Assembly: GCA_027923505.1 (NCBI GenBank)
Contig: BROI01000013.1
Coordinates: forward strand, 124,001-188,000
DNA from: Mayamaea pseudoterrestris
Taxonomy: Eukaryota
Length of the DNA: 64,000 bases
Reading direction: 5' to 3'
Positions within the stretch are counted from its first letter, which is position 1. Every line of letters starts with the position of its first letter. The position numbers and the translations under genes are program-made. Positions 1-64,000 of this stretch are shown piece after piece. Under the pieces are notes generated by a model. That model was not told where the DNA came from and searched no databases. It saw only the letters and a program-made list of their open reading frames with translations.

Positions 1-3000
1 AGATTGCAGCGTTTCCAGCTTCGCAATGGCTTCGTGCAAGCAATTGCCTATATCAACTGTTCCGACAATTTTTCCATTCAAATCGGTAACTGGAAGATGG
101 CGAAACTGATTCTCCAGCATGGTATTGAGGGCATCCATGGCAAAATCTCCAATGGACATGCAAGTAGGATCAGGAGTCATAATGCGAGCGATAGGGGTCA
201 AGTCTGGGTCAATGCCCGGATTGGCGACAACACGCCTTGTAAAATCAGTATCTGTTACAATGCCCATCACTTCCTCTTGATCACCAAGGATAATGCATGA
301 ACTGGCTCTCTTAGACGACAACAATTTTGCCACTGTTGTAATCGTCGCGAAAGAGTTCGTGGTTAACGGTTTCGCGGGTCGAAGTTTTCCCACCGTCTTG
401 CCAGTTTGTGCGGACTTCGTCACAGACTCAGGTTCGATTAGCTTTCCAACTGGCACCGAGGTGCTCGACTTAATTACACTCACTACAGATGGAGCAATCG
501 AAACTATAGGAAGTGGTCCAGCAATCGTACGACGCGACATTTCCGAGCCCTTAAGCTCATTTGTAAATTTATGCTCCAACGGTTCTTCTCGACCAAGTCT
601 TGCTTCTAGCGCATTCATCTTTCCATGAATCTCCTCTGCCAAAGTAAAATGCTTATTTGATATCGCATGGTCCATCTCTATCTTTAGACCTCGCAAACGT
701 TCTTGGCAATCAACAGCGGTTGGATAGGCTGATCGTAGTCCTGTGAGGTTGTCAACCTCCGATCGTAGCATTTCCGCCTTCTTGTAATTGCTGGATGCGA
801 CAGCTCTATTTACCAGGTCTGTGCCACACGCAATAGCTTGTTCAAGATCAAAGCGTGAGTGTATTTCCTTTTTAACACCGTCAAGCGTGAGTGACTCATT
901 ACTTGCATTCCCTAGAGCTACACGCTGAGTCACTTCTGTCAAATGAGCTTCATCAATGTCATCTCCGTCGAGACAATCCTGAAACCTGAGCTTAGCCGTT
1001 TCAAGTCGAGTCTGGCCAGCAGCTGCCGCCTCGAAGTCACGATTTCTGGCCGCAGACGCAATTTCAGATTCGATCACGCGTATATTGTCGCGCAATTCCG
1101 CCAGGGTCGGCATTTCCACCCGTTTCGCTGCAAGATTCTCAAGTTGATCTTGCAGTTCACTGCAAACCTTAAAATCTTTTTGTCTCATTGCTTCATTGAG
1201 AAGCGTTTGCAATTCAGCAATTCGTTTCTCAATGACTGCGCGAGTGAGCGGCCGCTTACTTTCCACTGCAAGCCGGGTGCATGCACTGGTGGAGAAAGAA
1301 GAGATTAAGTGTATATATCACATAAGGCGCTTTAAAACACTGGCCATGCGCTTACATTTTCGATTCCAACTCAGCTGCTGCCTTATAATCGCTGGCCGCC
1401 ACAGCCTTTTCGAGTTGCTCTTGCTGTAACGCGACTAAAACCTTACATTCCTTAAACGAAAGATCGTAGAAAGGGTCTTTCATCTTATTCACGCGGTGTG
1501 ATGCTAGCATGGATCGAAAACGAGCTTGAATCGCTACAATTCCTTGTCTCGTCTTGACATACTGCTTTTGTCTACGCCGACGTCGCTCAGCGGAAGCCAC
1601 CCGCGTAGCTGCCTCGTGCTGTCGCTTGCGACGAACCATGTGGAGGCGAAACTTGACCCACGTGATCAAAAAGGCTGTAACTTGGTCGCGCACCAAGCGA
1701 CGCCCAAATTTTGTGAGTGTGCGAGCTGCGACGCGGACTCGAAGTTTAGCAAGCCGTTCTAACTTCTCTGCCAGCTCACGCCTTAAAAATATCTTCGTGT
1801 GACCTATCTGCCAATCAGCGCCTGTCACATGTAACTGTTCGGACAGTGTCTTGACCAGTTGAACAATGCCAAAATCGCCATCGCCAAGAACTTTGTCCGT
1901 CAGCAGGACACTGAAGCGATGGAAAAAGCTTTCAAGATCCTCGCGAAAAGCGTATCCCTCGCGACGGATGCGAATCGCTTCCATCATACCCGAATAGCGC
2001 AATTGCTTTAAAACCTCGCCCGAGACAAATGAACCTGCTGTCTTGGTGCGATTTGGCTTTATACATCGGATGTAGTGAGGCTGTGTTTCGTCTAAATCGT
2101 CCACCAGTGTTTGCAAGGATGTTCGAAACTGGGAACCGACACTGACTCCACGAATGGATGAGCGAAGATTATTCGAGTTGTTTGAACTATAAACTGCAGA
2201 AGCGTACACGTTTGTCACAAGTTCTACCGTTGCATCGACGCCAAGGTCGCGAAGTTCATTGCTCAATGTGTCCATGTTCTTGTCGTTAAATCCTTCGGCT
2301 ATGTATCGAACCTGAACGAATATAAGCGCAATATGTGTCAGTCGAACTTTACAATAGACAAGCATGTCCACCAAATCTCGACTCTTACCTCTCCTGCATA
2401 ATGCTGAATTATAAACTCTTTGTCCGTTCCAATCTTTGGGGTCGAAAAATTCTTATGTGCACCGATCGGATTTGTTTCACTGGCTTTCCCATTCCAGGTG
2501 AGATTTGACGATGACGCTCCCAGTCCAAACCGCTTGTGTAGCTGGGCGACAAATTTGGCATCCTTTTCCACCGCAGAACCCATTCCACTGCCCCACGCAT
2601 CGTCTAGAGTCCCCAAGATCCCAACTACTCCAGCACCGCCCTCAATGAGTTCAACGCAAGGCCGATTGTCGTTGAACGTTATATACGACCAGTCAACTCC
2701 TTCGTCTGCGTACATTTGCTGTTCAACCTCAAACAAGTGCCGGTTAAAGTGGCGTTGTAGTTTCTCGTTGCAGTAGTTAATCAACAGCTGTTCAAAACCA
2801 TTAGTCTCGAAACACTCGAATCCATATATGTCCAGTACACCAATGTAACCTTGACCGTCACTTTCAATCTTCGCGCTGGCATTTCCGTGGGAGGCAGCAT
2901 CTAGCGTTTGGTTTATTCGCTGAATCAGCCAAAGAAAAAGAGACGAATACGTCAGTTTGGCCAGGGCGTCGCGCTTGTCGGCCGCCATCAGGGCGTTTTG

Positions 3001-4636
3001 TTCCTTTTTTATTAATGTACCATCAACGACAAGATTTTTGGTAAGAATGGCCTCCGCCATTTTGGGTTCGCTGATTCCAAGAAGCTCGCATGCCTTTTGC
3101 AGACTGGCTCGAGAGTCATCCGAAATGTCGGCTGTGTCGGCATTATCGTTGTTGTCATTGAATCGCACATTGCCCAAATGAAGTACAGCAGCGACCATAC
3201 CGAAAACGTGCCTTTGTTCGTCCTCTGATAGGCCAATGCTGGTGAGGCAGTGAATTGTTTCCTGAAAAGCTACCGCATCGTGCTTCGTCTTGGTAAACCC
3301 TCCACCCAAGTACGAGAGACTGTTTGCCTCTTCAGCATCCAAGCCAAGCTCATGCAGCAGTTCGGGATTCGCGCCCGACAGTAGCTGGTAAAAAACGTGA
3401 TAGTTGCGTTCGCCAGTCGCTTGCTGCGTGATTCGTGTTCGCTCAAGCAAATAGCTTTATACAGTCAGTAATGGCAGAACGCAGCGTTAGTAGCTACACA
3501 CTCGATTAACAATGGTACGACATATGAACTTACTTTGAAATGGACGCTCCCGTTATGGCTCCGGTATTTGTACTCACAAAAATGTGAATAAATTTGCCAA
3601 AGCGACTTGAGTTGTCGTTGCGCAGTGTCTGTGCATTGCCAAAAGCCTCCAATAAAGGATTTGAAGATAAAACTTGATCTTCCAGGTGATCAATCGAGGT
3701 CGACTGCGGTAACGAGGCCTGCTTTCGTCGCGTAATTCGCGCGAGAAACTTCATAATAATTTTCGTTGCTTCCGTCTTGCCCGCACCCGATTCGCCACTT
3801 ATGATAATGCTTTGGTTGCGGACCGTTCCAGGTGCATGAAGGTGGTGCTCCTGCACCAACACTGGGTCCTCTCCTGTATACTGTAAAGTTTGCGAAGCAT
3901 GAACCGACTCAATCAAAGCACTGTAGGCACGATTCGCCGTCAGAAATAAATGCGGCGGCTTGTTTGGAAGAAAGCTCCCGTGATGATGCGATGACTGATA
4001 TAGAAGCATTTGTTCTTCGGCGTAAATGTCATCGCCCTCGACCGTAAATGTCGCGCGATATGGATTAACTGAAATAAGAATTGGACCAGCCGAGGTGTAA
4101 ATCTCGTCGCGTTGAAACCTGGTTCTAATTGTATGAAGCAAGCTTGCCTCTGAAATCTGTGGAAGATGCAAAACGTCGTCACAACCAACATAGTCGTCAG
4201 GTGAAACGAGCGCAATCAACTTTGAGCTGTCTGTGATCTTGTGGAGGGTTCCATCCGTAGTCTTGACAAGCGCTGGAGCTGTATATGTGTTTCCTGCATG
4301 ATCCTTTTCTCCTTCCAATGGCTTGATGATAGTACACGGCATGAATAGATGTTTCGATGCGAAAAAGAGGGGATCTTCGTGGTCGACTGGAATCTTGTCC
4401 GTCCTTTTCCCTTTGATCAAGAGACATGGATCGAAAAAGTACTCGACTGTGGCCTTTCCAGTCACCTGAGACAAAAATAGAGAACGGTTATGAATATATA
4501 CTGTCATGCAACGACTACCTTAGACTCCGATGGGTTTCCGACGTACTACGTCAACCGCCTGCGTCCGAGTTTTAGCGTTGCCATTGGCCTTGTGTTTCGA
4601 GGACTTGCGCTTTTGCGACTGGTGATTTTTACCCAT
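1..4636 (-). CDS. Unconventional myosin (motor, IQ-like neck, five UVR-like helical hairpins, CBS pair); 3' end runs off the window
   Basis: P-loop GESGAGKT, switch I NDNSSRFGK, switch II DIYGFE, PHYIRCIKPN. GT-AG introns at 3455-3533, 2312-2388 and 1286-1355 join the ORFs in frame. A first intron at ~4466-4546 and start at 4636 are tentative. The tail is open to base 1 with CBS motifs GIVTDTDFTRRVVA..IMTPDP..FRHLPV. Confidence 0.93.
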
Positions 4637-5012
4637 GATAATCACGCAGGTACGATTCTTAGTCTAAAGGACTGAACAAGTATGATGCCGCTGCCGAGAC
4701 GACTAAATGTGCCATGGTGCGGCGAGATGAGTGAGGTGGGTGATGGATGGTTGTTTTTCGCAGTCAGAAATGGCCTAGGAACGAGATTACCGGAACGACA
4801 CCAAGACAATGACCTCGAAATAGCATTGATATAATATTATTTATGCCTGTTGTTTGAAATGAGTCATTAACCATTGCCTCAATTTTCTTCAAGGTCATGC
4901 AATGACACGAAACGCTTGCGTCAACGACCCGACTCCCATTCACATTCAAATAAACTGCAGCTCGTCCGTCTTCCTCTGCTATACTTGTACTAGGAACAAA
5001 ATCAAATAAATC

Positions 5013-5947
5013 ATGTCAATTGCTTTCAAAAGCTGGAGAATTCTCTTGTTACTTGCATGTTGGCGGCAGTGGAAAGGATTCGAAAGATTCTTTCACGCAT
5101 CAGCCTTTTCTCCTTCAATTCCATTGCTTCATCGACCACACGTTTCAACGTTGCAGAAGATGGTAATGCCGAAGCCAGGCTCCGATGAATGGAACCGAGA
5201 CTTGCAGGAAGTCAGTCAAAGGAGACCAGGAGAGAGTGGGGGTGGAGAAACGTTTGCAGGAGCTGTCCTTGGTGGACTGATCGGCGGTCCATTTGGTGAG
5301 TCGTGCAGTCATGCAGTATGCAATCACGCACCTCATGTCGACATGACCCGTGCATTTCGCTACCGTAGACCCTTCTCATGCTATACTCGTTTGTTTTCAT
5401 CATTTCAGGAGCAATCTTTGGAGCGACCATTGGGTCGAATATTGGAGCAAGAAAGGCGCGGAATCAAGCACGAGAAAGTGACATGGCAAAACTTGGGATC
5501 GATTCCGACATGCTACTGGCTGCCCAAGAGGTGGCGGAGGCACTGGAACGTGCAAATGAAGGCTTGAAAACAGTTCAAGACAGTTTATTTTCGTTGCAGC
5601 GACTTGCCGAGCGCCTTGAAACTGATGCCAATGCGCTCATGGGTAAGGCGAAAGTCGCCATGGCCATTGACGAAGACGAGGAAAAGGCGAGGAAGATTCT
5701 GCTGGAACGACAATTCACGCTGGAGAAGCTCAAAACGACTTTGAAGGATTGCGTTGTCATGAAGAGTCGATTGGAAGTCATGGAACGGAACGTTGGCGTG
5801 CTGGAACGCAAAGCAATGGATATTGAAACGTTGCTACAACGAACCGTTGGCGCCAAGGCAATGCAAAAGGTCCTCACGTTGGAGCAGCTATCCCTCCCAG
5901 ACGAAGACCCATTGCTGAGGCAGTTTCGTGACATGGGTATCGAATAG
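5013..5947 (+). CDS. Plastid-targeted coiled-coil protein with glycine zipper, distantly PspA/IM30(Vipp1)-like
   Basis: Signal peptide plus ASAF motif. Intron 5296-5408 joins GAVLGGLIGGPFG to AIFGATIGSNIG. Downstream AKVAMAIDEDEEKARKIL resembles the PspA helical hairpin. Family call is tentative. Confidence 0.65.
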
Positions 5948-6283
5948 ATTGTCAATATGCACGCAGAATACATGTACATGCTTGAGCACACACTGCTCAT
6001 CGCATCAGCACCAGCACACCATCGAACTAATGCATCGGAATGATGCGGTGCGTACTGCAGCACCTAGAAATGGTGATTGAACAATAGTAGTAGTAAGTTA
6101 CAGTAAAGACTCCTTGTCGCCTCATTACTAGATGCATACAGTAAAGTTTCGTCGCACGGTACGGTAGGGCAAGGGACGTTAATTTATCTCCCTTGCGGTA
6201 GGGGTTGTTGGTGGGTTTCGAATGGCGCGCCATTGCGTCAGTCACGCATTCGAGTCACGCTTGTCACGCTTGCCGATTGACTG

Positions 6284-6320
6284 ATTCATTCATTCATTCT
6301 TTCATTCATTCTTCATTCTT
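6284..6320. repeat. Imperfect (ATTC)n microsatellite upstream of MsrB
   Basis: attcattcattcattctttcattcattcttcattc. Confidence 0.7.
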
Positions 6321-6406
6321 CCATTGGCGCATCCTCCTGGCCATAATATCATTCCTTTCTCCTTTTTACGTTCCATGTACAGTACATACAAAGATTAGCC
6401 ATACGA

Positions 6407-7024
6407 ATGCGAGCAATCACATTTTTGTTGCTGTTTCGTGAAGCGGCCGCTTTTCTTCCAATCAACAGTTTCTTCCTTTCATCGACACGTACGCAACGAT
6501 CGACCGAAGCAACTGAGAAATACTCATTGTACATGAAATCAAAGGAAACCAATATTTGTCATATGGAAGATTCAACGAAGATCCCGACGCAAACTTGGAA
6601 CCCATTGCGGCTCGCAGTGCTTCGACTGGGATTGACGGAACCCATGGGAACAAGTCCATTCAACTACGGAACATACGATGGATCTTTCAACTGCGCCTAC
6701 TGCGGAAACACTCTCTTTGACTCAAAAGCCAAGTACGACTCAGGATCGGGATGGCCGTCGTTTTGGAGGTCGGTGGACGAAGGAGCGATTCACTACGAAC
6801 GAGCCTTGGATCGCCTTGAATGCCAATGTGGAAACTGCAACAGTCATCTCGGACATGTCTTTTTGGATGGGCCGAAACCAACGACGGTGGAAACATCCGT
6901 ACTGCTGCAAAGTCCAGCGACAGATCCTCGGGGACAGTCCTCTAGCGCACCGCTACCTAGGTTTTGCGTCAATGGAGCGGCGCTCAAGTTTGAACGCCGG
7001 CGAGACGAACACGAGGAACGTTAA
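6407..7024 (+). CDS. msrB: Peptide methionine-R-sulfoxide reductase MsrB, probably plastid-targeted
   Basis: CAYC and CGNC zinc pairs, KYDSGSGWPSF, HLGHVFLDGP, RFCVN; N-terminal signal plus AAAF. Confidence 0.93.
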   Translation: MRAITFLLLFREAAAFLPINSFFLSSTRTQRSTEATEKYSLYMKSKETNICHMEDSTKIPTQTWNPLRLAVLRLGLTEPMGTSPFNYGTYDGSFNCAYCGNTLFDSKAKYDSGSGWPSFWRSVDEGAIHYERALDRLECQCGNCNSHLGHVFLDGPKPTTVETSVLLQSPATDPRGQSSSAPLPRFCVNGAALKFERRRDEHEER

Positions 7025-8353
7025 TTATAGAGAGACCAGAGGTTGAAGGTGACTGAAAATAGATTTATTTGAACGTCAAACCTTTCGCGACTATCCACTC
7101 AACAGACTGGCGCTGCTGCAAAAATTCAGTAACTCCAAAATGTCAAACTCACCATAGCATTCCTCGTGAATAAACTACTGTATTTGTAGCATCAACATGC
7201 ACCTTGACCTCGTGCTCCACTCCACACAATGATATACGGTACCATACAGGAGTACCTCGTGTGCTCCAGGGCATCTGCTTGCACACCCGAATGCCACTGG
7301 CATCGTCTGAGCGCGAGTTGCATGCATGACGCAATGCACTGGCCATTTTTAACAGGTCGGCCTTGCGCTCCAACGCAACACCCGCAGCGGCAAGCCGGAA
7401 GACTGGTCGGTCACCACGAACATGAAAATGCCATGCCGATTGCCTTAAACATCCTGCTACAGCTTGCCAGTCACTTGCCGTGATGCTTCCGAGTACTCAG
7501 CTTCTCGACCGTCAATCGGGTTCGGCCTGATCGATCGTATCGCGTGACGTGTGGATAGTTGATCTGCGAGTCGGTAGTGACGCTGAGAGCCACATCAAGA
7601 ACAAACGCCCAGCCATTATTGGCTTGGGACTCATTTTCGCTGTCAATTTGGTGATCTCCAATCTCCAACCATCTCGTCGGACGACTCCAGACGACGATGC
7701 GATTCAGCTGATTCATCATCGTCTCCTCGTCATCGAGCTCGTCTCCCAATTTTTCAAATGGCGATCGTTGTCGGCATGCGGCAATATGACGATGGCCTCA
7801 AAGTTGCCAAGTCTATTTTGTTTCAGCGATCCTGTAGCCTCGCAACTGGCGTTTGCCTCGTACTCATACTTGTCCGTAGCAATGTAGCAAACCGCACTAT
7901 GCACAGTGTGCAATCTGTGCAAAGCACTGTAATGTATATTGCCCTCTCATGAGGCTCCGGGTTCAAAGCCAGGCTGTGAAGAAAAGGCTGCCGAAGCGGT
8001 TGCGCTGCTGTGTGGATGTCATGGTTGGTCCCTTGTGTGACATTTTGTAAACAAAACTAATGAATTGCTCACCAACATGAAAAAAATGAGTCGTGCGTAT
8101 TCTTATTAACAATGAAAAGTGTCATTAATACTTATGCCCTCCAGATGTTTTCCACGAGTGATGACGCAGTCATATATGCCTAAGTGTGTAGAAACTTTAG
8201 TGAAAAGATCGTCATTATCACATAAGCCTTTCGTCTTTGTCCGAACGGTTTACAATGTCGTCCACCACGAATCGGGACGCCCATCGCACCATGGCCGTGG
8301 CATGCACTCGCCACAGAAGCGTTTACGAGTAAGCAAGGAGCTGATCATCGATT

Positions 8354-9124
8354 ATGATAACGTGCACGTTTGGCCTTGTATTGAAGCTTATTGCTTCCAT
8401 CATTGGACTTTTCATTGTCTCCGTTCGAGTCGGCTGCGCAACTTTTCTGCAACCATCATCCGTACTTGACATTGGCATGCAACACGGTGGCAGCGACAAT
8501 GTATCCGTCATACGTACATATCCCAAAAAGGTCAAGGTCGAATTTTACATGGAATCACTGTGCATTGACTGCCAGAGATTCATGCTCGAGCAGCTGCATC
8601 CAGCTTACGCGCTTCTTGGCGATTCCGTCATGGATTTGACAATTGTTCCTTACGGCAATGCCAAGATTGACACTGCCAAGAAACAAGTCACTTGTCAGCA
8701 TGGAGCCGCCGAGTGCGACGCCAATAGCTTTGAGCAATGCGCCATCCAGCTTTATCCGTATGCATCCCGATACCTGCCATTCATCTATTGCCTCGACCAA
8801 TCACTTTCCATGGGCTATGATGATAAATTGATTCCAAGATCACTATTTGCCGAATGCGCTCGAGAATCTGCCATGGATTTTAGCGTCATTGCAGCTTGCC
8901 ATGACGATGTCAAGCAGGCGTGGAGATTGCAGCGCAAGGCAGCGAAAGCGACACCAAAGGAGCACAAGTACGTGCCATGGGTCGTCATTGACGGCCAGCA
9001 TGCTATGGACGAGGACAAGGACTCTTTCTTGAATATCGTTTGTCAAGCCTACCAGGCGAATGGGGGACACCATGCTGCGTGCCAGGACGAGACTGCTCAT
9101 GGTGCTGTATCCACAGTCAAATGA
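8354..9124 (+). CDS. GILT (gamma-interferon-inducible lysosomal thiol reductase) family protein
   Basis: YMESLCIDC active site, VPYGNA, CQHGAAECDAN signature, YVPWVVIDG; N-terminal hydrophobic signal. Confidence 0.92.
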   Translation: MITCTFGLVLKLIASIIGLFIVSVRVGCATFLQPSSVLDIGMQHGGSDNVSVIRTYPKKVKVEFYMESLCIDCQRFMLEQLHPAYALLGDSVMDLTIVPYGNAKIDTAKKQVTCQHGAAECDANSFEQCAIQLYPYASRYLPFIYCLDQSLSMGYDDKLIPRSLFAECARESAMDFSVIAACHDDVKQAWRLQRKAAKATPKEHKYVPWVVIDGQHAMDEDKDSFLNIVCQAYQANGGHHAACQDETAHGAVSTVK

Positions 9125-9463
9125 GGTGCAATCAATAAAGTGGCAACTGGGCAACAATTACAACGATGATTTCACGTCCTTGTTGTTGTATGCAACATAG
9201 AACTATATATGATGTTAACGATCAGCAGTTTCTTTACATGGCAAGGTAGGGCCTCATCGCTGCTATCAATAAACATGTAATACATAGCTAAATGAGCGAT
9301 TCAATCGTTCGAAAGGCCTCTCATCGTCGCCAGGTGCGTCACGCGTCACAAAGTTTCGAATCCAATCCAATCCGCGTCGCGCTGGTCTTCCAATCGCGTC
9401 CTTCGATCTTCCAAGCGGAGAGGCTCTTTCTTCATCCAACGCACAAAACAAGGTGTATTTACC

Positions 9464-10462
9464 ATGAGCCTCCGTAATCAATCTCCCTTCTCTGCCTTTG
9501 TCAGCAATCCAAGCCTCACGGCGGCAGCTGGCGCTGCAGTCTTGTATGGATTGCCAATCGCGCACGTCAACTTAAGCTCCACCTTGTTGCCCATGGGAGC
9601 AGCAAGCAATGCAGCTCTCCCGTTATTTGCCACCAACATTATCAGTTTTGTCATTAATTGCACAACAGTTTCCATTCCCGGACGATTGGATGGTGCGGAT
9701 GAGGCGAGTATGCGACATGGAAACGCGAACCCGAGCTATGCGGATGCGTTGAAAAACGACATCAAGGATGCCGTGACAGGCCTTCATTCTCCATATGTCA
9801 AGGCTCGCGATCGCTCATTGATCACACCATCACCTTGGGCCTTTAGCATCTGGGGTCCCATATACCTTGGCGAAACAATCTTTTGCGTCGCCCAGTGCAT
9901 TCCCTCGCTTGCCGGCGCGACGCCAATCATTTTGCCTCACATTACGGCACCCTTTGCGGCCATGAACTTGTTTCAGTCACTTTGGTGCGCGTCATTTAGA
10001 CCGGAATCGTTCGACGGCAAGAGCTGGACGACCTTCTTGAGTCCAGCTATGCTTGCCGGAGCAACCTACTCCATGTCTCAAGTGAATGCCTTTGCGGCAG
10101 GTCACTTGCTAATGGTGCCGCTCACCATGCATTTTGGTTGGCTGACGGCTGCCACTCTGGTCAACTTGAACTCAGCCGTTGCGGCTGTATGCGACAATGA
10201 TAACCTGGTGGCTCTAGCAGGACATGCATCGGTTATTTTAGCGAGCGCACTTGGCGTCGCAGTCACATTGACGCATGGAACACCAGCGTATGGAGCAACC
10301 CTTGCTTGGGCTTTGGCGGCATGCGGCTCGGGCATGGTAGATCGCATTAACAAGTCAAACGTTTCGTCGACGCCTCTTTCGACCAAGATCCAAAAGTACT
10401 TGTGTTTTGCTGGAGCTGGTGTATGTGCCGCTGCATCATTGTCACTGTTGACGGACAAGTAG
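9464..10462 (+). CDS. Multi-pass membrane protein, TspO/tryptophan-rich sensory protein-like
   Basis: LITPSPWAFSIWGPIY and HFGWLTAATLVN motifs; multiple hydrophobic segments. Confidence 0.7.
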   Translation: MSLRNQSPFSAFVSNPSLTAAAGAAVLYGLPIAHVNLSSTLLPMGAASNAALPLFATNIISFVINCTTVSIPGRLDGADEASMRHGNANPSYADALKNDIKDAVTGLHSPYVKARDRSLITPSPWAFSIWGPIYLGETIFCVAQCIPSLAGATPIILPHITAPFAAMNLFQSLWCASFRPESFDGKSWTTFLSPAMLAGATYSMSQVNAFAAGHLLMVPLTMHFGWLTAATLVNLNSAVAAVCDNDNLVALAGHASVILASALGVAVTLTHGTPAYGATLAWALAACGSGMVDRINKSNVSSTPLSTKIQKYLCFAGAGVCAAASLSLLTDK

Positions 10463-11357
10463 GAGTGAAAGGAGGGTCGGTATTGGAATATCAATTGATA
10501 ATAATGTTGTTAATGAATGAACGTCTTTATGTATTTGTAGTGAAACTTCCTGCAGATTTGATCTTGGCTGGGCAATTCGTCGCGACGGTGAAATGCTGAC
10601 GACGAGAACCTCGTCGCGGGCGTGCTGGTAGCTATGGTTCCAATATCGTCGAGCGTGCTTTGATTTATCGTCCATTCTACAAGAGTAAGCATTCATCCAC
10701 CAACCTCCAAAACCTTTCTGCGCGTGCCAATTGCCGATTGAATCACGCATGATGCATCGCCGAAAGCCGAAAGCATGTGCACCTACATTTGCTTCTACTT
10801 GGCTGTTGCAACGCGATTGACAAGAACGGCTGATCTTTTCAATTCAAAACAGGCGACTGAATTAATCACAGCTTCAATTGTTCCAGCGTTCTAGCAAGCT
10901 GCCGGTAAAGTCTTGATTGCGTCGCCTACAAGTCATCGACTGCGTCGGCCTGCGCCTGCGAGAGTTGCGATTTCAAGTGTCTCTCGTCGCAAAAGTAGGC
11001 TGTTTTATGAACAAACAGAAGCCTAGATCTACGCGAATCGGCGTCGCTTTGATACCGACAATAAGGGCACCGTTAGGTCGTCTCGAGGGAATGCGGCCGA
11101 CAAGTTAGTAGTATGAGTGCGTACGGGAAAGCATGAATGCCTGCGCCATGCACTGTTGAAATTCCAGACCAAGTCGGTAGTCCACGCCATATAGGGTAAA
11201 TAGTTATATCAGTATCAGGGATCGCCTATTGAGCTTCGTATGCTGTCTCTGGATGGGCTGGACAAAGTCGCATGAAGACGCCATACGCATGGCCGATGAT
11301 TGTTTTCGCCAGGTCATTTTGATGGGTAATCGAAGTCATGTCGTCGATGGTCCACTG

Positions 11358-12441
11358 GAGCGTCCGGTAAAACGTCATCTTCGCCGAAAAATGTCGCACC
11401 GTTTCTAATTTTAGTCGTGGATAAGATTTGATTGGCGAAAATGCGCGCGTGCAAATCCTGGCTATGCTTGCGCGCCAACGGATCGCCAAACTCACTTTCA
11501 GACGTTGTCTGAATCAGAAAGATACTTTCAGACGTTGTCTGAATCAGAAAGATACTTTCAGACACTGTCTGAAAGTGGAAGATACTTTCAGATTTTGTCT
11601 GATTATGCCTGCTTCTGAAAGCGAACTCATTGATATTTTTATGGCTTATGATTGGTCGTAAAGGCAGCTGTTTCATGTTAAATGTCTCGATGGTATGACT
11701 GCCGCCAACCAAGTTTTCGACGACGACGACCATGGCACCTTCGACAAGCATGACTAGCCATACAGCTTGTTGCAATACATGTTATAAATGTCATTTGTGT
11801 CAAGAAGCTTGCTTAATCACATGGAACCTGGCAATATAGTAATGATTACTAAGGAAAAGGACGATGTGTTGGCTGCAGGAAGCGGAACTGGCGCCTGGCA
11901 CCCCATGATCACAAATTGTGTCGTAACGAGCTCCACAGGCCCCTTACGACCAAACCAGCTTGACAGATCTAATCGCCATATATTAGTTAGTCTATTTTGA
12001 AGGTGCAATCAATAGAATTGGCCTTCCATTGCTTGAGTTGACAGTGGTAGTGCTTGTAAGCGTATGCACGGCAACGAGCGTCGTCGGCCTCAAGTTCACC
12101 GTCATCGATGGCTGCGCATGAAGAATGACTTTAGTGACTATTGATATTTATAGTTGCTCAAAATAGTACTCTATACGTCATAGTAATTTACTTTCAGATT
12201 CTGTCTGAAAGTAAAAGATACTTTCAGACGATGTCTGATTAAGCCAGATACTTTCAGACATTGTCTGAATCAGAAAGATACTTTCAGACATTGTCTGAAA
12301 GTAGTAAATCGCTGACTCTGAAACAGCTGGACGAGCTGGCGTGCCGCGCCGGCATGGCTTTCAACGGAGCTTCGCAACGTCAACGGAAACTTGAGTGCCA
12401 GTATGACATTTAGCGACGAAAAGTCATTTTACCGGACGCTC
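11358..12441. mobile_element. Non-autonomous TIR element (MITE), PIF/Harbinger-like, copy 1
   Basis: 15-bp perfect TIR GAGCGTCCGGTAAAA / TTTTACCGGACGCTC, imperfectly extending to ~40 bp. Flanked by CTG on both sides. Subterminal 30-bp palindromic repeats. No transposase ORF. Confidence 0.85.
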
Positions 12442-12444
12442 CTG

Positions 12445-13524
12445 GAGCGTCCGGTAAAACGTCATTTTCGACAAAAATGTCGCACCGTTTCTAATTTTTA
12501 GTCGTGGATAAGATTTGATTGGCGAATACGCGCGCGTGCCAATCCAGTCTATGCTTGCGCGCCAACGGATCGCCAAATTTACTTTCAGACGTTGTCTGAA
12601 TCAGAAAGATACTTTCAGACATTGTCTGAATCAGAAAAGTACTTTCAGACACTGTCTGAAAGTGAAAGATACTTTCAGATTTTATCTGATTAAGCCTAAT
12701 TTTTCTGAAAGCGAAGTCAATGATATTTTTATAGTTTATGATTGGTCGTGGAGGCAGCTGTTTCCATTGATATGTCTCGATGGTATGACTGCCACCAACC
12801 AAGCAACCAAGTTTTCGACGACGACGACCATGGCACCTTCGACAAGCACTGACTAGCCATACAGCTTGTTGCAATACATGTTATAAATGGTCATTCGTGT
12901 CAAGAACCTGGCAGTATAGTAATGATTTCCCAGGAAAAGGATGATGTGTTGGCTGCATGAAGCGGAACTGGCGCCTGGGCCCCCATGAACACAAATCGTG
13001 TCGTCGTGAGCTCCACAGGCCCCTCACGACCAAACCAACTTGACAGATCCAATCGCCATATATTAGTTAGTCTATTTTGAAGATGAAATTATTAGAATTG
13101 GCCTTCTATAGCTTGAGCTGACAGTGGTAGTGCTTGTAAGCGTATGCACGGCAACGAGCGTTGTCGAAGGCATCAAGTTCACCGTCATGGATGGCTGCAC
13201 ATAATAAATGAGTTTTGTGACCATTGATATTTACAGCATCTGCAAAAAGTACTTTAAACGTAATAGTAACATACTTTCAGATTCTGTCTGAAACTAAAAA
13301 GTACTTTCAGTCATTGTCTGATTAAGCCAGATACTTTCAGACATTGTCTGAATCAGAAAGATACTTTCAGACATTGTCTGAAAGTAGCAAATCGCAGACT
13401 CTGAAACAGCTGGACGGGCTGGCGCGCCGCGCCGGCACGGCTTTCAACTGATCTTCGAAGCGTCAACGGAAAATTGAGTGCCAGTATGACATTTAGTCAC
13501 AAAAAGTCATTTTACCGGACGCTC
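12445..13524. mobile_element. Non-autonomous TIR element (MITE), PIF/Harbinger-like, copy 2
   Basis: Colinear but diverged copy of 11358-12441 with the same TIRs; CTG at 12442-12444 and 13525-13527. Confidence 0.85.
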
Positions 13525-13765
13525 CTGTGGCTTAAACAGTGGTGCCAAAAACTTTGATTTTCAACGTACGCTGACTGTCTCTCAAACAGTAGTGCCAAAA
13601 ACTTTGATTTTCAACGGACGATGACTGTGGCTTGAACAGTGGTGCCAAAAACTTTGATTTTCAACGGACGATGACTGTGGCTTGAACAGTGGTGCCAAAA
13701 ACTTTGATTTTCAACGTACGTCAACTGTCACTCAAAGTGTAGTGCTAAGAACTTTGAAATATCAA
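13525..13765. repeat. 50-bp minisatellite, ~4.8 copies
   Basis: Units start at 13525, 13575, 13625, 13675 and 13725 (CTGTGGCTTGAACAGTGGTGCCAAAAACTTTGATTTTCAACGGACGATGA). Confidence 0.92.
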
Positions 13766-13957
13766 AGTTAATATCAATGGTTTATCACTACTGCCACTAT
13801 AGCCTCAAATTGTAGTTAATCTTATTTACAAACGTGAAAACATAGTAACTGTCTATCTAACAGTACTGTCATCCATCCGAAGCATTCGACCATGATGATT
13901 GATCATTTGCATGTCCTGGGCTACAATACCGTCATTCTCCTCCTTTCAATCCAGAAT

Positions 13958-15982
13958 ATGAACATATCGCTACGAATATTGATTTTATTTGTATCAGTGA
14001 CTGATGGGTTTCTCCTCCACCTGCATTGGGCTGCGGCAAGGCGACCAGCTATCATTGTCAACCGGCGGCCATCGTTTCTCTTGTTATCCGCTCCGACGAA
14101 TGATTCATCAATATCCAGCCTCAACTCGCAGCATCAACATCGCCATCAGCATCCGCAATATTCGGAGCCAGACATGATGGCATACGCATCTGCCTACAAG
14201 ACTGTTTTCAAGGAGCTCCCATTTCGCATCTGTGAACCATCGGTTGGGAGCATTCCATCGGATCTTCAAGGAACCTACTATCGAGCTGGCCCAGCCATGT
14301 TCAGCGCTGGATCCATTGTTCCTCCAAAGACATTTATCGTGCAGCCAAAGCAGCCCCCAGTACCAGATGGAGCAGATCCAGATCGCATGGTGCAGCATCC
14401 TTTCGACGGAGATGGAGCTGTCATTGGAGTCACCTTTTCAACGAAGAATGAAACACTCGACAACGAACACAATGTCGCTCCTACTTGTACTGCGAGATAT
14501 AGATTCGTTCGAACGACAGCATTTACTAATGAACGCAAAAAGGGAGCTAAGCTTTATGACGGCATGGAGTCGACGCGCGCCATGAGTGTCTTTGCTGGAA
14601 ATGGCTTGGGAAACGACTATCCAATTCCATTGTTTACGCATCATTTGCAGGCTGGTCTCAACAAGTTTCGCAAAAATACCAGCAATCTCAGAACCATTTA
14701 CTGGGGCAAGCGACTCATGACGTTGTGGGAGAGCGGATTGCCCTACAAGTTGGATGCACGCGCCTTGCAAACCGAAGGAAAGTCGCAACTTGGTGGAGCT
14801 ATTTTGAAGGAGACTGATCCATTTGGCGGCAAGATGGTTGTATCCGGCGATCGCGCACTCTTTCATGCCGTCGAGCAAGACTTTCTCGGCAACTCCAAAT
14901 TGACACTCTATGAGTTTAATCAAAGCTTTCGCCTCGTCGATCGGCAAACGGTGGACTTGCCAGGCTACGCCTTAATTTCTGATTTTGCGGCCACTGCCAA
15001 CTACGCCGCCTTCATTACGCCTGCAGTAACAGTCAAACGAGGGAGTTTACTTGACATTGGCGGATCCAAGGAGCCAGGAAAAGCTTTGAACCTCAATGCG
15101 AATGGAGATGCTACTGTTATTCTCGTTCCGCGCGTCGGCAGCAACAAGGACGTTATGCGAATTCCACTTGCTGCCGATGGTCTTTCCGACGCCAACCTGC
15201 AATTTGTCAATGCGTACGAGGAAGATGAAGGTGGTAGTGGCACGATAATTATTGACTGCATCAGATCAGATACCACCAAACTACAAAGCAGTGAGCAGCC
15301 GCCATTGTGTTGGCCATGGGCGCAAACTTTGCAGGAATATCAGTCGAGTGCATCGGCTAAATCGCTTTGGAGATACACGGTGGATTTGTCCACTAAAACC
15401 ATCTCGAGGAGGTTGCTGGTCGACACGCACTGCTATTTTGCCGGAGTGAATCCGAGCAAGAGCTCTAGCCGGCATAGATACGTGTACATGAACGTTGGTG
15501 CCTGCGGAAACGACGCGGCACCGCCACAAGGAATTGCCAAGGTTGACGTTACTAAATGTGCCGATGGAAATGTCCTTGCCGGAACATGGATGCCTGACAC
15601 ACACGAGTTCTGTGGCGAGCCAATGTACGCTTCACAAGCGGGAGTCGACGAGTCTGCTGCCGAAGATGCTGGCTACATACTTTCCGTCTTGTATGACGGC
15701 AAGAGGCGTGAGAGTGACTTAATCGTCCTTGAGGCTCGCAACATTGCTGCTGGGCCTATCACTAGAATACCACTCGGCATTGCAATTCCACATGGCCACT
15801 TTGGCTGCTTTTCTAGTGGCAACGAGGTAAAATGGCCAGCGGAGGAACTTGAGCGACGGGCTAAACTTTTGGACAAGGTTGAATCGCGAGGAAATCGTTG
15901 GAACGAGCTCAAGAGTGATTTTTCTGGATTGGGTTTGCGATTCGATGATATGGAGGAGTATTTTGGTGACTTTTTCAGCTAG
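13958..15982 (+). CDS. Carotenoid cleavage oxygenase (RPE65/CCD) family homolog, likely plastid-targeted, atypical active site
   Basis: GSIPSDLQGTYYRAGP, HPFDGDG, NTSN, WESGLPY, FCGEP, EDAGYILS motifs. MNISLRILILFVSVTDG-F presequence suggests start at 13958 rather than 13892. Confidence 0.9.
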   Translation: MNISLRILILFVSVTDGFLLHLHWAAARRPAIIVNRRPSFLLLSAPTNDSSISSLNSQHQHRHQHPQYSEPDMMAYASAYKTVFKELPFRICEPSVGSIPSDLQGTYYRAGPAMFSAGSIVPPKTFIVQPKQPPVPDGADPDRMVQHPFDGDGAVIGVTFSTKNETLDNEHNVAPTCTARYRFVRTTAFTNERKKGAKLYDGMESTRAMSVFAGNGLGNDYPIPLFTHHLQAGLNKFRKNTSNLRTIYWGKRLMTLWESGLPYKLDARALQTEGKSQLGGAILKETDPFGGKMVVSGDRALFHAVEQDFLGNSKLTLYEFNQSFRLVDRQTVDLPGYALISDFAATANYAAFITPAVTVKRGSLLDIGGSKEPGKALNLNANGDATVILVPRVGSNKDVMRIPLAADGLSDANLQFVNAYEEDEGGSGTIIIDCIRSDTTKLQSSEQPPLCWPWAQTLQEYQSSASAKSLWRYTVDLSTKTISRRLLVDTHCYFAGVNPSKSSSRHRYVYMNVGACGNDAAPPQGIAKVDVTKCADGNVLAGTWMPDTHEFCGEPMYASQAGVDESAAEDAGYILSVLYDGKRRESDLIVLEARNIAAGPITRIPLGIAIPHGHFGCFSSGNEVKWPAEELERRAKLLDKVESRGNRWNELKSDFSGLGLRFDDMEEYFGDFFS

Positions 15983-16235
15983 CGAGACATGAGTTTCGTT
16001 TTGTTTGACATACTGTAGCAATCCATCATCGACATAGTGTGTATATACTGTAACGTACTTGGCACAAGCACTGGTAGGATAGCTGAATGGGTCGATTGAC
16101 ATTCGGAGTTTCTCCGCGCCAGGCGGGCAGTCATCACGCATGCACGCGATTGGCGATATTATTTTTATCGACGGACGACCCCAAAACTTCCAACTTGTTG
16201 CCCAATCACTTACTATACGAGTTACAAGAACTACC

Positions 16236-17285
16236 ATGACGAATACGACAATCGGATACGAATCTGTCGGTTCAATCCAGGAGTTGAGTCAAGCTCCTTT
16301 CCAAGGTCTAGACTTTCCTGGTTCTCGAGCAGCGACGAACTCACTGCACGCTGCTGGAAGTCGAGGCCCTCCTTCCGATGCGATTCTCCTCAAAACTGCT
16401 GGCAACGCTCTTCAAGCATTTAGCCGCCACGAGATTCATGACGACGATGACTTTGTTGCGGTTAGCTGTCCGAAAAACGTCAATGCTGGCGACTGCATTC
16501 GTATAATTGCACCTGATGGTAGTGGCCGAGAGATTGAGACTTTTGTTCCGCAAGGAATCTCCGTCGGGCAAATGTTTCTAGTTCGTCTTCCTCCAAGACC
16601 AGAAGATTTTCATGGGACGAATTCACATCCTGTTTTTGTCGTTGGGACTCCAGCTTCTCCAACGGAACGCCCAGTGGTTGCTAGTTTGGACTTGGACATG
16701 GAAACGGCCACGAGTATAGCGCTCGACTCCCTGGTACTCTTACCTCCACCAGTCGCTACGGCGGTCAACGACTCGAGCGCCCCATGCGCAACTGCCGTAT
16801 CAGATCACCATGGACAAGATTTAGTGCTTGTTAAGGTTCCGATTGGTGGCAAAGCGGGAGACAAGCTGCACATATCGACGAATAAGGGCCAGGTGATCGA
16901 AGCCACGGTACCACCCAACTCAACCGAGTTCTATGTTCGAATTCCTGCAGCTGCAATTGGAAACAATCATTTTTCTGTACCACCAGCGCATGGAGTTGCT
17001 CGTCAACCTCCGCAACCGGAGACTCCTATCAACAAAACAACCAACGATGATAGCAATCTTCTTCTCGTCCAAGTTCCAAATGGAGATTGGTCGGGCGATC
17101 AGATCCAGGTGACGGCATCCGACGGCCGCATCATTGAGGCAACGATTCCGCCCGGAAATGTTAATGAGTTTTACATTCGTGTTCCTTCTCATGCGCCCGG
17201 CAATACCGGTATTAACAACTTGCCCGTTACTAATCCGCTCGGAGCGCTTCATTCGTTTCTAGGATGGCAGCAGCACAAAAAATAG
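16236..17285 (+). CDS. Unknown protein with three copies of a ~45-aa Pro/Gly beta-rich repeat
   Basis: Repeats VxVP..GD.I.V...DGR.IEA.VP...EFYVR.P separated by low-complexity linkers; start codon uncertain (16140 or 16236). Confidence 0.75.
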   Translation: MTNTTIGYESVGSIQELSQAPFQGLDFPGSRAATNSLHAAGSRGPPSDAILLKTAGNALQAFSRHEIHDDDDFVAVSCPKNVNAGDCIRIIAPDGSGREIETFVPQGISVGQMFLVRLPPRPEDFHGTNSHPVFVVGTPASPTERPVVASLDLDMETATSIALDSLVLLPPPVATAVNDSSAPCATAVSDHHGQDLVLVKVPIGGKAGDKLHISTNKGQVIEATVPPNSTEFYVRIPAAAIGNNHFSVPPAHGVARQPPQPETPINKTTNDDSNLLLVQVPNGDWSGDQIQVTASDGRIIEATIPPGNVNEFYIRVPSHAPGNTGINNLPVTNPLGALHSFLGWQQHKK

Positions 17286-17624
17286 TCACTGCAAGGCCGA
17301 TTAGAGAGAAATTTTGACGATCTGTAGTCATATACATAAGTATACATCTATTATAACATTGCAGACGCGTTATTGTCAACCATAAATTCATTGGTAAAAA
17401 ACTGAAATAAACATGACTACTGAAAAGAAACGAGAGGCTACAAGTAGATAGCAGGCGCTGATCGATCGATGGAATGGCCATTGCTGACCAAAGTGATAAT
17501 GTGTTCGTATGGCAGTCCATTCGACCAGAGCGACTACCGGTTTTCGTATCTGCCGGTCATTTTCGATTACAAAGTCGAGTACGCATTCACATGCCACACA
17601 TCATTAGTGTAAGTAAACACGTGT

Positions 17625-18509
17625 TTAACTACTTTCATTGTTTTCTAGCGTAAAATTTTCAGCTGGTACAAGTTCGTGGGGCTCATAGGTTGAACCATCG
17701 ACTAGAAACGGAATGAGCATGTCAAGCTCAAGGCCATGTAGCTCCCCACAAATAATGAGCGAGTGCAAAGGACCTCCAAAATCCTGCTCCAATAGTTCGT
17801 TTAATGTTCCTGCCTTGATACACTGCGTGGGGGAACCCATGCGAGCCAAGCCGACGCATAGCGTTCGTCGTCCATCGTACGCGCCTCCGTGATGCGTGTC
17901 TTCCGCCTCGAGCAACTGCTGACACGCCGTATTCACAGTCATAAACCTTGGCGGCAAGTACTTGGTTTGATTCTTCATCATGGCTTGAAAGTCAGGTTCC
18001 TTGACTTTGATGTCTAGCAAACAAAGGGTATGCATTCCGCCTTGTCGATTGTATAGAATTTTAGGGTAAAAACTCGTCGGTCGCCAATTCTCCTCAAAAA
18101 ACGGAATGCTGACCGTTTGTCCGAAATTATAGAGCTGCAGTCCGCATGCTCCAGCAGCTCCCATGATTGATGCATTGTGCACCACTTCAACGCGTATATC
18201 TCGTTGCATGGCGCGAAGGATCAAATCGGAATGCGTCGTTGCGCAGACCGGATCTCCTACTACCAAGAAAGCGACTTTTAGCGTCAGCGCAGGCTCTAAT
18301 ATCAAGTCTTCGGCTTGTTGTTCGACCAGGTCGCGGTCCGCAATGGTGATGGAACATCCATAGAGTTTTTCGAGGCGTTGCTGGTCGACTCCCAAAACTG
18401 AAGTGTACGCCTCGAGAAAGACATGGTCACATTGCTTGACGAGCTTGAGGCCCTTGACGGTGATGTCGTCCTCATCGCCAAGTCCAAGGCCTATCAAGTA
18501 TAGAACCAT
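17625..18509 (-). CDS. DPH5: Diphthine methyl ester synthase
   Basis: MVLYLIGLGLGDEDDITVKG, FLEAYTS, LVVGDP..ATTHSDL, GLQLYNFGQTVS, HTLCLLDIK, DFGGPLHSLII. Confidence 0.97.
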   Translation of the reverse strand: MVLYLIGLGLGDEDDITVKGLKLVKQCDHVFLEAYTSVLGVDQQRLEKLYGCSITIADRDLVEQQAEDLILEPALTLKVAFLVVGDPVCATTHSDLILRAMQRDIRVEVVHNASIMGAAGACGLQLYNFGQTVSIPFFEENWRPTSFYPKILYNRQGGMHTLCLLDIKVKEPDFQAMMKNQTKYLPPRFMTVNTACQQLLEAEDTHHGGAYDGRRTLCVGLARMGSPTQCIKAGTLNELLEQDFGGPLHSLIICGELHGLELDMLIPFLVDGSTYEPHELVPAENFTLENNESS

Positions 18510-18857
18510 GGTGCTACAGTATTATTCTTGAACCTCAACTTGCGGGACCATGCCAGCGAGAACGATTGACGGATCGAATATCGAAAATGGATGGGTGGCG
18601 GTTGGCAGCACGACACTCGAGCGCGCAGTGAAGCCATTCGTATCATGACGTTTTGTGAATGACAGAAATGTCAATTGTGTACTTGAAGCTCTATACTTGA
18701 GTTTCCTTCCGTTGAATTTCCAATAGTCGTAGCGGTATTGAGACGTTTTTTCCAACAACGCATCCATTCCATCTCAAGCGATGACCAACGAGACGAGCGA
18801 ATTATAGATTCATAGATCAATTATTAGACTTGCAACGCTTGCTATAGACGGTGGAAT

Positions 18858-21063
18858 ATGAAAATGACGCTTTGTTGCTGTTGCGGCAAGAACGATGACT
18901 ACTATGACGACGTAATCACGACGAAATCAGACGTTGCGAATCGATCGTCAACGAACGTCGTGCAGGAAGAACCAGTTCCACAAAGGATGGACCGAGCGAT
19001 CGGTCATGATGCGTCAACGACTGGATCAGATCGTCGGACAGTTGCTTGGATGAGAAACTGTCAAGAATCGCCTCTTGCAAATTCGCAGCGACCAGTTGAA
19101 TTGTCGGAAACTGAAGCGGTTACCTGGGCGTTTCCCGACATGATGCCCAAGCAAGAAGAGGTTCAAACGACTGCACCGCAATTTCAATCATCCGCCACAG
19201 AACGACAAACGCGACAGAAATCTCTTGAGTCACCATACAGAAGATTCTCCCCACAAACACGCGGCAAGGAGATGATGCTACACTCAGCGATGCGATCATT
19301 CGAGGACAACAGCAAACCACAATCCGATGCAGCACCAATCAACGTTGAAAAAAGAAACTCAGTTGGAGAGCTATCAACAGAAACCTTTCAAAAACTTGAT
19401 GATCATAGATACTCCAGTGTGGAACGATTTGAACGTGGCGACTCGGGAGATATTCAAGACGAGCTCGACGCCATTGTTTTGTTCTTGCAAGGGCGAGACA
19501 ACAGTTCCGCCAGTCAAGCTCTACCTTCGAAATCTAACTCGAATGTATTGCGTCGAACAACCCCTCATCAGCAAAATCCTGTTTTTATTCTGAAAAACGA
19601 AATAATGATCCGAGATGAGCTAGAAACAAGAGCGCATCAGCAAAACAGCAAAGTGCCATCGCCAGCAGCAACGCCGATACAAATGTCGTTTACTCAAAGA
19701 TCTGCGCTCGACAGTCGTCCACGTCGCATGCTCACTAAACAACCCCAATCAAAAAAGTCTGTCGAAGCTAGTACGTTGTGCACACCGTATCGCCAACCAA
19801 AGCTATCTCCACTCGCGATCAGCGAAGTGGATTCAGGTTCCCAAGAACGATACCTCTTTGCATGTCGCCTGCTCAAGGCTGCACTCCTTGAACGAGAGAA
19901 TGTGCTCTTGCCAAGCGAAAAGACATTTCTTTATGATCTGTTGGAAGAGACTGAACGCGCACCGTCTGAAGCACAGTTGCATGCGGTTGAAACTGCCTCG
20001 ACCACCTTGAAGTTGGATCCGCTATTTCAAATCAATGAAACGTTGAGTGACGAAGAGTACGATGACAAGCAGCATCGCTTTCTTGCTCATGGTGACCGCA
20101 ACTGTTTGCAGCAACGCCGTCGCCACTATGCTCAAGCAGACATTCATTATGAAGGACGCGACGTGGCCTTGTTGCCCAATCTTATTGATGACGAAGCCAC
20201 CGACGTTGATACAACCGTGTCAAGTTCCATCACATACCGGCATAGTATGAGCAAGGTTGCTTCGGTGGCTAGGTTCGATGGTCGCGAGTTTCCTTTCTTT
20301 ATACTTGGCGTTACTCCTGCATTCAAAGTTGGAGTGTTGACTCCATCGCTCATGGAATCGTTGCGGAGCTTTTTCCCTTATGCCATCGCTGACCAAAACT
20401 TTTGGTTAAAATATTCCATGCAGCGTGACGGCGTGTCTCTGCCTATCCTTCTATCAAAAGTGCGAACGTCCAAGTATACGGTGCTTGGCGTGGAGACTCG
20501 AGATGGCCATGTCTTTGGCGCATTCTGCTCGGCGGCGTGGCGCGTCCAGTCTACGTGGTTTGGCAACAGTGGATGCTTCCTTTGGAGGCTGAAGCGTTCG
20601 CGACTCGATAGATGCAGAATGAGAACTTTTGCGTTTGACAACGAAATGGAGGTGTATCCGTACACGGGCAATGACCGCATGATTCAGTATTGCTCGCAAA
20701 AGAGCCTTGGAGTTGGAGGTGGCGAGTTTGGCTCAAGTGGATTGCCCTTTCCAGATGAACCGACGGGTATAGGCTTCATGATTGACGGCGATTTGCAAGG
20801 TGGAGAAACGAATTCGTGTGGGACTTTTAATAATCCGCGTCTGGCGTCGAGGTTATCGCCAACAAAAAATGAGTTCGATGTTCTCAACTTGGTAAGTATC
20901 TGTTGATGGATATGATAGAAACACGTAGCTGAAGCAAAACATCTGAACCTTTAGCTTTCTTGTACAGGAAGTGTGGACGTCAACGTCATGTGTTTCGATT
21001 GAAGAGGCCGAAAGAGCTGAACTACATCAGCACTTTGTCAACGAATTTGATAGGGAAGACTAG
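18858..21063 (+). CDS. TLDc-domain protein (OXR1/NCOA7-like) with long low-complexity N-terminus
   Basis: WLKYSMQRDGVSL, GHVFGAF, WFGNSGCFLW, LGVGGG, G.T.SCGTFNNP. Intron 20892-20967 supplies the terminal EVW exon. N-terminal CCCC. Confidence 0.9.
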
Positions 21064-21226
21064 ATATGTATTCATTTTGATGCTAATCAACTTTCTTCTT
21101 ATCTACTACGAGTAGGTCATACGATGGTCTCACGAGATCCATCAGCTTCGTGTCGATAGCGAAATACCAGCTTACAGGTACTAGATAACGCGACTCCTTA
21201 GCAAGACATCAGTATCAATGTGTCAG

Positions 21227-23608
21227 TCAGTACAGCTCCTTTGTCGCATCTCTTCGAATTACACCCTCGCGAATCAAAGCTTCAGCAAACATCTGCGCTT
21301 CACTCGTAGCCAAATCCCCACTGGCCATTCGTGCGAGTTCCAGTCGCCGCTCACTCTTATCAACCTCCGTGACATTAACGACTGTTCTTGGGCCAACTCC
21401 CTTGTTAAACTCGTCGATATTATACGACTTTCTGACCACCAAATGGAGATCAGCAAGAGCACCAACCGGCGGGCTGTGTGTGATTGCCACTATTTGGCAG
21501 TTGCGTGCCTGAGAAGCAAGCATAGTTGCCAACGCGTTGGCTGCTGAACCGCCCACGTGGGCGTCAATCTCGTCGTAGATGACGGCGATCGGTGGTACAG
21601 ACGGTAACAACGCCCCGCCATGCAAGTTCCTCCGCCTAACAGCGCCAACGCAGCCAGGTAGCGAACTTTCTAAAGCCAACAGAAAGCGAGACTTTTCGCC
21701 TGAGCTCGCCACATCATGCACGTCACCACCCATTTCACTGCTACGTTCTGTCCACAGTTTAAATGCTATGGACTCTGCATAATTAGCGCCGCTCGAGACC
21801 GACGCGTCCGTAAGTGATCGAATCTGCAGTAGTTCGATGCACAAATTGGTAGTTTCCATCGACAGAGACGGCAGGCGATCTGTCACATCTTTCTCCAGCT
21901 GCTTGACAACGTGGTCTCGTGCCAGCAACAGGTTGTGACCTGCCTCATGATAAATTTCAAGCGCTTGTTTCTCGTCAGCAAGGATCATTGGTAATAACTC
22001 ACGCGCCCTAGTGCCACCATCTCGTTGTTGCTGCAGCTGGGCATGACAGAAAGGGAGTTGATAACTCGTCACACCGTGCTTGCGGGCAAGGCTGCTCCAG
22101 TCACAAATCAATGACTCGATCTGATCCGCCCCAATGGCGCAGCTTGAGCGTTCCCTTTCCAAACCCTTTAAAAGTCCCTTTTCATCGTCTTCTATAAATG
22201 TGCTGCAATCTACCAAGGCTGTTTCTATTTCATTTAACATGTCATGTATTCGCTCAGCTGCTGCAGCGCCTGGTAATATTTCTTTCTCGTCTGGAGTCAT
22301 CGAGTGAGCAGCAGTCACATCGTATAAATGCTTTCGAGCCCGCTCCATGGCCGTCATGGCCGATTTTTCGGTCGACAACGACCCGAGTGCATCAATCACA
22401 AGTAGTGCGCTGGCTATTCGTCCGTCAAGTTCTAGTATATTGTCGCGTAGCAAGCATAAGCGTTCCAAAAGTGCCGAACGAAAGATTCCGTCTTTACCCA
22501 CATCATCATTCCATTTCGTCCTTGAAATTCCATAAGAAATGCCTGCCAGTACGCTATTGTGCGAAAGATCTTCCACGCCAGGTGAAAGTGATTCGCAGAA
22601 ACGTTGGATACGTAGTTCCAGCGCATCCAATTCGGCAATGTAATGACCGAGCAGTTCCATGTCCTTCTCATGAACCTCCATACCTCCAAACAGCTTCGAA
22701 CCATTCGCTGTCAATTCATACTCCATCTGCTCCCTCTTCTGCCGACACAATTGATATCGCTCGCGCGCAAAATGATAGGTTTCGAGAATGCTTGGCGCAA
22801 CGCCAGTATCGATTATCGCTAGTCGAGCATCCTCGTTGGCCAGACCCGCCGCCGCTGCGGACGCATCTACAACCACCAGTAATGGTTGCGAAATGGAAGC
22901 CATGTCCTTCAGCGTTGTGACTTGTCCATTGACGCGACAAACAGACTTGAGTCGAGGCCTTCCTAAAACAGAATTGCTTCGCGTCTGCAAGTGAAGGGTT
23001 CGCTCGAGAATAAGCTCATGATGTTGCGTCAACGAGCTGACATCCAGTCCGAGTTTCTCAAAGGCCTGCGAAATTGCAGCTAAATGAGGTTCGGCGAGAC
23101 GAATCTGAACCTTGACGGAGGCAGAGGCAGCTCCTGGTCGAAGCAGCGACGCCGATGCTTTGGCGCCACATATAAGTTCGAGCGTCTTGGCCAGCAATAA
23201 GCTCTTCCCGGAGGCCGAATTTCCTGTGACTGCGACAAAACAGCTATCGTCTCGAAAGTGAATGACAATGTCATTGCTCTCGTGACTGACGAAACCTCCT
23301 AGATTCGTTGCCGTGATGGATGCAATGCGACTCCGACAATTGCGAGGTGTTAATGAGAAGCTGGGCGCAGACGAAATCGGCTCTTCCATTAACCCGCGAG
23401 TAGATTGATCTGGGCAGTAAATCATTACATGCGAAGATGCCCTTGCGTTTTGATGGTACGACGTTTTTACAGGAAAGATGCGACGGCTTGATGCGAAAAA
23501 GGGCTGCAAGTGCAACTGCAACTGCTGGGAGTAAAATCCGTCCACCGTCTGGAGCAGCAGCAGCAGCAAGGGAGTAGCCGCCACTAATCTGAAAGAAAAG
23601 AGACGCAT
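21227..23608 (-). CDS. recN: Bacterial-type DNA repair protein RecN, likely plastid-targeted
   Basis: Walker A VTGNSASGKSLL, signature ASSGEKSR, Walker B YDEIDAHVGG, ITHSP..A.AD.HLVV.K, RRLELARMASG. Presequence MRLFSF..LLLLLLQTVDG-F. Confidence 0.9.
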   Translation of the reverse strand: MRLFSFRLVAATPLLLLLLQTVDGFYSQQLQLHLQPFFASSRRIFPVKTSYHQNARASSHVMIYCPDQSTRGLMEEPISSAPSFSLTPRNCRSRIASITATNLGGFVSHESNDIVIHFRDDSCFVAVTGNSASGKSLLLAKTLELICGAKASASLLRPGAASASVKVQIRLAEPHLAAISQAFEKLGLDVSSLTQHHELILERTLHLQTRSNSVLGRPRLKSVCRVNGQVTTLKDMASISQPLLVVVDASAAAAGLANEDARLAIIDTGVAPSILETYHFARERYQLCRQKREQMEYELTANGSKLFGGMEVHEKDMELLGHYIAELDALELRIQRFCESLSPGVEDLSHNSVLAGISYGISRTKWNDDVGKDGIFRSALLERLCLLRDNILELDGRIASALLVIDALGSLSTEKSAMTAMERARKHLYDVTAAHSMTPDEKEILPGAAAAERIHDMLNEIETALVDCSTFIEDDEKGLLKGLERERSSCAIGADQIESLICDWSSLARKHGVTSYQLPFCHAQLQQQRDGGTRARELLPMILADEKQALEIYHEAGHNLLLARDHVVKQLEKDVTDRLPSLSMETTNLCIELLQIRSLTDASVSSGANYAESIAFKLWTERSSEMGGDVHDVASSGEKSRFLLALESSLPGCVGAVRRRNLHGGALLPSVPPIAVIYDEIDAHVGGSAANALATMLASQARNCQIVAITHSPPVGALADLHLVVRKSYNIDEFNKGVGPRTVVNVTEVDKSERRLELARMASGDLATSEAQMFAEALIREGVIRRDATKELY

Positions 23609-23937
23609 GTTGTCTCGTTTGATTGCTTCGTAAAAGCTACAGTAAGTCAGTGAGGGACGGCATGATTGAACCACAAGAATGGGTTGCAGAAAAGAGCGGC
23701 GACGATCATGATTACCAGCTACTACTATGTATTTATTTGACTGTGAATTGACAGTGAGAACATGAGTCATCGAGGCAATAGCAAGAATTGGCTACCATTG
23801 AAAACACGTCATCCAGGCAATAATATGAAGAAGCTGAAAAAGAGAGCTGACGAGTATTCACTATCTATCGTTTGTCCGTCGACCGAGCGGCTCGACGCGA
23901 GTGTGCCTTGCTCGTCCCCATTCTTTGAGTTGTCACC

Positions 23938-25506
23938 ATGGCGGACGCAGACCCAGCAAGAGCGACACCTACTGGCAAGAAGGAAGCAACGCCAGCGCAG
24001 AGGGCGTTTCACCGCAAGGTTCGACGGGAAGCATACTTGACGTCGGGCTTTGAGAACGAGTCGGAGAAGACTCGCGTGGTGGAAGCCTTCTATTCTGTAG
24101 TTTGGCCCCAGCTTGAAGAAATTGGATGGCGCAAGGTGAGACTTTGCGATATTGTTTCAATAGCTGGAAACTATTGGGCATCAAGCGATTAATTTCTTTG
24201 TTTTCAATGCATCGTTTCTACGCAGCTTGACGACGGTGAAAAAATTCGGTTCGAGTCGAGCGACAGGGACGTTGTATTGGAGCGAATCTTTGACATTATC
24301 TCGCACATCAAGTCCAAACGATCGTTTGCGGAAATTTCAAAGGCCTTCAAAGCAACATTGAACGGATTGATCGAATCGGAGGAGACATTCACTCGGCGAC
24401 CGCGGCTGCAAGCGTCGTCGTCGCCGCCGCCGCCGCATGGTCGCAAGCTTCCAAAGAGCATTTTACCAAGTCCACCGAGCTCGCCAAACACATTGGCTTG
24501 GAAGTTTGCCGGCCGAGAATTTCCAAGACGATGCAGCCAGATTGGTCCGCAGCATCAAGCGACGAAAATACCAAAAGCGGGAACGTTGATGGAGGAAGGA
24601 GAACTGTTAAGGTATTTTTGCTACCGTAGTTTGAAAGACTGTTTTGCTTCCAGTACTTGTACAGTTTTCATACCTTACTTTCCAATTACTTCAAATCGTA
24701 CGCACAGCGCCATTCTGATCTGGTCTCCAGAGCAAGCAGGCAGCAAGGGTCTATCCATGGAAGCGGCGGACACCTTGCTTAATCAAGTTCCAAAGAATGT
24801 CAAGGAACCTGCTCTCTTTATGCTCGCCGACAAGGATTATGATGCCCAAGCCTTTCAAGAGAGCGCTACAACACTTCTGCCAACAGATGGATCGGACTGG
24901 AGTGAGGCTCGCATGACGCACTTTCGCAACGAGCTTTTTAGACAACGCAAGGATATAGCAGGCGTTGCCAAGATCATGGGTGTCTCCGTTCAAACTGCAT
25001 ACAATGTCTACTTGGCGCGCTTCAAGTTTTCCGACGACTATCGCTTGCTAAAAGTCATCATGCAGGAAGAGTTTACGCAACGCAACGAATTTTACGAGCA
25101 TGAAGTGGATCAATGCGTCATTTGCGGCGATGGAGGCAACTTGCTGATTTGCGATGGGTGTGAAGGCGAATATCACATGGAATGTGTTCGCCCTCCTTTG
25201 CAAAAGGTTCCGGAAGGTAGCTGGGAATGCGACGAATGTGTCGACAAGCGTTTGCTGGCGGCACGAGACTTGCTGGTGCGAACGACGGGCCTCTTCCAGC
25301 TGATGGACAACAAAAAGGTGGATGTCAATACAACGCCGCCAATGAAACGAGCAAAGTTGCAGCATTCAGTTTACGAGCCGTTGGATGAGGTGATTACTAC
25401 GTGCCGCAACATGGCCTTGACAATTTGCGAAGCGTTCAGGGGGATTGCCGACGCCAACGAGGCGACGCAAGCTGTGGTTGTCAGTGCCAATGTAGAATCA
25501 CTATAA
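23938..25506 (+). CDS. Chromatin protein with ELM2/SANT-like region and PHD finger
   Basis: SQIGPQHQA (ELM2-like), WSEARMTHF (SANT-like), CVICGDGGNLLICDGCEGEYHMECVRPPLQKVPEGSWECDEC. Intron 24136-24225 and probable in-frame intron 24612-24707. Confidence 0.87.
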
Positions 25507-25555
25507 GCGCATGTCTGTGAGTGCAATCGCAATTAACTAATTAAATGAGAATAAT

Positions 25556-26530
25556 TCAGCTTAATCGATGCAGCATCCGAAACGTGCTTTTAGTGGTTGT
25601 AGTGATAATGCAAGGCGATGATTCACATTCAATCGCACGAAACTCCACAGCGCTCAAAATTGGATCATTTGTAGAAGAGCATCTCAAAAGAATTGGAAAA
25701 GCAAGAGTGCTTGACAATGAAGTTGGCTTCCATAGCTTCATCTCGGCGCCCATCATTATGGAACTTTCCTTGATCAAGGACGACAGAGTAAATTTTATCA
25801 TTCGCCGCGTCGGGTCCCAAAGACCTAATCCTTGGGGTGATGGTAGAATCTTAATCGATGATTCATCTACTGCTTCCGGTATACACAAGGCAACGGTAAA
25901 GTCTTTCATGTCTCCCATATTAGTTAGCTTGCTGCGGATTTGAGCGGCAACTCGACAGTACGTGCCGTTCACAGTCACCTTGCGTTCGAGTAAAATAGGC
26001 ATGTGCTCCACGTGCTGAAAGCTTGTGTAGCGAAGAATGGGAATGTACTGATCAGTTGTGTTTGCCGGAACCTTTACGACCAGAGACAAGGTGCCATCTT
26101 CATGTCCATTGTCTAACTGTTGCAAGGTTGAGTATCGCGTATCGGGTTGGACGTCGACATTCTCCGGCAAATCATTGAACGGTAATCTGAAAGGAAGCAT
26201 ATGCTGAGCTTCATGTTGCACCAAGACGTATAACGTTCCTTGTATGGAACAATTGGACGCTCCTTCCTTTTCTGTTCCTTGTGCGGCATTCGATGCGACT
26301 TCTTCGTGTCTCAAGAATTGAATTTTCAGCGCAGGGCGCGCGGACGGTGACAGTAAAGATGAAGCAGTGCATTGAGCAGTAGAGATTCTAAAAGGATCAA
26401 AACTCTCGAAAGACGACTGATGCATGATAACTTGCGATGGCTTGCCATCTTGATTGGCGTTTCCGAAATGAAAGTGTTGCACACCAAAGCGATTAATTCG
26501 TCCATCCGTTGCACTCATTGGCATTGGCAT
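25556..26530 (-). CDS. Mu-homology domain (muniscin/adaptin-like) protein
   Basis: 324-aa ORF; LRHEEV, PILRY, MPIL, G.WD...R.I.F pattern typical of beta-sandwich MHD. Family call is tentative. Confidence 0.55.
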   Translation of the reverse strand: MPMPMSATDGRINRFGVQHFHFGNANQDGKPSQVIMHQSSFESFDPFRISTAQCTASSLLSPSARPALKIQFLRHEEVASNAAQGTEKEGASNCSIQGTLYVLVQHEAQHMLPFRLPFNDLPENVDVQPDTRYSTLQQLDNGHEDGTLSLVVKVPANTTDQYIPILRYTSFQHVEHMPILLERKVTVNGTYCRVAAQIRSKLTNMGDMKDFTVALCIPEAVDESSIKILPSPQGLGLWDPTRRMIKFTLSSLIKESSIMMGAEMKLWKPTSLSSTLAFPILLRCSSTNDPILSAVEFRAIECESSPCIITTTTKSTFRMLHRLS

Positions 26531-26809
26531 GACTTGACGTTCGACGGATTATATGGCGATTTTTCTTAGCCCGCAATCTGCGGTATGAAACCTATAGAGT
26601 TATCGTTCTGTTAAACGTCTATATATAAGTCTACGACTATGGCACCAGTAACTTTGTTGGACTGTCGGACTTCATCGCGTCTTTGGTAACATTATTTTTG
26701 AATTTTGTCACAACGTCCGTTGGGTTTTTTCACACGATTGAAATTGTTGCATTCGCACAATCATGCCACCCAATTCCCAAACAACATGGCAACAACACCA
26801 TAGCCAAGT

Positions 26810-28692
26810 TATGTGTTACAAGATGGTATGCCTGGCTGGTGTCTCAGGGGATGGCAATGTATTTGGTGACAACTTGTCACCAGTCTCTGCCCGCAGATGC
26901 TGTGACATTGAAATGCCCCTACAGCAAGCCCTGTAGGTGCCCAAATCACACCAGAATGGTGCCAACATCATTGTTCAGTCTGTGCTACAATGGGTTTGCC
27001 TAGTTGGTGTCTGTGTAGACTGCAATGTGACTGGTGAGAACTTGTCACCAGTCTCAGCCCACAGATGCCGTGACTTTCAAACACACCTACAGCAAGCCCT
27101 GTAGGTGCCCAAATTACACAAAAATAGTGCCAATATAAATTATGAGGCTGAGCTACAAGATGGTAAGCTTGGCTGGTGTCTCAGGGGATGGTAATGTATT
27201 TGTTGACAACTTGTCACCAGTCTCAGCTCGCAGATGCCGTGACATTCAAATGCCCCTACAGCAAGCCCTGTAGGTGCCCAAAATACACCAGAATGGTGCC
27301 AACATCATTATTCAGGCTGCGCTACAAGATGGTAGGCTTGGCTGGTGTCTCAGGGGATGGCAATGTATTTGGTGACAACTTGTCACCAGTCTCAGCCCGC
27401 GGATGCCGTGACATTCAAATGCCCCTACAGCAAGCCCTGTAGGTGCCCAAAATACACCAGAATGGTGCCAACATCATTATTCAGGCTGCGCTACAAGATG
27501 GTAGGCTTGGCTGGTGTCTCAGGGGATGGCAATGTATTTGGTGACAACTTGTCACCAGTCTCAGCCCGCAGATGCCGTGACATTCAAATGCCCCTACAGC
27601 AAGCCCTGTAGGTGCCCAAAATACACCAGAATGGAGCCAGCATCATTATTCAGGCTGCGCTACAAGATGGTAGGCTTGGCTGGTGTCTCAGGGGATGGCA
27701 ATGTATTTGGTGACAACTTGTCACCAGTCTCAGCCCGCAGATGCCGTGACATTCAAATGCCCCTACAGCAAGCCCTGTAGGTGCCCAAAATACACCAGAA
27801 TGGAGCCAGCATCATTATTCAGGCTGCGCTACAAGATGGTAGGCTTGGCTGGTGTCTCAGGGGATGGCAATGTATTTGGTGACAACTTGTCACCAGTCTC
27901 AGCCCGCAGATGCCGTGACATTCAAACGCCCCTACAGCAAGCTCTGTAGGTGCCCAAAATACACCAGAATGGTGCCAACATCATTATTCAGGCTGCGCTA
28001 CAAGATGGTAGGCTTGGCTGGTGTCTCAGGGGATGGCAATGTATTTGGTGACAACTTGTCACCAGTCTCAGCCCGCAGATGCCGTGACATTCAAACGCCC
28101 CTACAGCAAGCCCTGTAGGTGCCCAGAATACACCAGAATGGTGCCAACATCATTATTCAGGCTGCGCTACAAGATGGTAGGCTTGGCTGGTGTCTCAGGG
28201 GATGGCAATGTATTTGGTGACAACTTGTCACCAGTCTCAGCCCGCGGATGCCGTGACATTCAAACGCCCCTACAGCAAGCCCTGTAGGTGCCCAAAGTAC
28301 ACCAGAATGGTGCCAGCATCATTATTCAGGCTGCGCTACAAGATGGTAGGCTTGGCTGGTGTCTCAGGGGATGGCAATGTATTTGGTGACAACTTGTCAC
28401 CAGTCTCAGCCCGCAGATGCCGTGACATTCAAACGCCCCTACAGCAAGCCCTGTAGGTGCCCAAAATACACCAGAATGGTGCCAACATCATTATTCAGGC
28501 TGCGCTACAAGATGGTAGGCTTGGCTGGTGTCTCAGGGGATGGCAATGTATTTGGTGACAACTTGTCACCAGTCTCATCCCGCAAGATGCTTGTGCATTT
28601 CGTAACGCCCCTACAGCAAGCCCTGTAGGTGCCCGAATACACCAGAATGGTGCCATTTGTCAGGCTGCGCTACACGATGGTAGGCTCGGCTG
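26810..28692. repeat. 169-bp satellite, left block (~11 monomers; outermost two degenerate)
   Basis: Exact 169-bp period (27176, 27345, 27514, ...). Confidence 0.97.
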
Positions 28693-29068
28693 CGGCTGCA
28701 ACGATTCCTCACCCTCTGTAGTCGGTTTCCAAGTGAGCGGGATGATCAGTCCTTTACCTTGGTTTATCCTACAGGGGTCTTATCCTACAAAACGCTAGTT
28801 GATTAAGCAGTTCTCTAGAAAGTGAGTTGATTTACGATCGGTCGAGAAAGAGCGATTGATCAGATGGCTCTTTCAAGACCATTCACGATAGTGAATACTA
28901 ATCTTGTTTAATCGTGCCTGCGGCTGGCACACATGCAATATTTCAATGACGTAGTTGTGAGTAGATGTCTTTTCTGGTACCGCAACGGAGGTTCGAGTAC
29001 TATGCTCGTGCGCCCCCGGCGACGTCTAGGTTCGCGTCAAGCGACTGGACTAGATCGTCATTGTGACA
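28693..29068 (-). repeat. 3' LTR (outer ~105 bp not recognisable)
   Basis: 376-bp match to 35560-35935; preceded on the minus strand by PPT AAGGGGAG (29069-29076). Confidence 0.93.
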
Positions 29069-32000
29069 CTCCCCTTGTAGGTGTGCCAGGACAGGTGTAA
29101 GCTCAATGAGCTCCCCTGGAGTCGGCTCCCCTTGAGGCAGTGACGGGTCCATAAGGTAGAATTCGAGTTCTCCAGGATCCAAGGTTTCGCCACGCCAGAA
29201 CAGTAATGGTTTGAGTAGGGGCCATGCGTCGATGTAGGGTAGGTATTTGGTAAGCGCGTCGGAAGCGTTTTCCTTGCCAGCAATCTTGACGAACTTGATA
29301 ATTCCGGCTGCTACACACCACCGGATACGGTGATATGCGAGGGCATTGTGGCGCTTGGTGAGTGTGGATGTAGGCACTGTACACTGCGTGATGACTGATT
29401 GGTTATCACCGAGTAGCCATGATGAGGACTCGATGGGAACACCCATTGCCATGAGTGACGCGCGTATGCCTAGGATATGGTCGGTTGCAACGCGTCCGCT
29501 CATGAGTTCAGAGCCAAAGGTCGCGTGTTCGACGGTATCTTGAAGTTTGGCAAACCACTTGAACGGAGTCTGCTGAATGAAGTGAAGGATTCCAGTGCAT
29601 GCTTTGCCGGTGACTTTGCAATGCATCAGGTTGGCATCTTTGAGGGTAGTAAGGCGAACTGTCTTGCCCTTTGGTTTCGGCCAGAGTGAAAGGACCTCTT
29701 CCTTGGGGTTGTCGTAGACGGTTTGTTGCCAGTCATAGGTTGGTGAGTCGCCGAAGATGATTTCGTTCTGCGGCCACTGGGTGCGAAAGCGGATGGCTGC
29801 CTCGGGAAACTTGCGAAGGTAGCCGCATACACGCTTGACTCGGTCGAGGTGTCCAATGCGAGGCTGTCCGCGGAAGCGTGACAGGCAGGCGGTGGCACTG
29901 CAGATATCGAATCGGCCAAGGGTGATCGCCCACTGAAGGGCTCCGACAAACGATTGGTAGATCTTGATGTCCGACTCCCCTAAAAGAGACGTCTGGTCGA
30001 GTTCCGGGTGGTCATGAGAGTCGAGTGGAGAGCTGTACTTTGGTGGTGGTCCGTTGAATGTACGCTCGTAGTTGGCTAGAAGCTTGGTGATGTAGGTCTT
30101 GGTGCCCCAGAATAATGTTCCGTCAGGGTCGCGTCCGAAGTCGCCGCCTAGATGGTACTCTGGGCATCCGACGCCCTTGAGCTTGAACTTGTACTTGTTG
30201 CGAAGAATGTCGTAGAATGCGCCCGGGTCAATCATGATTGCCATAAGGTCGTCGACGTAAGTGCAAATGTATTCGTAACAATGGCCAGCATCGCGAATCC
30301 AAACGTCTGGATCGGCGTACGAGGCTTTGAAGCCTTCCGCTCGTAGCGCGTCCGCGAGCCGCTCGTGGAATCGTGCTCCGCTTGTGCGTAGGCCGTAGAG
30401 TGCTTTGTAGATGATGAGTGTGTGGCCTTCCAAGTCGCCGAACTCAGGTCCAGCGATGAAGTAAATCTTTTCTTTGGTTTTGGCTTCGAGGTAAGCATTT
30501 CCGATGTCGCCTACCATGGGAGTGAGTCCATTCAACTCCCCTATCGCCAGCGCTAGGCGCAGCGATTCGAGTGAAACGACGCTCGAGTATGAGTCGTCGA
30601 CAGGATCAGTAAGGTGTCCACCAGCAACCATCCGAGCCTTGTGACGAAAGTCTTGCTTGCAGTCGTAGACCCAGATAGTGCGAATCTTTTGATAGCCTTC
30701 GGGAGGCGCGGCATTCAATCCGAGATCAATGAAGGTGTCGTATTCGAACAGGCTTGACAGCTCTACCTTCTCCGCGTCGGTCCATTTGGTATGCCGGAGT
30801 TCTTCTTGGAACTTTCGAGCTTCCTTTGGATCGCGTGGTACCTTGACGCCGAACTTGTGTCGAATGCTGCGTCGTTGCTTGGCTTGGTTTACGGTTCGAC
30901 GGGCGATACGTGCGCGTCGGGCTGCGTCACGTAGGAACTTCCAGCCTTTCTTGTTGAGTAGTCCGTTCGCCTCGGCGTAGCGAGCGCAGGAAATGATGTC
31001 GTCGCGTGCTAAAGCGTTCAATGGCTCCCAAGTCGTTGAGTTGTCTTCCCACACGACTTTGATGTTATACATGGAGCCTTTCCATCCGTCGGATTGCTTT
31101 GTGAGTGGCCCTTCGTGCGATAGGATTGCTTTAAACGTCCAGTTGTGTTCAGGATCGTTTACCTTTGCTGCTTGGTCCTTTTCGAACAATTCGCAGAGTC
31201 GGATGTAATCGATGACTTCTTCAGCTTCGTTTTCGCCGATTTTGAGTAGGAACTTGATGTTATGATGGTTGGCTGCGTCCATGGTTTCGAGCTTGCGAAC
31301 GATTTCGGCTCGCATGGGCTCCCCATCCTGAGTATGCCAAGTAAACGTTTGATTGACAAGTTCTTCAGGTGAGAATGCAGGTAGTAAATCGATTGGTCCG
31401 CGTGGATGCGCTTGAGGACGGGCTGATGGCGGCCGCTGGTAGGGACTGCTTCCGACGAATGGTTCATCTCCGAAGTAGAACTCGGGTCCGTCGTCGGCCG
31501 TTTCAGTAGGAACGGGTTCATCAGTGGGTAGCCCCTCTTCTTCGGAGCTTTGGGTGCCGAGTTGGAAGCTCTCTTGGAGTCCACCTTCGGTGTATACGAA
31601 CATGTCGCCTTCGGGAGAAGCTTCGACTTGTGGTAAATCAAGACGGATGTTTGGATTAAGATCGTCTCGACGAGCCGTTACAATGCTTCGGGCGACAACT
31701 TGATGTGTTTCCTCGTCCAAGACCCAGTACGTTAGAGCATCACCGACGTTATCAGCTACCCCGACGAAACGTCCAGCGCGCTCATTGGTTTGGTTGAGCG
31801 ATGTAGAGTTTGCGCTGTATCGAACGGGCTGCCACCAGTGGAAGTTGAGGTAGGCAGAGATATCGGGTACTTCATTGTATACCTTTTGATATGGGGTCAT
31901 GCCACCGAGACGTGACTGGGACATGAGGGCGAGTAGAGCTACGATGTGTAGAGTGCATAGCAGCCAGGTTGGTGCAGGCGATCCGGTTCGATCCATGTTG

Positions 32001-34042
32001 ACATTGACAGTGCGCTCGACGTCGCCGATAACGCGTTCCGCTGGATTCTGCTGTTGGTTTTCCGGTTCGCTGACCCAGTGCTTACGGATCATAAACTGGC
32101 GTTCGATTTCTCGAATCGCTAGGCTGTTTTCTTCCTTGGCTCCGTCTGAGATTAGACCGAGTGGAGCACCGCAATCGTTGATAAACTGCATGAGCGTCGA
32201 CGGAACTTGTCCCTTGTTCGCCATCGGGTAGACGCGAATCAATCGGCTCTGCATGCAAACGTATAGTTGCGCTGCTTGGCATCCGGCATGTCCAGGAATA
32301 CCATCGTTGAGTGCGGGTGTGTCGGAGAATAGTGTGTCCATTGCAACTTCTTCAGGTAGTCGACGAACATTCGCACCCGGGAAACGAGTACGCAAATGGC
32401 GTCGCTGAGGAAAACGTTGCTCGGCGCGATAGAATTGGGTAGTGTTCTTGAGAGTCTCTTTGATACGATCGGTGGGTAGAAATCCGAAGTTGGGACGAAG
32501 CATTTGGTAATCTGGTCGCGTAGGAACCACAGTGCGTGCCGGTCGGCCGGCTAGTCCAGAATATGGATTGCCTCCAGCTTCTACAATTGCGGCATTGACC
32601 TGCAGCTCGTACGGATCGTACATTTCCCCGGCAGTGTCTTCGTATTCGAACGTTGCGTCGTTGGGATTCGGAGCATGGCTTGATCCGGATGTCGATATGG
32701 TTCCGCGTGAAAGTAGTGAGGGTAGTGAAATGTCATCCTGTTGTGGGTTCGTGTTGTAAGAAGCGTCGTCGGGTACAATGTCGGCAATGCGCTCGGATGG
32801 ACCCTCGGTTTCGACTTGCATAGGGTCCGACTCGTCGCTGAAGTGCTCCCATTCGTGGGTTTCGAGTCCGTTCCATGAGACGACGTTGAGTGTTTCGACT
32901 GAAAGGTCTTCGGGATATTCGTCTTGCGCGTTTCCGTTGACTTGGGTGTTGTTGACTAGTAGTGTTGGCGCTTCGTGATCGTCCGTCGCGGCTTCAATTT
33001 CCGCTTGGATCGAATCGTCATTAAGGTCTCCATCGTACTTTGACGGATCCCAAGGCGTGTCTGCCGTCATGACGACGTGCGGCAATGTGTCGAACTCGGC
33101 GTCGGTGAAATGATGCATCTTCAAATGGACCAAACCGTTCTGGACCGTGAATGGGATCAATGCTCCTTCGGGTGTAATCATGAGCTGCCGTCCGCCAAGT
33201 GCGCTTGCCTTGTCGAATACCTTGTTTCCGAAGTCCTCGAGCTGAACGACCGAATGAATGGTCGCGTCGGTTCCTCCGTCGGCGTACTGGTAGAAAATGC
33301 CAATGACGTACCCTTCCGTCGTCCAGATCTTGGCGGCGAATGTTCCGATGGGTAGTCCTTGCATCATGTGATTGTCGATTCCGGTAACGTCGGCGAACTG
33401 AGTCGTCGATCGATCCAAGCAAATCATGTCCTTACCAGCGATCGAACCGTTGGCACCGCGATCCATCATGGACGGGCTTCGAGACGTAATTGCACGAGTA
33501 ACATGGAACTGTGACGCGTGTGGCCCTTCGGTTGCCGGAGTATTCATACCCATAAGCGCATCTGCGTAGGATACGTTATGTGTAGCGACATGGTTTGTAG
33601 AACGACGCGTGACGTTGGTTGCGTTGGCACGATACATGTTGTATGTAACGTCGCCGACTCGTGCTTGATACACTGGTGGAGTAGATGGCTGGCTTCCTTG
33701 AGCGATCGAGCCTTGTTGCTGAGACTGAAACGCGCGCATGGCGGTTCCACGTGCTGGTGTAGTTCCGACTGTAGGCTGAGTAATCGCCGACATGGTTGAC
33801 ATCGCCGTCGTACTCGCCGGTGGAAGCTGAATTTGTGGAGTTGGTGGTGTATTAGTGTTGTTCGTGCTGGCTTGGCTTGCGTTCAGCTGCAGGCGCGCAC
33901 GTTCCGCTTCTCGGATTCGGCGAGTTTCTGCCTTGTGAGCTTCGCGTTGCTCCTCCGTCCAAGAGAACCATACATCCGGCTCGACTCGACGGTTCGATGC
34001 TGCAGAAGGATTGGTGCACTGTCCGCGTCCACCACCTCGTGG
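29000..34042 (-). CDS. Copia polyprotein (gag C-terminus, protease, integrase plus chromodomain-like module, RT, RNase H)
   Basis: PR DRGAN; INT DTLFSD..ISDGAKE..QNPAER; RT DIGNAYL, KALYGLRTSG, YVDDL; RH GDNQSV, KRHNALAYHRIR, ASDALTK. Frame is open upstream of Met 33802 to a stop at 34043-34045. Stop codon lies inside the 3' LTR. Confidence 0.95.
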   Translation of the reverse strand, partial: PRGGGRGQCTNPSAASNRRVEPDVWFSWTEEQREAHKAETRRIREAERARLQLNASQASTNNTNTPPTPQIQLPPASTTAMSTMSAITQPTVGTTPARGTAMRAFQSQQQGSIAQGSQPSTPPVYQARVGDVTYNMYRANATNVTRRSTNHVATHNVSYADALMGMNTPATEGPHASQFHVTRAITSRSPSMMDRGANGSIAGKDMICLDRSTTQFADVTGIDNHMMQGLPIGTFAAKIWTTEGYVIGIFYQYADGGTDATIHSVVQLEDFGNKVFDKASALGGRQLMITPEGALIPFTVQNGLVHLKMHHFTDAEFDTLPHVVMTADTPWDPSKYDGDLNDDSIQAEIEAATDDHEAPTLLVNNTQVNGNAQDEYPEDLSVETLNVVSWNGLETHEWEHFSDESDPMQVETEGPSERIADIVPDDASYNTNPQQDDISLPSLLSRGTISTSGSSHAPNPNDATFEYEDTAGEMYDPYELQVNAAIVEAGGNPYSGLAGRPARTVVPTRPDYQMLRPNFGFLPTDRIKETLKNTTQFYRAEQRFPQRRHLRTRFPGANVRRLPEEVAMDTLFSDTPALNDGIPGHAGCQAAQLYVCMQSRLIRVYPMANKGQVPSTLMQFINDCGAPLGLISDGAKEENSLAIREIERQFMIRKHWVSEPENQQQNPAERVIGDVERTVNVNMDRTGSPAPTWLLCTLHIVALLALMSQSRLGGMTPYQKVYNEVPDISAYLNFHWWQPVRYSANSTSLNQTNERAGRFVGVADNVGDALTYWVLDEETHQVVARSIVTARRDDLNPNIRLDLPQVEASPEGDMFVYTEGGLQESFQLGTQSSEEEGLPTDEPVPTETADDGPEFYFGDEPFVGSSPYQRPPSARPQAHPRGPIDLLPAFSPEELVNQTFTWHTQDGEPMRAEIVRKLETMDAANHHNIKFLLKIGENEAEEVIDYIRLCELFEKDQAAKVNDPEHNWTFKAILSHEGPLTKQSDGWKGSMYNIKVVWEDNSTTWEPLNALARDDIISCARYAEANGLLNKKGWKFLRDAARRARIARRTVNQAKQRRSIRHKFGVKVPRDPKEARKFQEELRHTKWTDAEKVELSSLFEYDTFIDLGLNAAPPEGYQKIRTIWVYDCKQDFRHKARMVAGGHLTDPVDDSYSSVVSLESLRLALAIGELNGLTPMVGDIGNAYLEAKTKEKIYFIAGPEFGDLEGHTLIIYKALYGLRTSGARFHERLADALRAEGFKASYADPDVWIRDAGHCYEYICTYVDDLMAIMIDPGAFYDILRNKYKFKLKGVGCPEYHLGGDFGRDPDGTLFWGTKTYITKLLANYERTFNGPPPKYSSPLDSHDHPELDQTSLLGESDIKIYQSFVGALQWAITLGRFDICSATACLSRFRGQPRIGHLDRVKRVCGYLRKFPEAAIRFRTQWPQNEIIFGDSPTYDWQQTVYDNPKEEVLSLWPKPKGKTVRLTTLKDANLMHCKVTGKACTGILHFIQQTPFKWFAKLQDTVEHATFGSELMSGRVATDHILGIRASLMAMGVPIESSSWLLGDNQSVITQCTVPTSTLTKRHNALAYHRIRWCVAAGIIKFVKIAGKENASDALTKYLPYIDAWPLLKPLLFWRGETLDPGELEFYLMDPSLPQGEPTPGELIELTPVLAHLQGECHNDDLVQSLDANLDVAGGARA

Positions 34043-35285
34043 CTACTTCGCGTGCCGCCGCGCGTCCAGAACCGCGACGGTTCCGTGCCGCTGCCATTTC
34101 CACGACCGTTTCCGCCTTGGCTGCTGCTTGGGGTGTGGCTAGTCGGTGTAGTGCCTCCGGTCGGTGGAGTACTCGCTTGTTGGATGTGGTTGTGTTTTTC
34201 TTTGGCGTGTGCGCTGCTGGTGCGTCGTCGCCGCGCTGCGGGTATCGCGAGCACGATGAGCTGCTTGTACCAGTCTTCGATGCTTTGATCTTGACCTTGC
34301 GCGTTGAGGCTACGCTCGGAACTGATTTCTTGGCGAAAGGCGTCGTTCCAGCGAACCGATTCGGACAACCACTTCTTGCGCGTCGCGTCGGGGACTGTTT
34401 CGCCGGTATAATCTTCGTAATCGAGCAAGGCATTCTCCCATTGAGTGAACCACGCAGTGTACGTGCTGCCGTGGTCGTTCGTCAGTTTCATGTCGCGAAC
34501 TCTTGACTTGGCTCGCTGCGCTGCGCGTTCGGCATTCTTGCCCGTCAAGTACATCTTGTGCATTTCCTTGAAGCACTTGTGGGCCGATCCATCCTTGTGG
34601 TGACAAATGATCGGGATGCAGTTGGCGACTTTGCAGTATGTCGTGATGATGTCAAATGCTGTGGCTTCTTGCGCTTTGAATACCTTGAGATCTTCAGGTG
34701 AAAGCGTTGCCGGTTTAAAGTCCGGATCGAAGACTCGCTCAAAGCCTTGGTTCTTGGCCGTTGCAAGCGTCTTGAGTCACCATTGACGGAATATGTACTC
34801 GTCTTTGAACTCGGTGTATGCTTTGGTGTTGACTCCGGCCGCGAGGCGTTTGTACTTCGACGTTCTGCAGAGCGTCGAGCTCGTTGAATCCGACTCATGT
34901 CGCTTTGGAATAGAGACTCTTCGGGCGATTCGGTTGCTTTGATGAGTCCTGCGAATGTGAGCGTCGCCCATTCCTTGAGTTCGCGCTCTTCCGATGCCCA
35001 TTGACGAAGGCGGGTAATGGTTCGAATAACCGTGATGTGCGTTTTGGATTCCTTCAGTACCGACTCGATGTCCTTGATGGTCAGCATTAGGAATGGCTCC
35101 GTGAGTAGACGTCCGTCCGGGAGGAGTGACTTGATGGCGACGATGACTGGAAGCTTCATGAACTTGTCGTTGTTGACGGTCTTCTGCTTGTACATGCTTT
35201 TCAATCCGACGGCGAGCGAGTTGTCTTCCGCGTCATCTTGCGTGACATTGGGTCCGTCGGGAGGATCATCTTCGACGACGGTCAT
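34043..35285 (-). pseudogene. Disrupted gag region of the retrotransposon
   Basis: Gag-like text FKDEYIFRQW*LKTLATAKNQGFERVFDP..WFTQWENALLDYE has an in-frame TGA at 34777-34779, plus frameshifts near ~34900 and ~34050-34090. Confidence 0.75.
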
Positions 35286-35444
35286 GTTGTTGATTGATTG
35301 GTACGGGATGAATATATACCGCGAGAATAATCGAGGAAGTCGATTCTATCCGAGCGATGCTTGCAATTCGACTCGGTCTTCAATCCCTCCGTCTGCCGGA
35401 CTAGTGTAGATTGAAGCCTCGGACAGGAAATGAACGAGGGATGT

Positions 35445-35453
35445 CCGCTGCCA
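35445..35453 (-). promoter_or_regulatory. Primer binding site, probably tRNA-Leu
   Basis: TGGCAGCGG one base inside the 5' LTR end; complementary to a tRNA 3' end CCGCTGCCA as in eukaryotic tRNA-Leu. Confidence 0.7.
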
Positions 35454-35454
35454 A

Positions 35455-35935
35455 TGTAGTGTGCAACGAAACGACGGGAGTGGTCGTCACCAGCGCCCGA
35501 GAGAGTTGATTGTAAAGACCAAGACTGTGTGATCTGACACGATGCAGTTCCAGTTCGTACGGCTGCAACGATTCCTCACCCTCTGTAGTCGGTTTCCAAG
35601 TGAGCGGGATGATCAGTCCTTTACCTTGGTTTATCCTACAGGGGTCTTATCCTACAAAACGCTAGTTGATTAAGCAGTTCTCTAGAAAGTGAGTTGATTT
35701 ACGATCGGTCGAGAAAGAGCGATTGATCAGATGGCTCTTTCAAGACCATTCACGATAGTGAATACTAATCTTGTTTAATCGTGCCTGCGGCTGGCACACA
35801 TGCAATATTTCAATGACGTAGTTGTGAGTAGATGTCTTTTCTGGTACCGCAACGGAGGTTCGAGTACTATGCTCGTGCGCCCCCGGCGACGTCTAGGTTC
35901 GCGTCAAGCGACTGGACTAGATCGTCATTGTGACA
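35455..35935 (-). repeat. 5' LTR, 481 bp
   Basis: TGT...ACA termini; adjacent PBS; outer end abuts satellite TCACC. Confidence 0.88.
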
Positions 35936-38900
35936 TCACCAGTCTCAGCCCGCAGATGCCGTGACATTCAAACGCCCCTACGGCAAGCCCTGTAGGTGCC
36001 CAAAATACACCAGAATGGTGCCAACATCATTATTCAGGCTGCGCTACAAGATGGTAGGCTTGGCTGGTGTCTCAGGGGATGGCAATGTATTTGGTGACAA
36101 CTTGTCACCAGTCTCAGCCCGCGGATGCCGTGACATTCAAACGCCCCTACAGCAAGCCCTGTAGGTGCCCAAAATACACCAGAATGGTGCCAACATCATT
36201 ATTCAGGCTGCGCTACAAGATGGTAGGCTTGGCTGGTGTCTCAGGGGATGGCAATGTATCTGGTGACAACTTGTCACCAGTCTCAGCCCGCAGATGCTGT
36301 GACATTCAAACGTCCCTACAGCAAGCCCTGTAGGTGCCCAAAATACACCAGAATGGTGCCAACATCATTATTCAGGCTGCGCTACAAGATGGTAGGCTTG
36401 GCTGGTGTCTTAGGGGATGGCAATGTATTTGGTGACAACTTGTCACCAGTCTCAGCCTGCGGATGCTGTGACATTCTAATGCCCCTACAGCAAGCCCTGT
36501 AGGTGCCCAAAATACACCAGAATGGTGCCAACATCATTACTCAGGCTGCGCTCCAAGATGGTAGGCTTGGCTGGTGTCTCAGGGGATGGCAATGTATTTG
36601 GTGACAACTTGTCACCAGTCTCAGCCCGCGGATGCCGTGACATTCAAACGCCCCTACAGCAAGCCCTGTAGGTGCCCAAAATACACCGGAATGGTGCCAA
36701 CATCCTTATTCAGGCTGCGCTACAAGATGGTTGGCTTGGCTGGTGTCTCAGGGGATGGCAATGTATCTGGTGACAACTTGTCACCAGATTCAAACCCTAA
36801 CCCTAACTGTAGGTGCCCAAATCACACCAGAATGGTGCCAACATCATTATTCAGGCTGCGCTACAAGATGGTAGGCTTGGCTGGTGTCTTAGGGGATGGC
36901 AATGTATTTGGTGACAACTTGTCACCAGTCTCAGCCCGCAGATGCTGTGACATTCAAATGCCCCTACAGCAAGCCCTGTAGGTGCCCAAAATACACCAGA
37001 ATGGTGCCAACATCATTATTCAGGCTGCGCTACAAGATGGTAGGCTTGGCTGGTGTCTCAGGGGATGGCAATGTATTTGGTGACAACTTGTCACCAGTCT
37101 CAGCCCGCAGATGCCGTGACATTCAAACGCCCCTACGGCAAGCCCTGTAGGTGCCCAAAATACACCAGAATGGTGCCAACATCATTATTCAGGCTGCGCT
37201 ACAAGATGGTAGGCTTGGCTGGTGTCTCAGGGGATGGCAATGTATTTGGTGACAACTTGTCACCAGTCTCAGCCTGCAGATGCCGTGACATTCAAACGCC
37301 CCTACAGCAAGCCCTGTAGGTGCCCAAAATACACCAGAATGGTGCCAACATCCTTATTCAGGCTGCGCTACAAGATGGTAGGCTTGGCTGGTGTCTCAGG
37401 GGATGGCAATGTATTTGGTGACAACTTGTCACCAGTCTCAGCCCGCGGATGCCGTGACATTCAAACGCCCCTACAGCAAGCCCTGTAGGTGCCCAAAATA
37501 CACCAGAATGGTGCCAACATCATTAGTCAGGCTGCGCTACAAGATGGTAGGCTTGGCTGGTGTCTCAGGGGATGGCAATGTATTTGGTGACAACTTGTCA
37601 CCAGTCTCAGCCCGCAGATGCCGTGACATTCAAACGTCCCTACAGCAAGATCTGTAGGTGCCCAAAATACACCAGAATGGTGCCAACATCATTATTTAGG
37701 CTGCGCTACAAGAAGGTAGTCTTGCCTGGTGTCTTAGGGGATGGCAATGTTTTTGGTGACAACTTGTCACCAGTCTCAGCCTGCGGATGCTGTGACATTC
37801 AAATGCCCCTACAGCAAGCCCTGTAGGTGCCCAAAATACACCAGAATGGTGCCAACATCATTATTCAATCTGCGCTGCAAGATGGTAGTCTTGCCTGGTG
37901 TCTCAGGGGATGGCAATGTATTTGGTGACAACTTGTCACCAGTCTCAGCCCGCAGATGCCGTGACATTCAAACGTCCCTACAGCAAGATCTGTAGGTGCC
38001 CAAAATACACCAGAATGATGCCAACATCATTATTCAGGTTGCGCTACAAGATGGTAGTCTTGCCTGGTGTCTTAGGGGATGGCAATGTATTTGGTGACAA
38101 CTTGTCACCAGTCTCAGCCCGCAGATGCTGTGACATTCAAATGCCCCTACAGCAAGCCCTGTAGGTGCCCAAAATACACCAGAATGGTGCCAACATCATT
38201 ACTCAGGCTGCGCAACAAGATGGTAGGCTTGGCTGGTGTCTCAGGGGATGGCAATGTATTTGGTGACAACTTGTCACCAGTCTCAGCCCGCAGATGCCGT
38301 GACATTCAAACGTCCCTACAGCAAGATCTGTAGGTGCCCAAAATACACCAGAATGGTGCCAACATCATTATTCAGGCTGCGCTACAAGATGGTAGTCTTG
38401 CCTGGTGTCTTAGGGGATGGCAATGTATTTGGTGACAACTTGTCACCAGTCTCAGCCCGCAGATGCTGTGACATTCAAATGCCCCTACAGCAAGCCCTGT
38501 AGGTGCCCAAAATACACCAGAATGGTGCCAACATCATTACTCAGGCTGCGCAACAAGATGGTAGGCTTGGCTGGTGTCTCAGGGGATGGCAATGTATTTG
38601 GTGACAACTTGTCACCAGTCTCAGCCCGCAGATGCCGTGACATTCAAACGCCCCTACAGCAAGCCCTGTAGGTGCCCAAAATACACCAGAATGGTGCCAA
38701 CATCATTATTCAGGCTGCGCTACAAGATGGTAGGCTTGGCTGGTGTCTCAGGGGATGGCAATGTATTTGGTGACAACTTGTCACCAGTCTCAGCCCGCGG
38801 ATGCCGTGACATTCAAACGCCCCTACAGCAAGCCCTGTAGGTGCCCAAAATACACCAGAATGGTGCCAACATCATTATTCAGGCTGCGCTACAAGATGGT

Positions 38901-41900
38901 AGGCTTGGCTGGTGTCTCAGGGGATGGCAATGTATCTGGTGACAACTTGTCACCAGTCTCAGCCCGCAGATGCCGTGACATTCAAACGTCCCTACAGCAA
39001 GCCCTGTAGGTGCCCAAAATACACCAGAATGGTGCCAACATCATTTTTCAGGCTGCGCTACAAGATGGTAGGCTTGGCTGGTGTTTCAGGGGATGGCAAT
39101 GTATCTGGTGACAACTTGTCACCAGGCTCAGCCCGCAGATGCCGTGACATTCAAACGTCCCTACAGCAAGATCTGTAGGTGCCCAAAATACACCAGAATG
39201 GTGCCAACATCATTATTCAGGCTGCGCTACAAGAGGGTAGTCTTGCCTGGTGTCTTAGGGGATGGCAATGTATTTGGTGACAACTTGTCACCAGTCTCAG
39301 CCTGCGGATGCCGTGACATTCAAACGTCCCTACAGCAAGATCTGTAGGTGCCCAAAATACACCAGAATGGTGCCAACATCATTATTCAGGCTGCGCTACA
39401 AGATGGTAGTCTTGCCTGGTGTCTTAGGGGATGGCAATGTATTTGGTGACAACTTGTCACCAGTCTCAGCCTGCGGATGCCGTGACATTCAAACGCCCCT
39501 ACGGCAAGCCCTGTAGGTGCCCAAAATACACCAGAATGGTGCCAACATCATTAGTCAGGCTGCGCTACAAGATGGTAGGCTTGGCTGGTGTCTCAGGGGA
39601 TGGCAATGTATCTGGTGACAACTTGTCACCAGTCTCAGCCCGCAGATGCCGTGACATTCAAACGTCCCTACAGCAAGATCTGTAGGTGCCCAAAATACAC
39701 CAGAATGGTGCCAACATCATTAGTCAGGCTGCGCTACAAGATGGTAGGCTTGGCTGGTGTCTCAGGGGATGGCAATGTATTTGGTGACAACTTGTCACCA
39801 GTCTCAGCCTGCGGATGCCGTGACATTCAAACGCCCCTACGGCAAGCCCTGTAGGTGCCCAAAATACACCAGAATGGTGCCAACATCATTATTCAGGCTG
39901 CGCTACAAGATGGTAGGCTTGGCTGGTGTCTCAGGGGATGGCAATGTATTTGGTGACAACTTGTCACCAGTCTCAGCCCGCGGATGCCGTGACATTCAAA
40001 CGCCCCTACAGCAAGCCCTGTAGGTGCCCAAAATACACCAGAATGGTGCCAACATCATTAGTCAGGCTGCGCTACAAGATGGTAGGCTTGGCTGGTGTCT
40101 CAGGGGATGGCAATGTATTTGGTGACAACTTGTCACCAGTCTCAGCCCGCGGATGCCGTGCCATTCAAACGCCCCTATAGCAAGCCCTGTAGGTGCCCAA
40201 AATACACCAGAATGGTGCCAACATCATTAGTCAGGCTGCGCTACAAGATGGTAGGCTTGGCTGGTGTCTCAGGGGATGGCAATGTATCTGGTGACAACTT
40301 GTCACCAGGCTCAGCCCGCAGATGCCGTGACATTCAAACGTCCCTACAGCAAGATCTGTAGGTGCCCAAAATACACCAGAATGGTGCCAACATCATTATT
40401 CAGGCTGCGCTACAAGATGGTAGGCTTGGCTGGTGTCTCAGGGGATGGCAATGTATTTGGTGACAACTTGTCACCAGTCTCAGCCTGCGGATGCTGTGAC
40501 ATTCAAATGCCCCTACAGCAAGCCCTGTAGGTGCCCAAAATACACCAGAATGGTGCCAACATCATTATTCAAGCTGCGCTACAAGATGGTAGTCTTGGCT
40601 GGTGTCTCAGGGGATGGCAATGTATTTGGTGACAACTTGTCACCAGTCTCAGCCCGCAGATGCCGGGACATTCAAATGCCCCTACAGCAAGCCCTGTAGG
40701 TGCCCAAAATACACCAGAATGGTGCCAACATCATTATTCAGGCTGCGCTACAAGATGGTAGGCTTGGCTGGTGTCTCAGGGGATGGCAATGTATTTGGTG
40801 ACAACTTGTCACCAGTCTCAGCCCGCAGATGCCGTGACATTCAAACGCCCCTACAGCAAGCCCTGTAGGTGCCCAAAATACACCAGAATGGTGCCAACAT
40901 CATTATTCAGGCTGCGCTACAAGATGGTAGGCTTGGCTGGTGTCTCAGGGGATGGCAATGTATTTGGTGACAACTTGTCACCAGTCTCAGCCTGCGGATG
41001 CCGTGACATTTAAACGCCCCTACAGCAAGCCCTGTAGGTGCCCAAATACACCAGAATGGTGCCAACATCATTAGTCAGGCTGCGCTACAAGATGGTAGGC
41101 TTGCCTGGTGTCTTAGGGGATGGCAATGTATTTGGTGACAACTTGTCACCAGTCTCAGCCTGCGGATGCCGTGACATTCAAACGCCCCTACGGCAAGCCC
41201 TGTAGGTGCCCAAAATACACCAGAATGGTGCCAACATCATTATTCAGGCTGCGCTACAAGATGGTAGGCTTGGCTGGTGTCTCAGGGGATGGCAATGTAT
41301 TTGGTGACAACTTGTCACCAGTCTCAGCCTGCGGATGCCGTGACATTCAAATGCCCCTACAGCAAGCCCTGTAGGTGCCCAAAATACACCAGAATGGTGC
41401 CAACATCATTATTCAGGCTGCGCTACAAGATGGTAGGCTTGGCGGGTGTCTCAGGGGATGGCAATGTATTTGGTGACAACTTGTCACCAGTCTCAGCTCG
41501 CAGATGCCGTGACATTCAAACGCCCCTACAGCAAGCTTTGTAGGTGCCCAAAATACTCCAGAATGGTGCCAACATCATTATTCAGGCTGCGCTACAAGAT
41601 GGTAGGCTTGGCTGGTGTCTCAGGGGATGGCAATGTATTTGGTGACAACTTGTCACCAGTCTCAGCCTGCGGATGCCGTGACATTCAAACGCCCCTACAG
41701 CAAGCCCTGTAGGTGCCCAAAATACACCAGAATGGTGCCAACATCATTATTCAGGCTGCGCTACAAGATGGTAGGCTTGGCTGGTGTCTCAGGGGATGGC
41801 AATGTATTTGGTGACAACTTGTCACCAGTCTCAGCCTGCGGATGCCGTGACATTCAAACGCCCCTACAGCAAGCCCTGTAGGTGCCCAAATACACCAGAA

Positions 41901-44900
41901 TGGTGCCAACATCATTAGTCAGGCTGCGCTACCAGATGGTAGGCTTGGCTGGTGTCTCAGGGGATGGCAATGTATTTGGTGACAACTTGTCACCAGTCTC
42001 AGCCCGCGGATGCCGTGACATTCAAACGCCCCTACAGCAAGCCCTGTAGGTGCCCAAAATACACCAGAATGGTGCCAACATCATTATTCAGGCTGCGCTA
42101 CAAGATGGTAGGCTTGGCTGGTGTCTCAGGGGATGGCAATGTATCTGGTGACAACTTGTCACCAGTCTCAGCCCACAGATGCAGTGACATTCAAACGTCC
42201 CTACAGCAAGCCCTGTAGGTGCCCAAAATACACTAGAATGGTGCCAACATCATTAGTCAGGCTGCGCTACAAGATGGTAGGCTTTGCTAATGTCTCAGGG
42301 GATGGCAATGTATTTGGTGACAACTTGTCACCAGTCTCAGCCTGCGGATGCCGTGACATTCAAACGCCCCTACAGCAAGCCCTGTAGGTGCCCAAAATAC
42401 ACCAGAATGGTGCCAACATCATTAGTCAGGCTGCGCTACAAGATGGTAGTCTTGCCTGGTGTCTTAGGGGATGGCAATGTATTTGGTGACAACTTGTCAC
42501 CAGTCTCAGCCTGCGGATGCTGTGACATTCAAATGCCCCTACAGCAAGCCCTGTAGGTGCCCAAAATACACCAGAATGGTGCCAACATCATTATTCAGGC
42601 TGCTCAACAAGATGGTAGGCTTGGCTGGTGTCTCAGGGGATGGCAATGTATTTGGTGACAACTTGTCACCAGTCTCAGCCCGCAGATGCCGTGACATTCA
42701 AACGCCCCTACAGCAAGCCCTGTAGGTGCCCAAAATACACCAGAATGGTGCCAACATCATTATTCAGGCTGCGCTACAAGATGGTAGGCTTGGCTGGTGT
42801 CTCAGGGGATGGCAATGTATTTGGTGACAACTTGTCACCAGTCTCAGCCTGCGGATGCCGTGACATTTAAACGCCCCTACAGCAAGCCCTGTAGGTGCCC
42901 AAAATACACCAGAATGGTGCCAACATCATTAGTCAGGCTGCGCTACAAGATGGTAGGCTTGGCTGGTGTCTCAGGGGACGGCAATGTATTTGGTGACAAC
43001 TTGTCACCAGTCTCAGCCCGCGGATGCCGTGACATTCAAACGCCCCTATAGCAAGCCCTGTAGGTGCCCAAAATACACCGGAATGGTGCCAACATCCTTA
43101 TTCAGGCTGCGCTACAAGATGGTTGGCTTGGCTGGTGTCTCAGGGGATGGCAATGTATTTGGTGACAACTTATCACCAGTCTCAGCCCGCAGATGCCGTG
43201 ACATTCAAACGTCCCTACAGCTAGATCTGTAGGTGCCCAAAATACACCAGAATGGTGCCAACATCATTATTCAGGCTGCGCTACAAGATGGTAGTCTTGC
43301 CTGGTGTCTTAGGGGATGGCAATGTATTTGGTGACAACTTGTCACCAGTCTCAGCCTGCGGATGCTGTGACATTCAAATGCCCCTACAGCAAGCCCTGTA
43401 GGTGCCCAAAATACACCAGAATGGTGCCAACATCATTATTCAATCTGCGCTGCAAGATGGTATGCTTGGCTGGTGTCTCAGGGGATGGCAATGTATTTGG
43501 TGACAACTTGTCACCAGTCTCAGCCCGCAGATGCCGTGACATTCAAACATCCCTACAGCAAGATCTGTAGGTGCCCAAAATACACCAGAATGGTGCCAAC
43601 ATCATTATTCAGGCTGCGCTACAAGATGGTAGTCTTGCCTGGTGTCTTAGGGGATGCCAATGTATTTGGTGACAACTTGTCACCAGCCCGCAGATGCTGT
43701 AGATGCCGTGACATTCAAACATCCCTACAGCAAGATCTGTAGGTGCCCAAAATACACCAGAATGGTGCCAACATCATTATTCAGGCTGCGCTACAAGATG
43801 GTAGTCTTGCCTGGTGTCTTAGGGGATGCCAATGTATTTGGTGACAACTTGTCACCAGCCCGCAGATGCTGTGACATTCAAATGCCCCTACAGCAAGCCC
43901 TGTAGGTGCCCAAAATACACCAGAATGGTGCCAACATCATTACTCAGGCTGCGCTACAAGATGGTAGGCTTGGCGGGTGTCTCAGGGGATGGCAATGTAT
44001 TTGGTGACAACTTGTCACCAGTCTCAGCTCGCAGATGCCGTGACATTCAAACGCCCCTACGGCAAACTTTGTAGGTGCCCAAAATACACCAGAATGGTGC
44101 CAACATCATTATTCAGGCTGCGCTACAAGATGGTAGGCTTGGCTGGTGTCTCAGGGTTTGGCAATGTATTTGGTGACAACTTGTCACCAGTCTCAGCCTG
44201 CGGATGCCGGACATTCAAATTCCCCTACAGCAAGCCCTGTATGTGCCCAAAATACACCAGCATGGTGTTAACATCATTATTCAGGCTGCGCTACAAGATG
44301 GTAGGCTTGGCTGGTGTCTCAGGGGATGGCAATGTATTTGGTGACAACTTGTCACCAGTCTCAGCCTGCGGATGCCGTGACATTCAAACGCCCCTACAGC
44401 AAGCCCTGTAGGTGCCCAAATACACCAGAATGGTGCCAATATCATTGTTCAGGCTGCGCTACCAGATGGTAGGCTTGGCTGGTGTCTCAGGGGATGGCAA
44501 TGTATTTGGTGACAACTTGTCACCAGTCTCAGCCCGCGGATGCCGTGACATTCAAACGCCCCTACAGCAAGCCCTGTAGGTGCCCAAAATACACCAGAAT
44601 GGTGCCAACATCATTATTCAGGCTGCGCTACAAGATGGTAGGCTTGGCTGGTGTCTCAGGGGATGGCAATGTATTTGGTGACAACTTGTCACCAGTCTCA
44701 GCCCGCAGATGCAGTGACATTCAAACGCCCCTACAGCAAGATCTGTAGGTGCCCAAAATACACCAGAATGGTGCCAACATCATTATTCAGGCTGCGCTAC
44801 AAGATGGTAGGCTTTGCTAATGTCTCAGGGGATGGCAATGTATTTGGTGACAACTTGTCACCAGTCTCAGCCTGCGGATGCCGTGACATTCAAAAGCCCC

Positions 44901-46289
44901 TACAGCAAGCCCTGTAGGTGCCCAAAATACACTAGAATGGTGCCAACATCATTAGTCAGGCTGCGCTACAAGATGGTAGGCTTTGCTAATGTCTCAGGGG
45001 ATGGCAATGTATTTGGTGACAACTTGTCACCAGTCTCAGCCTGCGGATGCCGTGACATTCAAAAGCCCCTACAGCAAGCCCTGTAGGTGCCCAAAATACA
45101 CCAGAATGGTGCCAACATCATTAGTCAGGCTGCGCTACAAGATGGTAGTCTTGCCTGGTGTCTTAGGGGATGGCAATGTATTTGGTGACAACTTGTCACC
45201 AGTCTCAGCCTGCGGATGCTGTGACATTCAAATGCCCCTACAGCAAGCCCTGTAGGTGCCCAAAATACACCAGAATGGTGCCAACATCATTATTCAGGCT
45301 GCGCTACAAGATGGTAGTCTTGCCTGGTGTCTCAGGGGATGGCAATGTATTTGGTGACAACTTGTCACCAGTCTCAGCCCGCAGATGCCGTGACATTCAA
45401 ACGTCCCTACAGCAAGATCTGTAGGTGCCCAAAATACACCAGAATGGTGCCAACATCATTATTCAGGCTGCGCTACAAGATGGTAGACTTGCCTGGTGTC
45501 TTAGGGGATGCCAATGTATTTGGTGACAACTTGTCACCAGTCTCAGCCTGCGGATGCTGTGACATTCAAATGCCCCTACAGCAAGCCCTGTAGGTGCCCA
45601 AAATACACCAGAATGGTGCCAACATCATTAGTCAGGCTGCGCTACAAGATGGTAGGCTTGGCGGGTGTCTCAGGGGATGGCAATGTATTTGGTGACAACT
45701 TGTCACCAGTCTCAGCCTGCGGATGCCGTGACATTCAAACGCCCCTACGGCAAGCCCTGTAGGTGCCCGAAATACACCAGAATGGTGCCAACATCATTAT
45801 TCAGGCTGCGCTACAAGATGGTAGGCTTGGCTGGTGTCTCAGGGGATGGCAATGTGTTTGGTGACAACTTGTCACCAGTCTCAGCCCACGGATGCTGTGA
45901 CATTCAAACGCCCCTACAGCAAGCCCTGTAGGTGCCCAAAATACACCAGAATGGTGCCAACATCATTAGTCAGGCTGCGCTACAAGATGGTTGGCTTGGC
46001 TTGTGTCTCAGGGAATGGCAATGTATCTGGTGACAACTTGTCACCAGTCTCAGCCCGCAGATGCCGTGACATTCAAACGTCCCTACAGCAAGATCTGTAG
46101 GTGCCCAAAATACACCAGAATGGTGCCAACATCATTAGTCAGGCTGCGCTACAAGATGGTAGGCTTGGCTGGTGTCTCAGGGGATGGCAATGTATTTGGT
46201 GACAACTTGTCACCAGTCTCAGCCTGCGGATGCCGTGACATTCAAACGCCCCTACAGCAAGCCCTGTAGGTGTCCAAAATACACCAGAA
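35936..46289. repeat. 169-bp satellite, right block (~61 monomers)
   Basis: Continuous 169-bp period with scattered variants; abrupt end at 46289. Confidence 0.98.
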
Positions 46290-46730
46290 GTCATTGTGAC
46301 TATTTGTACAACGCCATGTCTCGCCTTTCCATTAGCTGGAGTTTCGTTAACGAGGGATGACCACTCACGCGGTCGCATTATGCTTGGAATTTGTGCCAGT
46401 TTGGCTTCTCAAGGAATCGAAACGCTCAAATCATGGGTATCGACTCTATAACTTCCGCGAGGCTTGCTGCATGGCATGGATGAAGCAGGTGTTCCCTTGC
46501 AAGTCGACGGAGGCTTATACATCAAGTACAATTCAGGCGGGGTCTACACCTTTGCCGACATTAGGAAGTCAGGTTGAGGATTCGATTCGCTATGGAAGCT
46601 GGGAGATGCCATGCTCAAGAATTATGATGGAACCTATCGAGGAGTGTACTTTTAAGTAGAAATCGGAGATGATACCTTTCAACAGTACCTTTGCCCGCTT
46701 GATCTGTTTGATGCGAATGTAAATAGTTGA
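46290..46730 (+). pseudogene. 5'-truncated DUF1824-like pseudogene
   Basis: One frame reads ..IMLGICASLASQGIETLKSWVSTL*LPRGLLHG..GGLYIKYNSGG..G*..YDGTYRGVYF*VE..QYLCPLDLF, with stops at 46449, 46575 and 46653. Confidence 0.72.
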
Positions 46731-46778
46731 ACGTTACTTTTAGTTTATTTTTAAGCGGCTCTGTCAGTTTCAAACATG

Positions 46779-49214
46779 CTAGTTGAGAGCGCGGTGAAGC
46801 TTCATCTCAGCGTCACGAATCTGGCGACTCATGTTGGCCAGCGTCAAACCGGAAAATCTCAACATGTCTTTGGCAAGCTTTGCCTGTTCGGGATCAATGT
46901 CAACTTCCAAAGGTTCGCCTTTTAATTTCACTTTGGTAGCACGAGCAGCTTCCAATTCCTTCTCGACTTGCTTGCACTTTGTCGAAACGCGTTGTATATC
47001 CTGAAAGTAGTCATACTCGGCTTGTGTAATCGTCGGAACCAATTCCTTGCACGCTTGCAATAGACCAACGCCACGCTCACTCAGAATTGAAGCATTTGTC
47101 GCCGCGCCAACTAGACCCTGGGTAAGGGTCGATGCTTTGATCTGGAGCGACGCCACGGTGCGCGACAAGGCGGATAGCTGCTGTTGTTGACTGTCCACCA
47201 CGTTTTTGAGCGCTTCCTGGCGCATTACCGTAAGCTTTTTCAGCTCCACCAAAGGCAACACAATTTGCTGATTGCATTCTTCGTGCAGCTGAATTGCAAC
47301 AGCTAGTTGCTCTGGTGAAATGTCGGAACTTTTGGTGGACGAACCAACCACTTGCGTCAAACCTCCAATCCCCTTTTCAAGTTGACGAAGGAGCGGTGCA
47401 ATTTTTTCATGAAATGGCCGAATATCCTCAAGTAATTGGAGCGCATCGTCGGATGCTTTGGGAGCCGACATAGTAAGGACAAGTTGGTTATTTTCGCTGG
47501 TTGCAGACCGTTCAGTCATATACTCCAGTTCGTGCACCGCTTGAGACTGCGCAACATCAACACAAACAACCTGACCATCATGGGCTCGTACAATGAGCTC
47601 GTGGCCAGCATACGCATCTCCTGAAACAACTGCGCCATGTAACTCGCTTCCGTGGATGCAAGGCCGTGCAAACGTATTCAAAGTAGTTGACGCATCCTCG
47701 TGCTTTTTGCCTCCGAGCAACCGACGACTCGTGAGACGAACGGCAGTCGTCGAAATTGTTGAAAGATTCGTCTTGGTGCATACATGAAGAAGAGTCTCCA
47801 CTATTGGATCCGGTAAGAGAACCATTGAGGCGTTTGTTTGTCTCGCCGATTGTGCGCCCGTCTCAAGTCCTAGAGAGACCCGTTCGACAATGCACGACAA
47901 GCGCATCATGGCGTCATCCAATGCATACGAATCAACCTTTGCTTCAAAGGAGAACCGTGGCAATAGTGCCGAGGGAGAGATGATGGCAAAGTCAACGTTT
48001 CCATTTTCCATTCCACAAGCAATACCGACCATTCCGACATTGCCAAACGATTCAATTGTCAATGCCGGTGGACCAGGCTCTATGGCACTAGCGTACAAGA
48101 CAGGCCCTTGAATTTGCAGCGGAAAGGCGGCCGAGGGCAAAGCGTCGACAAACATGTTGGCCGTGTAAAAGAACGCCTTGTTAGTTGGTGAGAATACATC
48201 CAAAAGATACTGCTCGGCGGCGCGACATTGGTTCCACTTAAAATCTCCTCGGGTGGCCGAATCTTTTTGTCCTCGAATGTAATCCAACGCTTCCTCAAAC
48301 AAGCCAGCTTTTGCGACTGTGCCATGGAATACAACAGGTGACGCTGCTAGCACATCTCCTGAATTCTTAATCAAGAGAATGGTCAAGCTTGACAAAAGCG
48401 AGAGTTCGATGGACGCAGCGAAGCAAAAGTCGACGATGCGCTGGTCGTGTCCAGTTAGTTCGTCCAAAACGTCCTCCAAAACAAACTCAAGTGGCAACGA
48501 CAAACAATGTTCTTTGTTGATTGTCAAAGTGGCATTCGTGGTCGTTACTAACCCCGCATGAAACAGCGACAAAGTATGCAAGCGGTTCTCGCGGTGGTAC
48601 ATCAGCATCGCAAGTGATCCCGGAGGAGCCAGGACGACAGACCCCTTAGCATGCGTCGGTGCAGGACGTACGCGAATAACATCCAAAGATGACCATGAGT
48701 AAGCGTCATCCGAAAGAACTTGTCGAAATGGCTCGGTGGTGGATGCAACAAATCCATGCGTATCCTCGCCGGGGTTGCGACTTGAGCCGACTGAATCAGC
48801 TGACGCAAACGCCAATTTTACGACAAAGACGCTTTTGCGTGAATACATGCAAAGCTGCGTCAATATCTTGGCTTGTCGCCCAGACGATTGTGCATCCAAC
48901 GTAACAAGCGGCGTGCGTAAAGATTCACCGTGGATGGCAAAGATTTCCACAGGTGGATCCATCCGAAAGGATTCTTGTACATGATCCGGTAGTTCAGTTC
49001 GAACGAAAGATGGAACATCAAGAGGCTCATCACTGTCAATTCCTTCGTCATCTTCCTCAAAGGGGCGACTGCGAGATTCAATCAAGTAGGTGCCGTCCGA
49101 GGAAGCGATGAGCGAATGCAGGAACCGCTCATCAGGCCCAAGGCAGCAAAGGCGGAGGCTTGACTCTCCGCGAGCAGGACGCAAGACATGATCGCTAACC
49201 ATTAAATGCGACAT
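46779..49214 (-). CDS. Nucleoporin Nup82/Nup88-like protein (N-terminal beta-propeller, C-terminal coiled coil)
   Basis: 811-aa ORF; IVDFCF..TILLIKNSGDVLAASPV, LQIQGP, and C-terminal heptads with ITQAEYDYF. Family call by pattern only. Confidence 0.6.
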   Translation of the reverse strand: MSHLMVSDHVLRPARGESSLRLCCLGPDERFLHSLIASSDGTYLIESRSRPFEEDDEGIDSDEPLDVPSFVRTELPDHVQESFRMDPPVEIFAIHGESLRTPLVTLDAQSSGRQAKILTQLCMYSRKSVFVVKLAFASADSVGSSRNPGEDTHGFVASTTEPFRQVLSDDAYSWSSLDVIRVRPAPTHAKGSVVLAPPGSLAMLMYHRENRLHTLSLFHAGLVTTTNATLTINKEHCLSLPLEFVLEDVLDELTGHDQRIVDFCFAASIELSLLSSLTILLIKNSGDVLAASPVVFHGTVAKAGLFEEALDYIRGQKDSATRGDFKWNQCRAAEQYLLDVFSPTNKAFFYTANMFVDALPSAAFPLQIQGPVLYASAIEPGPPALTIESFGNVGMVGIACGMENGNVDFAIISPSALLPRFSFEAKVDSYALDDAMMRLSCIVERVSLGLETGAQSARQTNASMVLLPDPIVETLLHVCTKTNLSTISTTAVRLTSRRLLGGKKHEDASTTLNTFARPCIHGSELHGAVVSGDAYAGHELIVRAHDGQVVCVDVAQSQAVHELEYMTERSATSENNQLVLTMSAPKASDDALQLLEDIRPFHEKIAPLLRQLEKGIGGLTQVVGSSTKSSDISPEQLAVAIQLHEECNQQIVLPLVELKKLTVMRQEALKNVVDSQQQQLSALSRTVASLQIKASTLTQGLVGAATNASILSERGVGLLQACKELVPTITQAEYDYFQDIQRVSTKCKQVEKELEAARATKVKLKGEPLEVDIDPEQAKLAKDMLRFSGLTLANMSRQIRDAEMKLHRALN

Positions 49215-49556
49215 TAATAGAAAGATTGACAGGCGATGGATGGTGACGAGACGTCATGCACTTGTAGTATCTAGCGGTAGGTACACTTCGTGAAGGTGCC
49301 TTGCCATGTCGCCATGGCCGTGTGGTCCGCGTAGAAGTCATTCTGTCGTAGCGGTATCGTCATTTTCGAACGTCGGAAAATGAGTTTGAATACTCCCTTC
49401 CGTGTTTCACGAGCAAAAAGGTGCGAGATGTCATTTTAGTGCCGCTTTGTTCACAGTCATTTCGACGCATTATTTATCCATGCACGCGGTTGATGATGGT
49501 TGATGGTTCTTGGAGGTTGAGCCTGCAGACCAGCGAATGAGCAATATTCCTGATGC

Positions 49557-50297
49557 TTGAGAATGCTTGGAAGAATCTTCAGCGGTATATGGACCTGTTG
49601 TAGTTCTAAGAACCAAGGAGTTTGGAGGAGCTGCGACTCGGTCGGCCGCGCTTTCCAAACTACGGATAGCTCGTCATTGCCTAACAGTTCACCAATGGTT
49701 TGGAAAAATGCATACCAGACGTTCGATTGGAAGCCTTTGGATGAGATTCCAGAGGATGAGAACTGGATGGATTTACTGTTGCTCGTCACTCGATCCTCAA
49801 AACTCAAGCAAGGCAGCATGGCATGTATTCTAGTCCAACCCATGCCCATAGAGGATACAATACGCTTTGACTCGTTGCTATCAGACTACATGTCAAGAAT
49901 CGCAAGCATTGGAACCAACCAGTCTCTCTATTCGGAGAATTCGTCCGATATCCACGCTGAAATTGTCGCCATCGGCCAAGCAGCCCGACGGAAGCAGGAC
50001 ACTACCTTTGCTTCTCCCACAGAAGGATGCACTGCCTACATTACCATGCCGCCCTGTCGAAACTGCTTTGCCGCACTATATGTCGCTGGTATTCGCCGTA
50101 TCGTGAGTCGCTACGAGTGCAAGTGCCAGAAGACGATGGATGCGGCACATGAGCACAACATTGAAATGGATACAGTAGTCGAGTCTTTGGAGCAACGGGA
50201 TCGAATCAAAAAGTTGGTGAAAGCATACGAGAGTCGACTTGGCGATGATGTGGACGACGAGAACGGATTGAAAGGTTATTGTGAGCCATCCTGCTGA
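49557..50297 (+). CDS. Cytidine/deoxycytidylate deaminase family protein
   Basis: HAE..YITMPPCRNC..AGIRRIV zinc deaminase motifs; start codon uncertain. Confidence 0.88.
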   Translation: MRMLGRIFSGIWTCCSSKNQGVWRSCDSVGRAFQTTDSSSLPNSSPMVWKNAYQTFDWKPLDEIPEDENWMDLLLLVTRSSKLKQGSMACILVQPMPIEDTIRFDSLLSDYMSRIASIGTNQSLYSENSSDIHAEIVAIGQAARRKQDTTFASPTEGCTAYITMPPCRNCFAALYVAGIRRIVSRYECKCQKTMDAAHEHNIEMDTVVESLEQRDRIKKLVKAYESRLGDDVDDENGLKGYCEPSC

Positions 50298-50633
50298 CAG
50301 AGAGTCGCACAAAATACAGCTGCTGAGTCGATGCAACTAAATAGTCGCACCTTAGTTTAAAATTTAGTTTAGATAAAATATTTTTCGATATTGTTTGTGA
50401 GGACGATGTGAAACAGAGCTGGTGCTATTACGATTACTAAAAGCTCCGTGGCTATGATAAGGTACAACTAATACTATGCGACGGCTCTAAATCGAATGAC
50501 GTATAACTCGTGACTGAGCTTTCAGTTACCGCTTTACTAAACACGCGCCATCATTCTCGACGCATCGATCGAGCAATCGCTTCTCCTTGATATAAATGTT
50601 CGACTCCATCCCAGTTATACGGCAAGACTGACC

Positions 50634-51324
50634 ATGGTACTCACCAAGACACGAGTTATTGACGGACGCGACCATTTGCTGGGCCGCTTAGCCAGTATTG
50701 TCGCCAAGGAGCTTCTTGCTGGACAATCGATTGTCATTGTGCGATGCGACGAGATTTGCATCTCTGGTTCTTGTGAGTAACTGCTTGCCTGCCTGCTTGC
50801 CTGCTGAATTCAATGATCGTCTGGATGTGTCTCATATGTTTCGTTTAATCCTTGCAGTAACTCGCAATCGCATCAAGTATGCTCAGTTCCGCGCCAAGAA
50901 GATGAACACCAACCCCGGCCGCGGTCCCTTTCATCAAAAATCGCCCGCCCTCATGGTTTGGCGGACAATTCGAGGCATGATCCACCAGAAGACTGCTCGT
51001 GGACAGGAAGCCTTGAAGCGTTTGTCGACCTTTGAAGGAATCCCAGCTCCATACGACAAGCAAAAGCGTGTCGTTGTTCCGGCGGCTCTTCGCGTTATGC
51101 GACTCAAGGCACAGCGCGATTTTACCGTCATGGGTGACCTGGCGCATTCCGTCGGTTGGAAGCACCGGGATCTACTCAAGAAATTGGAGAGCAGGCGCAA
51201 GGAAGATGCTAGTGAGTTTTACGCCAAGAAGAAGGAAACGTTGCTGGCGCGAAGAAAGGCGGAGTCGGATGCTTCGGACGAGCTTGCCAAGGTGAATGAA
51301 GTCTTAGCAGCTGCCGGATACTAA
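50634..51324 (+). CDS. RPL13A: 60S ribosomal protein L13a (uL13)
   Basis: [21 protein letters not shown]; intron 50773-50857; [20 protein letters not shown]. Confidence 0.97.
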
Positions 51325-51939
51325 AATTCTAATACAACTAATAGGTCTAACGAGTGAACGATACGTCTTTGTACAGCAGTATTATATGAACAACGGCATG
51401 TTTCACGCCTTCCTGTTGCTATTTATTTCACTGTAGTTGAGTCGGAGCGGATAGTACCGGTAGGCCTACGACAACCGCAACAATCGTAAATAGGCAATCC
51501 AATTATCCGAAGCTTCATCATCCACATGAAGTCCATGGAATCAGAGTGCAGGGTTCTTTCCTATTGGTAGGTACGTTTTGTTTCGAACCAAGGTGCATGC
51601 ATTGACAGTGAAACACACGCTATAGTTCTTGGCACTCGGAGAGAGGACTTGCACGTTACATCAGGCTTAGAGTGTATTTGAAATGACGTTTCGGATGATT
51701 TGTTCATGCATAATGATAGTGCTATACTCCAGCCACGATGGACAAGACTTGCCTGATTCATTTGGCACTAGTTCGATAGCTGAATTGCAGGATATGAGCA
51801 TCAAGCGTGACTTGCGCGATCATCGTCCATTTTCAAATTCTTTGGCATGCCATCGTTACAAGGAGAGTTGTAACGGTGCTTGTACCCTTGGATCTACCCG
51901 GATCCTTACAACTAAATTACTTTACAAAAAAGAAGAAGA

Positions 51940-52961
51940 ATGGGTGTAGATAAAAGGCCAAGATCGTCGGATGACGAAATTGACGGCTCGTCGAGGCAGC
52001 AGAAACGTCCGCATGTAACGTCAGTCGGCTTCATTGGATCTGGCATGATGGCCACGGCAATTATGGATGCCTTGGTAGAGAAAGGCATTGTAAAGTCCGA
52101 ATCGATTGCGTGTTCCGATGTCTGGGAGGCTGTTCTCGGCAAGGCTCGCGGCAAGGGATACTTTGCAACGTTGTCCAACCATGAAGTCTGCGAGCGTGCC
52201 AGGGACGTCATTATCATTGCCGTTAAGCCAAACGTCGTCCAAGATGCTTGTAATGACATTATGCAAGTCCAGGAAAGCAGCGATGCTCTTATCATCAGTG
52301 TTGCAGCTGGTGTCACGCTGGCAACGCTTGAGCAACTCTTGCCGGGAAGACGCGTTGTGCGCTTAATGCCAAATACATGCTGCGTCGTAGGAGAAGCAGC
52401 GTCGGGATACGCCTTGGGTGCACTGGCGAATAACCAGGATTGTGCCATTGTTCAAACGATATTTGGTTCCTGTGGATTGGTCCGAGAGCTGAGCGAGTTT
52501 CTTTTAAACGCCGTCACGGGTTTGTCGGGAAGTGGGCCAGCCTTTGTTTTTGAGTTTATTGAAGCAATGGCGGATGGAGGAGTTCGCTGCGGACTGCCTC
52601 GAGGGGAAGCAATAATGCTTGCGGCGCAAACGGTAAAGGGTGCGGCGGAAATGGTGCTAACGCAAAAGGTGCATCCGGCGGAACTGAAGGACCGTGTCAC
52701 ATCTCCCGGCGGAACAACGATTGCTGGTTGCGATGAATTAGAAAAAGGGTAATTATAGTCAAGTTCTTTGCTTGTCGATGATAATCTGTGGCTGGTTTTC
52801 ATCAAACGAGCAAGGTAACAACATAGCTCACACACATGTTTGTGTTTGATCACAGTGGCATGCGATCCGCTGTCATTAACGCGGTCAAGGCTGCGACGCG
52901 ACGAAGCATGCAGCTTGGAGGAACCAGCGAGGCTGAGATTGTCAACAAATATGGTCTATAG
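51940..52961 (+). CDS. proC: Pyrroline-5-carboxylate reductase
   Basis: GFIGSGMMA, AVKP, RLMPNT, TGLSGSGPAF, VTSPGGTTI; intron 52749-52855. Confidence 0.96.
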
Positions 52962-53406
52962 TGGATCTGATAAATAGTAAAGGAAGTGAGAAAGTGAGCG
53001 GGCAGTCGCTGCCTTTGACAATTTTTGTAAAGTGTGCTCCCAAACATAAATAGAAAAAGGTTGGGTTTCTGATTACATCGTATGAGGAGTCATAGGTTGT
53101 AGGTTCTTTCAGAGTGTCCAGAGAGGTGTTGCTCATGCCATTGGTAATGTACATGATACCTACCTACCGGTAGTCCAAAGTCAATAGTACGACATGAGAG
53201 CGCGTTTGAAAAGTGTGACGTTCGTGTCCGAAGCTTTGGACAAGGAAGAATCACCATCACTCGTTCGCAGCGTCTCCAAGCTCCAAGCGCCTCGTCTTCT
53301 ACTTCACACATCACGCTCATCCAACATCGTCACTAAAAGCAGTAGTTGTCTGCATTTAGCTAAATAGGGAAAATAGAGAGCGATCGCCACGGTCATCATT
53401 ACTGCC

Positions 53407-54386
53407 ATGGAACGTCAAGAATCAAGTCCACTCAACGGCAATTGCCGATTTGCCATTCCAAAAAAAGGTCGACTCTTTGATAAGGTGGTTGAAATGCTCA
53501 AGGGAGCAGGAATCGAGTTTCGACGAGAGTCTCGTCTTGATATTGCGCTATGTGTTGGCCTTCCCATTACGCTCGTCTTTTTGCCAGCCGCCGACATTGC
53601 AAAGTACGTTGGCGAAGGAAACGTTGACATCGGGATTACAGGCATTGACGTTGTACAAGAGAGTGATGTTACCGTCAAGCAAATCATGGATCTTGGATTT
53701 GGCAAGTGCAAGCTTTGCGTTCAAGCTCCAGTCAAGAGCAGGATTGCCAATGTCGAACAGTTAGCTGGGAAGCGTATCGTCACTAGCTTTCCCGACTTGA
53801 CAAAGAAATACTTTAAGAAGTACGACGAGCAGCAGGGAGTCACGACGAGTGTCAAATTTGTTTCAGGGTCTGTTGAAGCAGCTTGCTCTTTGGGATTGGC
53901 TGATGCTGTGGTGGATTTGGTGGAAACTGGAACGACCATGAAGGTATGGCGACGAGGAATGGTACGAATAGTCTTGCATTTTATACATATTACTCATCTC
54001 ACTCTATATTTTCTACGACATTTTCGCAGGCCGCTGGACTAGAGATTGTCGCGGATGTTTTGGAGACGCAGGCTGTCTTGATTGCGAATCCGCATCACGT
54101 TGAGCATCAAGACTTGGTGGATCTCATCAAGGCCCGACTCACGGGCTGGATCACTGCCAAACAATACAGTATGTTGATTTACAACATTGCCAACGACCTG
54201 TTATCAAACGCCGTGGCAATTACTCCAGGAAAGCGATCTCCTACCATTACGTCCTTGGACAATGGCGACTTTAAATCAGTTTCGGCGCTCATTTTAAAGT
54301 CGGAGATCCCAGCGAAAATGGACGCCCTCCACGACATTGGAGCCACAGACATACTCGTGCTGGAATTGGCTAACACACGCATGTAA
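53407..54386 (+). CDS. hisG: ATP phosphoribosyltransferase (long form)
   Basis: AIPKKGRL, DIGITGID, GSVEAAC.LGLADAVVDLVETGTT; intron 53944-54029; TPGKRSPT, GATDIL. Confidence 0.96.
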
Positions 54387-54450
54387 TTTAAGTATAGAAG
54401 TAGCATGATTGACGACAGTAAACATAATGTTCTATCGGTTGGTGCATGTG

Positions 54451-55416
54451 CTACGCAGCATCCGCATCAGCGTCGCCTGCATCACGACGGCGACCAAACA
54501 CCACCCCAAGAATAAACTCGTCTCCATGCTTGATGACTCGATCACTGTATCGCACGCCCTCTGGTAGGATCAAACGATCCAGTCTAATCACCTCTTTTAC
54601 TTTGAGCCCAGTGCACTCCAGCTCGAGTTTCTCGGGAATATCCACTCCAGCATCGACGAAACATTCAATATATCGCTGAATCGGGACAATGAATCCATCT
54701 CGTTTCAAAGCAGGACTCTCTTCCTCATTGATGTAGGCAATGGGTAGTTTGATGGGACGTCCCGCGTGGTAGCGAAGGTAATTGACGCAATAGATTTGCG
54801 CACCATGCACTGGGTGTCGCTGCAGATTCTTGGGCATGACGCAATGCACTGTTCCCTCAGTTGCTTCGGGGTGCTCGTAGACAGTGAGATTGTATACGCG
54901 ACTTTCAAAGTGATGATGGTAGCGATCCAACTCGCGCTGGAGTTCGCGTGATTGTGTTTGAACCACGAGCTTGCTGAGCGGCTGATTCGATAGAATGCCC
55001 TTGGTTGGATCGCTGCCATACAATATTCCAGGAATCAGGTTGTTGCGTCGAAGGTATGTACTGCAGCGAGACCCTTCTTTGGTGCGAGTGTAGCAGGAAA
55101 TGGGTCGAATATTACGTGGATAATGTGTGTACGCTGCATTGTCTACTCTTGCAAAAGAGTCGTTGATCGCTGCCTGCTCGCCTGACAAGTTTCCTTCGTC
55201 GTCTTCACCATCTTCCTTGAAGCTGTCTGGAAAGTTGGCTTCCATGTACTCGCGTACGTTGGGCGAGCTATTAATTGTTTCGTATGTCAACCCAGTGACT
55301 AATTTTCCTGGATCCGGCAGATGACGCAGTGGTGAATTTGAGCTATTCGCGGTCGCCAACCAGCGGCGATGCGAGCGACTTGACGTCCTTCGAAAGATGC
55401 GAGACAAATACGCCAT
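54451..55416 (-). CDS. Ribosomal protein bL25 (Ctc/TL5 type), probably mitochondrial
   Basis: Arg/Ser-rich presequence; LRRNNLIPGILYG, QRHPV, ESPALKRDG, IPEKLE. Confidence 0.85.
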   Translation of the reverse strand: MAYLSRIFRRTSSRSHRRWLATANSSNSPLRHLPDPGKLVTGLTYETINSSPNVREYMEANFPDSFKEDGEDDEGNLSGEQAAINDSFARVDNAAYTHYPRNIRPISCYTRTKEGSRCSTYLRRNNLIPGILYGSDPTKGILSNQPLSKLVVQTQSRELQRELDRYHHHFESRVYNLTVYEHPEATEGTVHCVMPKNLQRHPVHGAQIYCVNYLRYHAGRPIKLPIAYINEEESPALKRDGFIVPIQRYIECFVDAGVDIPEKLELECTGLKVKEVIRLDRLILPEGVRYSDRVIKHGDEFILGVVFGRRRDAGDADADAA

Positions 55417-55669
55417 AAGAGCACTATGTGGGTAGAGGTAACAGAGGCGTTATTTGTATAATGATGGCTGATCGGAGGTCGCGCTCGGTCCTTTCCGAAA
55501 GAAGAAAGTGAGCGGTGGTGGCATGGGTAACGGTGTGACGTGGACTCAATGAGTCATTTCAAGTCTGAGCGGTACTAATCTTGAGTCCAACCATTTTTTT
55601 GAAACCGAAACTCACACTCGCTTCCTTATCAACGCCGTTCATCTCAGGCCAAAGCTCCATTGAATCATC

Positions 55670-57049
55670 ATGCCAAAGGTCAAGCGTATTCGAGCGGCTG
55701 CTATAAGTGGCAAGCAAGTGCGACAGGATCCGTTGGGACAAGTCATTCAGCATGACCTGAACAAGGAACAATACGCATCCATCCGGACGGCACGAGGCGA
55801 TTCCAAACGAACCAAACAGACCATCGAGGACGAAGAATTATTGGACGAGAAGACTTCCAGTCGCATCATCAAGCTCAGTCGACAGCAGCAGCTAGAAGTG
55901 GAAGCCGAGGAGGAAGCGCGAACGAGGCGTGAGCGACAGCAGACGTTTGCAGTCGACAGCAGCGATGATGAGGAAGCTGACGATGACGACGGCTTGGACG
56001 ATTTGAATGAAGACGACTACGTTCAGCGCGATGAAGGATACGTTACTGTCGCGGAAGGAGCGGAAGGCTTGTCGGCTGAGGATGAAGCGCTCGTGGCGTC
56101 CATGATGAATCCATCGTCGTCGAAACGAACTTTGGCGGATATAATTCTTGAAAAGATCCAAGAGAAGGAGTCTGCGAACAATAACAGCATGCACGACGAG
56201 GCTACGGTTAATGCACTTCCGACAAAGGTCGTGGAAGTGTACACGGATATTGGAAAGATATTATCCTATTACAAGGGGTCTGGCAAATTACCAAAGGCAT
56301 TCAAAGTCATTCCGTCGCTTAGCAACTGGGAGGAAGTACTTTACCTGACGCGGCCGGATCGATGGACGGCGCAAGCCATGTTTGCCGCAACTAGAATTTT
56401 CTGCTCCAATCTCAATCCCAAAATGGCTCAACGATTCTATAACCTTGTCTTGCTCGATGCGGTGCGTTCCGACATTCAATACAACAAGAAACTTAACTAC
56501 CACTATTACATGGCGCTTAAAAAGGCAGTCTACAAGCCTGCAGCATTCTTCAAGGGCATACTTTTGCCTCTGTGCAGCGAAAATTGCACCTTGCGCGAAG
56601 CCGCCATTGTCGCGTCCGTCTTGCAGCGCGTCTCGATTCCGTCGCATCACTCGGCTGTGGCAATTCACAAGCTGGCGCAGCAGCGAGAATACTCAGCGGC
56701 TACTTCCATCTTTATCAAGACTTTATTAAACAAAAAATACAGTCTTCCATCACCGGTCATTGGGAGCCTTGTCCGGCATTTTGCGAGTTTCATTCATGAC
56801 AAACGCGAACTACCAGTCTTGTGGCATCAGGCGCTGCTAGTTTTTTGTCAGCGGTACAAGGCCGAGGTGCAGGACGAGGCCCGCGACGCGCTGAAGGCTG
56901 TGATGAAGAATCACTTTCACTCAAAGATTACACCAGAGATTCGAAGGGAGCTTTTTGGTCTCCAGGCTTTTAAGGAAGAGCGCAAGTCCATGCATTCACA
57001 GTCAACGAGTAGTGTTCGTGGTGACGATGATGAAGGCATGGCTTTGTGA
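55670..57049 (+). CDS. BYSL: Bystin/Enp1 (40S biogenesis)
   Basis: SGKLPKAFKVIP, YKPAAFFKGILLPL, CTLREA, LPVLWHQ, HSKITPEIRREL. Confidence 0.96.
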   Translation: MPKVKRIRAAAISGKQVRQDPLGQVIQHDLNKEQYASIRTARGDSKRTKQTIEDEELLDEKTSSRIIKLSRQQQLEVEAEEEARTRRERQQTFAVDSSDDEEADDDDGLDDLNEDDYVQRDEGYVTVAEGAEGLSAEDEALVASMMNPSSSKRTLADIILEKIQEKESANNNSMHDEATVNALPTKVVEVYTDIGKILSYYKGSGKLPKAFKVIPSLSNWEEVLYLTRPDRWTAQAMFAATRIFCSNLNPKMAQRFYNLVLLDAVRSDIQYNKKLNYHYYMALKKAVYKPAAFFKGILLPLCSENCTLREAAIVASVLQRVSIPSHHSAVAIHKLAQQREYSAATSIFIKTLLNKKYSLPSPVIGSLVRHFASFIHDKRELPVLWHQALLVFCQRYKAEVQDEARDALKAVMKNHFHSKITPEIRRELFGLQAFKEERKSMHSQSTSSVRGDDDEGMAL

Positions 57050-57404
57050 TCTAACACGGTAATCATGTAATCGCTGATGTTGTTAGTATATTTTATTGGC
57101 TTATCGTATTCTTTTCGCTATTGCCATTGGGGCTGAGTGCCCTGCGTTGCTTGAATGCATCATTCCATCAGCCATTCCGCGCAACAGCGCTTAATGTTAA
57201 TTGTCAACACGTGTTTCTCTACCCAGTTGCCAGATAGAGCAAAGCTAAACGGACAGTCGCATGCGCGGGTACACGCGAGTAAGGCTTTGCTTTGTAAAAA
57301 CGACTACATGGAACAGCGATATAAATACAGCATGATGTCTATATATGTATATACTGAGACGCATGCCATTGTTCTTTAGTATCATGGAATTGCCTTAATG
57401 TAGC

Positions 57405-59099
57405 CTAAATGCCGAGCGGTTTCTTGTATTTCTTTTCCGACAAACGTTTTTTGCCGCTAAAAGCGCCCTTCTTGTGCTTCTCCTTCCAAGCATTTCTACC
57501 AGCCGAAGAACGACCCGTGCCGTCTCGCGTGTTCGTATAAATTCGTTCCTCGTCAGCCTTGTGCATCTTGGCAGCTGGCCCTTCAAGTATATCGCCATCC
57601 TCTACAAACTCGGCGAAAGGATCCTCTTCATCGTCCGCTCCTTTGATGCCAGCCAAATTCACGTCACCATCGAACGCTCGCAAAGGGTCATTATCGGACC
57701 GCCTCATACTTCCGGTCGTGGTTCGAACCTTTTTACGCTTGCGCTTCTTGTTCAAATTGGCTACCTGCATTCCTTTTGGTAGCAAGTACTTTGGAACATG
57801 CTTTAAATGATCATGGATTCGTGCAATGTGTGTGGCAGTTCTATCATGCCGAAGCAACTGAAGGTCAGCTGGATTCTCCTCAAAATGAGACTGCAAACGC
57901 TCCGAGTTCAAAATCTCGGCGCGCAGCTCCGTTGCTCTTGCCTCTCGGACGGCCGTCTTGGTGACAGCCCGCTGAACATCTTCGACGCGGTACCGAAAGC
58001 CTTCTATCTCGTGCAAATCAAAATCGAGCGGCATAGGTTGGGCTTGTTCGTGCTGATGGAGATGTGCATTTTGATTAAAAGCTCCATCTTCCGCCAATAC
58101 GGGCTGCAACTGATCCGCAGCACCTGCCGCTGCTGGCACTGCCGGCTGGGACGTTTGAACCTGAAGCAAAATCTCATGCTCGCGCATGTTTTCCGCATCC
58201 ACAAGACTCAGCGCAACACCCTTGGCTCCGGCTCTTGCCGTCCGTCCAACCCTGTGCGCATACGATCGCGCATTGGGAGGGAAATCCACATTTACGACGA
58301 AGGAAACATTGCGAAAGTCTACTCCGCGGCTGACGCCAAACTCAGTGTCCCTCGGGCGTTGCTTCCTACTAGGTGCTAATAATTGTTTGTGTGCGCCGGC
58401 CGCCTTGTCCTCGTCGGTATCTTCCTCGTCGCTGTCACCGTTGGCACAACCAGTTGTATCGGCACTAGTGTCCGTAGCAATCAAATAGTCAAAATTTCCA
58501 ACATTGAACTGTTCAATGATATTGAGTCTACTATCGACTGGAAGCTCGGCATTCAAGACGGCGGATCTTATGTGGAACTGCTCCAGAAACAGCTTTAAAC
58601 GGTAGCCCGCATCAGTGGAATTGACAAAAAAGAGCCCCTTGCCCTTGAGCAGGCCTAGCTTCAAAAACACAAAAACGACCAGATTCTTGTCTCTCTTGGG
58701 CAGAGTAGTGTAAAATTGCTTGAGATTGCCTGATCGATCTGTCTCGTCTTGTTCTAATTTAAGAATTATAGGTTTGGAGAGCATGACCGACTTCAATACA
58801 TCCAATTCCGGCGAAAGTGTGGCTGACATGAGAAATCCTTGACAAATCCTAGGAAGTGCCTTTACAATCTCCGCAATGTCATTTGAATACCCAAAGGAAA
58901 GAACCAAGTCTGCTTCATCGACAACGACTGATTCGACATTTTTCAAGTTAACAGTGTCCGACCGAATGTGGGCAAGTAATCCAGCCGGCGTTGCGACAAT
59001 CACGTTTGGTTTGTCACGGAGCATTGCAGCTTGTCGAATGATTTCCTGCTTTTGCAGATCCTTGTTGCCGGCCCTTGTACGTCCTCCACCTTGTTGTCC

Positions 59100-59144
<45 letters not shown>

Positions 59145-59534
59145 AGGTGCAATTGTCGTGAGACTTACGACGGAAATAACGTCATCCGAGTAGTACGAAA
59201 GAGACTTGAAAACGTTGTAAACTTGCGCGCATAATTCTCTTGTCGGCACCAAGACGACTGCTCCAACAGATCCAATATTTTGTTTGCGCTGAATCAACTT
59301 TTGCAGAATTGGAATGCCATACGCAAGTGTCTTGCCGCTGCCGGTGGATGCACGCACGAGAATGTCGCGACCATGCTGCAGTGCTAGTGGAATGCACTTG
59401 GTTTGGACCAGGGTCGGATGAACATGCCCTAATCTTGCAATGGCTTTCCTGAGACGAATGTCAATACCGCACGTATCGCAGAGGACTGGAAATGTCGTCG
59501 ATGGATCTAGTGAGTTGCTGTTATTGATTGTCAT
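57405..59534 (-). CDS. DBP9: DEAD-box RNA helicase Dbp9/DDX56
   Basis: STGSGKT, PTRELC, DEADLVLSFGY, MSATL, EFGVSRGVDF, HRVGRTARAG, FRYRVED, HFEENPADL. Start 59534 or 59564. Confidence 0.95.
59103..59144. repeat. Pure (CTG)14 / (CAG)14 encoding polyQ within DBP9
   Basis: Uninterrupted trinucleotide run. Confidence 0.95.
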
Positions 59535-60099
59535 GGTGATGATTGAATGGACGATTAATCGCAACTCGCAACAGAAGGTGTGGGGAACGCTAGCGGCAAA
59601 TCAATTTGTTCCGTCGCACGCAAGCTCGTTGGTTCCGCGGACGAATGCGTCTGTCCGTCGAAAGAATAGGAATCTGGAATCGTTGTGGTCAGCAAGCAAG
59701 GCATAAGTATAACAATTGCGGTTTTCAAGAAACTAATATAAGTATTGATGACGCACTGTTCATTGGAGTTGAAGAATGGCATAAGTAGTGATGACGCACT
59801 CATCGAGAAACGTCCGCATTACACGACACGTGAGTGCACCGAGCGAGCCATCGCTCTCACGTCGAGGTTTCCTCTCATCGCATCCTTGCACCAAGCACCA
59901 AGCATACCGTACTTGTACTTCAGCAGAAGAGCGATTTGATTGCGTAGACAAACGGAATTACTCGTTCATGAATGCTTTTTGGCGGCAGAAGGATTAACGA
60001 GCAAGGACGCAAGACGCAAGCACGGTCCAGAGTCGGAGTATTTTGTGTATCCGAACGAAAAGGGAACAGCTACATACAAGCTCTTAATCTACTTACAGA

Positions 60100-63000
60100 A
60101 TGAGCCATGAGCAACTTTCATTCGGTCGTAATTCTCCTCGTCGACGGCCTGGGAGTGCAGCGACGAGCGACTCGTCTCTCTCGGAGATTCGCTTTGGCAG
60201 CTTGACGCCACTGCCATTGCAATCCTCACTGTCAAGCCAAGCAGCAACAACTTGGGATGATTCTGATTTGCAGAGGCCATCTTCGAGGCGAGACAGACGA
60301 AAGGGTTTTGATGCGACGACGCCAACGTTAATTGACGAGGAGGATTATGATCAAGGCGACGATGCAGGCTACATTTGCAAGCAGCTGCAGCTACATCAGC
60401 AGCAAGAAGGGAACGACGACAATTCACATCGGCGGACTCCAGGCGCAAGCATGTACAGGAGCTCCATACATGATCGGATGAGTCCTGGAGAAGCTATGCT
60501 GATGGAGCAATCGTCGCAGGATTCTGACACGACTGGATTGGGATTTGGTTTAACATTGGCATCGCCTGTTGCTGCAACGGCGAATCAGTCAGCAAATAGC
60601 TGGGAGAGTATTTCAGCCACTGCAACGCCGCAGCAATCCTTTGCATCGATGCATGGCGATGCAAAGACTTCTGCATCAGCATCACGAAACTACTCGCCCT
60701 ATGGACGACATGGTGCATTCTCGCCGGCGTTGCTTCGATTGACGGAAGATATTGGGAACCTTTTAAATGAAGAGGAAGACGACGCATATACTGTAGAAAT
60801 GCCGTTGTTTCGAAACGACGCCAGTTATATTGGGGCAATTGATTTGGAAGCGACGCCGCACAACCAATGGGGAGGGCAACCAGTTGCAGTTGATTCCAAT
60901 GCATCGCTTGCCAAACGCATCACTGCTGACGGACACATCATGGCAGCAGAGAAACCGAGACGAAAAGTGCTAAATCTCAATGCATTACCTATATCGGACG
61001 GTCTGTCAATAGACGAACAGCAGGAGCAACTACAACCGAGGCTGCAGCAGTTTCGAAATACGCAACAACCCATTGCGAGGCGAGGCAATAATGATGTCTT
61101 CGAGTTTGGAACATCTCGCGCACCAGCAACGACACAGCAGTCGACTTCATTGCACCATTTTGGTGGCGCCTTTGCTCCTCCAGCCAAGGAAGCAGCTATA
61201 TCCTTTGCTCGTCCGTTTCAATTACACACTCCAGTGTTGGCCGAAACTACCACTTCCACGCCAGAGACGCAACAATCCACATTAGTTTCGTCCCAAATGT
61301 TTTATCAAGAGCATCAGATTCGGTCGATTGATGCGTTTGCTGCTGATCAGACTCTTCAATCGTCGCAGTCATTTGATACCTTTTCGACAGCTACTCAACG
61401 CGACACGCCAATTGAAGTTTACTTTCAACGCAGCAACAGATTGTCGTCGCCGAGTCCAAGTCCGTCGCCATCACATCCATATCCGCTACGGTCAGATATG
61501 GTTGCGACTGCGCAGGAATATATTCCTAGATCATCAAAGCAAAGTTCGACGCCGCAGTTTCCTCAGCAAATGTGGGCCCACCCGTCGCCCATGCCGTCTT
61601 TGTCGGCATCTGGTCCTTACGATGCATCAATGACGTACCAAAATACTTGGCACGCGAGCTCTCCTGGTTTAGGATCAGTGTACTCGTCAAGCTTTGGAGA
61701 CTCAAGGTCCGTCATGACGCCGTCACCGCATTTGCCAAGCATGTATATGGAAATGCTTCCTCCTGCGGATGCTCCATACACTGCGCCGGTTGCGACACAT
61801 CAGCTACGAGACAGATTACCAGTTTACACCGGAGCATCGTCACCTTTGGTGACGTCGGGAAAGGATGGCAGTAAACGTGAAAACCCACGAGGCAGGATTA
61901 AGTGGCAAAGCCGGAAGAATGGCGCAACGAGCGGGCAGACGACGAGCAACCAGATTCAAAAGACCGTTCGTAATAAAATCAGCAATTCACAGGGTATGAC
62001 GAATTCGATGGTTGCCCGAGTCAAGGTGGAAGATATTGAAGCTGGTGCACTCGCATCGGAAGGTCCAGCGGATTCGCGACGAGCCGAACTGGACGAGAGC
62101 CCCGAGGTGCGCCTTGCGTTTAAAAACTTTTACAAGGCCTATCGTGCTGAAGAACAAAACGGAGTCATGCAGGCGGAACAATTTGCTACAAATGCATTGC
62201 GCAACGACAACCTCCCAGCAACAATCCACTGGCGAATTTACGTGGAGCTAGCCGACTTGGCTAGACGTACGAATCGATTTACTGTTGCGCGACGGCATTA
62301 TCAACGAGTTTGTACTCTTCAGCCGTATGCGAGCCAAGGCTGGGTTGAGTACAGCAAACTGGAGGAGGAGTGTGGAAATATGAACCGCGTGGCGAATATT
62401 ATGTACGCTGGGCTGGAATATTGCGAGTACAATGAAAATCTCATGATCCGAGCGATCAAACACCAGGAGAAAATGGGTCAGCACGGCAATGTGCGTGCTC
62501 TCTTGGCGAGACTGAAGCACGTTGCTACTGAAAAGGTTTGGCGTACTGTACTGGAAGGCGCACTTTTTGAGGCTCGCGTTGGAAATATTTCAATCGCTCG
62601 TCGCGCGCTGAAGTATGTCATGAACTACGTGCCATGGTACGGTCCACTCTACGTTGAATTCTATCGCCTTGAGCGCGACCATGGGCACACACTCGACGCA
62701 CTAAAAGTCGTGGAACTTGGTTTGTCGCAGGTACCCCGATATAATCCGCTATGGTTTTCTGCTTTGCGAGTGTGCGAGGAGCTTGATGTTGCTGATGGAA
62801 ACTATGATTTGACAAGGACAAAGTCCATGCTACAACGCGCAAACACACATGTCAGCAAGGAGGTCATTTGGAAAGTTTTTCTGGAGGCGGCGTTTGCTGT
62901 CGAACGTGCAGCGATGGAGATCTCTGAACGAAGAAGATTGCCATTAAATTCATTGCTGATTGGGGCGCGAAGCTATTTCGCGCTCACGATTCGATCTTGT

Positions 63001-64000
63001 CGACTAAATCTACGGTGGAAGGTCTGGCTAGCAGGGGCTCGCATGGAACTATCTGCCGGAAAAGTATCTGCGGCTACTCGATTGTTTGCGCGAGCACATG
63101 AGGTTGCTCCGGAGAAGGTCCGTTCATTAACCCTTTTGGACTATGCTCGCCTTCATGAATATATTGGCAAGAGAGACATTGCGCGAGCTATACTTTGCAA
63201 AGGACGAGTAGACTATGGCCATGATTGGAAATTATGGCTAGAAAGTGTCCTTTTGGAGATGCGAGGATGCTGCATCGGTCGTGCGTTTGAACTAGCTACA
63301 GATGCACTCGAAGTGCACGGAGGAACCGGCCGCCTTTGGTCAGCGCTCGTGCAGCTGAGTTATCAAATTGGAGGAGTCGACGGTCAGTATAACGCCTTGC
63401 GTAAAGCTTTAAACGCCGTTCCAAAAAGTGGCGAAGTTTGGTGCGAAGGTGCAAGAATACACTGCAATCCATTTTCCGCGACGTTTGATATTAGCAGGAG
63501 TCGCCGCCACCTATTCTTTGCCGGCAGATTTACGCCCCAGTACGGTGATAGTTTCTTGGAGTCGATTCGAGTAAAGCTTGTTCGTCAATGGCTGTTTCCT
63601 ATTGCACATTTTATTTGGGATAAAACCCAATCCAGCTTTATACCGAGCAATGGACAAGGCGACGAAGAATGCTTGATCAAGTATATCACGGACATTTCAT
63701 TAGCTGTATCTCTCGCGTGCCAGCAAAAAATGCAAAGTGCCAGACTCATACCCAATCTTGTTCATGCAGCGATTATACAGCCCGTTCGAGAACGTCTATC
63801 TGTGGTGAAATTGTTACGTTCCTTTGACTTGGCCGATATCTACTTGTCATGCTCCAACGCCGATCCAAACTACGGTCCACTATGGTTTTACTGTCGCAGG
63901 CTGCAGAATGACCCACCTCAAAGGGTTCTCGAGCATGCTAGCGCCGCTATGCTTGCGGAAATTCGCACGGTGGCGCACATTTATATTGCGGCGCAAGTCC
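60100..64000 (+). CDS. Large protein with low-complexity N-terminus and C-terminal HAT/TPR repeats (Prp6-related); runs off the window
   Basis: Frame from ATG 60100 has no stop listed before the window end (so absent from the ORF track). Contains WRIYVELADLARR, QGWVEYSKLEEECG, VPKSGEVWCEGAR, PQYGDSFLE, ADPNYGPLW. Confidence 0.85.
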   Translation, partial: MSHEQLSFGRNSPRRRPGSAATSDSSLSEIRFGSLTPLPLQSSLSSQAATTWDDSDLQRPSSRRDRRKGFDATTPTLIDEEDYDQGDDAGYICKQLQLHQQQEGNDDNSHRRTPGASMYRSSIHDRMSPGEAMLMEQSSQDSDTTGLGFGLTLASPVAATANQSANSWESISATATPQQSFASMHGDAKTSASASRNYSPYGRHGAFSPALLRLTEDIGNLLNEEEDDAYTVEMPLFRNDASYIGAIDLEATPHNQWGGQPVAVDSNASLAKRITADGHIMAAEKPRRKVLNLNALPISDGLSIDEQQEQLQPRLQQFRNTQQPIARRGNNDVFEFGTSRAPATTQQSTSLHHFGGAFAPPAKEAAISFARPFQLHTPVLAETTTSTPETQQSTLVSSQMFYQEHQIRSIDAFAADQTLQSSQSFDTFSTATQRDTPIEVYFQRSNRLSSPSPSPSPSHPYPLRSDMVATAQEYIPRSSKQSSTPQFPQQMWAHPSPMPSLSASGPYDASMTYQNTWHASSPGLGSVYSSSFGDSRSVMTPSPHLPSMYMEMLPPADAPYTAPVATHQLRDRLPVYTGASSPLVTSGKDGSKRENPRGRIKWQSRKNGATSGQTTSNQIQKTVRNKISNSQGMTNSMVARVKVEDIEAGALASEGPADSRRAELDESPEVRLAFKNFYKAYRAEEQNGVMQAEQFATNALRNDNLPATIHWRIYVELADLARRTNRFTVARRHYQRVCTLQPYASQGWVEYSKLEEECGNMNRVANIMYAGLEYCEYNENLMIRAIKHQEKMGQHGNVRALLARLKHVATEKVWRTVLEGALFEARVGNISIARRALKYVMNYVPWYGPLYVEFYRLERDHGHTLDALKVVELGLSQVPRYNPLWFSALRVCEELDVADGNYDLTRTKSMLQRANTHVSKEVIWKVFLEAAFAVERAAMEISERRRLPLNSLLIGARSYFALTIRSCRLNLRWKVWLAGARMELSAGKVSAATRLFARAHEVAPEKVRSLTLLDYARLHEYIGKRDIARAILCKGRVDYGHDWKLWLESVLLEMRGCCIGRAFELATDALEVHGGTGRLWSALVQLSYQIGGVDGQYNALRKALNAVPKSGEVWCEGARIHCNPFSATFDISRSRRHLFFAGRFTPQYGDSFLESIRVKLVRQWLFPIAHFIWDKTQSSFIPSNGQGDEECLIKYITDISLAVSLACQQKMQSARLIPNLVHAAIIQPVRERLSVVKLLRSFDLADIYLSCSNADPNYGPLWFYCRRLQNDPPQRVLEHASAAMLAEIRTVAHIYIAAQV

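What the first reader, a model, noticed from the sequence alone, without database searches (positions are those of the whole stretch)
28693..35935. Young chromodomain-bearing copia element inserted in the satellite palindrome: candidate centrophilic retrotransposon
Seen: between the integrase core and RT (~31010-31141) lies WTFKAILSHEGP..YNIKVVWEDNSTTWEPL, a chromodomain pattern. The integrase lacks an evident HHCC finger. The LTRs look identical over 376 bp, and the insertion point is in the TTG|TCACCA arm of the main satellite dyad. Known: chromodomain integrases are typical of Ty3/gypsy chromoviruses that target heterochromatin, and similar modules have been noted in diatom CoDi copia elements. 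Inference: a copia lineage that reads chromatin marks to target this satellite, paralleling plant centromeric retrotransposons. The LTR tip (GTGACA) also matches a hexamer present twice per monomer.
Basis: partly seen in the sequence, partly recalled or inferred. Interest (0 to 1): 0.75.

Follow-up and report, generated by a model that had tools for sequence, protein, structure and literature searches.

The report
Copia retrotransposon inserting at satellite hotspot
A young jumping gene of a known algal (diatom-type) copia group carries a chromodomain-like part and, like its relatives, sits mostly inside repeat islands, where insertions pile up at one spot of a 169-base repeat; this suggests chromatin-guided insertion, but the repeat does not look like a centromere and the domain's role is unproven.

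Summary
The element is real: a young Ty1/copia with a 401-bp LTR. The left copy is cut to 376 bp and there is no target duplication. Behind the integrase core lie a Tudor/SH3-like barrel and a chromo-fold domain lacking the third cage aromatic. A chromodomain in diatom CoDi-A copia is published, and the scan noted this module earlier on other DNA of this genome without testing targeting. I tested it. Of 29 other family insertions, 26 lie in or beside repeats and 5 in this satellite. Sister families with the module hit the satellite in 12 of 57 junctions, module-less copia in 0 of 28 (p=0.007). But module-less copia use other satellites (5 of 28), the module is confined to one clade, and enrichment vanishes against a non-coding null. 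The strongest new result is a phase hotspot: 6 of 15 clean sites from four families fall at monomer positions 12-14, beside the palindrome rather than in it (Rayleigh p=0.0002; weaker, 0.016-0.065, for unascertained sites only). Arrays are dispersed, several per contig and 51% GC, so 'centrophilic' is unsupported. Best reading: insertion into methylated repeat islands at a fixed nucleosome phase.

The parts
35535..35935 (-). 5' LTR, 401 bp, TG...CA; its first base is the only true integration junction of this copy (target would be monomer positions 1-5)
   Evidence: 401-base contig in run X5
28693..29068 (-). 3' LTR, identical to the 5' LTR but lacking its last 25 bp; no target-site duplication
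29069..29076 (-). polypurine tract before the 3' LTR
   Evidence: same tract before 3' LTRs of other copies
34043..35285 (-). gag region, broken over three frames with one stop; many small indels against sister copies and public contigs (probably assembly noise)
29000..34042 (-). open pol frame, 1680 codons stop to stop
33446..33472 (-). aspartic protease active-site motif (named from recall of the copia D-x-G motif)
   Evidence: conserved in P0001-P0005
32024..32353 (-). integrase catalytic core with D569, D633, E669; preceded by a GAG-pre-integrase-like stretch without His/Cys zinc ligands
   Evidence: some relatives carry PF00665; DDE assignment by motif, recalled
31160..31381 (-). small beta-barrel plus helix, Tudor/SH3-like (first half of the integrase C-terminal module)
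   Evidence: AlphaFold models; best Z 5.9 to ERCC6L2 Tudor (rmsd 2.8, 58 aligned), with SH3/KOW-type barrels within 1 Z
30953..31153 (-). chromo-fold domain; cage positions 1 and 2 aromatic (W968, W998), position 3 not
30857..30940 (-). long basic helix between the chromo fold and RT
30059..30703 (-). reverse transcriptase, copia type (RVT_2)
29246..29644 (-). RNase H region (motifs recalled)
26817..28692 (+). 169-bp satellite, 11 copies; the last monomer before the element is heavily altered
35936..46289 (+). 169-bp satellite, about 61 copies, mostly 93-100% to a reference monomer; 51% GC; CpG o/e 0.34

Best explanation
A young Ty1/copia of the diatom CoDi-I/CoDi-A type that integrates mainly into the genome's small methylated repeat islands (nucleosome-length satellites of several families and nests of other LTR elements), not into a centromere. 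Shown: the copy distribution, and a fixed phase of integration within the 169-bp unit. Inferred: the satellite units (163-180 bp, or about 350-bp dimers) carry phased nucleosomes, and the intasome lands at one phase, probably the linker or nucleosome edge, which coincides with the CpG cluster at positions 16-38. Also inferred, less firmly: the barrel-plus-chromo module at the integrase C-terminus tethers the intasome to this chromatin by a non-canonical contact (unmethylated tail, nucleosome surface, DNA or a partner protein), since the methyl-lysine cage is incomplete. Selection against insertions in genes adds to the pattern.
For: 26 of 29 other family events lie in or beside repeats: p 2e-17 against a 17% genome share, 5e-6 against a 49% share of non-coding DNA. 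Four events are nested in the family itself, three of them stacked on C15. 71% of 38 family flanks have CpG o/e under 0.6, against 18% of 100 random points. Sister module families: 12 of 57 junctions in the 169-bp satellite, against 0 of 28 for module-less copia and 9 of 100 random points, at equal 110-bp flanks (Fisher p 0.007 and 0.049). Phase: 15 clean sites from four families and both orientations give R 0.71, p 1.7e-4; 6 of 15 lie at positions 12-14 (p 2e-5); distinct sites only, p 0.005. A base-preference profile from 51 other junctions is flat and does not predict the hotspot. Sites in three other satellites are also phased (p 0.02, or 0.008 with one truncated end). CpG positions 16, 19, 25 and 38 are among the most variable of the monomer (22-48%). 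Linker methylation by DNMT5 is stated for other algae (PMC9998398). Chromo fold.
Against: Against a non-coding null (15-26%), neither the family (5 of 29) nor its sisters (10-12 of 57) are enriched in the 169-bp satellite. Module-less copia are enriched in other satellites (5 of 28 against 1 of 100 random, p 0.002), and total satellite use does not differ between them and the sisters (5 of 28 against 14 of 57, p 0.59). Their four sites lie within 5-26 bp of the module-bearing sites in the same satellites, so phasing may not need the module. Flank CpG o/e does not separate controls from sisters (p 0.34). The phase test is weaker on unascertained sites only (9 sites p 0.016; 11 with degenerate edges p 0.065). 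Three family copies sit in unique, ORF-bearing DNA. Module and lineage are fully confounded. Fold scores are under Z 8. No nucleosome, methylation or ChIP data were available.
Confidence: 0.55

Rival explanations
1. No active targeting. Elements insert widely, selection removes those in the gene-dense two thirds of the genome, and survivors collect in repeat islands. The phase reflects only where any integrase can reach DNA on a phased array. The chromo module has another job.
For: 63-68 of 100 random points lie in long ORFs. No enrichment in the 169-bp satellite over a non-coding null. Module-less copia also sit in satellites and at the same phases.
Against: 26 of 29 in repeats exceeds even a 60% share (p 5e-4). 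Module-less families have 0 of 28 in the largest satellite, where 4-7 are expected under the non-coding null (p 0.01-0.0002). Many copies have LTRs 99-100% alike, leaving little time for purging.
Confidence: 0.27
2. One reading: the 169-bp arrays are centromeric and the element is centrophilic, like CRM, ECR, CoLT or Tal1.
For: Monomer length typical of centromeric repeats (PMC11735389). The satellite is abundant, 3.6-9% of the genome. The four best LTR-plus-leader matches all adjoin it. Centrophilic copia exist in stramenopiles (PMC7082073; 10.64898/2025.12.07.692804).
Against: Several arrays per contig, hundreds of kb apart and between genes: C13 at about 151-170, 269, 844 and 910 kb; C1 at about 610-630, 1686, 2175-2192 and 2443 kb. 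Only 1 telomere tract was found, so contigs are at most chromosome pieces and arrays per chromosome are at least this many. GC 51% against low-GC, repeat-free centromeres in P. tricornutum. The family uses four or more unrelated satellites. Centrophilic families show one cluster per chromosome or contig; this family does not.
Confidence: 0.1
3. Sequence- or structure-directed choice. The integrase is drawn by the palindrome, or by the LTR-tip-like hexamers, two of which form an inverted pair centred at about position 14-15.
For: The hexamer occurs three times per monomer; 1 of 256 TG-starting hexamers does so. The hotspot at 12-14 lies near the centre of that pair (read from the monomer). One sister family's LTR tip shares 8 bases with the palindrome.
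Against: Post hoc. No base preference in the first 16 bases of 51 other junctions. The other phased satellites show no such pair at their sites (by eye). The monomer folds no better than shuffles (z -1.6).
Confidence: 0.08

Closest known systems
CoDi-A (Llorens et al. 2009, PMC2774666) = CoDi-I (Ustyantsev et al. 2017, PMC5348765; lineage CoDiI named by Maumus et al. 2009, PMC2806351): diatom Ty1/copia with a putative chromodomain at the integrase C-terminus
   Same: Copia domain order, chromo-fold domain behind the integrase core, TG...CA LTR within a small genome; the 5-bp duplication matches the example given for a P. tricornutum CoDi insertion.
   Different: The passages read give no insertion-site data and do not mention the upstream Tudor/SH3-like barrel, the missing HHCC ligands or the incomplete cage. 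The published alignment is an image I could not read. No direct RT comparison with named CoDi sequences was possible.
Chromoviruses (Ty3/gypsy) with group I or II chromodomains; Ectocarpus ECR elements
   Same: Chromodomain fused to the integrase C-terminus, proposed to steer integration to heterochromatin or centromeres.
   Different: Other superfamily. The module here sits inside pol, before RT. It keeps cage aromatics 1 and 2 but not 3, so it fits neither group I (all three) nor group II (lacks 1 and 3). ECR marks one region per chromosome without satellite.
Tal1 (ALE-lineage copia of Arabidopsis), CoLT (Phytophthora) and brown-algal centrophilic copia
   Same: Copia elements with a strong regional preference; Tal1 inserts in a 178-bp satellite and its integrase C-terminus sets the preference.
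   Different: Those follow CENH3 chromatin or form one cluster per chromosome, and Tal1 has no chromodomain. Here the targets are dispersed GC-neutral islands of several satellite families.
Nested and nucleosome-correlated insertion of plant LTR elements (Jedlicka et al. 2019, PMC6911290)
   Same: Self-nesting, weak palindrome preference and a link to nucleosome pattern are general for LTR elements (abstract).
   Different: Here a single position of a tandem-repeat unit is reused by four families.

Membership tests
Ty1/copia | LTRs, with integrase upstream of RT/RNase H, and an RVT_2-type RT | tested here: met
Ty1/copia | 4-6 bp target-site duplication | tested here: inconclusive
   absent at this copy because the left end is deleted; 5-6 bp at 7 of 9 two-ended sister copies
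Ty1/copia | HHCC zinc finger before the integrase core (usual, recalled; not strictly defining) | tested here: not met
   0 of 120 relatives match the pattern; no Cys in the region
CoDi-A / CoDi-I | chromodomain at the integrase C-terminus of a copia | tested here: met
   fold match of residues 80-146; module in 120 of 120 closest RT relatives
CoDi-A / CoDi-I | RT groups with named CoDi1-2-3-4-7 elements | not testable with these tools
   No named CoDi sequence was returned by any tool; hits are unnamed and the supplements gave no sequence. Module-bearing RTs form one clade, 100/100, apart from 8 module-less copia of this genome.
CoDi-A / CoDi-I | diatom host | not tested
   Inferred from the compact gene-dense genome, from recall of gene types, and from earlier scan notes; no taxonomic call was run
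Chromodomain fold | three-stranded sheet followed by a helix, superposing on chromodomains | tested here: met
   pLDDT 86-98 over the domain. Rows 1-16 of 48,161 chains are chromo or chromoshadow bearers (GEN1's chromodomain recalled): Chp1 Z 6.3, rmsd 2.1, 52 aligned; dHP1 Z 6.3, rmsd 1.9, 50 aligned, 24% identity. All under Z 8; Foldseek best E 7.5e-3, to cpSRP43 chromodomains.
Group I (HP1-like, methyl-lysine binding) chromodomain | three cage aromatics | tested here: not met
   Position 1 W/F/Y in 55 of 63, position 2 W in 62 of 63, position 3 G in 48 and N in 6, with no aromatic among the six commonest residues. Mapping to HP1 is by sequence pattern, recalled; definition from PMC3605345.
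Group II chromovirus chromodomain | lacks first and third aromatic | tested here: not met
   first aromatic kept
Tudor / Royal-family reader | Tudor barrel distinct from other SH3-like barrels, with an aromatic pocket | tested here: inconclusive
   best Z 5.9 (Tudor), tied within 1 with VapX, CarD and designed SH3 barrels
Centrophilic retrotransposon | copies confined to one region per chromosome | tested here: not met
   LTRs at several separate places on C1, C2, C10 and C23; arrays dispersed
Centrophilic retrotransposon | insertion follows CENH3 chromatin | not testable with these tools
   no ChIP data

The most novel reading that the evidence does not exclude
The CoDi-A integrase ends in a two-part Royal-family-like reader (Tudor-like barrel plus cage-less chromo fold) that docks on phased nucleosomes of the current dominant 169-bp satellite and places the insertion at one spot in the linker. 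Module-bearing and module-less copia would then divide the genome's satellite families between them. This would be the first functional evidence for the copia chromodomain and a natural base-resolution readout of reader-guided integration.
Probability: 0.28. Interest if true: 0.75.

Novelty: new member of a known kind. Interest (0 to 1): 0.5.

Why it matters
The chromodomain of diatom copia has been noted since 2009, and heterochromatin targeting was proposed without site data in the passages I read. This genome supplies a natural test bed: several young module-bearing families, several module-less ones, and dispersed nucleosome-length satellites in which each insertion can be given a phase. 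The reuse of positions 12-14 by independent families cannot come from selection against gene disruption, so it reports on how the intasome meets chromatin. A single MNase or methylation map plus a peptide-binding screen of a 180-residue module would decide between reader-guided and access-guided integration. It also warns against calling every satellite-plus-chromo-element island a centromere.

Tried and rejected
Pfam on the pol frame and the module: only RVT_2; no chromo, Tudor or rve hit. PDB sequence search with the 63-member profile: 2 hits, both chance level. Foldseek: nothing at E<=0.001. ESM Atlas: 30 unnamed clusters only, no family. Palindrome as the target: rejected, 3 of 19 sites. 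LTR-tip hexamer as a general target signal: not supported. Ten-base periodicity of sites: p 0.01-0.08 with repeated sites, 0.09-0.43 with distinct sites, over four periods tried; not claimed. Monomer hairpin stability: not above shuffles. Read contigs are collapsed at the LTR and satellite and do not span either junction, so heterozygosity and the left-end deletion could not be checked. Rows dropped: of 30 module-less loci, 2 had no definable 3' end (L183, L205). Of 60 sister loci, 3 had none (L245, L249, L264), and several kept rows end in truncated LTRs. In the phase test, 4 of 19 sites with poor alignment to the monomer were set aside for the 'clean' set (all 19: p 2.4e-4). The truncated L221 was left out, and the two ends of the C23 copy were counted once. 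A first filter also dropped the off-phase site at 79; it was restored. RT copies were taken from the 150 scored of 308 candidates, in listing order; the random points came from contigs C1-C37, some only up to a lower-bound length. Host-gene Pfam scans failed on my coordinate errors and were dropped. Literature searches that found no report of insertion phase in a satellite for diatom copia, or of a Tudor-like barrel in their integrase: (open-licence library only). The CoDi chromodomain alignments in two supplements are images I could not see and may include the barrel.
Full report
1. What is in the window. The window is G000:C13:124001-188000 of a 30.6-Mb, 41-contig gene-dense genome. I take the host for a diatom by inference and from earlier scan notes; I ran no taxonomic test. 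A 169-bp tandem array runs 26817-28692 and 35936-46289, between ordinary genes. Between the two parts lies a minus-strand Ty1/copia element with an open pol frame at 29000-34042 and RVT_2 at E 3.6e-21. The LTRs match without a difference over 376 bp. The true LTR is 401 bp, as shown by the other copies and by a 401-base contig in run X5. The left LTR lacks 25 bp, 38 bp of satellite are missing and there is no duplication, so only the right junction, at TTG|TCACC, marks an integration site. gag is broken. Its many small indels against sister copies and against contigs of four runs suggest assembly noise.

2. The module. Integrase core residues D569, D633 and E669 (motifs recalled) are followed by a linker and a 180-residue module. 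It has 1,430 relatives at E<=0.001 and is present in 120 of 120 closest RT relatives, none of which has an HHCC pattern. Sequence libraries do not name it. The AlphaFold model (mean pLDDT 90.9) has two parts. Residues 80-146 match chromo and chromoshadow domains: the top 16 rows are all such proteins, Z 5.9-7.0, for example dHP1 Z 6.3, rmsd 1.9, 50 aligned. The scores are under the tool's caution line of 8, but the list is uniform and the sequence pattern agrees, so I accept the fold. Residues 4-77 form a small barrel, best matched by Tudor domains (Z 5.9) but tied with SH3/KOW-type barrels; its class is open. Of the three cage aromatics, the first is kept in 55 of 63 sequences and the second in 62 of 63, while the third position is mostly Gly. 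It is thus neither a group I nor a group II chromodomain as defined in PMC3605345 (passages), and canonical methyl-lysine reading is doubtful. A chromodomain in diatom CoDi-A copia integrases is published (PMC2774666, passages; PMC5348765, passages), and earlier scan notes on other pieces of this genome saw both halves.

3. Where the family inserts. Pattern searches gave 35 LTR starts and 37 LTR ends. I fetched their surroundings and resolved 30 events, counting this one. Six are in the 169-bp satellite (window, C27:21597, C23:511230-518496 with a duplication, C1:2444308, C1:1690991, C19:431449). Seven are in other satellites of 163 bp or about 350 bp (four with 5-bp duplications, one at a truncated end). 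Four are nested in the family itself, eight are in other elements (two classed by eye), two lie beside such islands and three are in unique ORF-bearing DNA. For a null I drew 100 random points: 11 were in tandem arrays (9 in the 169-bp family), 3 in copia pol and 63-68 in long ORFs. A 20-mer count puts the 169-bp family at 3.6-5.2%. Leaving out the window, 26 of 29 events in or beside repeats is far above the genome share and above a non-coding null (p 5e-6 at 49%). But 5 of 29 in the 169-bp satellite is only modestly above the genome share (p 0.004-0.11) and not above its share of non-coding DNA. All these satellites are CpG-depleted (o/e 0.13-0.37, against 1.1 in genes).

4. Is the module responsible? 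An RVT_2 search gave a control: 30 top-ranked copia loci with no trace of the module, 28 with a definable 3' end. Three sister families do carry it: two by HMM on 20 of 20 copies, the third by its translated module in one copy and its RT clade. They gave 57 junctions from 60 loci. With equal 110-bp flanks, the 169-bp satellite holds 12 of 57 sister junctions, 0 of 28 controls and 9 of 100 random points (p 0.007). Other satellites hold 2 of 57, 5 of 28 and 1 of 100. So module-bearing families use the dominant satellite and module-less ones do not, but overall satellite use is alike (p 0.59). The contrast could also come from lineage, since the module-bearing RTs form one clade (100/100), or from age and array turnover.

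5. The phase hotspot. Mapping junctions on the monomer (TCACC = 1-5) gave 19 sites. The 15 clean ones have target centres at 3, 12, 12, 12, 13, 13, 14, 18, 20, 22, 33, 35, 79, 139 and 145: R 0.71, p 1.7e-4, with six in a 3-bp window (p 2e-5), from four families and both orientations. Distinct sites alone give p 0.005. The nine sites found without regard to the satellite give p 0.016, or 0.065 with two degenerate edges added. The palindrome spans -12 to 5 and holds 3 of 19 sites. A base profile of 51 other junctions is flat and ranks position 12 as 95th of 169. Four of the five CpGs of the monomer lie at 16-38 and are decaying. Sites in three other satellites are also in phase with their roughly 176-bp subunits (p 0.02), and four module-less sites fall within 5-26 bp of the module-bearing ones. 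Selection against gene disruption cannot create a phase, so this is site choice at integration; the simplest cause is a phased nucleosome array. That the spot is the linker rests on analogy with DNMT5 linker methylation in other algae (PMC9998398, passages) and is not shown.

6. Centromere? Arrays occur several times per contig, hundreds of kb apart. Only one telomere tract was found, so a chromosome holds at least that many arrays. They are 51% GC. P. tricornutum centromeres are low-GC and lack repeats (10.1101/096016, abstract and passages). Centrophilic families in brown algae and oomycetes give one peak per chromosome or contig (10.64898/2025.12.07.692804, passages; PMC11541908, passages; PMC7082073, passages). 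The brown-algal paper also notes that non-centrophilic relatives keep an intact chromodomain. Tal1 shows that a copia integrase C-terminus can set satellite targeting through CENH3 chromatin (PMC11735389, passages). A subset of arrays could still be centromeric; I give that about 0.1. A centromere atlas preprint has no mention of diatoms (10.64898/2026.09.17.752431, term search only).

7. Verdict. The element is a new member of a known kind, the chromo-bearing diatom copia; membership was not tested against named sequences (lineage names from PMC2806351, passages). What this work adds is the genome-wide site data: strong confinement to repeat islands, a difference between module-bearing and module-less families in the dominant satellite, and a reused insertion phase. 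Self-nesting and nucleosome-linked site choice are known in general for plant LTR elements (PMC6911290, abstract). I found no report for diatoms in six searches of an open-licence library. The causal role of the module is plausible, untested and confounded. Interest 0.5.

Noticed in passing
window 36781-36921: One 141-bp monomer has a short telomere-like patch (about two and a half hexamers) in place of roughly positions 8-55, which overlaps the insertion hotspot; it could be a healed break at the same accessible spot. A period of 141 also appears in random locus L092.
   Followed up: partly
G000 C1:2370486, C10:82081, C10:84532, C10:471675, C2:1810345, C2:1811081, C22:283124, C23:175001: At least five further satellite families that did not cluster with the 169-bp repeat by BLAST, all with units of 163-181 bp or about 350-bp dimers and all CpG-depleted: repeated convergence on nucleosome length.
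   Followed up: partly
G000:C15:248818-260205: Four LTRs, each followed by a different internal piece of the family or of a sister family: a stack of nested insertions whose upstream halves are missing.
   Followed up: partly
G000:C5:566438 and C22:287714: Two LTRs share the same 900-bp upstream flank (99.8%) but have different downstream flanks, one unique and one satellite; this suggests LTR-LTR recombination between contigs or a segmental duplication.
   Followed up: no
G000:C10:108911 and window 28693: Two copies have the 3' LTR cut at nearly the same place (377 and 376 of 401) where it meets a satellite.
   Followed up: no
L176-L181, L182, L188: Module-less copia families with very long open frames (up to 2,809 codons) and an acidic insert before RT.
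   Followed up: no
G000:C37:199799: A family copy whose 5' flank is a gene-like ORF in unique DNA, a possible gene insertion; the element runs off the contig end.
   Followed up: no
window 11494-13757: Short 30-bp and 50-bp tandem repeats in an AT-richer stretch (GC 0.41-0.46) between genes.
   Followed up: no
LTR ends of sister families (L209, L226-L244): Two sister families appear to end in AA or TA instead of the usual CA.
   Followed up: no
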